Positions 1 to 64,000 of a stretch of DNA of 64,000 nucleotides are shown here, one piece after another. Source of the stretch: an uncultured delta proteobacterium (lineage in GTDB: Bacteria > Desulfobacterota > Binatia > Binatales > Binataceae). Position 1 is the first letter of the stretch. Every line of letters starts with the position of its first letter. The stretch covers positions 667,966 through 731,965 of the forward strand of contig CAWICC010000004.1 of NCBI GenBank assembly GCA_963834535.1, in the 5' to 3' direction. The notes under the pieces were generated by a model. The model was not told the origin of the DNA. It was given only the letters and a program-made list of their open reading frames with translations, and made no database searches. Made by a program: the position numbers and the translations under genes.

Positions 1-267
1 ACCGATCGTGAAATGGGGACTGGTGGCGGCGCTCTGGTTGGCGCCGGCACCGGTGCGATAATCGGCGCTGCCGTTGGTCATCCACTCGCCGGCGCGGCGA
101 TCGGCGGCGGCATCGGCGGAGTTGGCGGCTATGCGGTGGGCAACGAGATGCAGAACCAGCAGGTTCAGAACGATCAGACGCAGAGCCAGATTCAGCAGCA
201 GCAAAGCGAAATCGAAGCACAGCGCCGTCAAATTGAAGATCTGAAGAACCAGCAGAATACCGAGTAA
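1..267 (+). CDS. C-terminal part of a glycine-zipper small envelope protein with a Gln-rich coiled-coil tail; the 5' end is probably outside the window
   Basis: ORF 13..267, with the frame open back to nt 1. 'GALVGAGTGAIIGAAVGHPLAGAAIGGGIGGVGGYAVG' is a GxxxG glycine zipper. A strong terminator follows. Confidence 0.5.
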   Translation, partial: TDREMGTGGGALVGAGTGAIIGAAVGHPLAGAAIGGGIGGVGGYAVGNEMQNQQVQNDQTQSQIQQQQSEIEAQRRQIEDLKNQQNTE

Positions 268-292
268 GTTGCCCGGGTTCTCCATCGAGCGC

Positions 293-329
293 GGAGACAC
301 CCGCAAACGGGGTGTCTCCATTTTCATTT
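293..329 (+). terminator. Rho-independent terminator
   Basis: 10-bp perfect stem ggagacaccc/gggtgtctcc (293-302 / 310-319), 7-nt loop, then attttcattt. Confidence 0.75.
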
Positions 330-360
330 GCCAATCTACCACTGCAGAGAAGCTCAGAGC

Positions 361-1170
361 CTAGGCCGGGCGGCAGAGCTTGCAAGCCCTCATTCCCGCA
401 CCGCGTGCGTGCGCCGCGTCGGTGAAAATGATCCACTTCTTGCGTTCGGCCCGGCGTACCGCTGAACAGGCCGGCGAACAAAAGATTCGCGATTGCCAAT
501 GGCCGTAAACGGCCTGCGCCGGAATGCGATCGCCGCGATCGACCTCAAAGCCCTCCGCTCGCAACAGTTTCAATTTGCGATCAACGCCGCCGCCGTAGTT
601 GCCGATTCTACCGTCGGATTTGATCACTCGATGACAGGGGACGTAGATCGGCAACGGATTCGACGCCATCGTGGTGCCGACCGCGCGTTGACTGGAAGGC
701 GACCCGATCGCCGCGGCGAGTCCCTGGTAGGTGACCACGGATCCTGCGGGCACCTCGCGCAGACGGGTCAACGCGCGTCGCTGGAACGGGCTCACCACCA
801 GGCTCAAATCGATCGGCCGATGGACAATCGCGTCGTCATCGCCGGCAAGGTGCCGTTCGATTTCTTCACCGATGCGCACGGCGGTTGCGGGATCCTCGAT
901 CAGGTCGAACTTTTGTCTCAGGTCGGCGATCATCGCCGCGCCATCACGCGAGTCCAGATAGGCGAGTGCGACCAGTCCGCGTGAACTTTCAGCGGCGAGC
1001 AGGCGTCCCAGCGGTGAATCGAAAATGCCAATGCGAGCCTCGGGGCGCCGGATGGGAGCAATCGCGCGGGCGAGGCGCTGGCGTGCAAGACGCAGCATCT
1101 TATCGATCGCGGCATCGGTCGCTTCGTCGCTCGCGGGATCGAATTCGTCGAGTTGCAGGGCTTTCTTCAT
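361..1170 (-). CDS. Methylated-DNA-protein-cysteine methyltransferase (Ogt/MGMT) with a C-terminal Ada-type Zn(Cys)4 domain
   Basis: Start is ATG at 1170 (MKKALQLDEF), internal to track ORF 361..1461. Ogt N-domain 'IGIFDSPLGRLLAAESSRGLVALAYLD'. Active site 'IYVPCHRVI'. C-terminus 'RIFCSPACSAVRRAERKKWIIFTDAAHARGAGMRACKLCRP' matches the Ada N-terminal CX3C...CX2C Zn domain. The ATG overlaps the sigma stop (ATGA). Confidence 0.85.
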   Translation of the reverse strand: MKKALQLDEFDPASDEATDAAIDKMLRLARQRLARAIAPIRRPEARIGIFDSPLGRLLAAESSRGLVALAYLDSRDGAAMIADLRQKFDLIEDPATAVRIGEEIERHLAGDDDAIVHRPIDLSLVVSPFQRRALTRLREVPAGSVVTYQGLAAAIGSPSSQRAVGTTMASNPLPIYVPCHRVIKSDGRIGNYGGGVDRKLKLLRAEGFEVDRGDRIPAQAVYGHWQSRIFCSPACSAVRRAERKKWIIFTDAAHARGAGMRACKLCRPA

Positions 1171-1697
1171 GACGACAACTCCATCGAGAGTTTGAGCTTT
1201 TTGAGTGCCTGGTAAACACCGGCGCGGGCGCTTTCGGATGAGCAGCCGAGCGCCGTCGCAATTTCCCCATACTCGAGTCCGCCAAACTTGCGCATCACCA
1301 GGGCTTCGCGCTGATTGTGCGGCAGTTGCGCGATCGCGGCTTTCAGATGGATCACGCCTTCGTGCGCGCCGTTGGAACTCGCGGGCGCCCGCGCCAGGTC
1401 GAGTTCCTCGTCGCCTATCACGCGCGATCGCCGCATCCGATCGCGCACGCGGTTCAAGCATAAGTTGGTGGCGATCCGGTAAAGCCAGGGACGCAGCCCG
1501 GCGGCCGATTCCAGCTTCGGCCAGGCGCGATAGGCGCGTAGCCAGGTCTCCTGGAAGAGGTCCAGTGCGTCGTCATGGTCGCGCGTCGTGCGCAGCAGAA
1601 AGCGCATCAGTTCGCGCTCATGGCGCGCGACCGCCTCGTCAAAGGGCGGCGGCAGATCGAGCGTCGCCGGCGTCTTCGTCTTCTGCGATTGCGGCAT
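1167..1697 (-). CDS. ECF-type sigma-70 family RNA polymerase sigma factor
   Basis: Region 2 'LDLFQETWLRAYRAW' and 'RPWLYRIATNLCLNRVRDR'. Region 4 'LPHNQREALVMRKFGGLEYGEIATALGCSSESARAGVYQALKKLK'. ATG at 1697 is preceded by a GAGGT SD. Confidence 0.9.
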   Translation of the reverse strand: MPQSQKTKTPATLDLPPPFDEAVARHERELMRFLLRTTRDHDDALDLFQETWLRAYRAWPKLESAAGLRPWLYRIATNLCLNRVRDRMRRSRVIGDEELDLARAPASSNGAHEGVIHLKAAIAQLPHNQREALVMRKFGGLEYGEIATALGCSSESARAGVYQALKKLKLSMELSS

Positions 1698-1828
1698 CCG
1701 GGTTACCTCGACTGTTCGATCGTTGTCGATATCCGAAAAGCTTCGCCCATCTTTGACCCATCCCGCTGGTGCAGGCCGCGGGCCTGAGCCGACGGTGTCA
1801 GTCCGAATCAATAGGCTGTCCATACGCG

Positions 1829-2002
1829 TTAAGCGACCTCTTTGAAGGCCTCGCCGTCGTCGTTAACGATGACTGCGCGCGGACGGGACGCCGCCAGCGG
1901 GTAGGGCAGCGTGGGCGCCATCCGCCAGACGTACCAGTCGATCACCGCCAAGGCGACGGTCATTACGAAACCCAGGACGATCGTTGCGGTTGATGGGAAC
2001 AT
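1829..2002 (-). CDS. Small (57 aa) single-pass membrane protein, hypothetical
   Basis: ATG at 2002, 8 nt after a perfect AGGAGGA SD (plus-strand tcctcct 2011-2017). 'MFPSTATIVLGFVMTVALAVIDWYVW' is a hydrophobic helix. This is the C-terminal part of the long, otherwise implausible ORF 1829..2704. Confidence 0.5.
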   Translation of the reverse strand: MFPSTATIVLGFVMTVALAVIDWYVWRMAPTLPYPLAASRPRAVIVNDDGEAFKEVA

Positions 2003-2158
2003 CGTCTTTGTCCTCCTGACGCGGTATAACCCCGAAGCGGTCGGCGATGTGAAGTGAGCGGATTGGGCAGCCCGGCTTCCTTTCGGCATTGCGTTCGCCG
2101 CGAAATCCGACACGCTCATCATCGACCAACTGTGAGCGGAAACCGCTGGAGGACCCGG

Positions 2159-2857
2159 ATGGATCCCGTCGCCGCAATAGGATTGTGGGCAACGCTGTTT
2201 GTCGGCAGCCACCTCATCATCTCGTCGCCGCCAATTCGGGCGCGAATCGTCGCGAGGATTGGCGAGCAGCCCTTTCGCGGCCTCTACTCGATCGTGGCGT
2301 TCGGCACGCTGGTCCCGTTGGTGATGATCTTCATGCGGCATAAACATGCGGGCGCGATGCTGTGGTATCTGCGCGACTTTCGCAGTGCGCGCGTCCTCAC
2401 ATGGGTGCTGATGTTCACGGCGCTGATCCTGCTGGTAGCGAGCCTCATCAGGCCGAACCCCGGCGCGATTGGCGCGCCTGCGAGCGCGGGCGCTGGCGAA
2501 GCTCGTGGCGTTCAAAAAATCTCGCGCCACTGTGGATTCGTGGCATTCAGCCTGTTCGGATTCGCTCACATGCTGATGAACGGATGGGCCGGCGACGTGA
2601 TTTTCTTTGGGACGTTTCCGGCGCTCGGGATTCTCGGCGGATGGCATCAGGACCGCCGCAAGCTGCGCGACCTGGGCGAGAGCTATCGGCGCTTCGTGGC
2701 GCAAACGTCGTTCTTTCCCGGTGCGGCGCTCCTGAGTGGACGCCAGCGCTGGAGTTTCGCCGACATGCCGTGGGCGGCAATCGGCATCGGAATCGCGTTA
2801 GGCATCGTGATCGTACATTTCCATCCATATTGGTTCGGCGGATCGCCGATGGGCTAG
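2159..2857 (+). CDS. NnrU family integral membrane protein
   Basis: ATG at 2159 after a GGAGGA SD. Multi-TM protein. 'GVQKISRHCGFVAFSLFGFAHMLMNGW' resembles the NnrU signature. Confidence 0.65.
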   Translation: MDPVAAIGLWATLFVGSHLIISSPPIRARIVARIGEQPFRGLYSIVAFGTLVPLVMIFMRHKHAGAMLWYLRDFRSARVLTWVLMFTALILLVASLIRPNPGAIGAPASAGAGEARGVQKISRHCGFVAFSLFGFAHMLMNGWAGDVIFFGTFPALGILGGWHQDRRKLRDLGESYRRFVAQTSFFPGAALLSGRQRWSFADMPWAAIGIGIALGIVIVHFHPYWFGGSPMG

Positions 2858-2883
2858 CCAGGGTGGCGGGCTCTGAGCACGGT

Positions 2884-2973
2884 CATCTGTCATTCTGAGC
2901 GCCGCCATCTGTCATTCTGAGCGCGGCGAAGAATCCCGAGATTCCTCACTCCGCAGACTCCGTTCAGAATGAC
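2884..2973. repeat. REP-like intergenic element: two direct 19-nt copies plus an inverted partner
   Basis: catctgtcattctgagcgc occurs at 2884-2902 and 2906-2924 (period 22). gtcattctgagcg (2912-2924) pairs with cgttcagaatgac (2961-2973). The element lies between convergent nnrU and tatD. Confidence 0.6.
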
Positions 2974-3064
2974 GACCCGATTTTGTGCAGAGCCTCCGTG
3001 GTGAGTCCTGCCGGATGGATGATCCAAGCGAAATCCGACGCTCGACTTTAACGAGCTGGCGGGT

Positions 3065-3847
3065 TTAAGACGCGGGAATCTGGAACACGCGGGCGGCGTT
3101 GGCTGCGATTTGCGCCGCCATCGTGTCGCAATCGACGTTGCGCAAACGCGCGAGGACTTCGTAGGTCCGGGCGACGAAGGCGGGCTCGTTGCGCTTGCCG
3201 CGATAGGGCTCGGGCGCGAGAAACGGGGCGTCGGTTTCGGCGAGGAGGCGGTCGTCGGGGACGATCGGCACGGCCTCGCGCAAGGACGCTGCGCTCTTGA
3301 AGGTAACGATTCCAGAGAACGAGATGTGGAAGCCGAGCGCGAGGAACTCGCGGGCGGCGCCGGCGTTGCCGGTGAAGCAATGGATGATGCCGCCGCGCGG
3401 CGGCATCCCGACTTCGCGGACGATCGCGACGACGCGATCCTCGGCGTCGCGGCAATGAATCACGATGGGGCGGTCCACTGCGGCGGCGAGCTCGAGATGG
3501 CGGCGGAGCGCGGCTTCCTGCGCGGCGACGGGCGAGTGCATGTAGTGGAAGTCGAGACCGCTCTCGCCAATGGCGACAACTCGGGGCGATTGCGCGAGGT
3601 CGCGCAGTTGCGCGATGCGATCGTCGTCGGAATCCCTGGCGTCGTGCGGATGCACGCCAATCGCGGCGTAAACGTCGGCATTGCGTTCGGCGAGAGCGAC
3701 GGTCTCCCGATCGCATTCGATGGAACCAATCGCACCGACGGAAACCATCAGGCGCAGTCCCGCTTCACGGGCGCGCGCGAGGACGGCGTCAACTTCGCCG
3801 CGCAACTTTGGATCGGCGAGATGGCAGTGGGTGTCGGTTAGATTCAC
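3065..3847 (-). CDS. tatD: TatD family metal-dependent hydrolase/DNase
   Basis: GTG start. 'MNLTDTHCHLADPKL', 'GVHPHDA', 'AIGESGLDFHY', 'ETDAPFLAPEPYRGKRNEPA'. Confidence 0.9.
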   Translation of the reverse strand: MNLTDTHCHLADPKLRGEVDAVLARAREAGLRLMVSVGAIGSIECDRETVALAERNADVYAAIGVHPHDARDSDDDRIAQLRDLAQSPRVVAIGESGLDFHYMHSPVAAQEAALRRHLELAAAVDRPIVIHCRDAEDRVVAIVREVGMPPRGGIIHCFTGNAGAAREFLALGFHISFSGIVTFKSAASLREAVPIVPDDRLLAETDAPFLAPEPYRGKRNEPAFVARTYEVLARLRNVDCDTMAAQIAANAARVFQIPAS

Positions 3848-3890
3848 GGTCGCTTGGGATCAAGAAATTCCTGGCAATTCCGATCGCGGT

Positions 3891-5486
3891 TCAGACTGCC
3901 GCGAGCTTTTCGCGGCGGGGAAAGAGCGGCGTGGGTGGCTGGACTTTATGACCGGGCTTCAGACCTTCGCCGTACGGAGCGCGCTTCGTCTCTTCATCAA
4001 TGACGTTGAGCATATCGAAGATTTTGGCCGAGGTTACGGGCATAAACGGTTCGAGCGCATCGGCGACGACGCGAATGGTTTCCAGCAGGTTGGCGAGAAT
4101 CTGCGCGACCTGGGGCAGGTTCGCGGGGTCCTTGGCGAGGCTGAACGGCGCGGTCGCGACGATGTACTTGTTGGCGGCGTCAAGCGTTTGCCAGATATCC
4201 TCGAGGGCGCCTTTGAAGTCGAGATCGTCAACGGCGGCAGCAATTCGCTGCTCCAACGCCTTACCGTCGCGGCCAAAGCGCAGGTGGAGTTTGTGCTCGG
4301 AGGATTTGATCAGATCGATCGCATCGGCGGCCTCCGCGAGCTGCGGCGCGGTGGAGATTTTACCGTCGAAGTAGCGCACCGCCATCGAGAGCACGCGGCT
4401 GACGACGTTGCCGAGGTCGTTGGCGAGGTCGGCGTTGTAGCGATCCGTGAGGCGTTCCTCGGAGAAATCGCCGTCGAGTCCATAGACGACTTCGCGCATC
4501 ACGAAGTAGCGCAGGACGTCGGCGCCGAAGGCCTTTTCGTAACTGACCGGATCGCGCACGTTGCCGGAGCTTTTCGACATGCGCGAGCCGCCGAAGTTGA
4601 GCCAGCCGTGAACGTTGAGGCTTTTGAAGAGCGGCAGCCCGGCGGCGAGCAAAATCGCCGGCCAGTAAACCGCATGGGTCTTGAGAATGTCCTTGCCGAT
4701 GAAGTGCTCGGTATGCGGCCACCAATCGCGCATGAAGGGGTCGAGGCCGAGGCGGCTGGCGGGTTCGCTGACGTAGGCCCAGAACGCGTCGTACCAGACG
4801 TAGGTGACGTAGAGGTCGTCGAAGGGGATCTCGATACCCCAGTCCATGCGCGCCTTGGGCCGCGAGATGCAGAGGTCGCTGAGCGGTTCGGCGAGCATGT
4901 TGAGCGCTTCGTTCTTGTAACGCTCGGGGCGAATGAGGATTTCGTCGCGCTTGATTTTATCGATCACCTCGGCGCGGAACCGATCGATCTTGAGGAAGTA
5001 ATTACTCTCCTTGATCAGCTCGACGACGGTGTTGTGCGTGGGGCATAGGTTGCCCGGCTGCTGTAATTCCTTCTCGGTGTAGAAGCGTTCGCAGCCAACG
5101 CAGTAGAGGCCTTCGTACTCCTTGAATTCGATGTTGCCTTGGGCCTGAGTCCTCGCGAGCATCTGCTGGACGAACTTCTCATGCACAGCGTCGGTGGTGC
5201 GGACCCAGTAGTCCAGATCGACATTGAGGCCGTCGAAGGCGTCGCTGAAGAGCACGGACATCTTGTCGGTATAAGCCTTGGGCGCGAGGCCCTCGGCGAT
5301 GGCGGCGCGGCGAATCTTGTCGCCATGCTCGTCGGTGCCGCTCAGGAACGACACGTTTTGGCGGCCGTAGCGGCGGCGCTGGGATCGGGCGAAGACGTCG
5401 GCAGCGAGGGCTTCATAGGCGCTGCCGACGTGGGGAGTGCCGTTGCTGTAGAAAATCGCGGTGGTGATGTGGATGCGTTGGTCCAT
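3891..5486 (-). CDS. metG: Methionine-tRNA ligase
   Basis: Class I aaRS motifs 'NGTPHVGSAY' (HIGH-like) and 'RMSKSSGN' (KMSKS-like). ATG at 5486 (MDQRIHITT) is preferred over the TTG at 5540. Confidence 0.92.
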   Translation of the reverse strand: MDQRIHITTAIFYSNGTPHVGSAYEALAADVFARSQRRRYGRQNVSFLSGTDEHGDKIRRAAIAEGLAPKAYTDKMSVLFSDAFDGLNVDLDYWVRTTDAVHEKFVQQMLARTQAQGNIEFKEYEGLYCVGCERFYTEKELQQPGNLCPTHNTVVELIKESNYFLKIDRFRAEVIDKIKRDEILIRPERYKNEALNMLAEPLSDLCISRPKARMDWGIEIPFDDLYVTYVWYDAFWAYVSEPASRLGLDPFMRDWWPHTEHFIGKDILKTHAVYWPAILLAAGLPLFKSLNVHGWLNFGGSRMSKSSGNVRDPVSYEKAFGADVLRYFVMREVVYGLDGDFSEERLTDRYNADLANDLGNVVSRVLSMAVRYFDGKISTAPQLAEAADAIDLIKSSEHKLHLRFGRDGKALEQRIAAAVDDLDFKGALEDIWQTLDAANKYIVATAPFSLAKDPANLPQVAQILANLLETIRVVADALEPFMPVTSAKIFDMLNVIDEETKRAPYGEGLKPGHKVQPPTPLFPRREKLAAV

Positions 5487-5597
5487 GGTCAAGGTTCCAG
5501 GGTTCTTTGCGGTTTCCTGATCAAAATTCCGCGCAGACAATCGTAGCAGAGAATGGCGATGACGCGCGCATCGGAAGCCGCGGCGCCGAAGCGCACT

Positions 5598-6452
5598 TCA
5601 AGGTTTGGGCGGGCGCGTATCGACCATGTCTTCAAGCGTCGCTTCGACCACGCCGCCGTCCTCCTCGCGCTGAATGAGTACGGTCTGCTTGAGGGTGTTG
5701 TGGCGCACGACTTTGCCGTTGCCCTTGACCGATTCGACGCGGCGGCCGAGGTTGGGCAGGGCGCGCTTGAGTTCGACGTAGGTGGCGTATTCGTAGCGCA
5801 GGCAGCATTTGAGGCGTCCGCACATCCCGGCGAGGCGCGAGGGGTTCAGCGCGAGGCCCTGTTCGCGCGCCATCTTGACGGTGACGGCTTCAAAATCGCG
5901 CAGCCACGAGGAGCAGCACAGCTCGCGCCCGCAGGGTCCCAGGCCGCCGGTAACTTTCGATTCGTCGCGCGCGCCAATCTGCTTCATCTCTACGCGCACG
6001 CGCAGGGTGTTGGCGAGGTCGCGCACGAGGTCGCGGAAATCAATGCGGTTCTCGGCGGTGAAATAGAAAATCGCCTTGCGGCCGTCGTAGGTGTAATCGA
6101 CGGTGACCAGCTTCATCGCGAGGCCGCGTTCGCGGATGCGGGTGACACAGAGGCGCTGGGCGTTGTGTTCGCGGGTGAGGGCCTCTTCTTCGGCGCGCAG
6201 ATCGTTGTCGCGGGCAAGGCGAACGACCGGGCGCATCGCAGCGAGGTCGAGCGTACGGGCAGGCTCGTGCGGTTCGATGACGACGGTGCCGAGGCGCGCG
6301 CCCGCTTCACTTTCGACGAGGACGCGATCGCCGCGCTTTAGGGGGAGGCCGGCGGAGAGATAGTTCTGGAGATGGCCGGCGGTCTGAAGACTGACGGCGA
6401 CGATCAAAGGCTGGTCTGCGCTGGTTTCGAACGGATCGATATCGCCGGCCAC
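5598..6452 (-). CDS. ricT: PSP1 domain protein (RicT/YaaT family)
   Basis: 'KAIFYFTAENRIDFRDLVRDLA', 'GGLGPCGRELCCSSWL', 'AGMCGRLKCCLRYE'. The GTG start shares 1 nt with the holB stop. Confidence 0.85.
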   Translation of the reverse strand: MAGDIDPFETSADQPLIVAVSLQTAGHLQNYLSAGLPLKRGDRVLVESEAGARLGTVVIEPHEPARTLDLAAMRPVVRLARDNDLRAEEEALTREHNAQRLCVTRIRERGLAMKLVTVDYTYDGRKAIFYFTAENRIDFRDLVRDLANTLRVRVEMKQIGARDESKVTGGLGPCGRELCCSSWLRDFEAVTVKMAREQGLALNPSRLAGMCGRLKCCLRYEYATYVELKRALPNLGRRVESVKGNGKVVRHNTLKQTVLIQREEDGGVVEATLEDMVDTRPPKP

Positions 6453-7528
6453 TATTCACCCCGCAGCGCTTGTCCCGCGCCGATCCAGAATTGCTCGGCC
6501 TGGAGCTTTGAATTCGCCATCTCGTCCACCGCGGCCGCGGCCGCCAGTGCGATAACGGCGACCCTCGCGAGTGCGCCGGCGTCGCTGCGCGCGGCAATTT
6601 CAGCCATCGCCTGGGCGGCTTCGGGCGCCGGCGCCGTCAGCTTGGTGCCGAGGAGTTTGAAGCATAGCATTTCCTCAAGCAGCCGCGCGATTAGCTCGAA
6701 ATTGCCGACGGCCTGGTCGCGCGCGCCGAATAACTCCTGAGCGATGGCCTGAGCGCCGGCGAAATCGAGGGTGCGGGCGCGGCCGAGGGCGTCGATCAAT
6801 TCCTTGACGGGAGGCTCGTCGCCCTGGGTCAGGGCGATCGCGCGGGCGAGGCTGCCGCGCGCGAGCGGGGCTATCGCCAGCGCACGATCGGGTTCGAGCC
6901 CGGCGCGGATCTGGAGCACGTGCGCGATTTCGGCGACGCTCAGCGGGCCGAAGCGAACCGGGCGCATGCGCGAGCGGACGGTATCGAGCAAGGCGCGTTC
7001 GCTGCTGGCGACGAGGATGATCATGGTGTAGCCGGGCGGCTCCTCGAGGGTTTTAAGGAGGGCATTCTGGGCCGGCAGATTGAGGGTTTCGGCGTCATCG
7101 ACGAGGGCGATACGGCGCGGACCGCGCGACGGGCGGACGCCGAGGCGGTCGATCAGATCGCGCACCTGATCGATCAGGAGGTCGGTGCGGCCGGGCTGGC
7201 GGGCGACGTAAACGTAGTCGGGATGAACGCCGAGGGCGACCTGGACGCAGGCCGCACAGCAGTCGCATCGCGGGGCGGCGGCGCTGGCGGCGCGGCTACG
7301 AGCGGGCGTCGCGGCGGCGGCGCGCACGGGACAGTCGGCGGGATTGCAGCAGAATTGGGCGCCCGGCGATCGCTCGCAAAGAATATTGTGCGCGACGCCG
7401 CGCGCGACGATCGACTTGCCGACGCCCGCGGGGCCGGCGAACAGGTAGGCGTGCGCGGGGCGCCGCGCGAGTTCGCCTTCAAGGCTCGCGATGACCTCGC
7501 GATTACCGGCGACGCCGGCGAGCGACAT
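6452..7528 (-). CDS. holB: DNA polymerase III delta-prime subunit
   Basis: 'AHAYLFAGPAGVGKS', 'HPDYVYV', 'ALVDDAETLNLPAQNALLKTLEEPP'. Contains an Ala-rich insertion in the Cys cluster. Confidence 0.85.
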   Translation of the reverse strand: MSLAGVAGNREVIASLEGELARRPAHAYLFAGPAGVGKSIVARGVAHNILCERSPGAQFCCNPADCPVRAAAATPARSRAASAAAPRCDCCAACVQVALGVHPDYVYVARQPGRTDLLIDQVRDLIDRLGVRPSRGPRRIALVDDAETLNLPAQNALLKTLEEPPGYTMIILVASSERALLDTVRSRMRPVRFGPLSVAEIAHVLQIRAGLEPDRALAIAPLARGSLARAIALTQGDEPPVKELIDALGRARTLDFAGAQAIAQELFGARDQAVGNFELIARLLEEMLCFKLLGTKLTAPAPEAAQAMAEIAARSDAGALARVAVIALAAAAAVDEMANSKLQAEQFWIGAGQALRGE

Positions 7529-8166
7529 CAGCGAGCCACCACGGCACGGATCGCGTCGATGATGCCAGCGGTGATGGCGGCGACGGGGGCGGTCGCGTCG
7601 ATGACCGTGACGCGGTGCGGCTGTTCGCGGGCGATGATGAGGAAGCCTTCGCGCACGCGGCGATGGAACTCGACCTGCTCGCCTTCGAAGCGGTCGGGAC
7701 CGCGAACGTCGCCGCGGACGCGCGCTCGCGTCCGTTCGAGACCGGTTTCGACGGCGAGGTCGAGCACGATCGTCAGGTCGGGATGGGTACCATCGCTGGC
7801 GAGGCGGTTGAGCTCGTCGAGCAGCTTCAAGTCGAGGCCGCGGCCATAGCCCTGGTAGGCAGTCGTCGAATCGGAGTAGCGGTCGGAGAGGACGATCTCA
7901 CCGGCGGCGAGGGCGGGCTTGAGCTTCTCGCGGACGTGCTGGGCGCGATCGGCGAGCACCAGCAGCAACTCGGCGGCGGCGTGAAGCGAGACGGCAGGGT
8001 CGAGGAAAATCGCGCGAATGGCCTCGCCGGCGCGAGTACCGCCGGGCTCGCGGGTGACGGTCACGCGATGACCGGCGGCACGGAGCGCCTCGCCGACGAG
8101 AGCGGTCTGCGTGGTCTTGCCGGAGCCTTCGACGCCCTCGAGCGTAATGAACAAGCCTTTAGCCAT
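7528..8166 (-). CDS. tmk: dTMP (thymidylate) kinase
   Basis: 'MAKGLFITLEGVEGSGKTTQ', 'DRYSDSTTAYQGYGRGL'. Confidence 0.93.
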   Translation of the reverse strand: MAKGLFITLEGVEGSGKTTQTALVGEALRAAGHRVTVTREPGGTRAGEAIRAIFLDPAVSLHAAAELLLVLADRAQHVREKLKPALAAGEIVLSDRYSDSTTAYQGYGRGLDLKLLDELNRLASDGTHPDLTIVLDLAVETGLERTRARVRGDVRGPDRFEGEQVEFHRRVREGFLIIAREQPHRVTVIDATAPVAAITAGIIDAIRAVVAR

Positions 8167-8179
8167 CTCGTGATGATCG

Positions 8180-9052
8180 TTATCCCGAAAAATACCAGCG
8201 AATCAATTGCGGCTGAAAAAGTGCGAAGATTGCGGCGGCCAGGGCGAGGAACGGGCCGAAGGGTATCTCGGTGCGCATGAGCGGGGCGGCGGAGGCGTCT
8301 TCCGGCGCCGCGGTGCCGCGGCGGACACCGGTGACCTCGGCGATCGCGGCAGGCGTTCGATCGGCCGAAGGCGCGGGGATGCCGCCGCTCAAGGCGAGCG
8401 CGATGCCGCCGATCGCGCCGCAGATCGAACCGACGAAGAGCGTGAAGAGGACGCCCTGCCATCCGAGGAAGGCGCCGACCATCCCGATCAGGAAGACGTC
8501 GCCAAGGCCGACGCCCTCGCGGCGGCGCACCAGCAGATAAGCTTCGCCGGTGAGAAAGAGGAAGCCGGCGCCGCCGAGGGCGCCGAGCAGCGAACTGCGG
8601 AGGCCTACTTCGGGCATCAGCAGCCAGGCGCAGAGTATGCCGATGGGGACCCCGGCGAAGGTTATCAGGTTGGGGATGACGCGCCAGTCGTAATCGATCA
8701 GCGCGACGATGTAGAGGGCGGCGCAGAGGGCGAAGCGGGCGATCGCATCGGCGAGCGGGAAGCAAAGAAAGAGATACGCGGCGGCGACGGCAAGGGCGAT
8801 CTCGGTGAGAAAATAGCGAAAGGGAATCGAGGCTCCGCACCTCAGGCAGCGGCCGCGCAGGCCGACATAGGCGAGGATGGGGATATTGGCCCAGACGGGG
8901 ATGGGCCGATCGCATTGCGGACAGAAGGAGCGGGGCGCGGCGATCGAGATCTCGCGCGGATAACGGTAGGCGACGACGTTGACGAAGCTCCCGATGCAGG
9001 CGCCGAAGAGGAAGGCGAAGAGCGCGCCGAGGCCGCGCGGCAGATCGATCAT
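8180..9052 (-). CDS. pilD: Prepilin peptidase (A24 family, PilD-like)
   Basis: 'GSFVNVVAYRYP', 'CPQCDRPIPVWANIPILAY', 'GRCLRCGASI', 'GLGDVFLIGMVGAFLGW'. ATG at 9052 is preferred over the TTG at 9079. Confidence 0.85.
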   Translation of the reverse strand: MIDLPRGLGALFAFLFGACIGSFVNVVAYRYPREISIAAPRSFCPQCDRPIPVWANIPILAYVGLRGRCLRCGASIPFRYFLTEIALAVAAAYLFLCFPLADAIARFALCAALYIVALIDYDWRVIPNLITFAGVPIGILCAWLLMPEVGLRSSLLGALGGAGFLFLTGEAYLLVRRREGVGLGDVFLIGMVGAFLGWQGVLFTLFVGSICGAIGGIALALSGGIPAPSADRTPAAIAEVTGVRRGTAAPEDASAAPLMRTEIPFGPFLALAAAIFALFQPQLIRWYFSG

Positions 9053-9134
9053 TGGAAGGCGAGACCCATCAGGGATCAAGCATACGTTCGCACGCGGCGA
9101 GGTGCCATTGGCGGCGGCGCGCCGATGGGTCGGT

Positions 9135-9968
9135 CTACTTTTGGCATTGCGGACAGTAGAAGCTGGAGCGCTGGCCGATGACGACGGCGCGAATCGGCGC
9201 GGTGCATTCGAGGCACGGCTGCGCTTCGCGATCGTACACGCGGAGCTTGCTGGCGAAGCGGCCGGGCTGACCCTGCGAATCGCGATAGCTGCGAAAGGTG
9301 GTGCCGCGGCTGCCGATGGCCTCGCGGAGGACCTGGGCGGTGATGGCCGCGATGCGATCGAATTCGACGCGGGTAACGCGGCCGGCGCGGCGCGACGGAC
9401 GCACGCGGGCGCGGAAAAGAATCTCGGAGGCGTAGATATTGCCGACGCCGGCGACGATGCGCTGGTCCATCAGGAGGTTCTTGATAGCCGCCTTGCGCCC
9501 ACGCGAGACGGTCCAAAGGTAAGCGGCATTGAACTCCGCGGCGAAGGGCTCGGGGCCGAGGCCCCTTAATTCGGGGAGGTCCGCGACGTCGCCGCGCGCG
9601 CACAGGATCATCAGGCCGAAGCGGCGCGGGTCGTTGTAAACGAGGCGGCTGCCGTCGTCGAGCGCGAACTCGACGTGATCGTGGCGCGGGTCGAAGGGGT
9701 CACCGGCGAAATCGTGGCGGCGATGCGTAAGGCTGCCGGACATGCCGAGGTGGACCATCATGAGGTGGGCGCCGCTGAGCTCGATCATCAGATACTTGGC
9801 GCGGCGGCCGACGGCCTCGATGGTGCGGCCGGCGATCATCGCGGGCAAATCGGGCGCGATCGAGCGGCGCAGGCGCGGTTCCCTCACGATTGCGGAAACG
9901 ACGGTGCGGCCAACAGCAGAGCGGGCGAGAATGCGGCGGAGCGATTCGACCTCGGGCAGTTCAGGCAT
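9135..9968 (-). CDS. mutM: Formamidopyrimidine-DNA glycosylase
   Basis: 'MPELPEVESLRR' and the C-terminal zinc finger 'CLECTAPIRAVVIGQRSSFYCPQCQK'. Overlaps the rsmA stop by 8 nt. Confidence 0.93.
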   Translation of the reverse strand: MPELPEVESLRRILARSAVGRTVVSAIVREPRLRRSIAPDLPAMIAGRTIEAVGRRAKYLMIELSGAHLMMVHLGMSGSLTHRRHDFAGDPFDPRHDHVEFALDDGSRLVYNDPRRFGLMILCARGDVADLPELRGLGPEPFAAEFNAAYLWTVSRGRKAAIKNLLMDQRIVAGVGNIYASEILFRARVRPSRRAGRVTRVEFDRIAAITAQVLREAIGSRGTTFRSYRDSQGQPGRFASKLRVYDREAQPCLECTAPIRAVVIGQRSSFYCPQCQK

Positions 9969-10881
9969 CGCGGACGGCCTTTAGAGCGGCGCGGCTGGCG
10001 AGGGCGCGGGCGAGGCGCACAAAATCCTCGGCGGCGAGGGTCGCGGCGCGGGCGCCCGGATCGATCGCGGCGCCCGCAAAGGTCGCTTCGAGGGCGGCGG
10101 GCTCGAGTGCGAGGGCTTTGCCGACCGCGTTGCGGAGCGTCTTGCGGGGAGCGGAGAAGGCGGCGCGGACGGTGGCGAGGACCGCGCGCTCCTCGGCCGG
10201 AGCGAACGGCAGCGGGCAGCGCGGCACGAAGGTCAGCACTTCGGCCTCGACGCGGGGCTTGGGGTGGAAGCTGCCGGCGGCGACGCGAAAGTGATCGGCG
10301 ATGTGCCAGTAGAGCGACGTGAATGCGCTCAAGGCGCCGTAGTCGGGCGAGCCCGGATGCGCGCGAATGCGTTCGGCGACTTCGCGCTGGAACATCAACA
10401 CCATCCGCGCGATCGCCGGATGCATTGCGCACAGGCGCTCGAGGATGGCGGCGGCGACATTGAAGGGAAGATTGGCCACCACACGCATCGGCGCGGCGGA
10501 ATCGAGGGCGCGAAAAACGCGCGGGTCGATGGTCAGGAAATCGCGGTTGAGCACCTCGACACGAGGATCCAGGGCGAAGCGATCGGACAATCGCGAGGCG
10601 AGGCGATCGTCGAGTTCGATCAGCATCAGACGGCGCGCGGGCCGGAGCGCGAGGCGATCGCTAAGGATGCCGAGGCCGGGGCCGATCTCGAGCACGTTGT
10701 CGCCTGCGTTGATCGCAGCGGCCTCGACGATGCGATCGGCAACGCGCGGCTGCACCAGAAAATTCTGGCCCTTGGATTTGTGGGGAGTCACACCGGCGAG
10801 GGCGAGAGCGCCCGCGGGCCGCAGAGGCGCAGTATGATCGGGCGCGGCAGCGGCGCCATGCGATTGCCGCACACGCGTCAC
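9961..10881 (-). CDS. rsmA: 16S rRNA (adenine1518/1519-N6)-dimethyltransferase
   Basis: 'KSKGQNFLVQPRVADRIV', 'VLEIGPGLGILS', 'VVANLPFNVA'. The GTG start overlaps the tsaD stop (GTGA). Confidence 0.9.
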   Translation of the reverse strand: MTRVRQSHGAAAAPDHTAPLRPAGALALAGVTPHKSKGQNFLVQPRVADRIVEAAAINAGDNVLEIGPGLGILSDRLALRPARRLMLIELDDRLASRLSDRFALDPRVEVLNRDFLTIDPRVFRALDSAAPMRVVANLPFNVAAAILERLCAMHPAIARMVLMFQREVAERIRAHPGSPDYGALSAFTSLYWHIADHFRVAAGSFHPKPRVEAEVLTFVPRCPLPFAPAEERAVLATVRAAFSAPRKTLRNAVGKALALEPAALEATFAGAAIDPGARAATLAAEDFVRLARALASRAALKAVRDA

Positions 10882-11882
10882 AGTGCGAGGTTGGCCTCGG
10901 CGTCGATGGTCAAGGGATCGCGCTCACCGTGGAGCAGGCGGTAACTCCCAGCGAGTGCGATCATGGCGGCGTTGTCGGTGCAGTATTTGAACGATGGCGC
11001 GACGAGCCGGCGACCATCGGCCTCGGCGGCGGCGGCGAGGCGTTCACGCAAGCGGGTATTGGCGGCGACTCCGCCGGTCAGGGCGATGGTCGAGGCGTCG
11101 AGTTGCCGGGCCGCGGCGATGGTCGGGCGCACGAGCATATCGACGACCGCTTCCTGGAAGCTCGCGGCGAGGTCGGCGGAGGAAACGGCCGCCCCGGCAG
11201 CGCTCGCGCGATAGACGGCGACGGCGGTCTTAACGCCGCTGAAGCTGAAATCAAGCGGCGCGCCTTTCACCCGCGCGCGTGTAATCTTCACGCGGTCACG
11301 CGCGCCTGTCCGCGATAAATCGTCGATGATTTTGCCCCCCGGATAGCCCAGGCCCATCAGCTTGGCAACCTTGTCGAAGGCCTCGCCGGCAGCGTCATCG
11401 CGGGTCGAGCCCAGACGCCGGTAGCGCCCGAAATCCTCGACCGCAAAGATAGCGGTATGACCGCCCGAGACTACGAGCGCAAGGTAGGGCATCGCGACCT
11501 CGTGCTCGATCAACGGCGCGAGCAGGTGGCCCTCGATATGATTGACGCCGACGAACGCGATACCGGTCGCCTGCGCCAGGCCCTTCGCGCACATGAGGCC
11601 GACCAGCAGCGAGCCGACCAGGCCGGGGCCGCGTGTCACCGCGATACCGTCGAGGTCACCCAAGGCACATCCGGCGCCGGCCAATGCGCGCTCGATCACC
11701 GGCATTATGGTGATGACGTGATTGCGCGACGCGAGTTCCGGCACGATCCCGCCATAGGCGCGATGGATATCGTCCTGATTCGCAACCGCGCTGGCGCGCA
11801 CGGCCGCGACGCCGGGACGATCGCTTTCGATCACGGCGGCAGCGGCGTCGTCACAAGAAGATTCGATTCCAAGTATCAGCAT
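10878..11882 (-). CDS. tsaD: tRNA N6-adenosine threonylcarbamoyltransferase
   Basis: ATG at 11882 (MLILGIESSCDD). 'VNHIEGHLLAP', 'LVVSGGHT', 'GEAFDKVAKLMGLGYPGG'. The upstream 136 codons of the track ORF are Pro/Arg-rich read-through that overlaps the TPR gene. Confidence 0.93.
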   Translation of the reverse strand: MLILGIESSCDDAAAAVIESDRPGVAAVRASAVANQDDIHRAYGGIVPELASRNHVITIMPVIERALAGAGCALGDLDGIAVTRGPGLVGSLLVGLMCAKGLAQATGIAFVGVNHIEGHLLAPLIEHEVAMPYLALVVSGGHTAIFAVEDFGRYRRLGSTRDDAAGEAFDKVAKLMGLGYPGGKIIDDLSRTGARDRVKITRARVKGAPLDFSFSGVKTAVAVYRASAAGAAVSSADLAASFQEAVVDMLVRPTIAAARQLDASTIALTGGVAANTRLRERLAAAAEADGRRLVAPSFKYCTDNAAMIALAGSYRLLHGERDPLTIDAEANLAL

Positions 11883-11928
11883 TTTCCTAAGATCAGGCGC
11901 TTCAGCATAGCGGTGAAAGCCGCCGAGG

Positions 11929-13278
11929 TTAATCGGGCGGGTAGTCCCAGGCTGGGCTTTGCTTCGGTGCGCCGTCCACCGACGGATTCGAGGCGGGCGG
12001 CGGCGGCGGCGGCGGTTCCGCGGGGGCGGGCTTCGCGGCATCATCCCTGGGCGCCGGAAGCGCCTCGTGCGTTGGACCGGTTTCGGCCGCGGCGTCCTGG
12101 TCGGGCGGGCTCGGCGGACTGGGTAGAAAAGCCGCCAGGCGAGTATAGCCGACGCGGGCGGTGAGGTCGTTAGGCGCCGTGCCGAGAGCGCGCTGATAGG
12201 CCAACGCAGCATCCTCATTCTGGCCCAGCTCTTCGTAGCAATTGCCCTCGAAACCGACGTCTGTCCCGAGCCAATCCGGACGCGCGGCAAAGCCGATTTC
12301 GGCGCGCTGAAGAAAGGTCAGAGCCTGCGTGTAATTGCGACGCGCAATGTAGGCGCGGCCGAGGTAGAAATAGCCGAACGGATTGCCCGGGTCGATCGAG
12401 ACCGCACGCCCAAGGTCACGAATCGCTTCGGCGGTTTGTCCGGCGCGTAACTCCAGGCGCGCCTGTTCGGTCACACGCAGGGCGGCCATGAGCGCGGGTG
12501 TGTCGGCCTTTTTGATCTCGCCGTCGAGCGACGTGTCAGCCAGGTCAGGGCCGCTTTGGATCGATCCGATATCGAGCGCAGGCGGCGGTCCCGCATTGGC
12601 GTCATTCACGCTCTGATTGCCCGCCTCATCCGAGTTGCGCAAAGCCGCGACCCCGGAGTTATTGGCATCGTCAGTTGCTGCGCCATCCGGCGCAGGCGCA
12701 CCCGGCATCAGCGTCGATGCGTGCGATGAACTCGCCGCGGTCTGCGCGGTCGTGAGGCTCGCCGTATGCATTGCGCCTCCGCTTAATGGCGCAGCGCCAT
12801 TGGCCGGCACCGATGCAAGCGCTTTGTCGGAATGCGCACCAGCGGCCGACGGCGGAATTGGCGGCGCGGCAGACGGATTGGGCGGTGCGCCCGGCACCGG
12901 CGCAGTGGGTTTCGCATCGGTGGCCGGATTGCCCGAGGGCACCGAGGAGCCCGGCGGGGCCACCCGTTCCCAATCCTGCGACGGCCCCGGGTTCTCATCG
13001 GGAGCAGCGGTAGTCGAGTCGGCGCGCGGAGCTGTGGGATTTTCGGCCGCGGGCACATTTTGCTCGTCGAGGTGCGCTACTTGCACTGGCGACGCCGTCG
13101 TCACAGATCGCGCGGCGGACGATTCGCCGGGGATCGCGAATATCTGCGCAGGCGATGCGTCGGCGGTATGTGCGAGGCTTAACGTCAGCACGAAAACCAT
13201 CGCGAGTTCGGCCATCGAGCGGCACCAGCCCGCTGAGAGATCCCAACGGGAGGTCTTGATTCTAAAACGGGCGCGCAT
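11929..13278 (-). CDS. Secreted TPR-repeat protein with long Pro/Ala-rich low-complexity regions
   Basis: Signal-like 'MAELAMVFVLTLSLAHTADA' (alternative ATG at 13215). TPR region 'AIRDLGRAVSIDPGNPFGYFYLGRAYIARRNYTQALTFLQRA'. Poly-Pro C-terminal tail. Confidence 0.7.
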   Translation of the reverse strand: MRARFRIKTSRWDLSAGWCRSMAELAMVFVLTLSLAHTADASPAQIFAIPGESSAARSVTTASPVQVAHLDEQNVPAAENPTAPRADSTTAAPDENPGPSQDWERVAPPGSSVPSGNPATDAKPTAPVPGAPPNPSAAPPIPPSAAGAHSDKALASVPANGAAPLSGGAMHTASLTTAQTAASSSHASTLMPGAPAPDGAATDDANNSGVAALRNSDEAGNQSVNDANAGPPPALDIGSIQSGPDLADTSLDGEIKKADTPALMAALRVTEQARLELRAGQTAEAIRDLGRAVSIDPGNPFGYFYLGRAYIARRNYTQALTFLQRAEIGFAARPDWLGTDVGFEGNCYEELGQNEDAALAYQRALGTAPNDLTARVGYTRLAAFLPSPPSPPDQDAAAETGPTHEALPAPRDDAAKPAPAEPPPPPPPASNPSVDGAPKQSPAWDYPPD

Positions 13279-13302
13279 GAACTGCTGATATTACCACCGG
13301 CG

Positions 13303-15738
13303 TCAATCGTTAGGCGACGACGTATCATCGGGCGCCGCCTGCCAGTTCGCGTCCGTCGACGGGGTCGCGGCGGCGGCTGGGGTGGTTCCAGCGGGCGGCG
13401 TGGTGCTCGAGGCGGTAGCCGGTGTAACCGCGCCCGCCGCAGAGTGGAACGGGCAGGTCTGCGTCGGCGCCATATCCTTCGGGAATACGCCCTGAATACT
13501 CACGGGGCAATATGGCCCCGCCAGGTATCCGGTCAAGGGATCGACGTTGGCGATGACGACTCCCGGCGGCACACCAAAGTCCAGCGCCGGCCGCGGCGCA
13601 GTCGCCGCCTTCATAAAGGCGGTCCACGCGGGCAAGGAGGCCTCCGCGCCAGTCAGTCCGAGAGCATCCTTCTGATCGAAGCCCGTCCACACGACCGCCA
13701 GGAGGTTGGGGGTAAAACCGGCAAACCACGCATCCACCGAGTCGTTGGTCGTTCCCGTTTTCCCTGCGGCGGGGCGGGTGAAGCCCAGTTTACGAGCCGC
13801 CTGCCCGGTGCCGTGATTGATGACCTGCTGGAGCATGAAATCCATCGTATAGGCGAGGTCGGAGGAGAGCACCTGGGTGGCTGCGAGTTCATGGCCTTCG
13901 ATGACCTGGTTGTTCTGATCGACCACTGCGGTAACCGCATAGGGCGGCACTTCGAGTCCCTCGTTGGCCAGAACCGCGTAGGCCCGGGCGATCTGCATGG
14001 GCTCGACTTCGATGCCGCCGAGCACGATCGAGGGATACGGCGGCAGGTCACCGAAACCGAGCTTCGCCGCCATCGCGCGCACGCGATCGAGCCCGATCGC
14101 ATTGGCCACGCGCGAGGTCGCCGAATTCAGCGATTCCTCGAGCGCAAATTCGAGGGTGACGCGGCCAAAGTAGCGGTTCTTGAAATTCTTGGGCGTCCAA
14201 CTGGTTTCACCGACCTGCCAGGTGAACGGGGTGTCCTCAACATAAGTAGTCGGCAGGAAATGATCCGGGCCGCCTTCGAAGGTCTCCTGAAGCGCCGCCA
14301 GATAGGTCACGGGCTTGAAGGCGGATCCGGGCTGACGCTTGGATTGGGTGATGCGGTTGAACTGCGATTCGCGATAGTCGCGGCCTCCAGTCATCGCACG
14401 GATCTTACCGGTCTGCGGCTCGATCGCGACCAGGCACGATTGCAGCTCTTCGCTCTTTTCCTTGCGCCGCAACGAGGAATGCTGCGACACCAGCCGATCC
14501 AGATTATCGACGACCGCCTGGTCGCTCTCGCGCTGCATGTGCACGTCCAGGGTCGTGAATATGCGCAAGCCCTCGCCTGTCAGGACGGTTGGCGGATAGC
14601 GTTCGGCCAGCTCGTGTTTGACGTAATCGACAAAATACGGCGCGTCGTTGGTCTCGTTGAACGGCTCGCGCGCGCGAATCGGCTCGGTCACCGCGTCGTC
14701 GTAAGCGGCTTTGCTGATGTAGCCCTCCTGCAGCATTGAGGACAGCACCTCGTTGCGCCGCTCGCGCGCCGCATCCGGATGACGAATCGGGTTGTAGCGG
14801 TTCGGCGATCGAATCATGCCCGCGATGGTCGCCATTTCGGCAATGGACAGGTCGCGAGGCTCCGTGGAGAAGAAGAATTCGGACGCCTCCCAGATGCCGT
14901 AGATGCCCTCCTGTCCGCGCTGGCCGAGATAGATGTCGTTGATGTAGTTCTCGAGGATTTCGTCCTTCGAATAGCGCCGTTCGGCAATGTATGCCATCAG
15001 CGCTTCGGTGACTTTGCGATGCCAGTCGCGCTTGCTGGTGAGGAAAAAGTTCTTCATCAACTGCTGCGTGAGAGTCGAACCGCCCTGCACCAGGTGGCCC
15101 GAATGGAAATCGATCCACCCGGCCTTGAGCGTGCGCATCACGTCGATGCCGTGATGTTCATAAAAGCGATGGTCTTCGGCGGCGAGAATCGCGTCCACGA
15201 AGCCGGGCGGGATTTCTGTCAGCGGCACCAGGCGGCGCTGCTGCCAGTCGCCCTGGAAGATTGCGCCGAGCAGTTCCGGCTCCAGCTCGATCGAGTACAC
15301 GGGCGCGTGCGAACCGGCATCCTCAATCGAAATCAAAGTGGTATCGGGCGCGATCTTGAGATCGACCAGCTCGCCCATGAATTCCTTGAATGGATAAGGA
15401 AAGCTGTGCAGAAAGATCAGCAGGCGCCCGCGCTTATGATCATAAAAATAGATGCCGCGCGAGTTCACCAGATCGGCGCTGGCGACCGGATGATAGTTGA
15501 GCCGCGCGATGCGTTGGAAGAAACCGACGTCGCTCAGGCGCTGACCCGGGTACAAGGTCACCGAGTCCGAATAGATGCGCGACGGAATGGTCCAGCGCTT
15601 GCCCGAAAACCGCTCGACGACCTCCTGCTGCAGCGAGTTGTAATAATTGATGAAGGAATAGATTGCGGGCGCGATCGCAAAGAGCGCGATCACGCAGAGC
15701 GCCAGCAGGCCTATCATTACCGGGCGTTTCAACCGCAT
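13303..15738 (-). CDS. mrcA: Class A penicillin-binding protein (PBP1A; transglycosylase/transpeptidase)
   Basis: GT51 motifs 'EDHRFYEHHGID' and 'GGSTLTQQL'. Transpeptidase motifs 'SAFKP' and 'KTGTT'. N-terminal TM anchor. Confidence 0.92.
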   Translation of the reverse strand: MRLKRPVMIGLLALCVIALFAIAPAIYSFINYYNSLQQEVVERFSGKRWTIPSRIYSDSVTLYPGQRLSDVGFFQRIARLNYHPVASADLVNSRGIYFYDHKRGRLLIFLHSFPYPFKEFMGELVDLKIAPDTTLISIEDAGSHAPVYSIELEPELLGAIFQGDWQQRRLVPLTEIPPGFVDAILAAEDHRFYEHHGIDVMRTLKAGWIDFHSGHLVQGGSTLTQQLMKNFFLTSKRDWHRKVTEALMAYIAERRYSKDEILENYINDIYLGQRGQEGIYGIWEASEFFFSTEPRDLSIAEMATIAGMIRSPNRYNPIRHPDAARERRNEVLSSMLQEGYISKAAYDDAVTEPIRAREPFNETNDAPYFVDYVKHELAERYPPTVLTGEGLRIFTTLDVHMQRESDQAVVDNLDRLVSQHSSLRRKEKSEELQSCLVAIEPQTGKIRAMTGGRDYRESQFNRITQSKRQPGSAFKPVTYLAALQETFEGGPDHFLPTTYVEDTPFTWQVGETSWTPKNFKNRYFGRVTLEFALEESLNSATSRVANAIGLDRVRAMAAKLGFGDLPPYPSIVLGGIEVEPMQIARAYAVLANEGLEVPPYAVTAVVDQNNQVIEGHELAATQVLSSDLAYTMDFMLQQVINHGTGQAARKLGFTRPAAGKTGTTNDSVDAWFAGFTPNLLAVVWTGFDQKDALGLTGAEASLPAWTAFMKAATAPRPALDFGVPPGVVIANVDPLTGYLAGPYCPVSIQGVFPKDMAPTQTCPFHSAAGAVTPATASSTTPPAGTTPAAAATPSTDANWQAAPDDTSSPND

Positions 15739-15764
15739 CGATGGTAAAAGGGCGTGAGCGCCCC

Positions 15765-17210
15765 TCAGCCGCGACCGCGCAACGTGAGGAAGATGGTACC
15801 GTGGTCGCGCTGCACCAGCAGCAGCGTGATCCTCTCATGCGCCGCTCGATCCAGCGCCCGCTGCCAACCGCCGAGATTCTTCACCGGCTGCCGATCTACC
15901 TCCATGATTACATCGCGCGGGCGCAAACCCGCCGCCGCCGCACGGCTGCCCGCATCGACCGCGGCCACCAGCACGCCCGAGTTGTCGCCAAGCTTGAGTT
16001 GACCCGCGAGCGCCGCGTCCAGGTTCTCAACCGTCAGCCCCCACGACGGCGGTGCCGCGCCGGCCATCTCGGCCGACGCCAGTTGTTCTTCGTGCGACAT
16101 TCCGATCACAATTGGTACCTTGCGGGTAATGCGATCGCGAATCACGGTGAGCATCGCGCTGTGTCCGACCGGCACGGCGCCAACCATCAGGGGTAGTTCC
16201 TGCGACTCGCCGATCTCGTGTTGATTGAAGCCGACGATGATGTCGCCGCGCCGCAGTCCGGCCGCCCTGGCCGGACTGTCGTCGATCGTTTGCTCTACCA
16301 GCGCGCCATGCGGCGCGCTCAGGCCCGCGGCCTCCGCCTGGGTTTGCGAGACCGGCTCGATATAGACGCCGAGCCATCCGCGCACGACGCTGCCGCGGCT
16401 GCGCAATTGCGGCAATTCGTCCTTGATCAGATTGACCGGAACCGCGAAGCCAATCCCCATGCTCGATCCCGAGCGCGTGTAGATCGCCGAATTGACGCCG
16501 ACCACCGCCCCATGTTGATCGATCAGCGGGCCGCCCGAGTTGCCCGGATTTATCGAGGCGTCAGTCTGGATGAAATCGTCGTAATTGCCCGGAATGAAGC
16601 GGCCTTTCGCGCTGACGATGCCGGCGGTAACCGAATGGTCGAAGCCGAACGGATTGCCAATCGCGATTACCCATGCGCCGACGCGCAGGCCGTCCGAATC
16701 GCCCAGCGGCGCGATCGGCAAATGGCCGGAGGCGTCGATCTTGATGAGGGCAACATCGGTCTTGTCGTCGCGCCCGGTAACCCGCGCTCTGAACTGGCGC
16801 CCGTCCTGCAGCGTCACCTTGATTCGTTGGGCGCCTTCGACAACGTGCTCATTGGTCAGGATGAAGCCGTCGCGACTGATGATGAAGCCGGATCCGACGC
16901 TCTCCGGCAGCGACGGGTCTTCGTCCGCAAAGGGCTGCCCGAAACGATCGCCGGGATCGCCGCCGTCGCTTGCGGGAGGTGCGCCGACTTTAGGAAGGTT
17001 CTTTTGCTCCGTTGAGACATTGACCACCGCCGGCGACAGCCTGGCTGCGAGGTCAACGAAGTCCGGCAACGACTCGGCCTTGCGCGCGGCCGGGCCGTCG
17101 GAGATCTCGGTCCACAATGGATCGGCGAGCGCGAATCCGGCTCCCAGCCCTAATCCCGCCACTATTGCCGCGATCCAATAGCGTCGTCGCGATCGGTGTC
17201 TGCGCCACAT
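15765..17210 (-). CDS. HtrA/DegP/DegQ family periplasmic serine protease with two PDZ domains
   Basis: 'LTNEHVV', 'DVALIKI', 'GNSGGPLID'. ATG at 17210 is preferred over the TTG at 17240. Confidence 0.9.
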   Translation of the reverse strand: MWRRHRSRRRYWIAAIVAGLGLGAGFALADPLWTEISDGPAARKAESLPDFVDLAARLSPAVVNVSTEQKNLPKVGAPPASDGGDPGDRFGQPFADEDPSLPESVGSGFIISRDGFILTNEHVVEGAQRIKVTLQDGRQFRARVTGRDDKTDVALIKIDASGHLPIAPLGDSDGLRVGAWVIAIGNPFGFDHSVTAGIVSAKGRFIPGNYDDFIQTDASINPGNSGGPLIDQHGAVVGVNSAIYTRSGSSMGIGFAVPVNLIKDELPQLRSRGSVVRGWLGVYIEPVSQTQAEAAGLSAPHGALVEQTIDDSPARAAGLRRGDIIVGFNQHEIGESQELPLMVGAVPVGHSAMLTVIRDRITRKVPIVIGMSHEEQLASAEMAGAAPPSWGLTVENLDAALAGQLKLGDNSGVLVAAVDAGSRAAAAGLRPRDVIMEVDRQPVKNLGGWQRALDRAAHERITLLLVQRDHGTIFLTLRGRG

Positions 17211-17248
17211 CGAAATGCTTCGAACGAAGAGTGCGCGCAACCCACGAT

Positions 17249-17770
17249 TCAGCGCGCCGTTCGCGCTCGTTCAACATATTTCATCCGCAATTCGTAGAGA
17301 ATCGCGTCGATCAACTGCCCTTCCTCGCGATCGAGGTTGCCGCGCGTCTTTTCTTGCAGCATGCCGATGATATCGATGAGTTGCTGCGCTGCCACCAGGT
17401 CCTGCTCGGGCCGGCCGCTCTGCGGATCGGGTATGTCGCCGAGATGCATCAGGGCTTGCGTCGAGAGGCTGACGAGGAAGGTCCCAAAAGTTATCTCGGC
17501 CCTGTCCGCGTGTCCGTGATGGTCGTGAGGATCATCGTGAAGATGCTCGCGCGAATGCTCGTGCTGTTGCTCATGATGCTCGTGATGCTCATCGTGGGCG
17601 TGCAAAACTGCTTGCGGCGGCGCCTCCGCAGCAGCGGTCGCAGGTGGCGGTTCCGGCGGCGGCGCGGCCTCGGCGCTCTCGCGGAACTCGGGTTTAAGGT
17701 CGCCCTCCGAGGAAAATCGGCGGCGATCGTCAACTTTGAAGGCTTTGGGCTTTTCTTCTTCGCGTTCCAT
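17249..17770 (-). CDS. DUF1844 domain protein with a His-rich insert
   Basis: C-terminal 'FGTFLVSLSTQALMHLGDIPDP...AAQQLIDIIGMLQEKTRGNLDREEGQLIDAILYELRMKYV' fits DUF1844. 'HAHDEHHEHHEQQHEHSREHLHDDPHDHHGH' is the His-rich tract. ATG at 17770 (alternative GTG at 17776). Confidence 0.7.
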   Translation of the reverse strand: MEREEEKPKAFKVDDRRRFSSEGDLKPEFRESAEAAPPPEPPPATAAAEAPPQAVLHAHDEHHEHHEQQHEHSREHLHDDPHDHHGHADRAEITFGTFLVSLSTQALMHLGDIPDPQSGRPEQDLVAAQQLIDIIGMLQEKTRGNLDREEGQLIDAILYELRMKYVERARTAR

Positions 17771-17776
17771 CGTCAC

Positions 17777-18634
17777 CTACCCGCTATGCGCCATCTGCTC
17801 AAGGCGGCGAATCCGCTCCTCGATCGGCGGATGAGTCGAAAAGAGCCGGCTCAAACCGCCGGCGCTCAATGGGTTGACAATAAACATGTGCGCGGTGGCC
17901 TGAGTCGCGTCCGCCATCGGCATCCGCTCGTTGGCCGATTCCAGCTTGCGCAGCGCGTTAGCGAGCAACAGCGGATTGTGCGTCAGCTTGGCGCCACTGG
18001 CATCGGCCTGGTACTCGCGAGTGCGCGAGATCGCCAGCTGGATCATGGTCGCTGCCAACGGGGCCAGGATGGCCATCGCCAGCAGCTCGAAGATTCCACC
18101 GCCGCGGTTGTTGTCGTCGCGTCCGCCGAAGCCGCCGAAGAGCGCGCCCCAGCGGGCCATCGTGCCGATCATCATGACGACCCCGGCCAGCGTCGCCGCC
18201 ACCGAACTGATCAGGATGTCGCGATTCAACACGTGCGAAAGCTCGTGCCCGATCACGCCCTTGAGTTCTTCGCGCGTGCAGATCCGCATGATGCCGCGCG
18301 TCACGGCGACCGCCGCGTGTTTGGGATTGCGGCCGGTCGCGAAGGCGTTGGGCGTGTCGCTGTCGATCAGGTACAGCTTCGGCATCGGGATATTCGCCGC
18401 GTTGGCCAATTCGTTGACGATCGCGTACAGCTCCGGCGCATTACTCGCATCGAGCGGCTGCGCGCCGTACGCCTTCAAGACCATCTTGTCGGAAAACCAA
18501 TAGCTGAAGAAGTTCATGCCGATGGCGAAGACAAATGCGATCTCCAGCCCCCCGCGACCGCCCCACATACCGCCAATCAGCATGATCAGTCCGGTCAGCA
18601 ATCCCAGCAGGATCGTAGTTTTGAACACACTCAT
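17777..18634 (-). CDS. htpX: Zinc metalloprotease HtpX (M48 family)
   Basis: 'GHELSHVLNRD', 'REYQADASGA', and four TM segments. Confidence 0.92.
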   Translation of the reverse strand: MSVFKTTILLGLLTGLIMLIGGMWGGRGGLEIAFVFAIGMNFFSYWFSDKMVLKAYGAQPLDASNAPELYAIVNELANAANIPMPKLYLIDSDTPNAFATGRNPKHAAVAVTRGIMRICTREELKGVIGHELSHVLNRDILISSVAATLAGVVMMIGTMARWGALFGGFGGRDDNNRGGGIFELLAMAILAPLAATMIQLAISRTREYQADASGAKLTHNPLLLANALRKLESANERMPMADATQATAHMFIVNPLSAGGLSRLFSTHPPIEERIRRLEQMAHSG

Positions 18635-18830
18635 GGTCGTCTCTCAATTATTTCGATTGTCGGAACCGCGACACTCGCGCTCGCGAATCCGGATTAATGA
18701 ATCCATTACCAGGTACTCAGCGATTCGCTGCGATCTTCCCATCCTATCAATTCGATCAACGAAGCGCTTTCGCACTATATTCAATCAGCATTGTAACCAT
18801 TGCGCATCGCACAGACACTCCAGGCGTAAA

Positions 18831-19952
18831 TTATTCGAGCACTTTTGCGTCAATTATCTCGATCATCACCGCGGCCGCCTCCGCCACCGTCAATTCACTC
18901 AAGGGATCGCGCCGGACGACCCGCGTGCGGCCGAGCGGACGCCATCGCTCCGGGTCGGTCGGTCCGAATAGCACGAGGCCGGGCGATCCGGAGGCCGCCG
19001 CCAGATGCGATACGCCCGAGTCGTTGCCAATAAAACATCGGGAAAGTCGTGCCAACGCCGCCACTTCGCTTAGTTCAAGCTGCGTAACTACCGGCGTCCC
19101 GGCGGCAGTGAAGATCGGCTCCAACGCGGATTCGGCGGGCCCGAGGATGACTAGCGGACGGATCCAGGATGTCATCAGGGTGGCCAGCGACACGAAACTC
19201 GTGGCCGGCCAGTTCTTCGCCTTACTGCCGCTACCCGGCAGCACCAGCATGAAGTTGCCAGCCTCAAGGCCGAGTGCGGCGATACGATCCCCGGCCAACT
19301 CCAGATCTTCGGGATAAGGCTCGAGGGAGCAATCCAGCGCGCCGGCATCCCCGGCGCCGATGGTTCCGGATCCAGCAGTGGTCTTCGCGCTGCCTTGGCC
19401 GGCGTTCTCCGTGCCGTTCCCGGTCTCGATTTCGCGCAGATAGGCGGCGGCAACGTGCCCGACCGCGGTCGGACGGAACGGAAAGAAGGTAGCGCGGCCA
19501 TCCGTGGCCGTCGCCAGAGCGGCGCGAAAATGCGAATCGTCAGCCGCAAAGAACGAATAGACGTGTGAAAACGAGCCAAAAAAAGTCTTTGCTTCCTTCG
19601 CGAGGGTGCCCGATCGCGCCGCGAACAGTTGCGCGACCTCGCGCCGGTCTATTGAATGTCCGCGCGAATGTCCACAGCCTGCGCTGGCAGAATCAGCTTG
19701 AGATCCGCCCTCGGAGACGCGCGCGGCAGCCGTCGGCTGGTCGCGCGGGAAGCCCAGCCGACCCGTCGCAAAGCGCACGAGTTCCGCGCGCGCCATCAAC
19801 TCGACTGCCGCTTTCGGATGCCGTCGAGCGATCGCCCGGATTGCCGGCACCGCGCAGATCAGGTCGCCCAGCGCCCCGGGGAAAATCACCAGGATTGATG
19901 CCCTCGATACGGCTGTTGCGGGATTCGCACCGGCGATGCTGGTTGAAGCCAT
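18831..19952 (-). CDS. Glycosyltransferase family 9 (heptosyltransferase-like)
   Basis: 'ILVIFPGALGDLICAVPAIRAI', 'PGSGSKAKNWP', 'IGNDSGVSHLAAASGSPGLVLFGPTDPERWRP'. ATG at 19952 is preferred over the TTG at 20006. Confidence 0.7.
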   Translation of the reverse strand: MASTSIAGANPATAVSRASILVIFPGALGDLICAVPAIRAIARRHPKAAVELMARAELVRFATGRLGFPRDQPTAAARVSEGGSQADSASAGCGHSRGHSIDRREVAQLFAARSGTLAKEAKTFFGSFSHVYSFFAADDSHFRAALATATDGRATFFPFRPTAVGHVAAAYLREIETGNGTENAGQGSAKTTAGSGTIGAGDAGALDCSLEPYPEDLELAGDRIAALGLEAGNFMLVLPGSGSKAKNWPATSFVSLATLMTSWIRPLVILGPAESALEPIFTAAGTPVVTQLELSEVAALARLSRCFIGNDSGVSHLAAASGSPGLVLFGPTDPERWRPLGRTRVVRRDPLSELTVAEAAAVMIEIIDAKVLE

Positions 19953-20068
19953 CGTTACAAGCTTAGCATCGGCAATGCTCCGATGCCCCGCGGGCACTCC
20001 GGCCAAATTTGCCCCGCGGCCGGCCGAGACATTCGCATAACCAGTGCAAATACGGTTACAATCGCCGC

Positions 20069-21004
20069 ATGCCGCTTAGCGTCGCTCGCTCTCCATTGGA
20101 GCTCATTGGCCACACGCCCGTGGTCCGCCTCAACCGTATCCCCGGCAAAGACGACGCCGAGATCTGGGCCAAGCTCGAAAACTACAACCCGGGCGGCAGC
20201 GTCAAGGATCGCATCTGCCTGGCGATGATCGAGCGGGCCGAGCGTGACGGCCGGATTAAGCCGGGCGACACCATTGTCGAGCCCACTTCGGGCAACACTG
20301 GCATCGGACTCGCCCTGGTCTGCGCGGTCAAAGGCTACAAGCTGACGCTCACTATGCCCGACACCATGAGCGAGGAGCGCCGGTCGCTGCTGGCGGCTTA
20401 CGGCGCAACGCTGGTGCTGACGCCCGACACCCGGGGCATGCACGGCGCAATCGCCAAGGCGGAGGAACTGGTGCGCAACAATCCCGGTTACTTCATGCCG
20501 CAGCAATTCAGCAATCCGGCTAATCCGGAAGTCCATTACCTGACCACCGGGCCGGAGCTGATCGAGCAACTTGACCATATCGACGCTTTCGTCGCAGGCG
20601 TCGGCACCGGCGGCACCATCAGCGGGACCGGACGCTACCTGCGCGAGAACCTGCCCAATCGGCCGCTGATCGTCGCGGTGGAGCCGAAAAATTCGCCGGT
20701 GCTGGAAGGCGGCGAGCCGGGGTTCCACAAGATTCAGGGCATCGGTGCCGGCTTCATCCCGGCCAACCTCGATACCACCGTTTACGACGAAGTGTTCCCC
20801 GTCAGCGACGAGGATGCGACCGTTTTCGCGCGGCGTATCGCTCGCGAAGAGGGTCTGCTGGTCGGAATTTCCTCGGGCGCGAATTGCTCCGCTGCGCTGC
20901 AGATAGCAAAACGGCTGGGCAAGGGTAAAGTCGTGGTCGTCGTCTTTTGCGACACCGGCGAGCGTTATTTGACGACTGACCTGTTCCAGGCGGAAGGTAT
21001 CTAG
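20069..21004 (+). CDS. cysK: Cysteine synthase A (O-acetylserine sulfhydrylase)
   Basis: 'GGSVKDRI' (PLP lysine), '[11 protein letters not shown]', '[10 protein letters not shown]'. ATG at 20069. Confidence 0.93.
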
Positions 21005-21101
21005 GCTCCGTCCACCGTTGTCCCACGAGTGACCTGCGACCCGACCACAATCCGTAGCGCTTATTACGCGATCAACCAGGCCTGAGACTCTGCATAGCTC
21101 G

Positions 21102-21941
21102 ATGAACCCACTCGAAGTCAAACTCGAACATTTGCGCGGGCTGTTCCGCCCGCTGCAATCTCTGATGGTCGCCTTTTCGGGCGGCGTCGATTCGACCTTC
21201 GTCCTGAAGGTAGCCCACGAGACGATCGGCGAGCGCGTGCTCGCCTTAACCACCACGTCGCCGACGATGCCCGACGACGATCGCATCTCAGCACTCGAGA
21301 TGGCGCGGCTGATCGGCGCGCGCCATCTCGTCATCGAATCGAACGAACTGGAGATTCCGGGCTACGCGCGCAATCCGATCGATCGCTGCTACCTGTGCAA
21401 GCACAACCTCTTCACCGTGTGCGAAGCGAAGGCGCGCGAGCTGCAAATCGACGAAATCGTCGATGGGCTCAACCTTGACGACCTGCACGACTATCGCCCC
21501 GGCATCAAGGCGGCCTCCGAGAAGCGGGTACGGCATCCGCTGGTAGAGGCCCAGATGAGCAAGGCGGACATCCGCGAGCTGTCGCGAGCGATGGGTTTGC
21601 CGACCTGGGATCGGCCGGCCTCGCCGTGCCTGTCATCGCGGTTTCCCTATGGCACTCAAATCACGCCGGAAGGTCTGCGCCAGGTCGAACAGGGTGAACG
21701 TTTGCTCCATGCGATGGGCTTTCGCGTGGCGCGCGTGCGCTTTCATGGCGACGTCGCGCGCCTCGAAGTTGAGGCCGACGAGATCGCCCGCCTGCTGGAA
21801 CCGGTTACCCGAGCGCGCGTCGATAGCGAGCTCAAGCAGCTTGGCTTCCGTTTCGTCGCGGTGGATTTGAAGGGCTTCCGATCGGGATCGCTCAACGAAG
21901 GCCTCCCGTCCGCGTCAACGCATACATCGCTCTCCAGGTGA
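21102..21941 (+). CDS. larE: LarE-like PP-loop ATP-dependent sulfur transferase
   Basis: 'VAFSGGVDSTF' PP-loop, 'DYRPGIKA', 'ASPCLSSRFPYGT', 'ARVRFHGDVARLEV', 'DLKGFRSGSLNE'. An extra 'CYLC' pair is present. Confidence 0.8.
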   Translation: MNPLEVKLEHLRGLFRPLQSLMVAFSGGVDSTFVLKVAHETIGERVLALTTTSPTMPDDDRISALEMARLIGARHLVIESNELEIPGYARNPIDRCYLCKHNLFTVCEAKARELQIDEIVDGLNLDDLHDYRPGIKAASEKRVRHPLVEAQMSKADIRELSRAMGLPTWDRPASPCLSSRFPYGTQITPEGLRQVEQGERLLHAMGFRVARVRFHGDVARLEVEADEIARLLEPVTRARVDSELKQLGFRFVAVDLKGFRSGSLNEGLPSASTHTSLSR

Positions 21942-22087
21942 TCGAGAAATTCAGGCTGGGTTAGGGAACTTGGGGGGGGACTCGGTTTCGCCTCAGCCGG
22001 CATTCGCGCATTCGCCTCAAACAAGTATTCGCGTATCGCGCTGACCATCATGCGCCGCGGTCACGCGTCCCGATTCGCCTGCGATCG

Positions 22088-23098
22088 TCATTCGGCGATA
22101 CGCACCGCCGTCACCCCGGGATGCGGTTCGGTAAGCGCCGGCGGAAAAGGCTTGCCCTTCAGGTAGTGGTCGAGGAAGGCCAGCGTGTAGTCGATAATCG
22201 CCTGGTGATAAGTCGGGCGCACATCGGTCCATGCCATGTGGCCGGCGCCGTCGAGCTCGACGTAGTATTTCGGCGGCTGCGTCTGATCGTATACGCCGCC
22301 GGCCTTGGCGACGAACGGCGTGATGCCGAAATCGAGCGTGCCGCCCTGGTACATCACCGGCACGCCCATCTCGCCGAGCCCGCCGCGCCGCAGGAATGGC
22401 GTGCTGTAGGGTGAGAGGGCAACGACGGCCTTGACTCTGGGATCCTTCCAGGTCGGCCACGCCCCGGCGAGGCCCATCACGGTGTAGCCGCCGAGCGAAT
22501 GGCCGACGAGGCCCAGATCGTTCCAGTCGAACGGGGGTGCGCCGTAAACGGGATCGGCCTTAAGCGCGTCGATCAACTGTTCGAGGTCCTGCCGCCGGTC
22601 GGCGTAGGTGGTGTCGCTCCATTCGTCCGGCTTCGCGAACGGAAGTACAGGCAGTCCCAGCAAGGCCTTCGGATTGCCGCAGGCGGCGTCGCGATGGTCG
22701 GGGGCGAAGACCGCGTAGCCGTCTTCGGCGAGTGCCTCGGTGAGGAAGGTCGATTGCGTGTTGCAGCCGTGAAAGCCGTGCGAGAACACGATGACCGGCC
22801 ACGGCCCGGGTATCGCCCTGGGTGGCGTCCACGCGTCGACGTTCAAGCCCGCGACGCTCAGCTTCCGCAACAGAACAGGGCTTTGCGCGGCGAATGCGGT
22901 GAGCCTCCCGGCGAGCAGGAGCAAGCCAATCAGCATGGCCGGCGTGAACATGCGCGACGCCGAGGCCCAAAGCGCGCTCAAGGTTGACGCCAGAAACGCG
23001 CGCGACGCTGAGGCTTGGAGCGTCAAGGTAAACTTTGGCCGTGTGTGAGCGAGACCGTGCGGCGCGCATGACACCGCTCTTCTGATGAGGCGAATCAT
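22088..23098 (-). CDS. Secreted alpha/beta hydrolase (PAF-acetylhydrolase/dienelactone-hydrolase-like)
   Basis: 'PVIVFSHGFHGCNTQSTFLTEALAEDGYAVFAPDHRD', nucleophile elbow 'GHSLGG', 'DGAGHMAW'. Start uncertain: ATG at 23098 (GGGAGA SD) or ATG at 22951 (MFTPAMLIGLLLLAG). Confidence 0.75.
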   Translation of the reverse strand: MIRLIRRAVSCAPHGLAHTRPKFTLTLQASASRAFLASTLSALWASASRMFTPAMLIGLLLLAGRLTAFAAQSPVLLRKLSVAGLNVDAWTPPRAIPGPWPVIVFSHGFHGCNTQSTFLTEALAEDGYAVFAPDHRDAACGNPKALLGLPVLPFAKPDEWSDTTYADRRQDLEQLIDALKADPVYGAPPFDWNDLGLVGHSLGGYTVMGLAGAWPTWKDPRVKAVVALSPYSTPFLRRGGLGEMGVPVMYQGGTLDFGITPFVAKAGGVYDQTQPPKYYVELDGAGHMAWTDVRPTYHQAIIDYTLAFLDHYLKGKPFPPALTEPHPGVTAVRIAE

Positions 23099-23391
23099 CG
23101 ATTCTCCCGTGATGGTTGTGCTGGAGGGGGCGCAGAGTCGATCGGGGTTGGCCGGGAAAATTGGGTTCGTTGCGTAATTTGGCGGGTCCCTGTCGAGCGA
23201 GGGTGACGCTGAACCCGCGGCCAGGCTGACGCGGGATGTTTTCGGTTGCGGCGGCGTCAGCATTGGCGGCCGCCGGCGGCAGCGAGTTGCGCGAGGTCGA
23301 GGTTGATACAGGACGTGCTGGATCGCATCGGCGGCGGTCGTAAGGTGCTCGATCGTGGCGGCTGCGGTCCTGGCGCCGGGTAGCGGCGCCA

Positions 23392-24093
23392 TCAGCTTAG
23401 GCGATCGGCGGCGGCTGCGACGAGTTGGGCGAGGTAGAGGTCGGCCGCGGTGGTAATTTTGAAGTTCAACGCTGAGCCGTCAATGACTTCGACCGGGACG
23501 CCGAGGTCCTCGACCAGGCTGCTGTCGTCAGTAGTGACGATTCGATTGGACAGGGCGCGCTGATGAGCGCGCATCAGCAGAGCGCGCCGATACGCCTGCG
23601 GAGTCTGCGCCTGCCATAGATGAGCGCGCGCCACGGTCGCCACGATTCTGCGATCATCGTCCGCATCGACTCGTTTAAGCGTATCGGCGAGCGGTATCGC
23701 CGCGATGGCGCCTCCGCATCGATGGGCGGCGGCGAGCGCGGCCGTGAACATGGCGGGCGTCGCGAAGGGACGGGCGGCGTCATGAACGACGACCATTGCG
23801 GCTTCGGCACTGGTGAGGTCCAGAGCAATCCTGACCGAATCCTGGCGTTCTGGACCGCCTGGAGTGAGTTTCACGGGAATTTCGAGGCCGACCTCGCGAA
23901 TCAGGGCGCGCGCCTGCGACTCCATCCCGGCGGGCACCGTTACAACCGCTTCTTCGATAGATGGAACGGCGGCGACGGTGAGCAAGGAATAGGCGAGCAA
24001 CGGCCGTCCGCATAACTCGACAAAGGCTTTGGGCTGATTAGAACCAAGGCGGCTACCGGTACCGGCGGCAACGATGATCGCAGAGGCTTTCAT
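23392..24093 (-). CDS. ispD: 2-C-methyl-D-erythritol 4-phosphate cytidylyltransferase
   Basis: 'AIIVAAGTGSRLGSNQPKAFVEL', 'VVHDAARPF'. ATG at 24093 is preferred over the TTG at 24105. Confidence 0.9.
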   Translation of the reverse strand: MKASAIIVAAGTGSRLGSNQPKAFVELCGRPLLAYSLLTVAAVPSIEEAVVTVPAGMESQARALIREVGLEIPVKLTPGGPERQDSVRIALDLTSAEAAMVVVHDAARPFATPAMFTAALAAAHRCGGAIAAIPLADTLKRVDADDDRRIVATVARAHLWQAQTPQAYRRALLMRAHQRALSNRIVTTDDSSLVEDLGVPVEVIDGSALNFKITTAADLYLAQLVAAAADRLS

Positions 24094-24177
24094 CGGGAAG
24101 GGCAAGGCCTGGTGCGCGGAGAGCGGGGATTCATACGAAGAATCGCGAGTTCCTCAGGAGCAGGGTGTAAAAGGGGG

Positions 24178-24226
24178 CGAAAAAAGAGGGTCAAGCGGTG
24201 GGCGTTTGCCCCAAGACCTGACCCTC
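24178..24226 (-). terminator. Probable terminator/attenuator hairpin after carD
   Basis: Outer stem gagggtca/tgaccctc (24186-24193 / 24219-24226) with an inner gggc/gccc stem. On the minus strand it is followed by tttttt. Confidence 0.5.
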
Positions 24227-24260
24227 CGCAAGCGAGATTTCCAGACTGAGCTTCGCGCTG

Positions 24261-24755
24261 TCAGTTGGCGAAGATGGTCTTGAGTTCCTCCATGATCTTT
24301 TCCTCGGGATGAGCCTTGGCAATCGAGAGTTCCTTGACCAGGAGACTGCGCGCGGTGTCGAGCATTTTGCGCTCGCCGAAGGAGAGTTCCTTGTCGCCCT
24401 TGAGGACCAGGAGGTCGCGGAGGACCTTGGCGATTTCGAGGGGCGAGCCGGTTTTGATTTTTTCGGTGTACTCGCGATAGCGGCGATTCCAGGTTTGCGA
24501 ATCGCCTTCGACCTTGCGGGTGCGCAGGATTTTGTAGATTTTGGTAACGGTTTCCTTCCCGATCACCCGCCGCAACCCCACCGCCTCAACGTTTTCGGTA
24601 GGAATCATGATCGTCATCTTCTCGGTGCCGAGAATACGCAGCATGTAGAAGCGCCGCTCGGAGCCGGAGATTACCTTGCTCTGGATGTCCTCGATAACGG
24701 CGACTCCATGAGCAGGGTAAACGACCTTTTCACCCTTTTTGAACGTCAGATTCAT
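24261..24755 (-). CDS. carD: CarD family transcriptional regulator
   Basis: ATG at 24755. 'FKKGEKVVYPAHGVAVIEDI', 'RFYMLRILGTEKMTIMIPTENV'. Confidence 0.9.
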   Translation of the reverse strand: MNLTFKKGEKVVYPAHGVAVIEDIQSKVISGSERRFYMLRILGTEKMTIMIPTENVEAVGLRRVIGKETVTKIYKILRTRKVEGDSQTWNRRYREYTEKIKTGSPLEIAKVLRDLLVLKGDKELSFGERKMLDTARSLLVKELSIAKAHPEEKIMEELKTIFAN

Positions 24756-24931
24756 TTGTGATGGCGTTTCGTTGCGAGCCTCCAATTTCGGAGCGAGGCG
24801 GCCGTTGAGAGACACTAGCGCTTCCGAGTGGCCCGAACTGTTTAGCAATTATTACACAAATATAGCCTGTTTGTAACCCCCTCGACTTGCGGAAAATCGC
24901 AGAACGGTGTTTGCATATTGCCGATGAATAG

Positions 24932-25675
24932 TTACGACAGCTTAAGTTCCATCACGATTGCGTCCTCGCCAACGCCGTAGTAATTCCGTCTCAAACGCTG
25001 TTCTTCAAATCCCAGCTTGCGGTACAAGCCGCGAGCGGCCACGTTGGACCGCCTGACTTCCAGCGTAACGACGCTCGCGTGGCGAGCTTTGGCTTCGGCG
25101 AGCGCGTCGGTCATCAAGTGCTTGGCCACTCCCGTGCGACGCATTTGCGGATGCACGGCGACATTGAGGATGTGGCATTCGTCGGCCACCAGCCAGCGGC
25201 ACAAAAAGCCGGCCAGACGCCGGCCGGGATCGCTTTCATCGACGGCCACGATCAGGCGGGAGAAGGGCAGCGACAATTCGCGCTCGAACGAATCGAGGCT
25301 CCAGGGGCTGTCGAAGGCGAGTTGCTCGATGTCAATTATGGCGGGGAGATCGCGATCGCTGGCGGAGCGGATTTTCGTCGTCGGCGCAGGGCTGGCGGGG
25401 AGGCTCGTGGCCGGACGCCGGGGCGATTGGGTTGGCGATTTCAATCGGCGCAAATCCGCGGGCTGAGGGACCGAAATAAGCAAGCGCAGCGGCCACCAAG
25501 GGGCTTTCCCGACATTTACCCCGAGGCGCGGCGAGGCGGCGTCGGCCGCGGCCGCCGCAAGCGAGAACGCTGCCCAGCAGGGATCGTAATCGCCGGTTCT
25601 TTTCGCTGTCAACCCCGGCGCCGGGGCGGGGCGGCCGCAGGCTTCCGGGCGGCAGATCGCGCTTGCTTCATACAA
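24932..25675 (-). CDS. rimI: GNAT N-acetyltransferase (RimI-like); start uncertain
   Basis: 'IRSASDRDLPAIIDIEQLAFDSPWS', 'ILNVAVHPQMRRTGVAKHLM', 'LEVRRSNVAARGLYRKLGF'. The roughly 95 N-terminal codons are low-complexity. The only nearer in-frame start I see is the TTG at 25444. Confidence 0.65.
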   Translation of the reverse strand: MYEASAICRPEACGRPAPAPGLTAKRTGDYDPCWAAFSLAAAAADAASPRLGVNVGKAPWWPLRLLISVPQPADLRRLKSPTQSPRRPATSLPASPAPTTKIRSASDRDLPAIIDIEQLAFDSPWSLDSFERELSLPFSRLIVAVDESDPGRRLAGFLCRWLVADECHILNVAVHPQMRRTGVAKHLMTDALAEAKARHASVVTLEVRRSNVAARGLYRKLGFEEQRLRRNYYGVGEDAIVMELKLS

Positions 25676-25780
25676 ATTGATTTGTCACTATGAGGGGGTT
25701 TTCCAAAGCCTGCCTAATACCTGAATACATGTAGCGTCGGGTGCGGTTGCTCGGGCTGGAATCAGAGGAGGAGCGTTCGG

Positions 25781-26059
25781 ATGAAGAATATTGCGAAGTC
25801 GATTGCGGTTGTGATCATGGTGGCCTTTGTAGCAGCGTGCTCTAACGGCGCCCAGATCACGGCGGCAAAGGAAAAGGCCCAGTCTGACGCGAGCAGCGCC
25901 GGGGCTGCGGCACAGTCGGCCGAAGCGGCGTCGCAGCAGGCACAGACCGCCGCGCAGCAGGCCGATGCCGGAGCGAATCAGGCGGCGGACTCGGCGCGCC
26001 GCGCGGATGACGCAGTGGCCCGCCTCGAAGCCGCGTTCTCGAGTTCGGTTACCAAGTAA
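25781..26059 (+). CDS. Ala/Gln-rich coiled-coil lipoprotein (Lpp/alanine-zipper-like)
   Basis: GGAGGAG SD. Lipobox 'FVAAC'. The mature 72 aa are Ala/Gln-rich and end in a C-terminal Lys ('SSSVTK'). Confidence 0.7.
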   Translation: MKNIAKSIAVVIMVAFVAACSNGAQITAAKEKAQSDASSAGAAAQSAEAASQQAQTAAQQADAGANQAADSARRADDAVARLEAAFSSSVTK

Positions 26060-26078
26060 ATCAGCGAGCGATTATCAG

Positions 26079-26114
26079 GGCGCGGCGGGAAGTGCGAGCG
26101 CTTCCCGCCGCGCC
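26079..26114. terminator. Hairpin between convergent genes (bidirectional terminator candidate)
   Basis: Perfect 14-bp stem ggcgcggcgggaag/cttcccgccgcgcc with an 8-nt loop. Confidence 0.6.
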
Positions 26115-26136
26115 TGCGTCTTGCGCTGGGCGGGGC

Positions 26137-26553
26137 CTAGTTTTTCGGCGGCGCCGCAGCCGAGGCTGGCGATGTCGCTTGCGCAGCGGCGGCCTGAAGC
26201 TCGTTGCGAGCGCGCTCGGTGGCGAGATCATCGTGACCGATCTTCTGCTCGAGTTCGCGGAACTGGGTAAGCGTCAGCCCTTCTTTGGCGGCAGCCTGTT
26301 CGACCGTCAAGTTGCGATCGCGCTGCATATCCTTGTAAACGGCGACGTACTTCTCGATTTGATCGGACGAAACCTCGGTATCCTCATCGCTGTCGCCATC
26401 CTGCGCCAGTAAGGACGCGGGCGGGCGCGGGGCCGCGACGGCCGCCAGCGCATCGGCGTGACCGGGAACCGGTGGTAGAGCGAGGCCCAAGGCAGTCGCG
26501 AAGAGTGCGGCGGTCAAAAGGCTGCGAAGGTTGCGGAAGAGCGGATTGTGCAT
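26137..26553 (-). CDS. Secreted DUF4168-like protein
   Basis: ATG at 26553 after a GGAGG SD. Signal peptide 'LLTAALFATALGLALPPVPGHA'. 'SDQIEKYVAVYKDMQRDRNLTVEQAAAKEGLTLTQFRELEQKI'. Confidence 0.55.
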   Translation of the reverse strand: MHNPLFRNLRSLLTAALFATALGLALPPVPGHADALAAVAAPRPPASLLAQDGDSDEDTEVSSDQIEKYVAVYKDMQRDRNLTVEQAAAKEGLTLTQFRELEQKIGHDDLATERARNELQAAAAQATSPASAAAPPKN

Positions 26554-26728
26554 AGGCCTCCGTGTTTCATCCTGACATTTGACGGGATGCTCTGGAAGGA
26601 TGATGGAAAGGGACGGCGGCGCTATTGCATTGCGCCGCTCAATGCTTAGGTTCAACGCGGGCGGTCCGCAGGGGCATGCGCTCCGGTGCGGCCTAACGAC
26701 AAAAATTTTTGGATGGAGATAGCTCTCA

Positions 26729-28456
<1,728 letters not shown>

Positions 28457-28680
28457 GCGGACGGCCGCGTATCAAGCTGAGTCGGGAGCCTAAGCAGGGA
28501 GAGAGGCGGGATGACCCACGCGCGAGTAGATCAACCACTGTTGAAAAACTAATTGCGAGGGCGTCCCTCATAAGATAGGCTAAAGAGCTAAGCATTGGTT
28601 GTTAGTAGGATTTGGGTAAAGGTGCAGGGCTTGATTCGCGAAAGCCGCGACGGTGCCCAGAGAATTCAAGGAGGAACAGG

Positions 28681-29073
28681 ATGGAAGGGTCGATCACGAA
28701 ATCTAAGCTGGTAGGACTGGCGGGGGCATTGTTAGCGCTTTCGTTAATGGCGGGCTGCGGCCCGAATCAGGACGTCGTTGCAGCACAGTCGGCTGCGCAG
28801 CAGGCCGATCAGGCTGCCTCGCGCGCAGAGGCGGCGAGCCAGACCGCGCAGCAGGCGGCGGCCTCGGCGCAGGCTTCTGCGAGCAAGGTGGAACAGTCCG
28901 CAGCGGACGCCAAGGCGGCGGCTGACCGCGCTGAAGCGATTGCGGCGAAGACCGATACCAGCGGCGGCGGCACCGTGCATCACCATTGGCATCGCCACGT
29001 GCATCATCACGCTGCAGCGGCGATGGCTCCGGCAGATACCAGCGCTCCTGCACCGGCTCCGGCCTCGTCTTAA
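28681..29073 (+). CDS. Ala/Gln-rich coiled-coil lipoprotein with a His-rich tail (paralog of 25781..26059)
   Basis: ATG at 28681 after an AGGAGGA SD. Lipobox 'LMAGC'. 'AAQSAAQQADQAASRAEAASQTAQQAA'. 'VHHHWHRHVHHH'. Confidence 0.7.
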   Translation: MEGSITKSKLVGLAGALLALSLMAGCGPNQDVVAAQSAAQQADQAASRAEAASQTAQQAAASAQASASKVEQSAADAKAAADRAEAIAAKTDTSGGGTVHHHWHRHVHHHAAAAMAPADTSAPAPAPASS

Positions 29074-29097
29074 TCACCACTGGAAACTGATTGTTGC

Positions 29098-29134
29098 GAA
29101 AAAGGGCATTCCGCTTGGGATGCCCTTTTTCTTT
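29098..29134. terminator. Bidirectional Rho-independent terminator
   Basis: gcgaaaaa-gggcattcc-gctt-gggatgccc-tttttcttt, i.e. an A-tract and a T-tract flank the stem. It lies between the convergent lipoprotein and ADH genes. Confidence 0.75.
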
Positions 29135-29220
29135 GTCTCAGTCACTCCCCCCGCTGACTATCTCTTGGTCAGTCTTTTCGTCGAATCTCGAAATAGCCAT
29201 TCGGCGTCCACCCGGACTAC

Positions 29221-30240
29221 TCACTCAAAAGTGACTACAACCTTCAGTGACTCGGGCTTTTGCGCCTGCTCGTAGGCCTGGTTGATCTGCGCGAGCGGAA
29301 ACTGATGAGTGACCAGTTCGCGCGCATTGATGACGCCGGCGCGCACCAGTTCCAGCGCCGCGCGCGTGTCGTCGGGCCCGCATGAGTAACTGGGGACGAG
29401 GCGGGTCTCGTTGAAGTAGAGGTCGTGCGGCTTCACCAGCATCTCCTCGTCGGGCGGAGTCGCGGTAAATTGGACGACGGTGGCGCCCTTGCCGGCGGCG
29501 GCGATGCCCGTAGTTATCGCGCGCGAGGTGCCGGGCCCTACAATCACGACATCCGCCATCGCACCGCCCGTAACGTCGCGCACCTGATCCACGAGATCGT
29601 CGCCCGAGACCACCAGGCCAAAGTCCGCCCCCAGATCGCGCGAACGCTGTGCGCGACTTGCAAACAGGTCGGCGCCGATGATCACGCCGGCGCCCAGGTG
29701 GCGGGCGAGCTTGACGTGCATCATGCCCATGATGCCGAGGCCGATGATAAGCACGGATTCTGCCGGCTTGAGACCGGATCGGCGTAGCGATTTGACCACG
29801 CAGGCGGCGGGCTCGACCAGTACCCCGTCGTTGTCGGAGACGTCGGCGGGCAGCTTCAGCGTGTCGCGCTGGTTGGTCGCGCTGACGAGGAAGTACTCGG
29901 CCATACCGCCGGGGACGAGATTGGTGGCGCGCCACGTGGCGCATTGCACGTACTCGCCGCGCTGGCACGCGGCGCATTGGAAACAGGGCGCATGATGGTG
30001 CACGAAAACCCGGTCGCCCGGGCGGAATTCACTCACCCCCGCGCCGACTTCCTCGACCACGCCGACCGGCTCATGGCCCAGCACCAGCGGCGCCTTGCGC
30101 CGGATATACCACGGCATGATGTCGCCCGAGCAGATGCCGCAGGCGCTCACCCGGACCAGCATATCGGTGGCACCCACCTGGGGGCGGGTGCTCTGTTCGA
30201 TTCGAATATCCCCGAAATCGTAAAGCCGCGCGACTTGCAT
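29221..30240 (-). CDS. Zinc-dependent alcohol dehydrogenase (MDR superfamily)
   Basis: ATG at 30240. 'CGICSGD', 'GHEPVGVVEEVG', structural-Zn Cys cluster 'CFQCAACQRGEYVQC', Rossmann 'IIGLGIMG'. Confidence 0.88.
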   Translation of the reverse strand: MQVARLYDFGDIRIEQSTRPQVGATDMLVRVSACGICSGDIMPWYIRRKAPLVLGHEPVGVVEEVGAGVSEFRPGDRVFVHHHAPCFQCAACQRGEYVQCATWRATNLVPGGMAEYFLVSATNQRDTLKLPADVSDNDGVLVEPAACVVKSLRRSGLKPAESVLIIGLGIMGMMHVKLARHLGAGVIIGADLFASRAQRSRDLGADFGLVVSGDDLVDQVRDVTGGAMADVVIVGPGTSRAITTGIAAAGKGATVVQFTATPPDEEMLVKPHDLYFNETRLVPSYSCGPDDTRAALELVRAGVINARELVTHQFPLAQINQAYEQAQKPESLKVVVTFE

Positions 30241-30370
30241 TGCCACGCAAGAACTCTGTGGTCCGCGGCAGCGGATGTCAACCGGTGCGGCTGAGCCCCT
30301 CCACGGTCGATTCGGAGCGGAGCGCTCGCGCACGGTGCCGCGAAATTATGCGACGTGGTAAAATTGGCCC

Positions 30371-30799
30371 ATGCCAGTTCCAGTTTGTCCGCCGATCGCC
30401 GCCGACATGATCGCCGAAGTGGGCGACCGCATCGTCTTCATCGAACGCAAAAATTTCCCGCCGGGATGGGCGTTTCCCGGCGGCTTCGTCGAAATCGGCG
30501 AAACGGTGGAGCAGGCCGCGGTGCGCGAGGCGCTCGAGGAAACTTCGCTCGAAGTCGAACCGCGTGCGTTGCTCGGCGTGTACTCGCGCCCGGATCGCGA
30601 TCCTCGCGGACAGACCATCAGCGTCGTTTACATCGGTCGCGCGCGAGGCACTCCCAAGGCCCGCGATGATGCGAAAGAAATTGGGCTGTTCGCACCCGGT
30701 AAACCGCCCGCGCCGCTCGCCTTCGACCACGCTGAAATCTTGCGCGACTACCTGACCTTCCTGCGGACCGGCGAATTTCCATCACCCTGGCGCAAATGA
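30371..30799 (+). CDS. NUDIX hydrolase
   Basis: Nudix box 'GGFVEIGETVEQAAVREALEETSL'. Confidence 0.88.
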   Translation: MPVPVCPPIAADMIAEVGDRIVFIERKNFPPGWAFPGGFVEIGETVEQAAVREALEETSLEVEPRALLGVYSRPDRDPRGQTISVVYIGRARGTPKARDDAKEIGLFAPGKPPAPLAFDHAEILRDYLTFLRTGEFPSPWRK

Positions 30800-30836
30800 T
30801 CCGCGGGTGATTTCGCCGCCTCTTCCAAAAGGGAAG

Positions 30837-30860
30837 TCTGAAACCTCGTGAGGTTTCAGA
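30837..30860. terminator. Hairpin between convergent genes (weak terminator candidate)
   Basis: Perfect 10-bp stem tctgaaacct/aggtttcaga with loop cgtg. There is no clean U-tract. Confidence 0.4.
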
Positions 30861-30896
30861 AATAAACTAAAAGTTTTGCGCTCCTCGACAACTCCC

Positions 30897-31733
30897 TCAC
30901 CGCGACATAAAGACCGGGCACGGCGCGTTGCGCAGCACATATTCCGTGTTGGAGCCGAGCACCATCTCGATAATGCGGCTGTGGCCGTACGCGCCGATGA
31001 ACAGCAGGTCGGCGGCGAATTCTTTGACGGCACCGATGATGCCTTCGTGAGCATGGCCCGGCACCAGCTTGAACTCCGCGCGGATCGAATAGGGCTCAAG
31101 GTAACTGCGCGCCTGATTCAGCGTGCGTTCACCCATCTTCAGGTCGCGGGCGACGGTGATCACGATGAGCGGCACGTCCAGGGTGACCGCGAAATCCGCC
31201 GCCGCCCGCATCGCACGCGAAGCACGGTCGCTGCCGTCGTAAGCGAGCAGCGCCCGGGTAACGGCGCGAAAGCGGATCGGCGAGACCAGCATTGGACGCG
31301 GCGATTTGCGCGCCACGCTTTCCGTCGTCGATCCGAGCAAGCCGGTCGAGAAGCGCTCGTTGATGCCGCGATGCCCGATCATCAGGAGGTCGGCCGCCTT
31401 GGCCTGTTCGCAGAGCTGGTTGGCGACCACGCCTACGTCGAGAACCGTTTCGGCCGCGATAGCCTCGCGCTGCGCCGCCTGGGCGAACTCCTCGAGCACC
31501 GTCTTGCCACGGAAATTGAGGATTTCGCGCATTTTGGAGGAGAAATCGAGATAGGGTTCAAGTCCGAGCGAACCTGATATATCATGGAACAAGGAGCCTT
31601 CGATCGACACGATATCGACTACGTGGACGCCAATCAGAGTCGCTCCGAGGCGGCGCGCCAGATGAAAGGCATAGGTCTGAGCGGTGCGCGAATGTTCGGA
31701 AGTGTCGATGCCGATCAGAATTCGTTTGATCAT
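30897..31733 (-). CDS. Universal stress protein, tandem UspA domains
   Basis: 'MIKRILIGIDTSEHS', 'DLLMIGHRG...GSTTESVARKSPRPMLV', 'DLLFIGAYGHSRIIEMVLGSNTEYVLRNAPCPVFM'. Confidence 0.88.
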   Translation of the reverse strand: MIKRILIGIDTSEHSRTAQTYAFHLARRLGATLIGVHVVDIVSIEGSLFHDISGSLGLEPYLDFSSKMREILNFRGKTVLEEFAQAAQREAIAAETVLDVGVVANQLCEQAKAADLLMIGHRGINERFSTGLLGSTTESVARKSPRPMLVSPIRFRAVTRALLAYDGSDRASRAMRAAADFAVTLDVPLIVITVARDLKMGERTLNQARSYLEPYSIRAEFKLVPGHAHEGIIGAVKEFAADLLFIGAYGHSRIIEMVLGSNTEYVLRNAPCPVFMSR

Positions 31734-31843
31734 CGGCCGGGCCTCCCTTCCATGATCCGCGATATCATGGCCCGCGCGGAACTCTCAAGGGGACCGGTTC
31801 TGTCGGCGCCCGCATCCATCGGACGCATCTGGTAGCGACGGCT

Positions 31844-32131
31844 ATGAGCGAAAACAAGGGAACGCGCGTGCTGCGGCTGATCGACGAATTGGCCGAGGCG
31901 GCCAAGCGGGTCGGCCTCGAAGTGCGCCGCGAGAAGATCCTCCGCGAAGTGGGCTATCGGGCCCGCGGCGGCGCCTGCCGCTTGCGCGATCAGGATCTGC
32001 TCATCCTCGATCGCGATCAGGCCCCGGCTGATCAAATCGAAGTTCTCGCCGAGGCGCTCCGCGGCCGCGACCTCGAAGCCGTCTATCTGTCGCCGGCCGC
32101 CCGGCGCATCCTGCAGACCGGACCCGAATAG
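31844..32131 (+). CDS. Hypothetical 95-aa protein
   Basis: ORF with an ATG start. Its stop abuts the fur reading frame. I recognise no family. Confidence 0.4.
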   Translation: MSENKGTRVLRLIDELAEAAKRVGLEVRREKILREVGYRARGGACRLRDQDLLILDRDQAPADQIEVLAEALRGRDLEAVYLSPAARRILQTGPE

Positions 32132-32218
32132 GTGCCGACCGCGATGGCACGCGAAGACGTTGGCGAACAAGTCCGGCCGGTGGTCGAGCGGCGCGGCCGT
32201 CAGACCGCCGAGGATCGG

Positions 32219-32638
32219 ATGCGCACGTTTCACACCCGGCTGCGCGAGCGCAACCTGAAATCAACCGGCCAGCGCGACGACATCGCGCGCGTGTTCTTCA
32301 ATCTTCGCCGGCATATCAGCGCCGAGGAACTTTACGCCGAAGTCAAAAAGGTCAACCCGCACGTCGGCTATGCGACGATTTACCGCACGCTCAAGCTGCT
32401 GAAGGAATGCGACCTGCTCTCCGAGCGCCACTTCGACGAGGGCCAGGCCCGCTACGAGGTCGCAGGCGAGCACCATCACGACCACTTCATCTGCGAGCGC
32501 TGCGGCAAAATAATCGAGTTCGAAAACGACGAAATGGAACGCATGCAACAAAACATCGCGCAAAAACTCGGGGTCCTCCTCACCCATCACAAAATGGAGC
32601 TTTACGGCCTCTGCGCCGACTGCCGCAACCAGCAGTAG
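32219..32638 (+). CDS. fur: Fur family transcriptional regulator
   Basis: 'LKSTGQRDDIARVF', 'ATIYRTLKLLKE', 'HHHDHFICERCGKIIEF', 'CADC'. ATG at 32219 with a GAGGA SD. Alternatives are GTG at 32132 and ATG at 32144. Confidence 0.85.
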   Translation: MRTFHTRLRERNLKSTGQRDDIARVFFNLRRHISAEELYAEVKKVNPHVGYATIYRTLKLLKECDLLSERHFDEGQARYEVAGEHHHDHFICERCGKIIEFENDEMERMQQNIAQKLGVLLTHHKMELYGLCADCRNQQ

Positions 32639-32641
32639 CGT

Positions 32642-33406
32642 TCATCGCGACAGAATTACCTCGCGCCGCACCGCATGCGCGTCGATCTCCACTTCAAGGC
32701 CGACCACCGGCGGCCGCGAGTAGTGCCAGTTCACGCCCACTTGCGCCGCTAATCCGATCGCCGGCAACAGCATCGATGCCAGTACGTGATGCACCTCGTG
32801 AACGGTGTACAGATTCACCGCCGTCGCCTGATCCCAACTGACTTCCAGCTCGCGCAGATGCCCGCTGAGCCCTTCGACGACGCATTCGAGCTTGCGCCGG
32901 ATGCCTCCCGCCGAAGTGTCGCCCGCCGCCACCAACTCGCGCTTGCCGCCCTCGCCGGCACGCATTTCCGCCGCGCCCGACAGCACGAACGTCGCCGCGC
33001 CCGCATCCGCCGATCCGGCCGATCTATCAGTGTAGTAGATGCCCGCCACCATCGCCTCGCGCACCGGACGCACCTCCAGCGCGACGTTGGTGCGCGCGAC
33101 CGGATTGGCGCCGTCGACTTCGATTCCCCACGACTGCAGCCGTTCGATATAAGGGCGATTGAACTCCTCGAAGCCCTTCATCGATAGTGCCTCCGGTATC
33201 CGCAAATGCATCCCGCAGAGCGCCTCGATTGGACGATGCTTCTCCTTGAGGTGCCGTTCGACGATCTCGAAGCCCTGCGCCAGCGCTACGAACGGACGCA
33301 TCGCCGCATGCACTATCTCGAAGCCGGACAACGCCGCACATCCGGAGGAAAATGGCCCGCCACCGCGAATGAAGCGGTAATTGCCCTTGGCGTTTTCGAT
33401 CACCAT
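32642..33406 (-). CDS. Conserved hypothetical protein (254 aa)
   Basis: ATG at 33406 after a GGGAGGAA SD. I recognise no family with confidence. Confidence 0.5.
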   Translation of the reverse strand: MVIENAKGNYRFIRGGGPFSSGCAALSGFEIVHAAMRPFVALAQGFEIVERHLKEKHRPIEALCGMHLRIPEALSMKGFEEFNRPYIERLQSWGIEVDGANPVARTNVALEVRPVREAMVAGIYYTDRSAGSADAGAATFVLSGAAEMRAGEGGKRELVAAGDTSAGGIRRKLECVVEGLSGHLRELEVSWDQATAVNLYTVHEVHHVLASMLLPAIGLAAQVGVNWHYSRPPVVGLEVEIDAHAVRREVILSR

Positions 33407-33586
33407 AGCTGATTCCTCCCTCACTGCCCGCGCATTTTCAGCCTAACCCGCCGTTCACTGCAACGTCGATCGCGGGCGGCCAAAATCGTGCGCGATCCGA
33501 TCGCCGCTTTCATGGACAGTCGCCGCCGGACATTAGTATGATGCGATTTTGGCCTGACCGCAGCGACCAGTTTGGAGAGTTCCACA

Positions 33587-34831
33587 ATGACGCAGCAGGC
33601 ACAGATGCTGAAAGGCTACCACGTCCTCGACTTCACTCATTTCGTCGCAGGCCCCACCTGCACCCGAATCATGGCCGAACTCGGCGCCGACGTAATCAAG
33701 GTCGAGCGCTCGCTCGAAGGCGATCACGTCCGCCAGATGGGCATCATGAAGGACGGGATGAGCACCTATTATTTCCAGCACAGCCATAGCAAGCGGAGCC
33801 TCGGCATCGACCTGCGCCATCCGCAAGCGAAGGACCTGATCCTCGGGATGATTCCGAAGATCGACGTCGTGGTGGAAAATTTTGCCCCCGGCGTCATTAC
33901 CAGCATGGGCTTCGGCTACGAGACGCTCCGAAAGATCAATCCCAAGATCGTCATGTGCTCGATTTCCGCCACCGGACAGACCGGGCCGCTGAGCAATCGC
34001 CCCGGCTATGACTTCATCGGCGCGGCCTTCGCCGGTGTCACCGACCTCCTGGGCGAGGCGGACCGTCCTCCGATCGTCCCCACGATGGCGATCGGCGACG
34101 TCTCCACCGGCGTCGCCGCCGCGATGGCGGTCGGCTACGCCCTGCTCAGCGCCGAGCGCAGCGGCACCGGCCAATACCTCGACGCCTCCCTGCTCGATAC
34201 CTACTTCCACATGCACGAACTCGCCGTGCCGGTGATCTCGCAGCGGCGCGGCACCTGGTCGCCACGGCGCAACGGCTCGCAGCATCCCTCGGGCAGTCCC
34301 ACCGGCGTCTTTCAGGCCAAGGGCGGCTTCATCATGTTGCTCGTCCAGCAGCATGAGTTTGCACGCCTCGCGCGCGCGATGGGCATGCCGGAACTCACGA
34401 CCGACCCGCGCTTCTCGAGCAACGGACGCCGCGTCCGCAACAACGCCGCCTTGAAGGAATTAATCGAGAACTGGCTCGCGACCTTCCCCGATCGCGACTC
34501 CGCCGTCGCCGCGCTCGATAAGGAACGCGTGCCCTGCGGCCCCGTGCTCTCGCTCGAGGAAGCCGTCGATCATCCGCATCTGCGCGAGCGCAAGACCGTG
34601 CGCACCGCCACCGACCCGCGCCTCGGCACCTTCGACCTGCCCGCGATTCCGGTGAAGTTTTCCGACTGGCCCGATCGCACCGACTTGAAGGCGTCCGTGG
34701 TCGGCGAGGACAACGAAGCGGTCCTGCGCGAAATGCTCGGACTTTCCGACGCGCAAATCGCCGAACTATACTCCGCGCACGTCCTCATCAAGGCGTCGCC
34801 CGCGTCGGAGCCCGCGGCGGCTGCGTCGTGA
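33587..34831 (+). CDS. Family III CoA-transferase (CaiB/BaiF family)
   Basis: 'VLDFTHFVAGPTCTRIMAELGADVIKVE', 'MAIGDVSTG' (catalytic Asp context). ATG at 33587 after GGAGAG. Confidence 0.9.
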   Translation: MTQQAQMLKGYHVLDFTHFVAGPTCTRIMAELGADVIKVERSLEGDHVRQMGIMKDGMSTYYFQHSHSKRSLGIDLRHPQAKDLILGMIPKIDVVVENFAPGVITSMGFGYETLRKINPKIVMCSISATGQTGPLSNRPGYDFIGAAFAGVTDLLGEADRPPIVPTMAIGDVSTGVAAAMAVGYALLSAERSGTGQYLDASLLDTYFHMHELAVPVISQRRGTWSPRRNGSQHPSGSPTGVFQAKGGFIMLLVQQHEFARLARAMGMPELTTDPRFSSNGRRVRNNAALKELIENWLATFPDRDSAVAALDKERVPCGPVLSLEEAVDHPHLRERKTVRTATDPRLGTFDLPAIPVKFSDWPDRTDLKASVVGEDNEAVLREMLGLSDAQIAELYSAHVLIKASPASEPAAAAS

Positions 34832-34983
34832 ACGGGGCCGTTATAGGCCGATAGATTTCGCACGCGGTGAACAGCCGCACGCTCAACTTCCGCCGCGGCA
34901 CAAGGCCGTGGCGCAACCAGTACTGCCGGCGGACGCGACCGTAAGGCGCCCACCGCCGCGCTAACAGGGAGGACTTTCAGCAG

Positions 34984-35777
34984 ATGGCAGAATGGACTGA
35001 GGAAATCACCCATATCGCGGGGACTGACCTCGCGATAATCAAGGGCGGCAAGGGTAAGCCGTTGCTCGTGCTGCACGAGGAGCTGGGACATCCCGGATGG
35101 ATGTCTTACCACGAGGAGCTGGCGAAAGACCGCTCGCTGATCATTCCGATTCAGCCCGGCTATCGGCAAATCGCCCCGCGTCGAAGCGGTCCGCAACGTC
35201 CATGAGCTCGGCCTCTTTTATATCTGGGTGCTGAGCGAAATGAACCTGGCGCCGATCGACGTCATCGGCATCTCGATGGGCGGATGGACCGCGGCCGAAA
35301 TGGCCACCGCCAACGCGAAGATTTTCCGCAAGATGGTGCTGGTCGCGCCTTCAGGCATCAAGCCCGCCGAAGGCGAAATCCTCGACATCTTCGCCGTCAC
35401 CATCGGCACCCAGCTCAACGCCACCGTCCACGACCCCGCCGCCACCCCTGAGTTCCGCAAGCTCTACGGCGGCGAGCGTACCCCCGAGCAGTTCGAGGCC
35501 TTCGAGGAAGCCCGCACCGAAAGTGCGCGCATCGCCTGGGATCCCATCCTCCACAACCCCAGCCTGCCCTTCTTTCTCCAGGGCGTGAAGGGTCTGCCGA
35601 CTCATATCGTCTGGGGTCGCGAGGATGCCACCGTTCCCGTCACTGCCGCGGACTCCTATAAACACGCGCTCAGGAATACCGACGTTAAGCTGACCATTTT
35701 CGATCGATTGCGGCCATCGCCCCGAGATCGAGAAGTCCGCCGAATTCGTCAAGCTGGTGCGGGAGTTCCTGGCCTAG
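34984..35777 (+). pseudogene. Alpha/beta hydrolase (meta-cleavage-product-hydrolase-like) interrupted by two +1 frameshifts
   Basis: Frame 1 reads 'PLLVLHEELGHPGW...IQPGY'. An extra c at 35164 shifts to frame 2, 'GKSPRVEAVRNVHELGLFYIWVLSEMNLAPIDVIGISMGGW...LTIFDR'. An extra t near 35708 shifts to frame 3, 'CGHRPEIEKSAEFVKLVREFLA*' (stop 35775-35777). GGGAGGA SD before the ATG at 34984. Confidence 0.8.
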
Positions 35778-35817
35778 AAGCAGCGGAGCTGCCGAGCGCA
35801 GCGCAAGGAGAGAAGCC

Positions 35818-37224
35818 ATGCACATAATGTATTTCACCGAGCGTCCCTACCGCGACGTTCCCGAAGATGAAGTAATCAAAAATCGCAGCTTCTTCGGCGT
35901 CCCCAACCGCTTCTACGACGCCCAGGTCGGCGCGCGCCTCTACAACGAATATCTCGACGAAGACGTCTATGCCGAGGAAGTCGGCTTCGACGCCATCATG
36001 CTCAACGAGCATCACGGCAACCCTTTCTGCATGGGCTCCGTGATGAACGTCGAGGCCGCCATTCTCGCGCGCATCACCAGCAAAGCGCGTATCGTCCTGC
36101 TCGGGAATCCTCTGCCGGTGGTCAAGAACCCCGTCCGCCTCGCCGAGGAACTCGCCGAAATCGACCTCATCTCCAAGGGCCGCCTGGTCCCCGGATGGGT
36201 GCGCGGCGCGGGCAGTGAACAGATTTTCAATCAGGCCAATCCCGCCTACAATCGCGAGTATTTCAACGAGGCTCATGACCTCGTCCTCGCCTGCTGGACG
36301 CGGCCCGGTCCGTTCCGCTGGGAAGGCAAGCATTTCAATTTCCGCTACGTCAATCCGTGGGCGCTCCCCTATCAGAAGCCCCGTCCGCCCATCTGGATTC
36401 CCGGCGTCATCAGCGCCGAGACCGTCATCTGGTGCGCGAAACATCGCTACCCCTACATCGGACTCGGCACCGCCCTGCAATCGACCGTCGAATTGTGGAA
36501 CCTCTACGGTCAGACCGCGGCCGACGAGGGCTACATGGCCGGCACCGAGAACTTCGGCTACCTGCAGCAGATCCACGTCGCCGAAACCGAAGAAGAGGCC
36601 CAGAAGCAGGGCCGTTGCGCCATGTTCGGTGGCGGCGCGGCGAATTTCTCGCGTCCCGAACATACCCTGCCCCCCGGTTACAACTCGAAAGAAGCGACCC
36701 GCCGCCTCGCCCGACAGGCCACCGACTACGGCTTCCTCGGCATCACCTCCGAGAAGCTCAAGGAATCGCAGTCGGGCGACGTGCGCCATATCGGCATCCC
36801 CAAGCAGGGCGAAAGCGACACCCGCGCCAGGCTGCGCAAGGGCGAGATCAGCGTCGAGGAAGCCAAAAAGAAGATCTACGCCAACTATCAGAAGGCGCAG
36901 GACGGCCTCCAGATCATCATCGGCACCCCCAAGACCGTCATCCCCAAGCTCAAGCTCATCATGGAAGTGCTGCGCCCCGGCGTCTTCGGTCTGTTCCAGG
37001 CCCAGGGTCCCCTGACCACCCAACAGCGCCTCACCAGCATCCGCCTGATGGGTCAGGAAGTGCTCCCTGCCATGCGCGAAATCGCCAAGGGCCTCGGCAT
37101 CGTCGATCCCTTCGAACGCGAACCCGGCTCGCGTCCCTACACTTCGGGCACCCAGTACGACTCGCTGGTCGATCTCGAAGCACTCAAGCGTGCGCCCAAG
37201 CGCGACGAATCGGTCCGGGTCTAG
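35818..37224 (+). CDS. LLM-class (luciferase-like) flavin-dependent oxidoreductase, copy 1
   Basis: 'GFDAIMLNEHHGNPFCMGSVMNV', 'LGNPLPVVKNPVRLAEELAEIDLISKGRL'. AAGGAGA SD. Confidence 0.9.
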   Translation: MHIMYFTERPYRDVPEDEVIKNRSFFGVPNRFYDAQVGARLYNEYLDEDVYAEEVGFDAIMLNEHHGNPFCMGSVMNVEAAILARITSKARIVLLGNPLPVVKNPVRLAEELAEIDLISKGRLVPGWVRGAGSEQIFNQANPAYNREYFNEAHDLVLACWTRPGPFRWEGKHFNFRYVNPWALPYQKPRPPIWIPGVISAETVIWCAKHRYPYIGLGTALQSTVELWNLYGQTAADEGYMAGTENFGYLQQIHVAETEEEAQKQGRCAMFGGGAANFSRPEHTLPPGYNSKEATRRLARQATDYGFLGITSEKLKESQSGDVRHIGIPKQGESDTRARLRKGEISVEEAKKKIYANYQKAQDGLQIIIGTPKTVIPKLKLIMEVLRPGVFGLFQAQGPLTTQQRLTSIRLMGQEVLPAMREIAKGLGIVDPFEREPGSRPYTSGTQYDSLVDLEALKRAPKRDESVRV

Positions 37225-37274
37225 CTCATGTCATCGCGAAACTGTAACTCGGCAGTCGGCCAGGAGATAACGAT

Positions 37275-38651
37275 ATGATCCTGATGTATTTTACGGAGCG
37301 CCCTTACCGGGACGTGCCCGAGGACGAAGTAGTCAAGAATCGCGGCTTTTTCGGCGTCCCCAATAAATTCTTCGATCGCGAAGTCGGCGCCCGCCTCTAC
37401 GACGAGTATCTCAAAGAGATGGTCTATGCGGAGGACGTCGGCTTCGACGCCATCATGCTCAACGAGCATCACGGCACGCCCTTTTGCATGGGCGCGGTGA
37501 TGAACGTCGAGGCCTCGATCCTCGCGCGCATCACGAAAAAGGCGCGCATCGTGCTGCTCGGTAATCCATTGCCCACCTTCAAAAATCCACTGCGCATCGC
37601 CGAGGAACTCGCCACCATCGATTGCATCTCCTACGGACGTCTCGTGCCCGGATGGGTGCGCGGCGCCGGCAGCGAGCAGATTTTCAACCAGGCCAACCCC
37701 GCCTACAATCGCGAGCGCTTCGAGGAAGCCCACGACCTCATCCTGGCCGCCTGGACCCGTCCCGGTCCGTTCCGCTGGGAGGGCAAGCATTTCAACTACC
37801 GCTACGTGAATCCGTGGGTGCTGCCGTATCAAAAGCCGCATCCCCCGATCATGATTCCGGGCGTCCTCAGCCCCGAAACCGTCGTCTGGTGCGCCGAGCA
37901 TCGTTATCCCTACCTCGGCCTCGGCACCGCCCTGTCGGCCACGGCCGAACTCTGGAACATTTACGGTGACACCGCAGCCAAGAATGGCTACGTTGCCGGT
38001 TCCGAGAATTTTGGCTACCTGCAGCACGTCTTCGTCGCCGAGACCGAGGAGAAAGCTCAGGAACTCGGCAAGGCGCACCTCTTCGGCGGCGGCCAGGGCG
38101 CATTCTCGCGCCCCGAGCACACTCTCCCCCCAGGCTACAATTCCAAGGAAGCGACCAAGCGCCTCGCTCGCACCATGACGGCCGGCTCCGGCGGCTTCCT
38201 GGGTGTCAGCGCCGAACAACTCGGCCGCTCCAAGTCCAACGACGAGCCCGGCAATCTGCAGCAGGCCGCCGACAGCACGCGGCGCCGCCTCGCACGCGGC
38301 GAAGCCACCGTCGAAGAGGCTAAGGCCGCCATCTACAAGAGCTATCAGAAGGCCCAGGATGGACTGCAGATCATCACCGGCACGCCCAAGACCGTCATCC
38401 CCAAGATTCGCAAGATTCTCGAGGTGCTGCGGCCCGGCGTCTTCGGCGTTTTCCAGAGCCAGGGACCGGTCAGCTTCGAAGACCGCATGACCAGCATCCG
38501 CCTGCTCGGCGAGGAGGTGCTTCCGGCAGTGCGCGAAATCGGCAAGGAACTGGGCATCCTCGACCCATTCGAACGCAAGCCCGGCTCGCGGCCCTATACG
38601 ACCGGCACGCAGCGCGAACAACTGATCTCGCTGGAGGCCCTGCGCGCCTGA
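37275..38651 (+). CDS. LLM-class (luciferase-like) flavin-dependent oxidoreductase, copy 2 (tandem paralog)
   Basis: Collinear with copy 1 over the whole length, e.g. 'MYFTERPYRDVPEDEV', 'RLVPGWVRGAGSEQIFNQANPAYNRE', 'TRPGPFRWEGKHFN'. Confidence 0.9.
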   Translation: MILMYFTERPYRDVPEDEVVKNRGFFGVPNKFFDREVGARLYDEYLKEMVYAEDVGFDAIMLNEHHGTPFCMGAVMNVEASILARITKKARIVLLGNPLPTFKNPLRIAEELATIDCISYGRLVPGWVRGAGSEQIFNQANPAYNRERFEEAHDLILAAWTRPGPFRWEGKHFNYRYVNPWVLPYQKPHPPIMIPGVLSPETVVWCAEHRYPYLGLGTALSATAELWNIYGDTAAKNGYVAGSENFGYLQHVFVAETEEKAQELGKAHLFGGGQGAFSRPEHTLPPGYNSKEATKRLARTMTAGSGGFLGVSAEQLGRSKSNDEPGNLQQAADSTRRRLARGEATVEEAKAAIYKSYQKAQDGLQIITGTPKTVIPKIRKILEVLRPGVFGVFQSQGPVSFEDRMTSIRLLGEEVLPAVREIGKELGILDPFERKPGSRPYTTGTQREQLISLEALRA

Positions 38652-38673
38652 TCGCGAGATTGACTAAACGACT

Positions 38674-38710
38674 GGAAGGAGGCGACCCTTCAGGTCGCCT
38701 CCTTCCGTTT
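38674..38710 (+). terminator. Rho-independent terminator of the LLM operon
   Basis: Perfect 14-bp stem ggaaggaggcgacc/ggtcgcctccttcc, loop cttca, then gttt. Confidence 0.8.
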
Positions 38711-38765
38711 CAAGGGGGTCGCGCACGTGACCCCGATGTCAACCGTGCAGGATTTCCCCACAAAC

Positions 38766-38805
38766 GGACGGCGAAAATGTTTCACGTGAAACATTTTCGC
38801 CGTCC
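38766..38805. repeat. Perfect 40-bp palindrome containing parS
   Basis: ggacggcgaaaatgtttcac|gtgaaacattttcgccgtcc is an exact reverse complement. It is followed by attcgttttt. Confidence 0.95.
38778..38793. other. parS: parS centromere-like ParB-binding site (exact consensus)
   Basis: TGTTTCACGTGAAACA equals the canonical 16-bp parS consensus (tGTTNCACGTGAAACa). It is the only copy in the window. Confidence 0.8.
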
Positions 38806-39036
38806 ATTCGTTTTTGCGACACCCAGCCCGTTAAAGACGATAATACCGTGCCTAATTTTTGAAAAATCTGCGCAATATCGACGGGGAACGCCGCCGCCCC
38901 GTCCCGATCGACCTTCGAATGCGCAATTGCGCGCGCGGGTGGAGGCTGAAATTTCCGTCCGCCGCCTTCTCCCCTCGGCATACGCCCGTGACTTCGTGCG
39001 ATGACACCGCCGATTACCGGCGGCGTCATCGCACAC

Positions 39037-39078
39037 GCCAGAGAGGGGTGCTGACTGAAGTCAGCACCCCTCTCTGGC
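39037..39078. repeat. Perfect 19-bp-stem hairpin
   Basis: gccagagaggggtgctgac-tgaa-gtcagcacccctctctggc. Confidence 0.9.
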
Positions 39079-39083
39079 CGTCC

Positions 39084-39125
39084 TCCGGGACGGGGCGCCG
39101 CGCTCGCGCGGCGCCCCGTCCCGGA
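39084..39125. repeat. Perfect 19-bp-stem GC-rich hairpin (related to the hairpin at 38880-38903)
   Basis: tccgggacggggcgccgcg-ctcg-cgcggcgccccgtcccgga. It shares the gacgggg...ccccgtccc arms with 38880-38903. Confidence 0.9.
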
Positions 39126-39192
39126 CTACAATTCAGCGCGGCAATCTCGCGACCGCCGCCCGTCGCGAATCTTCTACCGAGGACGAACTCTC

Positions 39193-40143
39193 ATGGCAGA
39201 TGCTGGCACCGCCACTATCAACGACCCCGCCCCTCCCGGACTGATCGCCGTCTGGTTGCAGGCCTCCCGCGCCTGGACGCTCGGGATGCCCTTCATGTGC
39301 GTCTCGGTCGGAACCTTCGCCGCCCTTTATTCCCGCGGCGTGTTCTCACCCTGGAGGTACCTTCTCGCCGCGGTCGCCGCGATGGCGTTGCAGGCCGGCG
39401 CCAACATGGTCAACGACTACTACGACTTCGTCACCGGCACCGACTCGCCCGACTGGCAGTCGCCCGAAAACTTCGGCCCCGGTCTGGTCATCCAGCGCGG
39501 CTATCTCAAGCCCGACGCGGTCTTCAAAGGCGGCGTCGTCTCCTTCATCTTCGGCATCGTGCTCGGCCTCGTATTGGTCCATCTATGCGGCTGGCCGATT
39601 CTCATCCTCGGCCTCATCGGCGTGTTCGGATCGTACTTCTACACCGCCGCTCCGCTCAGCCTCGCCTATCACGGACTCGGCGATTTCATGGTCTTCGCGC
39701 TGATGGGTCCCGGCTACGTCCTCGGCGCCTACTACGTTCAGGCGCTGCACTTTTCGTGGGCCGCTTTCATCGCCTCGATTCCTATCGGACTACTCTGTTC
39801 CGGCGTGCTGCAGGCTAACAACCTGCGCGATATCGATAACGACGCCGCGCACGGCAAGCGCACGATGGCCGTGATCATCGGCCGCACCGCCGCCGTCAAG
39901 GAACTCCAATGGTCTAACCTTGGCGCGTACCTCATCGTGCTCTTCGGCGTCGTCATTGGCCTCTTTCCGTGGCTCGCGCTCGCCGTCGCGATCACCGCGC
40001 CACACGCGCTCGAGGAAGTGCGCCTCGTCTCCGAAGGTCCCGATCCCGAACGGCATAACCGTGCGATGGCGCTGTCGGGTCAGTTGCAGTTCGAGTTCGG
40101 CGCAGTCCTCGTCGCCGCCTTCATCCTGGGCCGCCTGCTCTGA
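39193..40143 (+). CDS. menA: 1,4-dihydroxy-2-naphthoate polyprenyltransferase (UbiA family)
   Basis: 'NDYYDFVTGTD' and 'NNLRDIDNDAAHGKRTMAV' motifs. Multi-TM protein. Confidence 0.85.
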   Translation: MADAGTATINDPAPPGLIAVWLQASRAWTLGMPFMCVSVGTFAALYSRGVFSPWRYLLAAVAAMALQAGANMVNDYYDFVTGTDSPDWQSPENFGPGLVIQRGYLKPDAVFKGGVVSFIFGIVLGLVLVHLCGWPILILGLIGVFGSYFYTAAPLSLAYHGLGDFMVFALMGPGYVLGAYYVQALHFSWAAFIASIPIGLLCSGVLQANNLRDIDNDAAHGKRTMAVIIGRTAAVKELQWSNLGAYLIVLFGVVIGLFPWLALAVAITAPHALEEVRLVSEGPDPERHNRAMALSGQLQFEFGAVLVAAFILGRLL

Positions 40144-40317
40144 GCGAGCCGCGCCCGCAGCTTCCGACGGCCCGAAGGGCCGCGCACCGATCGAAGACTG
40201 GATCGCACTCAGGCAAACGCCCGCCGTCGCGTGTCGAGGGATCGCTCTACTTGTCCGGGATGAGGGCAACCCGCTCGGCCAGCGCCCGAGCGGGCTCTTG
40301 ATCTGGTAACCGACCGC

Positions 40318-40734
40318 CTAGAGCTTGCCCTCGGCGAGCGCTTTGTCGAGCGCGCCGATATTGGCGTCGTGGCCGTCGGCCATCACCTTAAGGAACGCCC
40401 GCAGATGCGCATCCGCGATCGTGCCGACCTGATCGCCGATCTTGCGCACCACCCACCGCTGTCCGCGATTGAGCAGTTCCAGCTTGCCCTTGAGGTTGCC
40501 AACCGCGCGCACCTTCTCGACGAAGTCGCCGGTCTTGTTCGACGGCGCGCCGCCGAGGCGCCGCACATGCGCCGCCAGTTCGCCGGCGTAGTAGCCTTCG
40601 TCGTGACCTACCTTCTTCAGCATCTCGCGCAGTTCCAGCGATTGCGCCTGGTCGGTCAATTCATGCAATATCCGGCCGCCGGCGCGCTCTGCTTCGCCAA
40701 GCGAGTTCAGGAAGCTTTCCAAATCGCTATCCAT
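40318..40734 (-). CDS. Ferritin-like/DUF6306-like helical protein (hypothetical)
   Basis: ATG at 40734 after a GAGGTG SD. 'LNSLGEAERAGGRIL', 'HDEGYYAGELAAHVRRLGG'. The family call is tentative. Confidence 0.45.
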   Translation of the reverse strand: MDSDLESFLNSLGEAERAGGRILHELTDQAQSLELREMLKKVGHDEGYYAGELAAHVRRLGGAPSNKTGDFVEKVRAVGNLKGKLELLNRGQRWVVRKIGDQVGTIADAHLRAFLKVMADGHDANIGALDKALAEGKL

Positions 40735-40803
40735 GCTCACTGCACCTCGCGGTTGTAGCCGCAAGTAAACTCTAGCATCGTTCCTCTCGATCCGTATTCC
40801 CCG

Positions 40804-42555
40804 TCACATCAACGGCGCGACCGGGCAATAGACCTGTCCCATCTCCGCGTGCCGCATGAGGACCTCGCGGACTACCGCGACCAACGGAGCGATCGCCCGC
40901 GGCGGCTGCCATGGTGCGACCGAGCCCGAGATTTGCCCGCTCATCAGTTTCCCCAGGAACCCGACCTCCTCCGGCAACTCCTCGAGTTCGGCATGATCCT
41001 GCGGATTCAGGTGCGCCAGTTGCTTGGCCCGATCGATCGCATCGCTGAGGCCGCCCAGCTTGTCCACCAGGTTCACCTTCAAGGCCTGTTCTCCCGTCCA
41101 CACCCGCCCCTGGGCGATATCGTTGACTTGCGCGACCGTCATGTGGCGCTGCTTCGCGACGAGTTCCAGAAAGTATTGATAGGTTCCGCCGAGTAACTGG
41201 TCGCGGAAGATCTGTTCCTGTGCCGGGGTAAAGTCACTGAAAGAATCGAACATCAGCGCGTTGGCGCCGCGCGATACCGCTCCGGTGTTAACCCCGATTG
41301 CAGTAGTCGCGCCCGACACGTTGAACTTGCCGCCGAGGACGCCGATCGAACCGGTCAGCGTGCCGGGATCGGAGATTATCGCTGCCGCCGGAGTCGCCAC
41401 CCAATAGCCGCCCGAGGCCGCGTAGCTCGACATGCTGACGACGACCGGTTTCTTGGCCGCGGTCAATTCGACCGCCCGCCGGATCAGCTCCGACGCGATC
41501 ACCGATCCGCCCGGCGAGTCGATGCGGAACACCACGGCGCGAACGCTATCGTCTTCGCGCGCATCCTTGAACGCCTTGACCATGTCGTCCGATCCCATCG
41601 CCTCCGACCCCGGCGACAGAATCGGATCGAAGCCGCCGGCGCCGCGCTGGATTGCGCCAACACCGTAGATCAGCGCGATCCTGTCGCGGCTACCCCCGAA
41701 ATGCGGGCCCGCCGATCGCACGTACGACGAGGCGTCGATAGTCTCGTGATGTTCGCCGCGATACTTCTCGACGCGATCGTCGAACTGATCTTCGTACTCG
41801 AGGCGATCGAGCAGATGGGCCTTGAGGCCGTCGCTCGCGGTCAGCGGCGCGCGGTCCACGATCGCGCGCATCTGATCGGGCGTCAGATGGCGATGGGCGG
41901 CGGACTCGGCCGTCATCTGATCGAACATGCTGCCCATCAGCGACTCGTCCTCTTCGCGCTGCGCGGGCGTGAAGTCCTTCTCGGTGAAGATGTTGGCGGC
42001 GTCCTTGTACTTGCCGATCGAAGCAAAGTTGGGATTGACCTTGATCCAGTCGAGCAGGCCGCGCGCGAACATTTCGCGCATGCCCACGCCGAGGATGTTC
42101 AGCTCGCCCTGCGGCATCATCGAGACTTCGTCGGCGGTGCTGGCAACCATAAACGGCAGGTTGCCGAAGCCGCCCTCGCCCGCGGTCTCCATGTAGGCGG
42201 TGGTCCATTTGCCGTGGCTGTGGAACTCCGTGATCATCGCGCACAGTTCCTGCGCCTGCGCCAACTCCATCTGCGGGTCGATGACCTTGATCGCCAGCCC
42301 TACAATTCGGTCATCGGTGCCGGCCGATCTGAGCGCGCGCCGAATCACGTTGAGCGCCGTCTGATCGGGACTCAGCATTCCGATCGCATTGGTGGTGCTG
42401 CGTTCGACCACGGGGCCGTCGAGTTTCAGCACCAGCACCGATCCGGGCTTGTAGCGATGGGAGACGTACTGGCTGATGATTATGATCAGGAACAGGATAG
42501 CGAGCATCACTACCGTCTTGACCATCCATCGCAGCAATCTCTTCAGCATGCGCAT
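40804..42555 (-). CDS. sppA: Signal peptide peptidase SppA, 67K type (S49)
   Basis: N-terminal TM segment, duplicated S49 domains, 'SYAASGGYWVA', 'GRVWTGEQALKVNLVDKLGG'. Confidence 0.9.
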   Translation of the reverse strand: MRMLKRLLRWMVKTVVMLAILFLIIIISQYVSHRYKPGSVLVLKLDGPVVERSTTNAIGMLSPDQTALNVIRRALRSAGTDDRIVGLAIKVIDPQMELAQAQELCAMITEFHSHGKWTTAYMETAGEGGFGNLPFMVASTADEVSMMPQGELNILGVGMREMFARGLLDWIKVNPNFASIGKYKDAANIFTEKDFTPAQREEDESLMGSMFDQMTAESAAHRHLTPDQMRAIVDRAPLTASDGLKAHLLDRLEYEDQFDDRVEKYRGEHHETIDASSYVRSAGPHFGGSRDRIALIYGVGAIQRGAGGFDPILSPGSEAMGSDDMVKAFKDAREDDSVRAVVFRIDSPGGSVIASELIRRAVELTAAKKPVVVSMSSYAASGGYWVATPAAAIISDPGTLTGSIGVLGGKFNVSGATTAIGVNTGAVSRGANALMFDSFSDFTPAQEQIFRDQLLGGTYQYFLELVAKQRHMTVAQVNDIAQGRVWTGEQALKVNLVDKLGGLSDAIDRAKQLAHLNPQDHAELEELPEEVGFLGKLMSGQISGSVAPWQPPRAIAPLVAVVREVLMRHAEMGQVYCPVAPLM

Positions 42556-42933
42556 CTAGCGTGCTCCCTTGGCCTGTATCGTTGAGGCCGCGCGAATATC
42601 AGTCGCCGTGATGGCCCGCGATCATCGCGAGCCGTTTCATTCCGCTTGAAAGCTGAGCGGGAAATCCAAATGATAGCCAACCATAACAGCCGGAACTCGG
42701 CTAGTCGCGATTCACGTTGCGGGGCGATGGAGCTTTGCAGACCGGCGCAGCGATCGCAGCGATGAAAGCTGGAAGTGACGGCAGCGAACGCATTGAGCGG
42801 GAGCCGCAAAGCTGGAAGAGAGAGCGATAACCGTAAAAGTGCGAACTGCAGAAGCAATGCTCGCGTGAAGCGCACCGGCGCAGACCTGGCTGCGGCGGCG
42901 AACGATCGCGGCGCGCTCCTGAGCGAGCGCCCG

Positions 42934-44145
42934 ATGGGCGCGATTCATTACCGCATCATTGCGCTGTGTTTCGCGGCGTGGATTTTCGACTTTTACGATC
43001 TGATCCTTTACTCATTCATGATCGTGCCGATCGCGCGCGACCTCCATCTGAGTCAGACGGAGTCGTCGCTGACGCTCGGGCTGGCGCTTGCGATGACGGC
43101 GTTCGGCGGTGTGATCTTCGGCTTCGTCGGCGATCGCTTCGGGCGGCGGCCGACGATCATCGTGGCGGTGCTGGTGTACGGCATCGGCACGACGATGTGC
43201 GCCGCCTCGCACTCGTTGGTGGAATTGCTGCTGTTCCGATCGTTCACCGGGCTGGGTATCGGCGGCGAATGGGCGGCCGGGCAAAGCCTGGTCGCGGAGA
43301 CGGTCCCGCCCGCGCGGCGTGCGCGCTACGCGGCGTACGTGCAGGTTGGCGCGCCGCTGGGTGCGATGCTCGCGGCGGCGGCCGGCGGACATATCGAGCC
43401 GCTGATCGGGTGGCGCAACGTGTTCCTGATCTCGTCCGCGCCGTCGTTCATCGTGGCGGCAATCGTGTGGCGATGGCTGCCGGAGAGCGACGTATGGCTG
43501 CGGGCCGATCGCCGCCAATGGTTCAACGCGGACTCGCTCAGTACGCTGCGACCGTATCGGCGGATTATCGGCCTGCTCTTCGTCGTCTTGCTGGTGAACT
43601 CCGCGGCGTACTGGTTCACCTACACCTGGATGCCGAGCTACCTGCGGCTCGCGCGAGGGTTGACGCCGCAGGCGAGCGGCAACCTGATGATCTGGATGCA
43701 GACGGGGGCGTTGGCGGGATACGCGGCGTTCGGCGTGCTGGCCGATCGGTTCGGGCGACGTCCGGTTTTCTCGATCTATGCCTCGATGATGGGGCTGGGC
43801 TTGCTGCCGGCGACAATCTTCTGGGCGTGGGCGTCGGCGACGCCGGGCCTGATTCGCGGGGCCTTGATCGTAGCGGGCTTCGGCACCGGTATCTGGTCAG
43901 GCGCCGGCCCGATGATATCCGAGATGCTGCCGACCAGCGTGCGCAACACGGCATTAGGACTACTACTGAACGTCACCCGCGGGATTCAGTTTTTCACCCC
44001 GTTGATAATCACGGCGCTGAGCCCGCGATTGGGTTTTGGGCCGACGCTCGCGATTGGCGCGCTGTTCTCGTTTGTGGGAGCGATCATGGTCTGGGCGTTG
44101 CCGGAGACGCGCGGGCGGCGGATTACCGATCTCGATTCGGGCTAG
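42934..44145 (+). CDS. MFS transporter
   Basis: ATG at 42934. 'FGFVGDRFGRRP' and 'FGVLADRFGRRP' are the MFS loop 2-3 and 8-9 motifs. About 12 TM segments. Confidence 0.88.
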   Translation: MGAIHYRIIALCFAAWIFDFYDLILYSFMIVPIARDLHLSQTESSLTLGLALAMTAFGGVIFGFVGDRFGRRPTIIVAVLVYGIGTTMCAASHSLVELLLFRSFTGLGIGGEWAAGQSLVAETVPPARRARYAAYVQVGAPLGAMLAAAAGGHIEPLIGWRNVFLISSAPSFIVAAIVWRWLPESDVWLRADRRQWFNADSLSTLRPYRRIIGLLFVVLLVNSAAYWFTYTWMPSYLRLARGLTPQASGNLMIWMQTGALAGYAAFGVLADRFGRRPVFSIYASMMGLGLLPATIFWAWASATPGLIRGALIVAGFGTGIWSGAGPMISEMLPTSVRNTALGLLLNVTRGIQFFTPLIITALSPRLGFGPTLAIGALFSFVGAIMVWALPETRGRRITDLDSG

Positions 44146-44322
44146 CCGCGCACGCTTTCATCGGGCAGGCCTTCGGCGCGCTGGCTGCACGTCGCGAGAG
44201 CGACGCTATTTGGCTGGCGTTCGCTGAAGATCGCAATAGCGGCGTTTCGTGGCGAGCGTCCGCTGGGGGTCGTGAGCGCGGCGCTCCGCAGCGGGCGTCC
44301 TCTGAAGATCGCGAAAACGACG

Positions 44323-46302
44323 CTATTTGGCGGGAGTCGTTACGGTGTCGGCGCCGTCGAGGTAGGCGTGGCCGGCGTAGCGGGTGAGTTTGAGCGTGGT
44401 GGTGACGCGCGAACTCTTGAGAGCACGCGATACCGTCGCGATGAACGGAGTGCCTTGTGGTTGCGGGTCAACGGGATCGCGGATCCGCGAGGCGCGGGGG
44501 TACGAGCCACTCGCTTCGTGGGCATCGCGCTGATGAGCGTCGATGAGAGCAACTGACTGGCGCGGCCGGGTGCCCTGGGGGACGAGCGCTTCGTGGAGGA
44601 CGCGGCCTGTTACGCCCGGGCTTGGCGCCAGTCTAAGGATTTCGTCCATGGTCGGAGCGACGTCGGCATTTCCGGTCGGCGCGTAATCGACCATGGCGCG
44701 ACGGAAATCGGGACCGACCGCGGCGCAGAAGTTGTGCAGTTCGCGCGATCCGGCGGCTCCATGCATGCCCATCCCGGTCGAGAATGAGTCGGCGTCCGCA
44801 TACATGACACCTGGGATCGGACGCACCAGAGCGCCCGATTTGTTGGTCTGCACTTCGGGGCCATTGGGTCCGATCGTGAAGGCGGGATTCAGCGGACCGG
44901 TAAGCGCGCGATTATCGAGGTCGGGGAACTCGCGAAACGAGACGATCAGATCGGCGGCGCGCGCATTGGGTCCGAGGCCGAAGGCGGCCTGATTGAAGGT
45001 GCCTTCGATCGAACCGCGATAGCCGGATCCGCGATGAGCCGGTCGCGCCGGGTTTGATCCGCCGTCGCCGGAGCCATCGTGGCTGTCAGCACCACCGGCC
45101 GGTTTGGCACCGGCGGGATCGGGCGAGAAGATCGGTCCGCTCCAGTCCTGCGTGTCAGCGTAATCGACAATCCGCTGCATCATCTGATGGCGTTCGGCGG
45201 TGGTCGGGAAATCGGTTTTTGAAAGGTAAATCCAGTCACCGCCGGCGTCGGCGGCGACAACGACGTCCTTGCTGTCGATGGCCTTCTTCAAGCCCGCGGC
45301 GACGAGCAGTCGGGCGAGCGGAACGGTGGCCTTGATGGTGGCGAAGCCGTGATCGGAGACGACCACGAGATCGGTACGATCGGCGATGCCGAGGGCGTCG
45401 ATCGCGGTGCGCAGCGTCGCGAGATTGGCGTCACAGGCATGCAGGGCGTTCAGCGCGGGCTGCGTCCCGAGGCCCGCGACATGCTGCGTGATATCGGGAT
45501 TGTGCTGCCACAAGACGACCAGCGCGGGCTGGCTGCGACTGGAGGCGAGACGAGCCGCCGGCAGCGCCTCGGTGGCGGCGATCTTCGTGAACCAGGCGTC
45601 GCGCGCGATGATCGAAGAATAATCGGTGCGCGTCATCGGGGGCATCCGGGCGAACTCCGCCGTCATGGAGGAGGGCGCGGCCATATCGTCGGCGACGAAG
45701 ATGAAGTTTGGCGACGCCAGTGCGTTGTCTTGCAGATTAGAGAATTGGTCGTCGAACAGTAGCGTCGGGCCCTGCTTACCGATTACGGCGACGAATCCGC
45801 GGGAACGCTCGACCTGCTGAGCCGTGGTGTCCAGGCCGAGCAGATGGCCGTCGAAGATACGCGGGTCGTTCAGTTGAGCGAGGTACTGCGAATGCTCGAG
45901 GTTCAACGGGTCGCCGAGGAGCGGGGCGAACGGCAGGGGTGCGGCGCGAGCCAGATCGATCACGGGTGCGAGATACATCATGTCGCCGTAGATGCCGGAG
46001 TCGCCGGGCGACGCGCCGGTGGCGAGGCCGGCCGCATTGACCATGGTCAAGGTCGGATAGATCGAATGATGACGTGCGAAGCGCACGCCGGCGTGATCGA
46101 GTGCGAAGAGGTTGGGCGTGTTCGCCTGATCGACGAGGTCGGGGCGCAGCCCGTCCCATACCATCAGGACCACGATACGGCCGGCGGCAAGGTTGCCGTT
46201 CGCGGCCGCGTCACTGGCGCCAATTACAGTGCTGATAGTTACCGCAAGGGCGGTGAGAACGGTGAGGATTCGGAGCCTGGAGATTATGGTTGAAGAGCGC
46301 AA
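44323..46302 (-). CDS. Secreted alkaline-phosphatase-superfamily enzyme (nucleotide pyrophosphatase/phosphodiesterase-like)
   Basis: 'VLMVWDGLRPDLV', 'YPTLTMVNAAGLATG', 'VVVSDHGF'. Signal peptide present. TTG start. Confidence 0.78.
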   Translation of the reverse strand: MRSSTIISRLRILTVLTALAVTISTVIGASDAAANGNLAAGRIVVLMVWDGLRPDLVDQANTPNLFALDHAGVRFARHHSIYPTLTMVNAAGLATGASPGDSGIYGDMMYLAPVIDLARAAPLPFAPLLGDPLNLEHSQYLAQLNDPRIFDGHLLGLDTTAQQVERSRGFVAVIGKQGPTLLFDDQFSNLQDNALASPNFIFVADDMAAPSSMTAEFARMPPMTRTDYSSIIARDAWFTKIAATEALPAARLASSRSQPALVVLWQHNPDITQHVAGLGTQPALNALHACDANLATLRTAIDALGIADRTDLVVVSDHGFATIKATVPLARLLVAAGLKKAIDSKDVVVAADAGGDWIYLSKTDFPTTAERHQMMQRIVDYADTQDWSGPIFSPDPAGAKPAGGADSHDGSGDGGSNPARPAHRGSGYRGSIEGTFNQAAFGLGPNARAADLIVSFREFPDLDNRALTGPLNPAFTIGPNGPEVQTNKSGALVRPIPGVMYADADSFSTGMGMHGAAGSRELHNFCAAVGPDFRRAMVDYAPTGNADVAPTMDEILRLAPSPGVTGRVLHEALVPQGTRPRQSVALIDAHQRDAHEASGSYPRASRIRDPVDPQPQGTPFIATVSRALKSSRVTTTLKLTRYAGHAYLDGADTVTTPAK

Positions 46303-46480
46303 AACTTATCTTTCCTTGGGGAAAGCAAAACGTGCCTTGAGGGACCTCGCCGACCACTTTTGCTGAAGCAACTCGCAGGGCGCGCCCGCTCATTTCGCCG
46401 CGCTTCCCGAAAGTAACTCGGCTTGCAGGCGCGCGCGAGTGGCGTGCTTTCAGACTTCCGGCTGAGTTGCTGCCGCCCAA

Positions 46481-47377
46481 TCAACGGAGCAGGTGTTCGA
46501 CGAACCAGTCGCGAGCGGCGGCGCTGGCGCGCTCGAAGTCGTGGACGTAGGCGTCGAAGTGGCCGCCGTTCAAGACCACTATCCGCTTGGGTTCGAGCGC
46601 GCGGTTGAAGGCGAGGAACGCCTCTTCGGCGATCGCGAGATGATCGTTGTCGGCAATCAGCATCAGGAGCGGCGTCGGGCTGATCCGCGCGATGTAGTCG
46701 CCGGGCTCGTACTCGCCGAGCATCTCGACGGTACGGAGAGTGACTTCGTTGCGCCATGAAGGCGCGCGGGTATGTCCGGTTTCGGTGAACCATTGCCAGG
46801 AATCGGCGGTAGGGAGGGCGGCGGGCGCCATCGGATCCTCGGCGACGACGGGCATCATGAGGGGCGCGGCGCCATTGAAGCGGGCCTCGCGATCGGCGTC
46901 GAACTGGGCGCGCACCTGGGCGAACATATCGGCGCGGATGAGGCGCTTGAGGTTGCGCGATCCACTCACCAGCGGAACCTGCGAGACGACGCATTTGACG
47001 CGGCGATCGATTGCGCCGACGGTGAGCACGTGTCCACCGCTGTAGCTTGAACCCCAGACGCCGATGCGGCCGGCGTCAATTTCCGGGCGGCTGCCGATCC
47101 AGGTGATGGCGTGGCGATAGTCGCGGACCTGGTGCCACGGATCGATTTCCTGACGCGGTTGGCCGTCGCTCGCGCCGAAGTTGCGGTTGTCGAAAACGAG
47201 CGCCGCGAGGCCGGCCTGGCTGAAGACCTCGGCGAAGCGATCGAGATACATCTCTTTGACGGCGGAGAAACCGTGCGCCATCACGACCGCGGGCACACGG
47301 TCCCTGGGGTGATCGGGGAGAAATAGCCATCCACGGAGAGTTGTACCTTCGGCGTTGAATTCGATATCGCGGCGCAT
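46481..47377 (-). CDS. Alpha/beta hydrolase (dienelactone-hydrolase/COG1073-like)
   Basis: 'PAVVMAHGFSAVKE', nucleophile elbow 'GVWGSSYSGG'. ATG at 47377 with a GAGGTG SD (alternative GTG at 47386). Confidence 0.8.
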   Translation of the reverse strand: MRRDIEFNAEGTTLRGWLFLPDHPRDRVPAVVMAHGFSAVKEMYLDRFAEVFSQAGLAALVFDNRNFGASDGQPRQEIDPWHQVRDYRHAITWIGSRPEIDAGRIGVWGSSYSGGHVLTVGAIDRRVKCVVSQVPLVSGSRNLKRLIRADMFAQVRAQFDADREARFNGAAPLMMPVVAEDPMAPAALPTADSWQWFTETGHTRAPSWRNEVTLRTVEMLGEYEPGDYIARISPTPLLMLIADNDHLAIAEEAFLAFNRALEPKRIVVLNGGHFDAYVHDFERASAAARDWFVEHLLR

Positions 47378-47472
47378 GAACGTCACCTCGCGGGCGATAA
47401 TAAACGAATAAGGGGGCGACCGGAAGGGATTCGGGAGGCGTCGCGTGGAACCGGGGGCCAGGCCATTATGGG

Positions 47473-47515
47473 CAGAAAAGAAAACCGCGGCGGACGCACA
47501 AGGCGCCCGCCGCGG
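47473..47515 (-). terminator. Rho-independent terminator of the OMP gene
   Basis: Perfect 9-bp stem ccgcggcgg/ccgccgcgg (47485-47493 / 47507-47515). On the minus strand it is followed by ttttcttttct. Confidence 0.7.
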
Positions 47516-47531
47516 AAGGGGTTCGGCTCGA

Positions 47532-49472
47532 TTAGAGCAGGTTGAAGTTGTACTGGAACTGAGCCGTCAAGAGGCTCTGGCCCTTGAGGATACCGCCGGC
47601 CTGCGAGGTGCTCTTATCGCCGCCGAGGACTTCAATGGCCTGCAGCTTCATGAAGTACTTCTTGGTCCAGGGCGGATTCAACACCAGCGACGGGAACAGC
47701 AGGAACGCACGTCCTTTCGGATTGAAAATCATCGTCCAGGCCGGCTCGATGTCTTCCCACATCCACGAGGTGCCGATGTTGAACAAGGCGGAAACGTTAT
47801 TCTTGATGTTGGAAGTGTTTTCGATACCACCACCGGTCCAAGGGCCGAAGGTCTCGAACATGCTTTGTGACGAATCGAGCGCGATCTCGTCATAGAGTTC
47901 GACGTTCGCCGACAGATTGCCCGTGGCGGTGAGCCAGGGCGCGTACGCCTGATCGACATCGAGAGCGACCATCCAGCTCGCCATATCGGTGTAGCGGACC
48001 CCGCTGGGGCTTTCTACGGGATCGAAGCTGAGCACCGATTCATGGTTGGTGTACACGCCTTCCGCGCGACCAACGAACGGCAGATATTCCGAGACTGCCG
48101 AGGGCATCGGAATCGGCATATCGCCGGTCACACCGACCTTCTGCATCGGATCGAAGCGGGCGCGAAACTGGTTGGTGTACTTCTGCCAGTAGGTGTTGGG
48201 ATAGAGATTCCACCCGTTGAAATAGAAGGCGGTCAATTCCGCGCCACCGACCAACGTATGGTAGCGAATGCCTTCTTCCCAGTTGCCGACGGTGGTGGCT
48301 GGAATTTTCCATTGGCCAACGTCAACCGCCGCACCGCTGCCGGTCTGAGGACAAAAGCTCCGCAGGCGCTTGGGCACGGGATTGAAGGGCTGTCCGTTAG
48401 CACCAAGGTTGGTGCAGTAGAAGAACTCGTTGGAAAGCGGCGCTCCGATCAAACGTGCGTTTTGAACGGGATTTCCGTTGTATGGAGGATAGATTCCGCC
48501 ACTACCAGGCGCGACCGCGGTTCTTCCTGGATAGAAGGGACCGGCGTTACTTAGGTGAGCGCCGAAACGTCCGGTGGGATCGAAGCCGACGCCTGCGGGG
48601 AAGCCGTTGTTGACGCTGCCGCCGTTGACGTTACACTCGCCGTCGTAGCGATGATCGGCGTAGTCGCAACTGTTCCACATCGGCTGCAGGCGGGGATCCA
48701 GGATGCCCTCAAGGAAGTTCGACTCGAACGGTCCCCACTCGGGCAGATTCCAGATCGGATGGATCATCCATTGGGGAATACGCGATTGCTCGAGGTTGGC
48801 GAAGCCGAAGGCCCAGGTCGTATCCTGAGGATTGACGACGTCACCGACGCGGAAGGCGAGCGACTGTCCCCAGACGACGATCTGATTGCCGACGTAGGTG
48901 GTGACGGGGCCGGTTTTGTTCTGCCACCAGGCATCGCGGATGTTATACTGATTGTAGAACGCGTTTGAGTACTTGCCGAAGCCATTCGCGCTATTGAAGG
49001 CGTACGGCGGCTCATAAACGAACCATTCGCGCATGAAGAAGCTGTTGTTCTCGTTGAGGCGGTAGTTTTCGTCCACCTGCAGCCAGGTACGCGAAACCGC
49101 CAGGTTGTTGCGGCTCGCAGTGAACTCGCGCAGAGCCGATGGGTTCTGCCACATACCGAAGGTCTGGCTCAAGAAGCCCGAAACGTGAATGCCTTCAAAC
49201 CAGCTTTCCTCCGGCGCACCGCCGCCCGAGGAATCCGCCAGCACCGAGCCGGATGGCGCCGTGATTGGCAGGACCGAGCCGGATGGCGCGGTGATTGGCA
49301 GGACCGACGGAGTAGCGCCGGTCACGTTCAAGCCCTGAGCGGGCATTGCCGACAAATCGCCGGCCCTTGATTTTCCAGCACAGAGTCCAACGATCGCGAG
49401 CGCCAAGCCGAGCGCCGCGACCTTTTTCCTGACTCCCCCTGATGAACACGCTCCGCGCACTTCAGTCTCCAT
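47532..49472 (-). CDS. Outer-membrane beta-barrel protein, DUF1302-like
   Basis: GGGAGGA SD. Signal peptide 'KKVAALGLALAIVGLCAGKSRA'. 'NQIVVWGQSLAFRVGDVVNPQD' resembles the DUF1302 signature. Aromatic- and Gly-rich with alternating strands. Confidence 0.6.
   Translation of the reverse strand: METEVRGACSSGGVRKKVAALGLALAIVGLCAGKSRAGDLSAMPAQGLNVTGATPSVLPITAPSGSVLPITAPSGSVLADSSGGGAPEESWFEGIHVSGFLSQTFGMWQNPSALREFTASRNNLAVSRTWLQVDENYRLNENNSFFMREWFVYEPPYAFNSANGFGKYSNAFYNQYNIRDAWWQNKTGPVTTYVGNQIVVWGQSLAFRVGDVVNPQDTTWAFGFANLEQSRIPQWMIHPIWNLPEWGPFESNFLEGILDPRLQPMWNSCDYADHRYDGECNVNGGSVNNGFPAGVGFDPTGRFGAHLSNAGPFYPGRTAVAPGSGGIYPPYNGNPVQNARLIGAPLSNEFFYCTNLGANGQPFNPVPKRLRSFCPQTGSGAAVDVGQWKIPATTVGNWEEGIRYHTLVGGAELTAFYFNGWNLYPNTYWQKYTNQFRARFDPMQKVGVTGDMPIPMPSAVSEYLPFVGRAEGVYTNHESVLSFDPVESPSGVRYTDMASWMVALDVDQAYAPWLTATGNLSANVELYDEIALDSSQSMFETFGPWTGGGIENTSNIKNNVSALFNIGTSWMWEDIEPAWTMIFNPKGRAFLLFPSLVLNPPWTKKYFMKLQAIEVLGGDKSTSQAGGILKGQSLLTAQFQYNFNLL
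49243..49308. repeat. In-frame 30-bp tandem repeat (2.2 copies) inside the OMP gene
   Basis: accgagccggatggcgc[c/g]gtgattggcagg occurs twice, plus a partial accgac. It encodes 'SVLPITAPSGSVLPITAPSGSVL'. Confidence 0.9.
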
Positions 49473-50217
49473 ACAAAATCCTCCCTGCCTGACTGAACAC
49501 TTGGACCTCTTGGAGAGAGCGATACTCGGGTCCCCTGTTTGTAGTCTCGAAGCCGCTTAAACCCCTGAGCTTCGAAAGTAGCGTTGTGCAAACAACTGAG
49601 TCGTTTTGTAGCAGGTACTAACGGTACGGCAGCGAAAGCAAGAATCGCATAGCGATTGGATTCGAGTGGCGAGCGCATGAACCAGCCGCACTGGTTCAGT
49701 CAGCAATATCGGCCCATCCAGCAAATGCGAGCAGCAACCGTTGCATTCAACAGAAACTGGTCAGAAATCCAACAGCCGAACTAATCCTCGCCGCAGATCC
49801 TACTTCGCTCCGCACCTCCTCCACCGGGCATACAAAAGACCCGCTCATCGTCACCAACGATAAACCCGTCGTCGCGCGGTCCGCAGACTGAAACCCGCAC
49901 GCCAGACGCCTGCGCGGCACCGCAGCAGCAGAAACAGAACTGGTGGCTGGTGCGAGCGCGACAGGCTATCTAGCAAAGATTAACAGCAAGATCAAATAGC
50001 GATCATGGGAAGATGATCGGATAGTGAATCGAGGTGCGGGGGCCTAAAAGCCGCGATACTTAGGGCAAATTTTATCTTTAAGTCGCTACGGCGAGCGACT
50101 TGTAATCGGTTCCAACATGATGCGGTGTCATGTGAATTCGATTACGCGGCCGGGACGTGCACCCGAATGTGCGATTTGTTAGCTTTCCGCCTGCGGCTCG
50201 AGGCGGAGGTGAATGCA

Positions 50218-51138
50218 TTGCGTATCGTTCTGATCGGCCAGGCGGCTTTTGCGGAGAGAGCGCTCGCGACGCTCCACGCGCGCGGCGAACAAGTTGTGCG
50301 GGTCTTCGTACCGCCAGATACTCCCGGCGGCCGGCTCGATCCGCTCAAGGTCAAGGCGCTGGAGCTGGGGCTGCCGGTGAGCCAACCCGTCTCGTTTCGC
50401 GGGGAACGCGAGTTTGAGCAATTCCGCGCGCTCGAAGCCGACCTGATAATAATGGCCTTCGTCACGATGATCGTGCCGGAGCGAATTCTTTATGCGCCAC
50501 GTTTCAAGAGCATCTGCTTCCATCCGTCGCTCCTGCCGAGACATCGCGGCGCGAGCGCTATCAACTGGGCGATCATCGAGGGGGACGCCGAAACCGGCGT
50601 GACCTGGTTCTGGCCCGACCGAGGAATCGACACGGGGCCGATCCTGATTCAGCGCCGCGTGGCAATCGGAGCGACGGAGACGACCGGATCGCTATACTTC
50701 AACTCGCTGTTCCCACTGGGAATCGAGACTATGATCGAGGCCGTTGACCAGATCGCGGCAGGCACCGCGCCGGCGATGGAGCAGGACGAGAGCCTCGCGA
50801 CCTACGAAGCGCCTTGCCGCGATGAGCACGCTGGAATCGATTTTCGGCGGCCCGCGCAGGCGATCTATAACCTGGTGCGCGGATGCGACCCCCAGCCTGG
50901 CGCCTTCGCGACTATCGGTGGCCGCCGCTTGCGACTCTATGATGCGATCATGGAATCGGGCGCCGGCCTAGATGTTCCTGGGACGATCGTGCGCATCGAT
51001 AAAGACGGGATGAGGATCGCGCTCGACGGCGCATCGATGATAGTGCGGCGCGCGCGCTTCGATGCGAGCGCGAAAAAGGTTGCGCCGGCGGACCTGGCAT
51101 TGGCCAAAGAGATCGTTGCCGGTGCCCGGCTTGAATAG
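50218..51138 (+). CDS. Formyltransferase-family protein (Fmt fold; closest in motif to the 10-formyl-THF dehydrogenase N-domain)
   Basis: TTG at 50218 (MRIVLIGQ), 8 nt after GGAGG (alternative GTG at 50209). 'FHPSLLPRHRGASAINWAIIEGDAETGVTWFWPDRGIDTGPI'. The C-terminal Fmt-type subdomain is present. Confidence 0.85.
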   Translation: MRIVLIGQAAFAERALATLHARGEQVVRVFVPPDTPGGRLDPLKVKALELGLPVSQPVSFRGEREFEQFRALEADLIIMAFVTMIVPERILYAPRFKSICFHPSLLPRHRGASAINWAIIEGDAETGVTWFWPDRGIDTGPILIQRRVAIGATETTGSLYFNSLFPLGIETMIEAVDQIAAGTAPAMEQDESLATYEAPCRDEHAGIDFRRPAQAIYNLVRGCDPQPGAFATIGGRRLRLYDAIMESGAGLDVPGTIVRIDKDGMRIALDGASMIVRRARFDASAKKVAPADLALAKEIVAGARLE

Positions 51139-51165
51139 CCCACGCGCGGTCGGGGAGACCGTTTG

Positions 51166-52185
51166 ATGCTGCTTTGCGTTGGCACCTCGAAGGGGATCGT
51201 AATCCTCGATGCGGATCGTCGCGGGCCGCCGTTGATGGCCCTGGCAGATCCCACGTCGATCTGGTGCATGGCGCAGGACTGGGGCGATCCCAACCTGCTT
51301 TACGCCGGGTCGATCAGCAATGCTCAAGCGGGGAGCGCGCGCGGGCGGGGATCGCTGGCACGGTCGTCCGACGGCGGGCGCACGTGGCATGACATCACAC
51401 CGAGCGCCGTCCGCGACGAAGAGATTTGGGCCATCGCGACGCCCGCCGATGGTCCGGGCGAGGTCTTCATCGGGACTTCCAACGCGCGCATCCTGCGGAG
51501 CCTCGATAGCGGCCATCTGTTTCGTGAATGCGGCGCGTTTTTGAAGATTGCGGGACGTGAATGGTGGGGCTTTTCGCCACCGCTGCATATTCCGCGCGTC
51601 CGATCGATTGCTTTCGATAGCTCGAATCCACTCCTTATATATGTAGGCATGGAGGAAGGCGGCGTCTATCGATCGCCCGATCGCGGCCGCAGCTTCGAGC
51701 CGCTCGATCGAGGCGTCTACTCGGACATTCATTGCGTGGCGTCGGATTCGTCCGACCCGAAGACCCTGTTCGCTACCACCGGCCGCGGCTTTTACTTTTC
51801 GACCGATGCGGGCGGCTCCTGGGATTACGTCAAGGGGCTGAGCCGTTCCTACATGATTCCGCTGCTGATCACCGAGGACGCGATCTTTGTCGCCGCGGCG
51901 GGCGGACCGCCCTCGATGTGGCCAATGGCTCTGGCGGGCGCCGACGCGCTGTTGTTTCGCAGCACTGACCGGGGGCGCAGCTTTGTCCCGATGGCGACGG
52001 ACGACGGCATCGCAAATTCCATGCGGGGCATGGTAATGAAGCTGCGCGCAAATCCGGCCAACAGGAATGAATTCTTGGGCGTGACCAGCGACGGCACGGC
52101 GATCAGGGTCGATCAGCGCAACGGGGTCATCCGCACGATCGCCGACCGCCTTCCGCCAGCGTACGACTTCGCTATCCTGCCGTGA
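51166..52185 (+). CDS. BNR/Asp-box repeat beta-propeller protein
   Basis: Asp-boxes 'SSDGGRTWHD', 'SPDRGRSFEP', 'STDAGGSWDY', 'STDRGRSFVP'. ATG at 51166 after GGGGAGA. Confidence 0.75.
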   Translation: MLLCVGTSKGIVILDADRRGPPLMALADPTSIWCMAQDWGDPNLLYAGSISNAQAGSARGRGSLARSSDGGRTWHDITPSAVRDEEIWAIATPADGPGEVFIGTSNARILRSLDSGHLFRECGAFLKIAGREWWGFSPPLHIPRVRSIAFDSSNPLLIYVGMEEGGVYRSPDRGRSFEPLDRGVYSDIHCVASDSSDPKTLFATTGRGFYFSTDAGGSWDYVKGLSRSYMIPLLITEDAIFVAAAGGPPSMWPMALAGADALLFRSTDRGRSFVPMATDDGIANSMRGMVMKLRANPANRNEFLGVTSDGTAIRVDQRNGVIRTIADRLPPAYDFAILP

Positions 52186-52239
52186 CCGGTTCGCCGACGC
52201 GGCGGCCGCGATAGTTCAAATCGGGCGCGGACAAACCCC

Positions 52240-52728
52240 TCACTTAATCTGCTGGGGTTCCAAACAGCAGTGCGCCGCCTTTTCCTGCGCGGCAGGCGTC
52301 AGGGTGAGCACCGGGCAGGGCGCGGTCCGCAGAACTTCCTCGGCGACGCTGCCAAGAATCAAATGAGACAGGCCCTTGCGGCCGTGGGTTTTCAATACAA
52401 TCAGGTCGGCGTCAACTTCGCCGGCGACGCGCACCACAGCATGGGCCAGTCCGCGGTCCGAGGCCAGGCAGGTGTGGATAACGGTCTTGACGCCCTCGAG
52501 GTGACGCGCCGCGATATCGTTGAGGGCCTTCTCGGCCTTCTGCTCTTCCGGCGTATGTTTGCCTTCCTCGACATCGGGTTCGCCGAACGCCTGGAGCATC
52601 GGCACGACATGCAGCAGGTGGAGCGTAGCGGCATGCGTCAAGGCGATTTGCCGAGCCATTCCCAACGCCACGAGCGAAGGGTCGTCGAATTGAATGGGAG
52701 ACAGGATCGATCGGTATGGATAAACCAT
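52240..52728 (-). CDS. Universal stress protein (single UspA domain)
   Basis: ATG at 52728 after an AGGAGG SD. 'DLIVLKTHGRKGLSHLILGSVAEEVLRTAPCPVLTL'. Confidence 0.88.
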   Translation of the reverse strand: MVYPYRSILSPIQFDDPSLVALGMARQIALTHAATLHLLHVVPMLQAFGEPDVEEGKHTPEEQKAEKALNDIAARHLEGVKTVIHTCLASDRGLAHAVVRVAGEVDADLIVLKTHGRKGLSHLILGSVAEEVLRTAPCPVLTLTPAAQEKAAHCCLEPQQIK

Positions 52729-52855
52729 GGACACCCCTCCTTAAGCGCGGGAAGTCTACTATAGCCTTTGGCAGAGCGAGGCGCACATGGCTACCGCTGC
52801 TGTGTGAACTCCGAAGTCCATCGGGACGCCGCCGGTGCGATCGCCGTCCACCGAT

Positions 52856-53719
52856 CTAGCCGTCTTGCTCGACGACCTCAACCGCGACGCTGATAGTTTG
52901 CTCGCCGCCACCGAGGGCGACGCCATTAACCGGCGGCACATCCGAGTAATCGCGTCCCCAGGCAATGGTCACGTGCCTGGCGGCGGGCATCACGTCGTTG
53001 GTGGGATCGAAATCGAGCCAGCCGAAGCCGGGGCAATACGCCGAGACCCACGCATGCGACGCCTGGGCGCTGGCCGATTGCCGCGCGAGGCGAACGTAGC
53101 CGCTGATGTAGCGCGCGGGCAGGCCACGCGATCGCATGCAGGCGATCATGACGTGGGCGAAATCCTGGCATACGCCGCTGCGCTTTTGCAGAACCTGGTC
53201 GATGGGAGTGGATACGGTGGTCGCGCGCTGATCGTATTTAAAATCGGTAAAGATGCGGTGACAGAGGTCCATCGCCGCTTCGAGCAAAGGGCGGCCCGCC
53301 GGGAACGACGGTGCAGCATAGGCAGCGAAAGCGGGCGTGATCGACACCCGGGGAGATTCATAGGCGAACTCCAGCGCGTCAAAACTTTCTTCCGTTTCGT
53401 GTTTGCTGACCTCAAGCGCCACCTGCTCCCACGGCGGGGTCAGCGCCGGATGCAACGCTTCGACGGGGTGCCGATCGACGACGCTGGTGGAAGTGATAAC
53501 GAGGGTTTCGTGCGGTTCCTGGATCGAGAAATGGGCGACCGGATTGCCGAAATAATCATCGCGCGTCGCCAGCGATTCGGGCGCCGGGTCAATCGCGAGA
53601 TGGTGCTCGATGGGCGACTGATTACGATCCGCGCGGGGCGCCAGGTGGACCTCGGTGTGCGAGACTGAAACCGGGTTGCTGTAGCTGTAAGTGGTTGTAT
53701 GGGTTACACGCAGCGCCAC
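52856..53719 (-). CDS. Transglutaminase-like cysteine protease family protein (Bact_transglu_N + transglutaminase core)
   Basis: 'ALRVTHTTTYSYSNPVS'. Cys-His-Asp triad contexts 'GVCQDFAH', 'SHAWVSAY', 'LDFDPTN'. GTG start. Confidence 0.9.
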   Translation of the reverse strand: MALRVTHTTTYSYSNPVSVSHTEVHLAPRADRNQSPIEHHLAIDPAPESLATRDDYFGNPVAHFSIQEPHETLVITSTSVVDRHPVEALHPALTPPWEQVALEVSKHETEESFDALEFAYESPRVSITPAFAAYAAPSFPAGRPLLEAAMDLCHRIFTDFKYDQRATTVSTPIDQVLQKRSGVCQDFAHVMIACMRSRGLPARYISGYVRLARQSASAQASHAWVSAYCPGFGWLDFDPTNDVMPAARHVTIAWGRDYSDVPPVNGVALGGGEQTISVAVEVVEQDG

Positions 53720-53750
53720 GATCTAAACCTCAATTCGAAGTTTTCGCGTT

Positions 53751-56276
53751 TCACGGGGCATACAGTTGCGGCGCCGCGACTGCATGATCGAAGTATCCAC
53801 GCGTCAGTGTCTCGGAGAGCAACGGCAGCTCCACCGCGAGCCGGGTCACGAGATTTTCCAGATTGATCCAGTGTCCATTTTCATCAGGGCGCACCAACTC
53901 CGCCGCTTCCGCGACCTGCACGGCGGTGAGCAGGCGCACCGCCAAGCGCCATTCGGGGGGACGATGAGTCATCGAAACGCTCTCGGGCAACTGGTCGATA
54001 TCCTCGCGCAGGCGCGCGAGCTGAAAGGCCGCCGATCGCGGATTGGCCTCGTCGAGCAAGAGCAGATCGATCACAAGATTCTCCTGCATCGAGGTCAAAT
54101 AGCGCGACCGGTAGGTGAGAGAACTGTCGGCGATTTCGAGCAGGACCTCCAACTGCCCGCTGTCAGTGGCAGGTTGATAACCCAGCCCGCAGCGAATGAG
54201 GTCCACCAGTTGGATCGCGCGCTCCAACCGCCTCCCGATATCGAGAAAGCGCCAGCCATGGCCGCGCGTCATGCTTTCCATCACCAGGCCGCTGAAGGCC
54301 GAGAGCGTGATGATGAAATGATCGAGCAGACTGGTGGCGGCGCTGATGCGCAGCGGTTCATCGGGCGGCGGAGTGGAAAATTCCTGATCGAAGTGGTTGA
54401 GAATCTGCCAGGCGTCGGCGGATATGCGATCGCGCAAGAGCCACGCGACGCGGCGCACCTGATGCAGGTTCCAGCCGAGGCCGCCGCGCGATTCGGAATC
54501 ATAGATCATCGCGAGCAATTGACGTTCGGGCGACGCCGTGGACTTCGGGTCCATGCCGAGATGCCCCAGGGCGGCCAGCACGCGGTAGCCGGCCTCGATG
54601 CCGGCCGTCCGCAAGGGGTCGGACTCCTGCGAAACGCGCGAGAGAATGGCGCGTGCGACCCGCACTACCATCTCGACGCGCTCGACATAGCGTCCGAGCC
54701 AGAAGAGGTTATCGGCGACCCGGCTCGGCAGATCGATAGTCGCGCGGTTCACCTCGATTGCAGCGGCTTCCGGACGGAGCAGGCTGAATTCCGCCATCGG
54801 CTGATCGCCCAAGACCCAGGTATCCTTGCTGCCGCCGCCGTGCTGCATGGAGACGACCAGGCTGTCGAGCGAAGTGGTGACGCGCGTCAATCCGCCCGGC
54901 ATCACGGTATAAGAGTCGCCATCGGCCACCAGGTAAACCCGCAAGACAAAGTGGCGCGGCTGCAGTTCACGCTCGTTCCAGGCGGGAACGGTCGCGAGAG
55001 CGACCTGCTCCTGGGCCACATAGTCGGCAGGAAACGCTCGCATCTCGGTGACCAGCTTTTCACGTTGGCGGGCGCTCAACCGAGCGCCGAAGATGGGCTC
55101 ATGGCGATGGTCGGGGAAGGCCGGTTTGATGACCAGCCTGGAGAGATTTTCGACGACGTGAGCCAGCGGGTCGGGCTGGCCGCACCACCAGGTCGCAACC
55201 GTCGGCATTTTGAGTTCTTCGCCGAGAATGTGGCGGCACAAATGAGGCAGGAAAGCGGCGGGAGCGGCCGATTCGATCAACCCGGAACCGAGCGCATTGG
55301 TGACGGCGACGTTGCCCATCCGCGCGGCCTGCAGCAGACCGGCGACGCCAAGTATCGAGTCTTCGCGCAACTCAACGGGGTCGCAGAAGCTGTCGTCCTG
55401 GCGGCGGATGATGAGATCGACCGGCAGCAGGCCGCCGAGCGTCTTCAGAAAAACGGAATTCTCGCGCACCGTGAGGTCGGCGCCTTCGACCAGCGTGAAG
55501 CCCAGGTAGCGGGCCAGGAACGCGTGCTCGAAATAGGTCTCGTTATATGGTCCCGGAGTCAGCAGCACGATGCGCGGATTCTCGCGGTTGGGTGGCACCA
55601 GGCTGAGCAGAGTCTCGCGATAGACTTCGAAGAAGCGCGCCAGCCGCCGCACCTGGGCCGCGCGGAAAACGTCGCCGAGCACGCGCGTCGAGACCAGCCG
55701 GTTTTCGAGGGCATAGCCCGCCCCCGATGGCGCCTGGGTGCGATCGGCCAGCACCCACCACTTGCCGTCGGGTGCGCGCGCGATGTCCGCGGCATAAGTG
55801 TGCAGGTAGATTCCGCGCGGCACCGACACTCCGGCGCAGGGCCGCAGGAAACCGTCGTGACGGAAAACCAGTTCGGGCGGCAGCAAACTGCTGCGGAGCA
55901 ATTTGCGGGGCCCATAGAGGTCGGCGAGGATCGCGTTGAGCACGGTCGCACGTTGGCGCAGAGCGATTTCGATCCCGTTCCACTCGCGACTGTCGATTAC
56001 CAGCGGTACGGGGTCCAGCGGCCACGGCCGATCGGTAGCGGCTGGATCGCCATAGACGTTGTAGGTAACGCCGTTTTCGTGCAGCAGGCGGCGGCCCTCC
56101 TGCCAGCGGCCCAGGAGGCCGTCGGGGCCAATGGCGGAGAGCGAATCGAACAATGCATTCCAATGCGGTCGAATCTTCCCGTTGGCCGCAACGAGTTCGT
56201 CGTAATAGGCGGAGTTGGCCTTGTACTGCCACGCCGGGGCAGTATCCTCAGCGCGTTCGGTTGATCCCAGATTCAT
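53751..56276 (-). CDS. Circularly permuted type-2 ATP-grasp protein fused to an Alpha-E domain
   Basis: 'IVLLTPGPYNETYFEHAFLARYLGFTLVEGADLTV' is the CP ATP-grasp signature. The C-terminal half has the two ER motifs 'FWLGRYVERVE' and 'DIGRRLERAIQ'. Confidence 0.88.
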   Translation of the reverse strand: MNLGSTERAEDTAPAWQYKANSAYYDELVAANGKIRPHWNALFDSLSAIGPDGLLGRWQEGRRLLHENGVTYNVYGDPAATDRPWPLDPVPLVIDSREWNGIEIALRQRATVLNAILADLYGPRKLLRSSLLPPELVFRHDGFLRPCAGVSVPRGIYLHTYAADIARAPDGKWWVLADRTQAPSGAGYALENRLVSTRVLGDVFRAAQVRRLARFFEVYRETLLSLVPPNRENPRIVLLTPGPYNETYFEHAFLARYLGFTLVEGADLTVRENSVFLKTLGGLLPVDLIIRRQDDSFCDPVELREDSILGVAGLLQAARMGNVAVTNALGSGLIESAAPAAFLPHLCRHILGEELKMPTVATWWCGQPDPLAHVVENLSRLVIKPAFPDHRHEPIFGARLSARQREKLVTEMRAFPADYVAQEQVALATVPAWNERELQPRHFVLRVYLVADGDSYTVMPGGLTRVTTSLDSLVVSMQHGGGSKDTWVLGDQPMAEFSLLRPEAAAIEVNRATIDLPSRVADNLFWLGRYVERVEMVVRVARAILSRVSQESDPLRTAGIEAGYRVLAALGHLGMDPKSTASPERQLLAMIYDSESRGGLGWNLHQVRRVAWLLRDRISADAWQILNHFDQEFSTPPPDEPLRISAATSLLDHFIITLSAFSGLVMESMTRGHGWRFLDIGRRLERAIQLVDLIRCGLGYQPATDSGQLEVLLEIADSSLTYRSRYLTSMQENLVIDLLLLDEANPRSAAFQLARLREDIDQLPESVSMTHRPPEWRLAVRLLTAVQVAEAAELVRPDENGHWINLENLVTRLAVELPLLSETLTRGYFDHAVAAPQLYAP

Positions 56277-56395
56277 CCCTCCCCAACGCTCGTGACAGCG
56301 CGATCGAACTCGAGAAGGCTATCACGTAGCATTCCTGACACGCACTTTGACATATTGCGCAACAAATGGTGCAGGGAAATTCTGGCGCGCGCCGG

Positions 56396-59300
56396 CTATG
56401 ACAGGCGCGGCGGACCGGGCCGCCGGCGCAAATCGAGCGTTAAGGGAAACTGCGGATTCGGCTCGGCCGGCGGTATTACCATCGGTCCGGGGGTATGGGC
56501 CAACTTGGAGAAGCGGGAATTGCGCCGCGCTTCAGCCTCGTATGCATTTACCGGGAAGGTTTCGTAGCTGAGGCCGCCGGGATGAGAAACATGGTAGGCG
56601 CAGCCGCCAATCGAACGCCCGGTCCAGGTATCGATCAGGTCGAAAATCAGCGGGGCTTGTACCGGAATCGTCGGATGCAGGCATTGCGGCGGCTGCCATG
56701 CGCGATAACGGACACCCGCCACCCATTCGCCCTGCGTACCCGTTGGATGGAGCGGGATGCGGCGGCCGTTGCAGGCGGCGATATAACGTTCGCTGGTCAT
56801 GCCAACGACGCGGGCCTGGACCCTTTCCACCGATGAATCGACGTAGCGCGCGGTCCCGCCCGCTCCAGGCTCTTCGCCGAGGACGTACCAGGGCTCGGTC
56901 GCCTGCCGAATTTCGAGTTCGATGCCGAGGTAATTGACGCGGCCAAATACCGGGTAACGGAACTCGAAGTGCGGCGCGAACCATTCCGTCTCGAACGGAA
57001 AGCCCGCCCCCTTCAAGTCCGCCAGGACGTCGGCAAAATCGCGCGCAATAAAGTGGGGCAGCATGAAGCGATCGTGAAGCTGCGTATCCCAGTCGATCGG
57101 CGGCCGGGTGTAGGGGTGCTGCCAGAACCACGCGACCAGAGCCCGCACCAGCAACTGTTGCGTGAGGCTCATGCGTGAATGCGGCGGCATGTCGAATCCG
57201 CGCATCTCGAGCAGTCCCAGACGGCCAGTCGGGCTGTCGGGGGAGTAGAGCTTGTCGATACAGAATTCAGCGCGATGGGTATTGCCGGTCACATCGACCA
57301 GCAGATGGCGAAAGATGCGATCGACCAGCCACGGGGGACAGACGCCGTCACTCGGATCGGGAACCTCGCTGAAGGCGATTTCGAGTTCGTAGAGACTGTC
57401 TTTGCGGGTCTCATCGATACGCGGAGCCTGGCTGGTCGGCCCGATGAACATGCCGGAGAACATGTACGACAGCGACGGATGATTCAGCCAGTAGGAAATC
57501 ATGCTGCGCAGCAAGTCCGGCCGGCGCAGAAATGGACTGTCGGCGGGAGTGGCCGCACCCAGCGCGAAATGATTGCCGCCGCCGGTGCCGGTGTGGCGTC
57601 CGTCAACCATGAACTTCTCGGTGCCGAGTCGGCACCGGCGCGCCTCTTCATAAATGGCGGTGGTATTTGCGACCAGCTCGGCCCAGTCGTGCGCTGGCTG
57701 AACGTTCACTTCGATCACCCCGGGATCGGGCGTGACGCTGAAGTGACGAATACGATAGTCGAAGGGCGGGGTGTAACCCTCGATCACAACCGGCATTTTC
57801 AAGTACGCGGCGGTGTTCTCGATGGCGGCCAGCAATTCGATGTAGTCGTCGGCCAGCTTCAGCGGCGGCATGAAAACATGCAGGCGTCCGTCGCGCGGCT
57901 CGACGCATAGCGCGGTCCGAACCACCCACGGAGCCGACTCGCCGATTCCAGGCATGCGATCGCGGCTGCGATCGCGCTTGAGCTGTATGGAGGGATCCTG
58001 CGGTGACGCGTGTGTCGGTTCTGGCAGCGGACCGCGATCCGCCATCGGATCGAGCGGAATTATCTGCGGAACCTCATCCGGGGCTACCCACGGCAGGCTC
58101 GGCAAGGGCAGGCGCAAGCCGAGCGCGGAGTCTCCGGGTATCGCGTACAAATGCTGCCCGCGCAGCAGCCACAGTCCTGACTGCCACTCGGGACCGTGCG
58201 CGCCGTCCTCCCGTTGGATCGGAAGCACATAGCCTACGGGTGTCTTCAAGCCCCGATCGAAGACGCGCCGCACGCGCTCGCGGTCGCCGGCATTTTCGAG
58301 TCGATTGTCGGCCGCGTCGACGTTGATCGGCAAATTGCGCTCGCGCTCGAGATAGTGCACAGGATCCTCGAAGGCGGGTTTGACGTACTCGGGGTCGAGG
58401 CCGAGGCGGCGCGCGAGCATTTCGGCAAAGCGCTGGGCTTCGCCCGGTCCAAAGTTACCGTCCTGTTCAGGCTGGGCGAGCAGGGCGCGATCCTGCCATA
58501 GCGGAACACCGTCTTTGCGCCAGTAACAGCTCAGCGCCCATCGTGGGAGCGGCTCGCCGGGATACCATTTGCCCTGCCCGAAATGCAGCAATGCACCGGT
58601 GGCAAAGCGTTCACGCAAGCGATCGATCAAGCGCTCGGCGAGCACCCGTTTATCGACGCTTAGTGCGTCATAATTCCACTCCGGGCCCTCCATGTTGTCG
58701 ATTGATACGAAGGTCGGCTCGCCGCCCATGGTGAGCTTGATATCGCCGGCATCGATTGCCGCATCGACTTCGTAACCGAGCGCCTCTATTCGCTGCCATT
58801 GTTCTTCGGTGTAAGGCAGCGTCACGCGCGGATCTTCATGGATCCGAGAAACCGACATTTGGTGGGCAAACTCGACCTCGCAGGGACCCACCATGCCCGT
58901 CACCGCAGCGGCAGAGCCCGGTTCCGGTGTCGCCGCGAGCGGTATATGACCCTCGCTCGCAAACAAGCCCGAGGTGGCGTCCAGGCCGATCCAGCCGGCG
59001 CCGGGCAGATAGACTTCCGCCCACGCATGAAGATCGGTGAAGTCCTGCGTCGGCCCTTCCGGACCCTCCAACGGTTTCTGGTCTGGTTTGAGTTGGATCA
59101 GGTAACCCGAGACGAAGCGCGCGGCAAGCCCCAGATTGCGCAGGATTTGCACCATCAGCCACGCGCTGTCGCGGCACGATCCGCAATTCAGTTCGAGCGT
59201 TTCCTCGGGCGTCTGGACGCCGGGCTCCATGCGGATGAGGTAGCGGATGCGTTGCGCCAGATCCTGGTTAAGACCCACCAGGAAATCGACCGTCCGTTGC

Positions 59301-59713
59301 TCCTTGCGGCTGACACCCGCCATCAGGGCCTTCAGATGACTGCCGGCCGGCAGCGGTTCCAGATAGGGCGTCAGGTCTTTGCCGAGCCACTCGTCGTACT
59401 TGAAGGGAAACTGTTCCGCGTATGGTTCGAGGAAAAAATCGAACGGATTTATAACCGTCATTTCCGCCAGGAGATCGACTTCGACCGTGAAGTGATCGAC
59501 CGGATCGGGAAAGACGACGCGGGCCAGGTAGTTATTCTCGGGGTCTTGAAGCCAATTGAGGAAATGGCCGGGCGGGTCAATTTTCAGCGCGTAGGCTGTG
59601 ATCGGGGTGCGGCAATGCGGCGCTGGCCGCAACCGAATTACCTGCGGTGATAATTCGACCAGCCGGTCGTACCGATAGACGGATTTATGATGCAGAGCGA
59701 CGCGGATCGACAT
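56396..59713 (-). CDS. Large transglutaminase-family protein with a DUF2126 C-terminal region (1105 aa)
   Basis: 'MSIRVALHHKSVYRYD' (Bact_transglu_N). Triad contexts 'CGSCRDSAW', 'LHAWAEVY', 'GLDATSG'. About 800 aa of DUF2126-type sequence follow. Confidence 0.88.
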   Translation of the reverse strand: MSIRVALHHKSVYRYDRLVELSPQVIRLRPAPHCRTPITAYALKIDPPGHFLNWLQDPENNYLARVVFPDPVDHFTVEVDLLAEMTVINPFDFFLEPYAEQFPFKYDEWLGKDLTPYLEPLPAGSHLKALMAGVSRKEQRTVDFLVGLNQDLAQRIRYLIRMEPGVQTPEETLELNCGSCRDSAWLMVQILRNLGLAARFVSGYLIQLKPDQKPLEGPEGPTQDFTDLHAWAEVYLPGAGWIGLDATSGLFASEGHIPLAATPEPGSAAAVTGMVGPCEVEFAHQMSVSRIHEDPRVTLPYTEEQWQRIEALGYEVDAAIDAGDIKLTMGGEPTFVSIDNMEGPEWNYDALSVDKRVLAERLIDRLRERFATGALLHFGQGKWYPGEPLPRWALSCYWRKDGVPLWQDRALLAQPEQDGNFGPGEAQRFAEMLARRLGLDPEYVKPAFEDPVHYLERERNLPINVDAADNRLENAGDRERVRRVFDRGLKTPVGYVLPIQREDGAHGPEWQSGLWLLRGQHLYAIPGDSALGLRLPLPSLPWVAPDEVPQIIPLDPMADRGPLPEPTHASPQDPSIQLKRDRSRDRMPGIGESAPWVVRTALCVEPRDGRLHVFMPPLKLADDYIELLAAIENTAAYLKMPVVIEGYTPPFDYRIRHFSVTPDPGVIEVNVQPAHDWAELVANTTAIYEEARRCRLGTEKFMVDGRHTGTGGGNHFALGAATPADSPFLRRPDLLRSMISYWLNHPSLSYMFSGMFIGPTSQAPRIDETRKDSLYELEIAFSEVPDPSDGVCPPWLVDRIFRHLLVDVTGNTHRAEFCIDKLYSPDSPTGRLGLLEMRGFDMPPHSRMSLTQQLLVRALVAWFWQHPYTRPPIDWDTQLHDRFMLPHFIARDFADVLADLKGAGFPFETEWFAPHFEFRYPVFGRVNYLGIELEIRQATEPWYVLGEEPGAGGTARYVDSSVERVQARVVGMTSERYIAACNGRRIPLHPTGTQGEWVAGVRYRAWQPPQCLHPTIPVQAPLIFDLIDTWTGRSIGGCAYHVSHPGGLSYETFPVNAYEAEARRNSRFSKLAHTPGPMVIPPAEPNPQFPLTLDLRRRPGPPRLS

Positions 59714-60166
59714 ACGTAAGGAGCAGTGCTACCGGAATCACCATAATGAGTCACCTGCCAGTATGCGAAATTCGCGCCGTACTCGATGCTTCGCCATGGA
59801 AAACACGAGTCGAAAGGCCGCGATCGCGCGATCAGGGCGAGATCGCCAGTATGGTCGTGCATCCTGGTCTCAATCGCTCAATCTGAGGCCGCGGCGACAG
59901 ACCTCGCCAGGATTCGCCCGCGACCTGGCGATGACGCGAGACTGTGCGATATTCCCTGGCGGATGCGCGCGGATTAGGCACTTGTGCGAGGCGTAGCCGA
60001 CGCGGCGCTCTAATCCCGCTCGCCGGGCCCCGACGGCCGGAATCACTTATCGTTGCAACCGGCCCGGCTCAATGCGAATTCTAGAGCGAGATCGATCGGT
60101 GCACACCAGGACTGGAGCTCTCTCCATTGTACGCGGCCGCGCGAGAACGCTGGCGGAGAATTCAAG

Positions 60167-60601
60167 ATGACGGAGATTGAACGTTTGACGGCACTCGAGG
60201 AAATCGAGCAGGTCAAGGCACGGTACTTCCGCTGCATGGACACCAAGGATTGGGCCGGCTTCGAGGCCGTCTTTACGGCGGATGCGACGGCGGATTATTC
60301 GTCGGAGGGCGACCCTAAAGAATGGTCGGCGGCGGGCGTCGCAAAGATCGTGGCTTTGGTGCGCAAAGCGGTGGGTCCGGCGATCACAGTTCATCACGGA
60401 CACATGGCTGAGGTGGAGTTAGTCTCGGCCACCAGCGCACGAGGCATTTTTGCGATGGAGGACCTGATCTGGTGGCCGGAGGGCGCGCGCCGCAAGACCC
60501 TGCATGGTTGGGGTCATTACCACGAAACCTATGAAAAGATTGACGGAAAATGGTTGATCAAAACGCTCAAACTGACCCGGCTACGGGTCGAAGAGACCTG
60601 A
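60167..60601 (+). CDS. SnoaL-like / NTF2-family protein
   Basis: 'LEEIEQVKARYFRCMDTKDWAGFEAVFTADA', 'HYHETYEKIDGKWLIK'. ATG at 60167 after GGAGAA. Confidence 0.78.
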   Translation: MTEIERLTALEEIEQVKARYFRCMDTKDWAGFEAVFTADATADYSSEGDPKEWSAAGVAKIVALVRKAVGPAITVHHGHMAEVELVSATSARGIFAMEDLIWWPEGARRKTLHGWGHYHETYEKIDGKWLIKTLKLTRLRVEET

Positions 60602-60996
60602 GAATTCGCCGACGAGACCGTCTTGTCCCATTCGTCGGCCCGCGCCGATGATTCTCTCTGGAGATCTTCAATTGGCGGCTGAAAGCGGAGCGTGCTTGCG
60701 CCAGACGCAAGATGGACTAAAACCCGCGTCACGTGCGCGCATACGCGCTCTGCTGTCGCCGTCGACCCTTTTCGCACCCTGATAGCCGCTCTCTGAATCA
60801 AGCTAATCCATTTCAGCGGTCACAATCTCATGGCCGCCGATGATTAGTTATTCTTATTTAAGTTATAAGAAAGTTATTTAGGCTCTATCTAGAGGCCTTG
60901 GTATTTAAATGTTTCCCTTATTTATGTTAGTCTATAGCAAGTTTAGCGATGCGACTGTTAGTCAACAATAGATGACTCTCAGTTTAGCGGGAGCGA

Positions 60997-61419
60997 ATGG
61001 CAAAATCCAAAAAGCGGACTCTCGGACAAGTGCTTCGGGACCGGCGTCGTCAACTTGACCTGACGCAACAAGCGGTGGCGCGCAGAATCAAAACTTCGAC
61101 GCCCTACATCGGCCATCTCGAAGCGGGTAAACGTCGCCCGTCGGATGCGGTGCTGAGCCGACTCGCGGACGTTTTGGCGCTCAATCGCAGGGACTTGTTC
61201 ATCCTGGCCAATCCGAAGGTGATTGAGTTGCTGGGATCGACCGAAGGCGGCAATTCGGCATGGGATCTTTTCAGTCGGGACCCGCAGATTCGTCAAGTCC
61301 ATAAGATAACACCGGAAGAAATCGAGCTCTTGGCGAGAGTTGCGCAGATGGGCGAAGTAAATTCGCCGCGGGATTTTATCTTTATCTTGCAGGCCGTGCG
61401 GCAAGCACTCGGCCGCTGA
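60997..61419 (+). CDS. XRE-family helix-turn-helix transcriptional regulator
   Basis: 'LGQVLRDRRRQLDLTQQAVARRIKTSTPYIGHLEAGKRRPS'. The C-terminal 70 aa are unassigned. Confidence 0.8.
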   Translation: MAKSKKRTLGQVLRDRRRQLDLTQQAVARRIKTSTPYIGHLEAGKRRPSDAVLSRLADVLALNRRDLFILANPKVIELLGSTEGGNSAWDLFSRDPQIRQVHKITPEEIELLARVAQMGEVNSPRDFIFILQAVRQALGR

Positions 61420-61664
61420 GTATCGGCCGGCGTCCACAGTTTGAGAAGGCACCCCGCCGGCGACGCCACCGGACTCGGCACAACTGCTTTGCCCATCCCA
61501 CGCGCCGCCACTCCATACGCAAAGTTTAATTTCTATACAATCAGCCGTTTGATCTCTCGTCAATTAGTCTATATCGTTCCCTAAAGAGCGTTTGAGTCGA
61601 TATTTGCTAAATGGGATTGAGCCGGTGAGCTTGTAAGTAATAATCGCTCGCACGTGGGCCGCCA

Positions 61665-62546
61665 ATGCAATCGTCGAAGGATGAAACAATCGGAGCCAAG
61701 GACCCGGCAGAGGTTCTGGGCATGAGGCCACTGCTATCAAGCGCGAAATTGAAGTGTGATGGCGTGCGCATCGAGAGCTACAGCGTTGCGGCATGTGGAC
61801 CCACTCCGCGGTTCTGCTACACCGACCGTCACTGCCTATCCCTTTTGCGAGAAGGCACCGCCACGGAACATCGAGAGCCAACTCCGAAAATCTGGTATCC
61901 GGATACCATTTGGATATCCCCGATGGGACATCCTCACTCCAGCTTTACCTTTTCGAATTTCAAATCGACAATCGTGATGTTGGACCCGGCGTTTGTACGG
62001 CAAACCGTGGGCGACGCCGTCAATACGGAAGGATTGGAACTCACACCTTTGCAGTCCAATCGCGACAAAGCGTTGGCGCGGCTGTTAATCGCGGCTGAAG
62101 TTGACATCGAGTTGGGACTGCCGGGAGGCCGCCTCTGGCTGGAAACTTTCGGAGCGGCGCTCGCGGCACATTTGCTGACGCAACACTCATCAAAGCGCGT
62201 GGTGCCAAAAGAGTACGGCGGCAAGATGCCCAAACATCTGTTGCGCCGCGCCATCGACTTCATCCATGAAAATCTGGGAAGAAACATAAGTCTCGCCGAG
62301 ATTTCGGCCGAGCTTGATATGAGCCCGTATCATTTCTGCCGTTCATTCAAGCGAGAAACCGGGTAATCCCCACATCAGTACTTGACGCAAGAGCGCGTCA
62401 GACGTGGGGAAGAGCTTATTACCGAACACCGCCTCAGCATGGTCGAAATCGCCAATGAACTTGGCTTCAGCGATCAGAGTCATTTCACTCGGACATTTCA
62501 CAGCCTGATAGGAGTGACGCCGGCGCAGTATTCCGCCAGCCACTAA
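61665..62546 (+). pseudogene. AraC-family regulator interrupted by an in-frame TAA inside the HTH domain
   Basis: '...ISLAEISAELDMSPYHFCRSFKRETG' then TAA (62364-62366). The same frame continues 'SPHQYLTQERVRRGEELITEHRLSMVEIANELGFSDQSHFTRTFHSLIGVTPAQY' to the TAA at 62544-62546. Confidence 0.8.
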
Positions 62547-62872
62547 CGGTGCGGTGGCGAGATGCCAGAATTAAAGGCAAGGCGAACTTTGGTACGCGAA
62601 AAATAAGCGCAGGAATCTCCCAGTTTGAGCAAGATTGTTCAAGAATTCCTTATAAAACAGGTATGCACTGGGAGAGTCTGACAGCCTCTGTTTGACGGCA
62701 CTAGAGCTAGTCGCGGCAGCCCCGGTCAGGTCTTCGCCCAGCCGAGGAGCTCGTGCGGTGCAGAGAGTGACGAAGCCGCTCGGACGCTCTCAAATAACCT
62801 CCGCTGGCTCCTTCGAGCCGCGTTTGTGGAGGCGCGGAGAAAGTAATGCGTAACGGCATTGCAGCGTACGGG

Positions 62873-64000
62873 CTACGCCGAAGCCTCCGCGGACCGTATT
62901 CTTAGAAAGGCGTTGTCGAGAACGGTTGAGAGGGTCTGCAACGTTATTGGCTTAGCCACGTAATCGTCCATCCCGGACGCCAGGCAGCGTTCGCGAGCGC
63001 CTTCGAGGGCGTGAGCGGTCATTGCAATAATCGTCGTATGCCTCGCGAAACTGTCGCGGCGACGGATTTCGGCAGTGGTGGCGTATCCATCCATCTCGGG
63101 CATCTCGCAGTCCATCAAGACGAGCGCATAGTTCGTGTGGGACATTGCGGCGAGCGCGGACTTGCCCCCATCCACGGCATCGGCCAGATACCCGAGCCGC
63201 TCCAATTGGCGCTGCGCCACCTTGCGATTGACCAGGTTGTCGTCAACGACCAGGATGCGCTTGGGAGCCGCAGCGTCTCCATTGTCCGCGGGCCTCGCGC
63301 CTGACGTAGCGGCGGGTTGAGTTGTGGAATTGGTTTGTTCGGGAAGCGGCTCCGCGCACGCGAGCATGGCGCAGAGGGTGGTGTAAAGGTGAGATGGTTT
63401 GATTGGTTTGCTGAGCCAGCAATCAGACTGATCCCCGTCACCAATGGCGAGGGTTTCGGATTTTTTCGCGGCACCCATGATAATCACAGGCGTCTTCGTG
63501 AGGCCCAAATCGAGCCTGATCGTGCGGGCCAGTGTTAATCCGTTCATGCCGGGCATTTGAGCGTCCACCATAATCACATCGAAGGGCGATTTCTCAGGAG
63601 ATCGGCGGCGAATTACGGTCAGAGCTTCGTTGCTGTTTGTAGCCGTGTCCGCGATCATTCCCCACGAGATCGTCGCCGCAGCCAACGCAGCACAATTGGT
63701 TGCGTTGTCCTCAACGATTAAGATGCGGCGGCCGACGAGCGGGGTGGGTCGGCCTTCATCCTCGAGTACGGCCTGAGGTAAGTCGAAGACCGCGGCGAAG
63801 AAAAATTCCGATCCTTTGCCCACTACGCTCTCGAGATCGATCTTGCCGTTCATGCCCTCGACCAGCTTGGTCGAGATCGTCAGGCCCAAGCCAGTGCCGC
63901 CGTACTTGCGAGTAGTCGATGCGTCGGCCTGTAAGAAGGGACTGAAGAGGGCGGCCTGGTGGCCCTGCGCGATACCGATACCGGTGTCGCGCACGGCGAA
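62873..64000 (-). CDS. Hybrid sensor histidine kinase (HATPase C-terminus plus two receiver domains); 5' part is outside the window
   Basis: 'RDTGIGI', 'GGTGLGLTIS', REC1 'ILIVEDNATN...IMVDAQMPGMNG...SKPIK', REC2 'ILVVDDNLVN...VLMDCEMPEMDG...AKPI'. The frame is open to the window end. Confidence 0.88.
   Translation of the reverse strand, partial: FAVRDTGIGIAQGHQAALFSPFLQADASTTRKYGGTGLGLTISTKLVEGMNGKIDLESVVGKGSEFFFAAVFDLPQAVLEDEGRPTPLVGRRILIVEDNATNCAALAAATISWGMIADTATNSNEALTVIRRRSPEKSPFDVIMVDAQMPGMNGLTLARTIRLDLGLTKTPVIIMGAAKKSETLAIGDGDQSDCWLSKPIKPSHLYTTLCAMLACAEPLPEQTNSTTQPAATSGARPADNGDAAAPKRILVVDDNLVNRKVAQRQLERLGYLADAVDGGKSALAAMSHTNYALVLMDCEMPEMDGYATTAEIRRRDSFARHTTIIAMTAHALEGARERCLASGMDDYVAKPITLQTLSTVLDNAFLRIRSAEASA

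What the first reader, a model, noticed from the sequence alone, without database searches (positions are those of the whole stretch)
38766..38805. Exact consensus parS site embedded in a perfect 40-bp palindrome
Seen: TGTTTCACGTGAAACA (38778-38793) is the exact 16-bp ParB-binding consensus. The dyad symmetry extends 12 bp further on each side (ggacggcgaaaa / ttttcgccgtcc) without a mismatch and is followed by a T-run. The ORF-track peptide 'MFHVKHF' here is the classic translation artefact of parS.

Established knowledge: chromosomal parS sites cluster in the origin-proximal part of the chromosome. They load ParB and SMC.

Inference: the window is probably origin-proximal, which fits the tmk-holB-ricT-metG-tatD-rsmA synteny 20-35 kb away. 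The unusually long perfect arms could add a second role, such as cruciform formation, a terminator for the LLM operon, or extended ParB contacts.
Basis: partly seen in the sequence, partly recalled or inferred. Interest (0 to 1): 0.62.

Follow-up and report, generated by a model that had tools for sequence, protein, structure and literature searches.

The report
Dispersed extended parS centromere module
The 40-bp palindrome is a real chromosome-segregation (parS) site of an uncultured soil bacterium (Binataceae); it is one copy of a conserved, clade-specific extended parS that also sits beside the parAB genes and is scattered as solitary copies at about 17 other places in a related population's DNA.

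Summary
**Observation:** confirmed. Window 38766-38805 is a perfect 40-bp palindrome centred on the exact 16-bp parS, the only parS in the window.

**Organism:** a Candidatus Binataceae MAG (Binatota), not an alphaproteobacterium.

**The arms are not peculiar to this site.**
- In one Binataceae subclade, most intergenic parS sites in the mnmE-mnmG-rsmG-parA-parB region carry the same symmetric extension: AAARCGAA-N7-G-CGAAAA-parS-TTTTCG-C-N6-TTCGYTTT.
- TTCG lies at +22..+25 in 57-59 of 61 half-sites. The motif is almost never found away from parS (40 of 41 hits in 439 kb; chance 0.3).
- The window's copy belongs to a second class: an ungapped 82-bp block (38738-38819) found at 17 distinct loci, each solitary on a contig of 5-105 kb. 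About 30 Logan contigs in each of two other metagenomes match only this block.
- A close relative with the same LLM-menA synteny lacks the site.

**Reading of the arms:** they evolve independently, with no covariation, so the perfect palindrome reflects a symmetric consensus rather than selection for a hairpin.

**Best reading:** a ParB-loading centromere with sequence-specific extended contacts. Any terminator role is secondary.

The parts
38778..38793 (.). 16-bp parS core TGTTTCACGTGAAACA
   Evidence: Exact consensus and the only one in the window.
38772..38799 (.). 28-bp clade-wide inner site CGAAAA-parS-TTTTCG
   Evidence: The same 28-mer occurs at parAB-proximal sites of Binataceae relatives and at the dispersed copies.
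38766..38805 (.). Perfect 40-bp palindrome. The arms GGACGG/CCGTCC are the family-consensus spacer.
   Evidence: The arms match the family consensus on each side independently: 81 of 119 positions complementary against 80.4 in shuffles.
38807..38815 (.). Outer motif TTCGTTTTT, with TTCG at +22..+25 from the dyad centre and 11 bp from the TTCG of TTTTCG
   Evidence: T22 and T23 in 57, C24 in 59 and G25 in 58 of 61 unique half-sites of parAB-linked loci. These positions were not part of the search pattern.
38761..38764 (.). Left outer motif CAAA, which is TTTG on the other strand: the C-to-T variant of TTCG typical of the dispersed class
   Evidence: Half-site sorting and alignment.
38738..38819 (.). 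Ungapped conserved block of the dispersed ('class B') parS module, -48..+34 from the centre: GTCAA..GTG.AGGATTTCCCCACAAAC-arm-parS-arm-TTCGTTTTTGCGA
   Evidence: Mean pairwise identity among 18 representative copies (the 17 locus groups plus the window) is 0.60-0.87, against 0.27-0.38 in adjoining segments. Blastn of 30 metagenome loci matches the window only here. Logan contigs pile up only here.
38866..38872 (.). Weaker downstream family motif (A/T)TCTGCG, at a fixed distance in 12 of 21 aligned copies
   Evidence: identity 0.55 against 0.35-0.40 beside it.
38674..38706 (+). The LLM operon's own terminator-like hairpin: 14-bp arms (a 15-bp stem in the fold), -34 kcal/mol for the 63-nt segment
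   Evidence: It makes a terminator role for the parS hairpin unnecessary.
38816..38844 (+). Sigma-70-like promoter match (GCGACA-17-GATAAT) just right of the module. A -10-like hexamer stands at the same distance in several sister copies.
   Evidence: Inference only: in the Pfam-verified sister loci the right-hand gene converges on the module.
37275..38651 (+). Upstream gene: luciferase-like monooxygenase, second of a tandem pair
   Evidence: PF00296.
39193..40143 (+). Downstream gene: menA-like 1,4-dihydroxy-2-naphthoate prenyltransferase. Its own conserved GGACTACAAT -10-like element lies near 39125-39135.
   Evidence: The IGR part proximal to menA is conserved in relatives that lack parS.

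Best explanation
The site is a genuine chromosomal centromere (parS) of a Candidatus Binataceae bacterium. ParB-CTP dimers would nucleate on the 16-bp core and then slide off as clamps; this step is inferred from the known ParABS mechanism.

The long arms are not a private feature of this locus. In this subclade parS is a roughly 58-bp symmetric composite site: AAARCGAA-N7-G-CGAAAA-TGTTTCACGTGAAACA-TTTTCG-C-N6-TTCGYTTT. The flank motifs are kept by sequence-specific purifying selection. They are most likely contacted by ParB itself, or by an unidentified partner protein, on one face of the helix, since the two TTCG motifs on each side lie 11 bp apart.

The window's copy belongs to a second class in which an 82-bp block has been multiplied to about 17 solitary positions, mostly downstream of genes and often between convergent genes. 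It entered the LLM-menA spacer after the split from the nearest relative that lacks it.

The perfect 40-bp palindrome arises because both arms happen to carry the family-consensus spacer. If transcribed, it would form a -34 kcal/mol hairpin followed by AUUCGUUUUU, which may incidentally stop read-through from the LLM operon.
For: **Shown**
- Exact parS and perfect palindrome.
- MenA homologues, and the ParB proteins next to identical sites, are named Candidatus Binataceae by NCBI.
- The rsmG-parA-parB operons of relatives carry 2-5 parS each. Most sit in the spacers with CGAAAA/TTTTCG flanks and the outer TTCG motif.
- Loci fetched through ParB alone, and so not selected by flank, show the extension at 74-77% ParB identity to the L187 protein (L212, L213, L214). 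They do not show it at 57-65% (L211, L215, L216).
- In the half-site logo, TTCG at +22..+25 is present in 57-59 of 61 half-sites, while the spacer and everything beyond +29 is unconserved.
- TTTCG-N7-TTCG[CT]T occurs 41 times in 439 kb of clade DNA, 40 of them abutting parS; chance expectation is 0.3.
- Dispersal: only L001, L153 and L156 are orthologues of the LLM-menA locus. The other GC-rich loci match the window only over about 38732-38821. There are 17 locus groups, each seen once per sample and with one parS per held locus.
- In runs X2 and X4, 31 and 30 Logan contigs were laid, nearly all only on 38731-38821. Summed depth there is 340-540, against about 10 on the LLM gene.
- Presence/absence: L001 keeps the site, while L003, with the same synteny, has none within the locus held.
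- No arm-arm covariation.
- Pfam-verified neighbours: 6 of 6 right-hand genes and 3 of 4 left-hand genes converge on the module.

**Inferred**
- ParB binding and clamp loading.
- Who contacts the flanks.
Against: - No binding data exist; the organism is uncultured.
- The ParB HTH region is almost unchanged between the clades with and without the extension. The few clade-specific residues lie in the N-terminal region, linker and C-terminal domain, so nothing in ParB itself explains the longer site.
- Positions 9-14 of the logo are partly ascertained by the 28-mer search pattern.
- The 17 loci come from three related metagenome samples and are assigned to one population by argument, not by binning.
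- The conserved asymmetric left arm (GTCAA..GGATTTCCCCACAAAC) and the +81 motif have no explanation.
Confidence: 0.7

Rival explanations
1. The arms exist mainly for RNA. The module is a (bidirectional) intrinsic terminator, or a structured RNA, that happens to contain parS, and selection acts on the hairpin.
For: - The pattern scan calls 38766-38805 plus ATTCGTTTTT terminator-like.
- The RNA hairpin is -34.3 kcal/mol on the + strand and -39.4 on the - strand, with z about -8.
- The module sits downstream of genes, often between convergent ones.
- Long perfect palindromes around parS are also over-represented in other phyla.
Against: - There is no covariation between the arms.
- In parAB-proximal sites the N7 spacers are not complementary, yet TTCG is invariant. 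A U-tract does not need a conserved CG, and there it lies 6-8 nt from the stem base.
- On the - strand the hairpin is followed by GUUUGUGG, a poor U-tract.
- The LLM operon already has a hairpin at 38674-38706.
- No Rfam family matches.
- No RNA run holds the locus.
Confidence: 0.15
2. The dispersed copies are a selfish MITE/REP-like repeat that captured a parS. The window's copy is a neutral passenger with no role in segregation.
For: - There are 17 solitary copies in unrelated gene contexts.
- Presence/absence polymorphism exists between close relatives.
- Assemblies break at the repeat.
- The left arm (GCAGGATTTCCCCACAAAC) weakly resembles the inverted right-hand motif (GTTTTTCCGGAAATCTGC); this was my own by-eye comparison of the sequences printed.
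Against: - No transposase, target-site duplication or clean terminal inverted repeats were found.
- Conservation within the module is uneven: 0.76-0.87 in the block against 0.33 in the internal segment. That indicates selection on the parS-proximal block rather than recent copying.
- The parS core is letter-perfect in all copies, and the same flanks are kept at the parAB operon.
Confidence: 0.12
3. The palindrome is the operator of a different DNA-binding protein (for example a regulator recognising CACGTG or TTCG repeats), not of ParB.
For: - The outer TTCG-N7-TTCG arrangement at 11-bp spacing resembles the tandem sites of winged-helix regulators (my own knowledge).
- The ParB HTH region does not differ between clades.
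Against: - The core is the exact universal parS.
- The outer motif never occurs without it (40 of 41).
- The sites cluster at rsmG-parA-parB.
- A partner protein binding together with ParB is already covered by the best explanation.
Confidence: 0.03

Closest known systems
Chromosomal ParABS parS sites (B. subtilis Spo0J, Caulobacter ParB; consensus TGTTNCACGTGNAACA)
   Same: - The 16-bp core is identical.
- Canonical ParA and ParB (ParB_N + HTH_ParB) are present in the clade.
- Sites cluster beside rsmG-parA-parB next to rnpA-yidC-jag and mnmE-mnmG.
- There are additional sites elsewhere on the chromosome, as in B. subtilis.
   Different: - Here about 21 further bp on each side carry conserved, symmetric motifs (CGAAAA, then TTCG 11 bp further out) that occur only with parS.
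- The extra sites are copies of one 82-bp module.
- My two literature searches found no description of such an extension.
Composite plasmid/phage centromeres: P1 parS (box A, box B and an IHF site) and F sopC (tandem 43-bp units each holding a 16-bp inverted repeat)
   Same: The centromere is longer than the HTH-bound palindrome, with additional motif classes or conserved repeat-unit flanks. In P1 these are read by a second ParB surface and a bending protein (my own knowledge).
   Different: - This is a chromosomal type Ia ParB with the universal parS core.
- The copies are solitary and dispersed, not tandem.
- No IHF site or second DNA-binding domain has been shown.
Bdellovibrio bacteriovorus parS chromosomal context (Kaljevic et al. 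2023, PMC10547168)
   Same: Short chromosomal regions around each parS ('extended parS') change ParB behaviour, preventing ParB focus formation. This is a precedent that parS flanks are functional.
   Different: - The Bdellovibrio effect was shown experimentally; the passages I read named no flank motif.
- Here a motif is defined by comparative sequence, with no functional data.
REP/BIME and MITE-type intergenic repeats
   Same: A short palindrome-containing unit, multi-copy, in 3' intergenic positions, with presence/absence variation between relatives, and breaking short-read assemblies.
   Different: - Copy number is low (about 17).
- The centre is a perfect centromere site shared with the parAB locus.
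- No RAYT or transposase link, target-site duplication or clean terminal inverted repeat was found.

Membership tests
Chromosomal ParB-binding parS site | 16-bp palindrome matching TGTTNCACGTGNAACA | tested here: met
   Exact match at 38778-38793.
Chromosomal ParB-binding parS site | Cognate ParB (ParB_N + HTH, GERRxRA) encoded by the same genome | not testable with these tools
The feature is met in clade relatives: Binataceae ParB with PF02195 + PF17762.
Chromosomal ParB-binding parS site | The same site sequence occurs next to the parAB operon of the lineage | tested here: met
   CGAAAA-parS-TTTTCG with the outer TTCG motif lies in the mnmE/mnmG/rsmG/parA spacers of L131, L137, L167, L187, L194, L212, L213 and L214.
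Chromosomal ParB-binding parS site | Location in the origin-proximal part of the chromosome | tested here: inconclusive
   - No ori-region genes among the window genes scanned at 1167-23392 and 32642-46302, and no ParA/ParB/RsmG/DnaA signature motif anywhere in the window.
- In a relative, menA and parAB lie on different contigs of the same assembly.
- The sister copies are spread over at least about 0.95 Mb of contigs.
Chromosomal ParB-binding parS site | ParB binding or spreading shown in vivo or in vitro | not testable with these tools
   The organism is uncultured and no ChIP or RNA data exist. The best sequencing runs hold only 5-8% of the sampled words.
Rho-independent (intrinsic) terminator | GC-containing stem-loop directly followed by a U-tract, downstream of a gene | tested here: met
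   Met on the + strand only: an 18-bp stem, -34.3 kcal/mol, followed by AUUCGUUUUU. The - strand is followed by GUUUGUGG.
Rho-independent (intrinsic) terminator | The stem is maintained by compensatory change, and transcript 3' ends lie at the U-tract | tested here: not met
   There is no arm-arm covariation, and the stems of parAB-proximal sites do not extend to the T-run. Transcript 3' ends could not be tested because there are no RNA runs.
MITE/REP-type dispersed repeat | Multiple dispersed copies with a conserved unit and insertion polymorphism | tested here: met
   17 locus groups share the 82-bp block, and the site is absent from L003.
MITE/REP-type dispersed repeat | Terminal inverted repeats, target-site duplication, or an associated transposase/RAYT | tested here: inconclusive
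   Only a weak left/right motif resemblance was seen, judged by eye on the sequences. The filled and empty sites are too diverged to define the ends. No transposase lies nearby.

The most novel reading that the evidence does not exclude
A Binataceae subclade has evolved a roughly 58-bp composite centromere. The universal 16-bp parS is flanked on each side by two helically phased TTCG motifs that occur nowhere else. They are read by ParB surfaces outside the HTH or by an unknown centromere-specific partner protein. The lineage has spread this site as a domesticated 82-bp module to about 17 solitary positions over a megabase or more, perhaps to seed ParB/SMC loading along the chromosome. A wider hint points the same way: 33 of 136 AAAA-parS-TTTT sites from many phyla lie in perfect palindromes of 30 bp or more, and Methylocella has its own multi-copy 44-48-bp version. 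Lineage-specific extended parS modules may therefore be a general, overlooked feature of bacterial centromeres.
Probability: 0.3. Interest if true: 0.72.

Novelty: new variant of a known kind. Interest (0 to 1): 0.55.

Why it matters
parS is treated as a 16-bp site that is sufficient for ParB loading. Here comparative sequence alone defines an extra, strictly parS-linked, symmetric motif pair kept under selection across species. It also shows the centromere being copied around the chromosome as a module.

- If the flanks are read by ParB or by a partner, that would add a new specificity layer to ParABS. It would also give a sequence handle on the kind of flank effect already seen experimentally in Bdellovibrio.
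- If they are not, the family is still a useful marker of chromosome organisation in an uncultured phylum.
- It is also a practical warning that these repeats break short-read assemblies.

Tried and rejected
- **Exact-protein look-up of the window's MenA:** not on record.
- **The single genome-contig scan:** I spent it on the 24-mer AAAATGTTTCACGTGAAACATTTT. It gave the cross-phylum palindrome statistics, but not the copy number in this species.
- **Rfam:** only sub-threshold hairpin and miRNA-like noise.
- **RNA evidence:** no run holds the locus; shares are 0.05-0.08 and all runs are DNA metagenomes.
- **DnaA-box idea for TTCCCCACA in the left arm:** it matches 7 of 9 positions of TTATCCACA. 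The rnpA-mnmE spacers of L212 and L213 show no cluster of such boxes, so I dropped it.
- **Sigma-70 promoter reading outward from TTGAC on the left arm:** 17 nt downstream stands ACCCCC, not a -10 element. Rejected.
- **Promoter on the right (TTGCGA...GATAAT):** the geometry is plausible in several copies. But the right-hand genes mostly converge on the module, and menA has its own conserved GGACTACAAT element. Left open.
- **GC hairpin left of GTCAA:** present in many copies but not all, and not robust.
- **ParB alignment, clades with versus without the extension:** no informative change in the HTH.
- **Earlier scan notes:** nothing on parAB or oriC of this genome.

Full report
**1.

- Window 38766-38805 reads GGACGGCGAAAATGTTTCACGTGAAACATTTTCGCCGTCC and equals its own reverse complement.
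- The centre, 38778-38793, is the exact parS consensus. It is the only match in the window at up to 2 mismatches, and shuffles give a mean of 0.08 hits at up to 3 mismatches.
- It is the longest perfect palindrome in the window; the next is 22 bp.
- It lies in the 541-bp spacer between a luciferase-like monooxygenase gene (37275-38651, +) and a menA-like UbiA prenyltransferase gene (39193-40143, +).
- ATTCGTTTTTG follows it, so the consensus scan calls it terminator-like on the + strand.

**2.

- MenA homologues at 65-93% identity come from soil metagenomes. Where NCBI names them, the name is Candidatus Binataceae, and in two older records 'Deltaproteobacteria bacterium'. The organism is therefore an uncultured Binatota MAG.
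- The window's own MenA is not in the protein collection.
The presence of parB and of further parS copies in this very genome could not be checked.

**3. Orthologous loci**

- L001 (MenA 95% identical, same LLM-LLM-menA order) keeps the exact parS. Its arms read AGACGGCGAAAA / TTTTCGCCTTCC. That is a 32-bp perfect palindrome, with two non-compensatory differences from the window in the outer 4 bp.
- L002-L005 (MenA 84%) have no parS at up to 3 mismatches, in the spacer or anywhere in the flanks held. L002 and L003 keep the same synteny; L004 and L005 start just upstream of menA. L006-L010 have none either.
- The part of the spacer next to menA is shared by all. It holds two perfect hairpins and a GGACTACAAT element. 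menA therefore has its own upstream signals, and the parS block is a lineage-restricted addition.

**4. The arms are a clade-wide feature of parS**

A metagenome scan with the 28-mer CGAAAATGTTTCACGTGAAACATTTTCG returned 80 loci. The GC-rich ones fall into two classes.

*Class A* sites lie beside rsmG-parA-parB (signature motifs; ParB ORFs).
- These ParB proteins form one family. Their named database relatives are 'ParB/RepB/Spo0J [Candidatus Binataceae bacterium]', with PF02195 + PF17762.
- The gene context is jag-yidC-yidD-rnpA | mnmE-mnmG-rsmG-parA-parB.
- Six loci were fetched through ParB alone and so were not selected by flank. L212, L213 and L214 (ParB 74-77% identical to the L187 protein) carry the extension. 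L215, L216 and L211 (65, 62 and 57%) do not.
- A logo of 61 unique half-sites reads GTGAAACA|TTTTCG|C-N6|TTCG(Y)TTT. T22 and T23 occur in 57 of 61, C24 in 59 and G25 in 58. The spacer, and everything beyond +29, is at background.
- The TTCG of TTTTCG and the outer TTCG are exactly 11 bp apart.
- In 439 kb of clade DNA, TTTCG-N7-TTCG[CT]T occurs 41 times, 40 of them abutting a parS half-site. Shuffles give 0.3.
- The flank motifs are therefore under sequence-specific selection and are an integral part of the centromere site, not an independent operator.

**5. The window's copy belongs to a dispersed class (class B)**

- Blastn shows that only L153 and L156 (and L001) are orthologues of the LLM-menA locus. 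The other GC-rich loci match the window only over about 38732-38821.
- Alignment gives an ungapped block from -48 to +34 around the dyad (window 38738-38819): GTCAA..GTG.AGGATTTCCCCACAAAC-GGA(C/A)GG-CGAAAA-parS-TTTTCG-CC(G/T)TCC-(A/G)TTCGTTTTTG.
- Mean pairwise identity in this block is 0.60-0.87, against 0.27-0.38 beside it. A weaker (A/T)TCTGCG motif stands at a fixed distance on the right.
- One half keeps TTCG. The other carries TTTG followed by the asymmetric arm.
- There are 17 locus groups. Within the three related JGI samples that supplied nearly all copies, each group appears at most once per sample.
- Each class-B contig gave a single locus in the exact 28-mer scan, and each held locus has one parS at up to 2 mismatches.
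- The contigs are 5-105 kb long. Their longest versions sum to about 0.95 Mb; this sum is my own arithmetic from the contig lengths.
- Independently, in a soil run and a peat run, 31 and 30 Logan contigs were laid on the stretch. Nearly all lie only on 38731-38821 and many end inside the palindrome. Summed depth there is 340-540, against about 10 on the LLM gene, and the loose ends differ from contig to contig.
- Ten flanking ORFs were confirmed by Pfam as unrelated metabolic or transport genes. Six of six right-hand genes and three of four left-hand genes point towards the module.

**6. Why the palindrome is perfect here**

- Across class-B copies the two arms vary (GGACGG or GGAAGG; CCGTCC or CCTTCC).
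- Arm-to-arm complementarity is 81 of 119 positions, which equals the shuffled expectation of 80.4; 2409 of 5000 shuffles reach it.
- Each arm follows a symmetric family consensus on its own, and the window's copy happens to carry the matching variants.
- This argues against selection for a hairpin or cruciform at individual sites and for recognition of the sequence on each side.
- As RNA the hairpin would nevertheless be very stable: -34.3 kcal/mol on the + strand and -39.4 on the - strand. On the + strand it could stop read-through from the LLM operon, which already has its own hairpin at 38674-38706.
- No RNA data exist to test this. No Rfam family matches.

**7. Who reads the flanks is open**

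- The ParB HTH segment is almost unchanged between clades with and without the extension.
- The few clade-specific residues lie in the N-terminal region, the linker and the C-terminal domain.
- Extended contacts by non-HTH parts of ParB and an unknown partner protein are both possible.
- A precedent for functional parS surroundings exists in Bdellovibrio, where short chromosomal regions around each parS prevent ParB focus formation (PMC10547168).
- Two literature searches gave no description of a conserved extended parS motif or of parS-bearing dispersed modules. Absence from that library is not proof of novelty.

**8. Origin proximity is not established**

- The window contains tmk, holB, a PSP1/ricT-like gene, metG, tatD, rsmA, tsaD and other housekeeping genes.
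- It contains none of the ori-region genes that accompany parAB in this family.
- In one relative, menA and parAB lie on different contigs of the same assembly.
- The dispersed copies are widely spaced. They may still lie within a broad ori domain; only a complete genome can tell.

**9. Wider context, seen in passing**

- Of these, 33 lie in perfect palindromes of 30 bp or more, against my estimate of about 2-3 expected. Twelve lie in palindromes of 40 bp or more.
- The flanks differ by lineage. Methylocella and Methylocapsa MAGs carry several copies per genome of TCAATCGTACC-AAAA-parS-TTTT-GGTACGATTGA, with two or three interchangeable arm types.
- Lineage-specific extended parS modules may therefore be common.

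**10. Verdict**

This is a real parS of a known system, in an unusual, clade-specific extended and multiplied form. I rate it a new variant of a known kind, of moderate interest. The mechanism of the flanks is inferred, not shown.

Noticed in passing
L011-L130 (genome-contig hits of AAAATGTTTCACGTGAAACATTTT): Of 136 such sites from many phyla, 33 lie in perfect palindromes of 30 bp or more and 12 in palindromes of 40 bp or more (up to 48 bp). Chance expectation is about 2-3. The flank sequence differs by lineage, spanning Clostridia, Bacteroidota, Spirochaetes, Acidobacteriota and Alphaproteobacteria.
   Followed up: partly
L020, L032, L045, L051, L052, L062, L069, L078, L079, L085, L095, L098, L107, L111, L116, L121: Methylocella, Methylocapsa and related alphaproteobacterial MAGs carry a multi-copy extended parS, TCAATCGTACC-AAAA-parS-TTTT-GGTACGATTGA, forming 44-48-bp perfect palindromes. 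Two or three arm types (gtacc, ttacc, ggaca) are sometimes mixed on the two sides. One MAG (DATJTB01) has 7 sites on 6 contigs.
   Followed up: no
window 38996-39125: Three near-perfect hairpins (17-, 20- and 20-nt arms) lie upstream of menA. The last two, and the GGACTACAAT element after them, are conserved in relatives that lack parS (L003, L006). They look like REP-like elements or a menA leader/promoter structure.
   Followed up: partly
L187:4718-4773: One parAB-proximal parS of a related population is a perfect 56-bp palindrome: AAACGAATAAAAGGCGAAAA-parS-TTTTCGCCTTTTATTCGTTT. This is the fully symmetric form of the extended site.
   Followed up: partly
L212:3470-3500 and L213:2170-2200: The rnpA-mnmE spacer of two Binataceae holds a TTTCGCGAAACGA(A/T)T element that resembles the parS flank motifs but has no parS core.
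   Followed up: no
L001:8101-9623: In the closest relative the second LLM gene is called as two ORFs (398 and 109 aa) instead of one of about 460 aa. This suggests a frameshift or an assembly error there.
   Followed up: no
L216:2787-5262 and 10962-12637: A more distant Binataceae has restriction-modification genes (XamI-like, Eco57I-like) and a DNA methylase with Vsr inserted around its mnmG-rsmG-parA-parB cluster.
   Followed up: no
L131:9843, L131:10930, L194:3369, L212:9028: Each parAB region also holds parS copies without the extension. One of them sits just upstream of the parA start and is orthologous across species, so not every site of the clade carries the flanks.
   Followed up: partly

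Follow-up and report, generated by a model that had tools for sequence, protein, structure and literature searches.

Three adjacent genes (g1, g2 and g3) in the window, the whole 64-kb stretch of DNA from an uncultured member of the Binataceae analysed here, almost certainly form a self-contained operon for soluble cytoplasmic proteins, namely the Rv2566-type DUF2126 version of the amidoligase system that combines circularly permuted (CP) ATP-grasp, Alpha-E and transglutaminase-like domains. This triad is an unexceptional example of a very common operon described in 2008-2009. Our best explanation of its function, which we hold tentatively and rate a little short of an even chance, is that its enzymes make and break down, in the cytoplasm, a small amide or peptide conjugate linked to the nitrogen economy.

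Operon layout and domain composition

As a first-pass annotation of this DNA had stated, g1, g2 and g3 are co-directional on the minus strand, with spacings of 119 nt (g1-g2) and 31 nt (g2-g3) that agree with the gene coordinates (Table 1). The g1-g2 spacing varies widely among related loci (median 60 nt). In relatives, g2 and g3 are mostly separated by -4 to +10 nt, a spacing that points to translational coupling of these two genes. The sequence GGGGAGGG precedes the ATG of g2. No conserved small ORF was found within or beside the triad when related loci were compared, and no transmembrane segment or signal peptide was predicted on the proteins.

Table 1. Positions of the triad, its domains and its flanking features in the window
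Feature	Coordinates	Strand	Remarks
g1, 1105-aa transglutaminase-like (papain-fold) + DUF2126 fusion	59713..56396	-	ATG start
g1 Bact_transglu_N beta-sandwich, aa 6-83	59465..59698	-	Pfam E 4e-22
g1 Transglut_core, aa 130-246, Cys180-His229-Asp245	58976..59326	-	Pfam E 2e-17
g1 DUF2126, aa 277-1096	56426..58885	-	Pfam E 0, full profile length
g2, 841-aa circularly permuted ATP-grasp ligase + Alpha-E fusion	56276..53751	-	ATG start
g2 CP_ATPgrasp_2, aa 91-466	54879..56006	-	Pfam E 3e-153
g2 Alpha-E, aa 516-829	53790..54731	-	Pfam E 3e-69
g3, 287-aa transglutaminase-like, Bact_transglu_N + Transglut_core	53719..52856	-	GTG start
Divergent g1/SnoaL intergenic region, presumed promoter region of triad	59714..60052		
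Weak -24/-12-like element CGGCGCGAATTTCGCA	59764..59779	-	66 nt upstream of g1 ATG
Usp gene	52728..52240	-	downstream of triad
SnoaL_4 gene	60053..60601	+	upstream of triad, divergent

The domains initially assigned to the three proteins were borne out by Pfam profile matches far beyond chance (for g3, Bact_transglu_N E 2e-27 and Transglut_core E 8e-23), and each motif quoted for them was found in the translations: CGSCRDSAW, LHAWAEVY and GLDATSG in g1; LLTPGPYNETYFEHAFLARYLGF, GRYVERVE and GRRLERAIQ in g2; and GVCQDFAH, SHAWVSAY and DFDPTN in g3. Both Cys-His-Asp triads are intact, as had been claimed, with C180/H229/D245 of g1 invariant in 51 homologues and C184/H222/D238 of g3 conserved in 100% of 76 sequences. 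The AF2 model of g1 had a pLDDT of 72, and its Transglut_core matched 3isr in Foldseek (E 1e-10). Going by M. tuberculosis annotation, Rv2569c is a putative homologue of g3.

The C-terminal region of Rv2566-type proteins was placed by Iyer, Burroughs and Aravind in the carboxylate-amine/ammonia ligase (glutamine-synthetase-like) superfamily (PMC2588565). Among the top 50 Foldseek matches of the DUF2126 model, ~30 were glutamine synthetase or GmaS, with E values of only 0.07-1 that are each non-significant alone; searches for a sequence-level link to PDB, GlnA or YbdK found none, leaving the glutamine-synthetase-like fold unconfirmed by sequence. The DUF2126 region of g1 is a putative glutamine-synthetase-like carboxylate-amine ligase, with a fold that our model supports weakly. 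Because DUF2126 has been published as a second ligase (PMC2588565), the locus would hold two ligases and two papain-fold domains, where the earlier picture had one ligase between two thiol peptidases and left DUF2126 as anonymous sequence.

The CP_ATPgrasp_2 region of g2 aligned end to end with PDB 3n6x (E 4e-93). For the AF2 model of g2 (pLDDT 80), Foldseek matched this domain to 3n6x with a TM score of 0.82, and to glutathione and homoglutathione synthetases with E 5e-10. Its closest relatives of solved structure, which also include the E-64 ligase Cp1B and YgiC/YjfC, are small-molecule ligases throughout. The Alpha-E domain is arginine-rich and all-helical in the model, and a Foldseek search of the PDB returned no structural match to it; the residues of its two ER motifs, R529/E532/R533 and R682/E685/R686, show conservation of at least 93%.

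Conservation and nitrogen regulation in relatives

Tabulation of gene neighbourhoods across genomes, which the first-pass annotation had proposed, showed that g1, fused g2 and g3 retain their order and strand in 72/75 loci, which come from at least seven phyla and share 57-73% identity (g1 homologues across phyla also share 57-73%). Triad loci span Acidobacteriota, Planctomycetota, Verrucomicrobiota, Myxococcota, Desulfobacterota and Alpha-, Beta- and Gammaproteobacteria. This order and the domain content support membership in the conserved CP-ATP-grasp/Alpha-E/transglutaminase-like system. Compared with the Rv2566-type system (PMC2588565, Biol Direct 2008; Mol Biosyst 2009), all three proteins have identical domain architecture, the gene order is that of the 72/75 loci, and both lack a small tag ORF; there is no material difference, and the window holds a further instance, 57-73% identical to proteobacterial and acidobacterial copies.

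The triad was also correctly described as the Anbu-less form with a fused ligase: ATP-grasp and Alpha-E are joined in g2, and no Anbu gene occurs anywhere in the 64-kb window. The Anbu operon of Pseudomonas, Yersinia and cyanobacteria (ATP-grasp, Alpha-E, transglutaminase and Anbu; PMC3235984, PMC5666114, PMC6376114) has paralogous CP-ATP-grasp, Alpha-E and transglutaminase-like parts and is switched on in nitrogen-limited P. putida, whereas the window has ATP-grasp and Alpha-E fused, lacks Anbu and has the extra transglutaminase-DUF2126 ligase protein. In 22 loci, an unfused CP-ATP-grasp and Alpha-E pair, sometimes with a transglutaminase gene, lies directly upstream of the triad, which makes the triad and these Anbu-operon-type components distinct paralogous sets. 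No other flanking gene family recurs across phyla beside the triad.

A scan of the g1/SnoaL intergenic region for the sigma-70 consensus found none. The CGGCGCGAATTTCGCA element matches 8/11 consensus positions, a score reached by ~16% of shuffles, and recurs in L081, an 89%-identical relative, and not in L082. In Pseudomonas loci, a conserved -24/-12 promoter, TGGCAYAAGTCTTGCG, stands ~53 nt before g1, and GCACC/GGTGC half-sites lie farther upstream; the Burkholderia cluster is preceded by a -24/-12 element, and some Planctomycetota and Verrucomicrobiota clusters by -24/-12-like matches. The orthologous cluster of B. cenocepacia, I35_5080-83 (annotated as DUF404/407, DUF403, transglutaminase-like and large transglutaminase-like), requires NtrC and sigma-54 under nitrogen limitation and drops 6- to 9.4-fold in an ntrC mutant (PMC5491218). 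Nitrogen limitation raises the paralogous genes PP_2686-88 of P. putida by 11- to 37-fold (PMC7801951), and urea-metabolism domains co-vary with the domains of the system in marine metagenomes (PMC3597751). By analogy, NtrC/sigma-54 control may extend to the Binataceae organism of the window. The earlier statement that the system lacks a known substrate or phenotype stands in that no substrate, product or phenotype is on record for any member, but the NtrC/sigma-54-controlled Burkholderia cluster supplies a functional context (PMC5491218).

A small conjugate and its alternatives

In the mechanism we propose, two ATP-dependent carboxylate-amine ligases of unlike folds, the circularly permuted ATP-grasp of g2 (glutathione-synthetase-like) and the DUF2126 of g1 (glutamine-synthetase-like), would work in succession to produce a small amide or peptide conjugate, for example of the gamma-glutamyl- or peptide-amine type. 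Alpha-E, the arginine-rich domain joined to the ATP-grasp, may grip an anionic substrate or partner, and both Cys-His-Asp transglutaminase-like domains would hydrolyse or transfer the newly made amide bonds, giving a make-and-break pair with the logic of glutathionylspermidine synthetase/amidase (GspSA). The proteobacterial system would form part of the NtrC/sigma-54 nitrogen-limitation response, and its role would thus probably be nitrogen scavenging or the re-allocation of amino groups.

Known enzymes offer partial parallels. In GspSA and its homologues YgiC/YjfC, a thiol amidase of the papain type cleaves the amide bond that its partner, an ATP-dependent ligase, forms, and the g2 ATP-grasp structurally matches both YgiC/YjfC and 3n6x ('putative glutathionylspermidine synthase'); in the window, however, the amidase is transglutaminase-like instead of CHAP and is fused to DUF2126 rather than to ATP-grasp, and we read the likeness as shared logic, not membership. 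The gamma-glutamyl-amine pathways of PuuA/PuuD and GmaS use a glutamine-synthetase-like ligase and a thiol hydrolase for nitrogen acquisition, and the weak Foldseek matches of DUF2126 include GmaS structures. This likeness does not establish membership: the hydrolase of those pathways has a class I amidotransferase fold as opposed to a transglutaminase-like one, and the window adds a second (ATP-grasp) ligase and Alpha-E.

Some observations run counter to a small conjugate. Transglutaminase-like proteins and Bact_transglu_N proteins frequently have protein substrates, and ~60% identity across phyla is also compatible with a conserved macromolecular substrate. The M. tuberculosis counterpart Rv2567 was negative in the sole assay on record, a test for GABA-trehalose synthesis that used crude E. 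coli lysate.

An unlikely alternative is protein or peptide tagging by a pupylation-like write/erase cycle, in which the ligases would put an amino acid or short peptide on target-protein side chains and the transglutaminase-like domains would strip or transfer the tag, perhaps marking proteins for turnover in nitrogen starvation. Tagging was proposed for the wider system by Iyer et al. (2009), as quoted in PMC6376114 and PMC5666114. It would suit the usual protein substrates of transglutaminase-like domains, the very strong conservation, which is compatible with a macromolecular target, and the presence of the Anbu proteasome homologue next to the triad in 3/80 loci. The Pup ligase PafA likewise has a glutamine-synthetase-like fold, and DUF2126 was put in the same carboxylate-amine ligase superfamily as PafA/Dop (PMC2588565), but sequence-level similarity between DUF2126 and PafA/Dop is not detectable, and a Pup-like gene, proteasome and Mpa are all missing. 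Neither the window nor 77/80 loci contain Anbu, and Anbu-operon proteins gave no detectable complexes or peptidase activity (PMC6376114). Two further points make the tagging reading of the first pass less likely: the nearest solved ATP-grasp relatives all take small-molecule substrates, and the triad leaves no space for a conserved tag ORF, the absence of a Pup-like ORF having also been noted in PMC2588565. Both points favour a small conjugate.

Rather improbable is a cyanophycin- or poly-glutamate-type product, a nitrogen-rich polymer or oligomer whose chain the ligases would lengthen and the thiol enzymes depolymerise. Expression in relatives is tied to nitrogen limitation, and Alpha-E, being rich in arginine, could bind a polyanion. 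Polymer-forming ligases use the ATP-grasp fold; the structural neighbours of g2, however, are single-step small-molecule ligases and not CphA- or RimK-like. Induction by nitrogen limitation suits mobilisation more than synthesis; two ligases are nonetheless expressed together, and no polymer has been reported so far.

A very improbable reading is that the cell exports the transglutaminase-like proteins as proteases or cross-linkers of envelope or host proteins. Such a role has been claimed for M. tuberculosis Rv2569c, which is reported to have cell-wall-associated protease activity on casein, fibronectin and E-cadherin (PMC11081392). This claim qualifies the earlier view that the system has no known biochemical substrate or phenotype, insofar as Rv2569c is indeed a homologue of g3. 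The reported activity was stopped by serine-protease inhibitors, whereas E-64 and N-ethylmaleimide had no effect (PMC11081392), a profile that mismatches a Cys-His-Asp papain-fold enzyme. Moreover, g1 and g3 have no predicted signal peptide or transmembrane segment, and tight coupling of the transglutaminase-like genes to two predicted ATP-dependent ligases implies a cytoplasmic role.

Finally, the stress context once read into the flanking Usp and SnoaL genes has next to no probability as a general stress module acting with the triad: both are present, with Usp 127 nt 3' of the triad on the same strand behind a strong RBS, but neither occurs within 10 kb in any of 80 related loci or in 77%-identical Binataceae relatives, data that contradict such a module and make these neighbours incidental, with synteny retained in the 89%-identical relative only.

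Identity and parts of the locus

The genes g1, g2, and g3 form the Rv2566-type (DUF2126) version, named here for the M. tuberculosis protein Rv2566, of the CP-ATP-grasp / Alpha-E / transglutaminase-like amidoligase system, which is known but uncharacterised. All five features of the DUF2126-type system are present, namely a CP-ATP-grasp domain and an Alpha-E domain (both in g2), a stand-alone transglutaminase-like protein (g3), a transglutaminase-DUF2126 fusion (g1), and the g1-g2-g3 neighborhood; because no feature of the window locus departs from the described system, we assign it to this already known kind. Descriptions of the wider system come from Valas and Bourne (PMC3235984) and, according to the passages that cite that work in PMC6376114 and PMC5666114, also from Iyer et al. 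(2009).

The three open reading frames were borne out where the first-pass annotation had placed them, all on the minus strand with gaps of 119 nt (g1-g2) and 31 nt (g2-g3), and every peptide motif quoted there was found in their translations. Pfam searches placed all three proteins in the families claimed. Specifically, g1 matched Bact_transglu_N, Transglut_core, and full-length DUF2126 (E = 0), g2 matched CP_ATPgrasp_2 (E 3e-153, profile positions 1-373 of 374) and Alpha-E (E 3e-69), and g3 matched Bact_transglu_N and Transglut_core, with an additional sequence match to PDB 3isr (E 5e-12). The claim of intact Cys-His-Asp catalytic triads also stood, as C180/H229/D245 of g1 was invariant in 51 sequences and C184/H222/D238 of g3 was 100% conserved in 76 sequences; across 76 sequences, conservation of the Alpha-E ER motifs of g2 (R529/E532/R533 and R682/E685/R686) was 93% or higher. 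Finally, the locus had been described as an Anbu-less form with a fused ligase, and indeed g2 is a fusion by Pfam and the whole 64 kb of the window contains neither an Anbu homologue nor a second set of ATP-grasp and Alpha-E genes. The absence of any transmembrane segment or hydrophobic N-terminus in g1, g2, and g3 predicts that all three proteins are cytoplasmic. None of the three matched an NCBIfam model or a PADLOC model, and the latter result led us to reject a role in anti-phage defence.

Coordinates of the three-gene module, its immediate neighbors in the window, and Anbu homologues adjoining the module in related loci
Feature	Sequence	Coordinates	Strand or orientation	Size or remark
g1	window	59713..56396	minus	1105 aa
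g2	window	56276..53751	minus	841 aa
g3	window	53719..52856	minus	287 aa
Usp	window	52728..52240	same strand as g1-g3	127 nt downstream; strong AAGGAGG ribosome-binding site
SnoaL_4	window	60053..60601	divergent	upstream of g1
Anbu homologue	L008	19780-21114	(-)	
Anbu homologue	L074	19305-20045	(-)	
Anbu homologue	L077	574-1305	(+)	

In the publicly annotated 89%-identical relative L081 (L081:9543-11984), g2 is called 28 codons shorter at its start than in the window (53751-56276), as a protein of 813 aa; D26 and E27 of g2 are invariant in 48 homologues, which favors the 841-aa reading. On the opposite strand, an 832-aa open reading frame (53766-56264, +) covers almost all of g2, and similar frames lie opposite g1. 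Such shadow frames antisense to the module genes also cluster across related loci, simply as a consequence of conservation of the coding DNA beneath them, and we regard the 832-aa frame as an artefact that GC-rich coding sequence produces. Two other frames in the window, of 646 aa (47532-49472, -) and 473 aa (42966-44387, +), matched no Pfam family at E <= 1e-3 / 1e-4 and are unrelated to the module.

Breadth and gene order of the module

The best database matches, at 89-92% identity, were Candidatus Binataceae MAGs. A word-indexed search yielded at least 8000 candidates for the g1 family. An exhaustive search (E <= 1e-30) gathered 2,951 clusters of this family at 50% identity, many of which are fragments, and when each species was represented by a single genome, at least 599 matching stretches were found. 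The best 80 of these loci, with 57-73% identity, were compared; they come from Acidobacteriota, Planctomycetota, Verrucomicrobiota, Myxococcota, Desulfobacterota, and Alpha-, Beta-, and Gammaproteobacteria, and include 37 Pseudomonas loci as well as loci from Burkholderia, Azospirillum, Marinobacter, and Dechloromonas. Six-frame open reading frames of the 80 loci were searched with the window's domains, and gene order was tabulated in the 75 loci having at least 3.6 kb downstream. In 72 of these 75, spanning at least seven phyla, g1 was followed on the same strand by a fused CP-ATP-grasp-Alpha-E gene and then by a small transglutaminase-like gene. The last two genes are convergent in locus L037 and missing from two other loci.

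Across related loci, most g2-g3 junctions measure -4 to +10 nt, and the distance from g1 to g2 is ~60 nt at the median and ranges from -23 to 264 nt, with four outlier loci having gaps of 1-4.6 kb. Gaps this short, and so different in length from locus to locus, leave no room for a conserved small open reading frame, and a conserved small tag gene within them was rejected on these grounds. Three of the four outliers are Bryobacterales, in which 1-4.6 kb separates g1 from g2 (L001:13309-14353, L008:14302-16319, and L074:11216-15859). By Pfam, the genes inserted in two of them are unrelated, a putative cyclase in L001 and a CarboxypepD_reg protein in L074, and the open reading frame inserted in L008 had no Pfam match; the order of the module is retained in all three despite the inserts.

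Flanking open reading frames were clustered after masking the shadow frames that overlap g1-g3, which dominated the clustering when left unmasked. Besides the module itself, no flanking family recurred across phyla in the 80 loci, and Usp and SnoaL genes were found in none of them. The 89%-identical Binataceae contig retains the SnoaL/Usp/BNR/formyltransferase synteny, and the 77%-identical Binataceae contigs retain the module only. Hence, the module is autonomous, the stress-gene context on which the first-pass annotation had remarked is incidental, and Usp and SnoaL were rejected as functional partners.

In 22 of the 80 loci, an unfused CP-ATP-grasp gene and an Alpha-E gene, sometimes accompanied by a transglutaminase gene, lie directly upstream of g1 (for example, L057:6274-9904, L022:7274-9988, and L071:7472-9962). 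The copy downstream of g1 is always fused, and the module's own ATP-grasp-Alpha-E gene is fused in 73 loci. Burkholderia, Marinobacter, Planctomycetota, and Verrucomicrobiota thus have the two paralogous sets side by side, in a cluster of 5 or 6 genes. An Anbu homologue (PDB 5loy, E 9e-31) adjoins the module in only 3 loci, in convergent or divergent orientation, and the module is thus not strictly Anbu-less in all lineages. The Anbu operon has an Anbu gene and separate ATP-grasp and Alpha-E genes, whereas the module in the window lacks Anbu and carries both domains fused in g2. [quoted passage not shown]

Nitrogen regulation of related loci

Expression of I35_5080-83 in B. cenocepacia H111 is 6- to 9.4-fold lower in an ntrC mutant and is sigma-54 dependent under nitrogen limitation, and the regulon partners of this cluster are nitrogen-scavenging functions (PMC5491218). 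The I35_5080-83 layout is identical to that of the Burkholderia loci compared here, which carry a clear -24/-12 element, AGGCACG-N4-TTGC, just ahead of the cluster. In nearly all 37 Pseudomonas loci, the sequence TGGCAYAAGTCTTGCG or a close variant lies ~53 nt upstream of the GTG start of g1, forming a sigma-54-type -24/-12 element at locus coordinates ~9947-9962 in the Pseudomonas loci L010-L073 (for example, L013). GCACC...GGTGC half-sites lie 60-110 nt further upstream of this element, and these loci also have the conserved leader GGCTCGCAGGAGGCACGCCGTG. Taken together, the element, half-sites, and leader suggest that the DUF2126 module is under NtrC/RpoN control in Pseudomonas. Our literature search found no paper reporting this Pseudomonas element ahead of the module.

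Matches resembling -24/-12 elements also occur in Dechloromonas/Azonexus, Verrucomicrobiota, and Planctomycetota loci. Upstream regions scored at least 9/11 in 41 of the 80 loci, compared with 3.4% of shuffles, the Pseudomonas loci among them being mutually non-independent. The window's best candidate, CGGCGCGAATTTCGCA at -66 of g1, agrees at 8/11 positions, no better than chance, and of the relatives only the closest retains it. A consensus scan of the window for promoters and terminators returned no sigma-70 site, and its terminator-like matches were fewer than in shuffles and located inside coding sequence; the scan as a whole is uninformative. Two further published observations concern nitrogen. 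P. putida PP_2686-88, which appear to be a paralogous Anbu-type operon, are up 11- to 37-fold under nitrogen limitation (PMC7801951), and domains of this system co-vary with urea-metabolism domains in marine metagenomes (PMC3597751).

Two putative ligases, two thiol domains, and their possible chemistry

The N-terminal half of g2 aligned end to end with PDB 3n6x (E 4e-93), and an AF2 model of g2 (pLDDT 80) superposed on this structure in Foldseek with a TM of 0.82. The next matches, at E 5e-10 to 1e-6, were glutathione and homoglutathione synthetases of the eukaryote type, and other structural neighbors included Cp1B, a ligase of the E-64 pathway, and E. coli YgiC/YjfC; every one of these neighbors of the g2 ATP-grasp domain is a small-molecule amide ligase. 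The Alpha-E half was modeled as an all-helical bundle, for which the Foldseek search gave no PDB match.

In the AF2 model of g1 (pLDDT 72), the N-terminal part matched the putative cysteine protease 3isr (Foldseek E 1e-10), and ~30 of the 50 top matches of the DUF2126 part were glutamine synthetases or gamma-glutamylmethylamide synthetases (GmaS), only at E 0.07-1. A PDB sequence search with g1, both alone and as an 18-sequence profile, matched only the transglutaminase part; three segments of DUF2126, scanned against Pfam at relaxed thresholds, matched DUF2126 alone; and hhalign comparisons of the g1 alignment with E. coli GlnA and YbdK stayed below 3% probability, a weak test as the profile Neff was only 2.0. 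As these sequence-level tests all failed, the putative glutamine-synthetase-like nature of DUF2126 rests mainly on a published profile analysis, which describes Rv2566 as joining a transglutaminase-like domain to a carboxylate-amine/ammonia ligase domain (PMC2588565); our literature search for DUF2126 itself found no paper. With DUF2126 counted in this published ligase family, the earlier picture of one ligase bracketed by two peptidases gives way to two ligases and two thiol enzymes.

Our preferred reading, which we hold tentatively, is that a small amide or peptide conjugate would be assembled in the cytoplasm in two steps by the two ligases, and that the two thiol domains would hydrolyze or transfer it, with this make-and-break serving nitrogen economy. 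Four considerations favor a small conjugate. First, the structural neighbors of the ATP-grasp domain are small-molecule ligases. Second, there is no tag gene. Third, fusion of a thiol amidase-type domain to a ligase, as in g1, echoes glutathionylspermidine synthetase/amidase. Finally, the Burkholderia regulon partners are nitrogen-scavenging functions. Protein tagging by the module, which we consider unlikely, would accord with proteins being the usual substrates of transglutaminase-like enzymes, with the occasional proximity of Anbu, and with the extreme conservation of the module, but a pupylation-like version is opposed by the lack of a small tag gene and of any conserved flanking family that could supply a proteasome or unfoldase, and no Pup-like open reading frame occurs near Rv2566-type genes (PMC2588565). 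Still more doubtful is a specific, as yet unrecognised protein-modification system in which, during nitrogen starvation, proteins would be given a gamma-glutamyl or short non-ribosomal peptide tag made and attached by the ligases, with the transglutaminase-like domains passing this tag on or removing it and Anbu receiving the tagged proteins in some lineages; if true, it would be a second analogue of pupylation and far more widespread.

The module ranges from Acidobacteriota to Pseudomonas and Burkholderia, with Rv2566 as the published g1-type example, and is among the more widespread conserved bacterial operons still without a known reaction. Its chemistry, once solved, would supply a piece that is genuinely missing from the physiology of nitrogen starvation and give Alpha-E and DUF2126 a function. 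The window locus is one more instance of this system and nothing new beyond that; what is gained here is the corrected parts list, the irrelevance of the flanking stress genes, and, from the NtrC/sigma-54 control in relatives, a pointer to the conditions in which a phenotype might be sought in tractable ones.

The M. tuberculosis counterpart of g3 is presumably Rv2569c. A published study describes this protein as a serine protease of the cell wall able to cleave E-cadherin; AEBSF and PMSF blocked the activity, E-64 and N-ethylmaleimide did not affect it, and the paper makes no mention of a transglutaminase-like fold (PMC11081392). Because of its insensitivity to E-64 and N-ethylmaleimide, the activity is ill-matched to a Cys-His-Asp enzyme and may be that of a contaminant. 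Rv2567 was negative as a GABA-trehalose synthetase (cited preprint). The g1 family also has largely DUF2126-only members, some of which may be fragments; three representatives of ~800-840 aa (P0380, P0408, and P0412) align only with g1 residues 229/277/287-1100 and, by this alignment, are largely DUF2126-only proteins, in which the N-terminal transglutaminase-like region is predicted to be missing wholly or for the most part.
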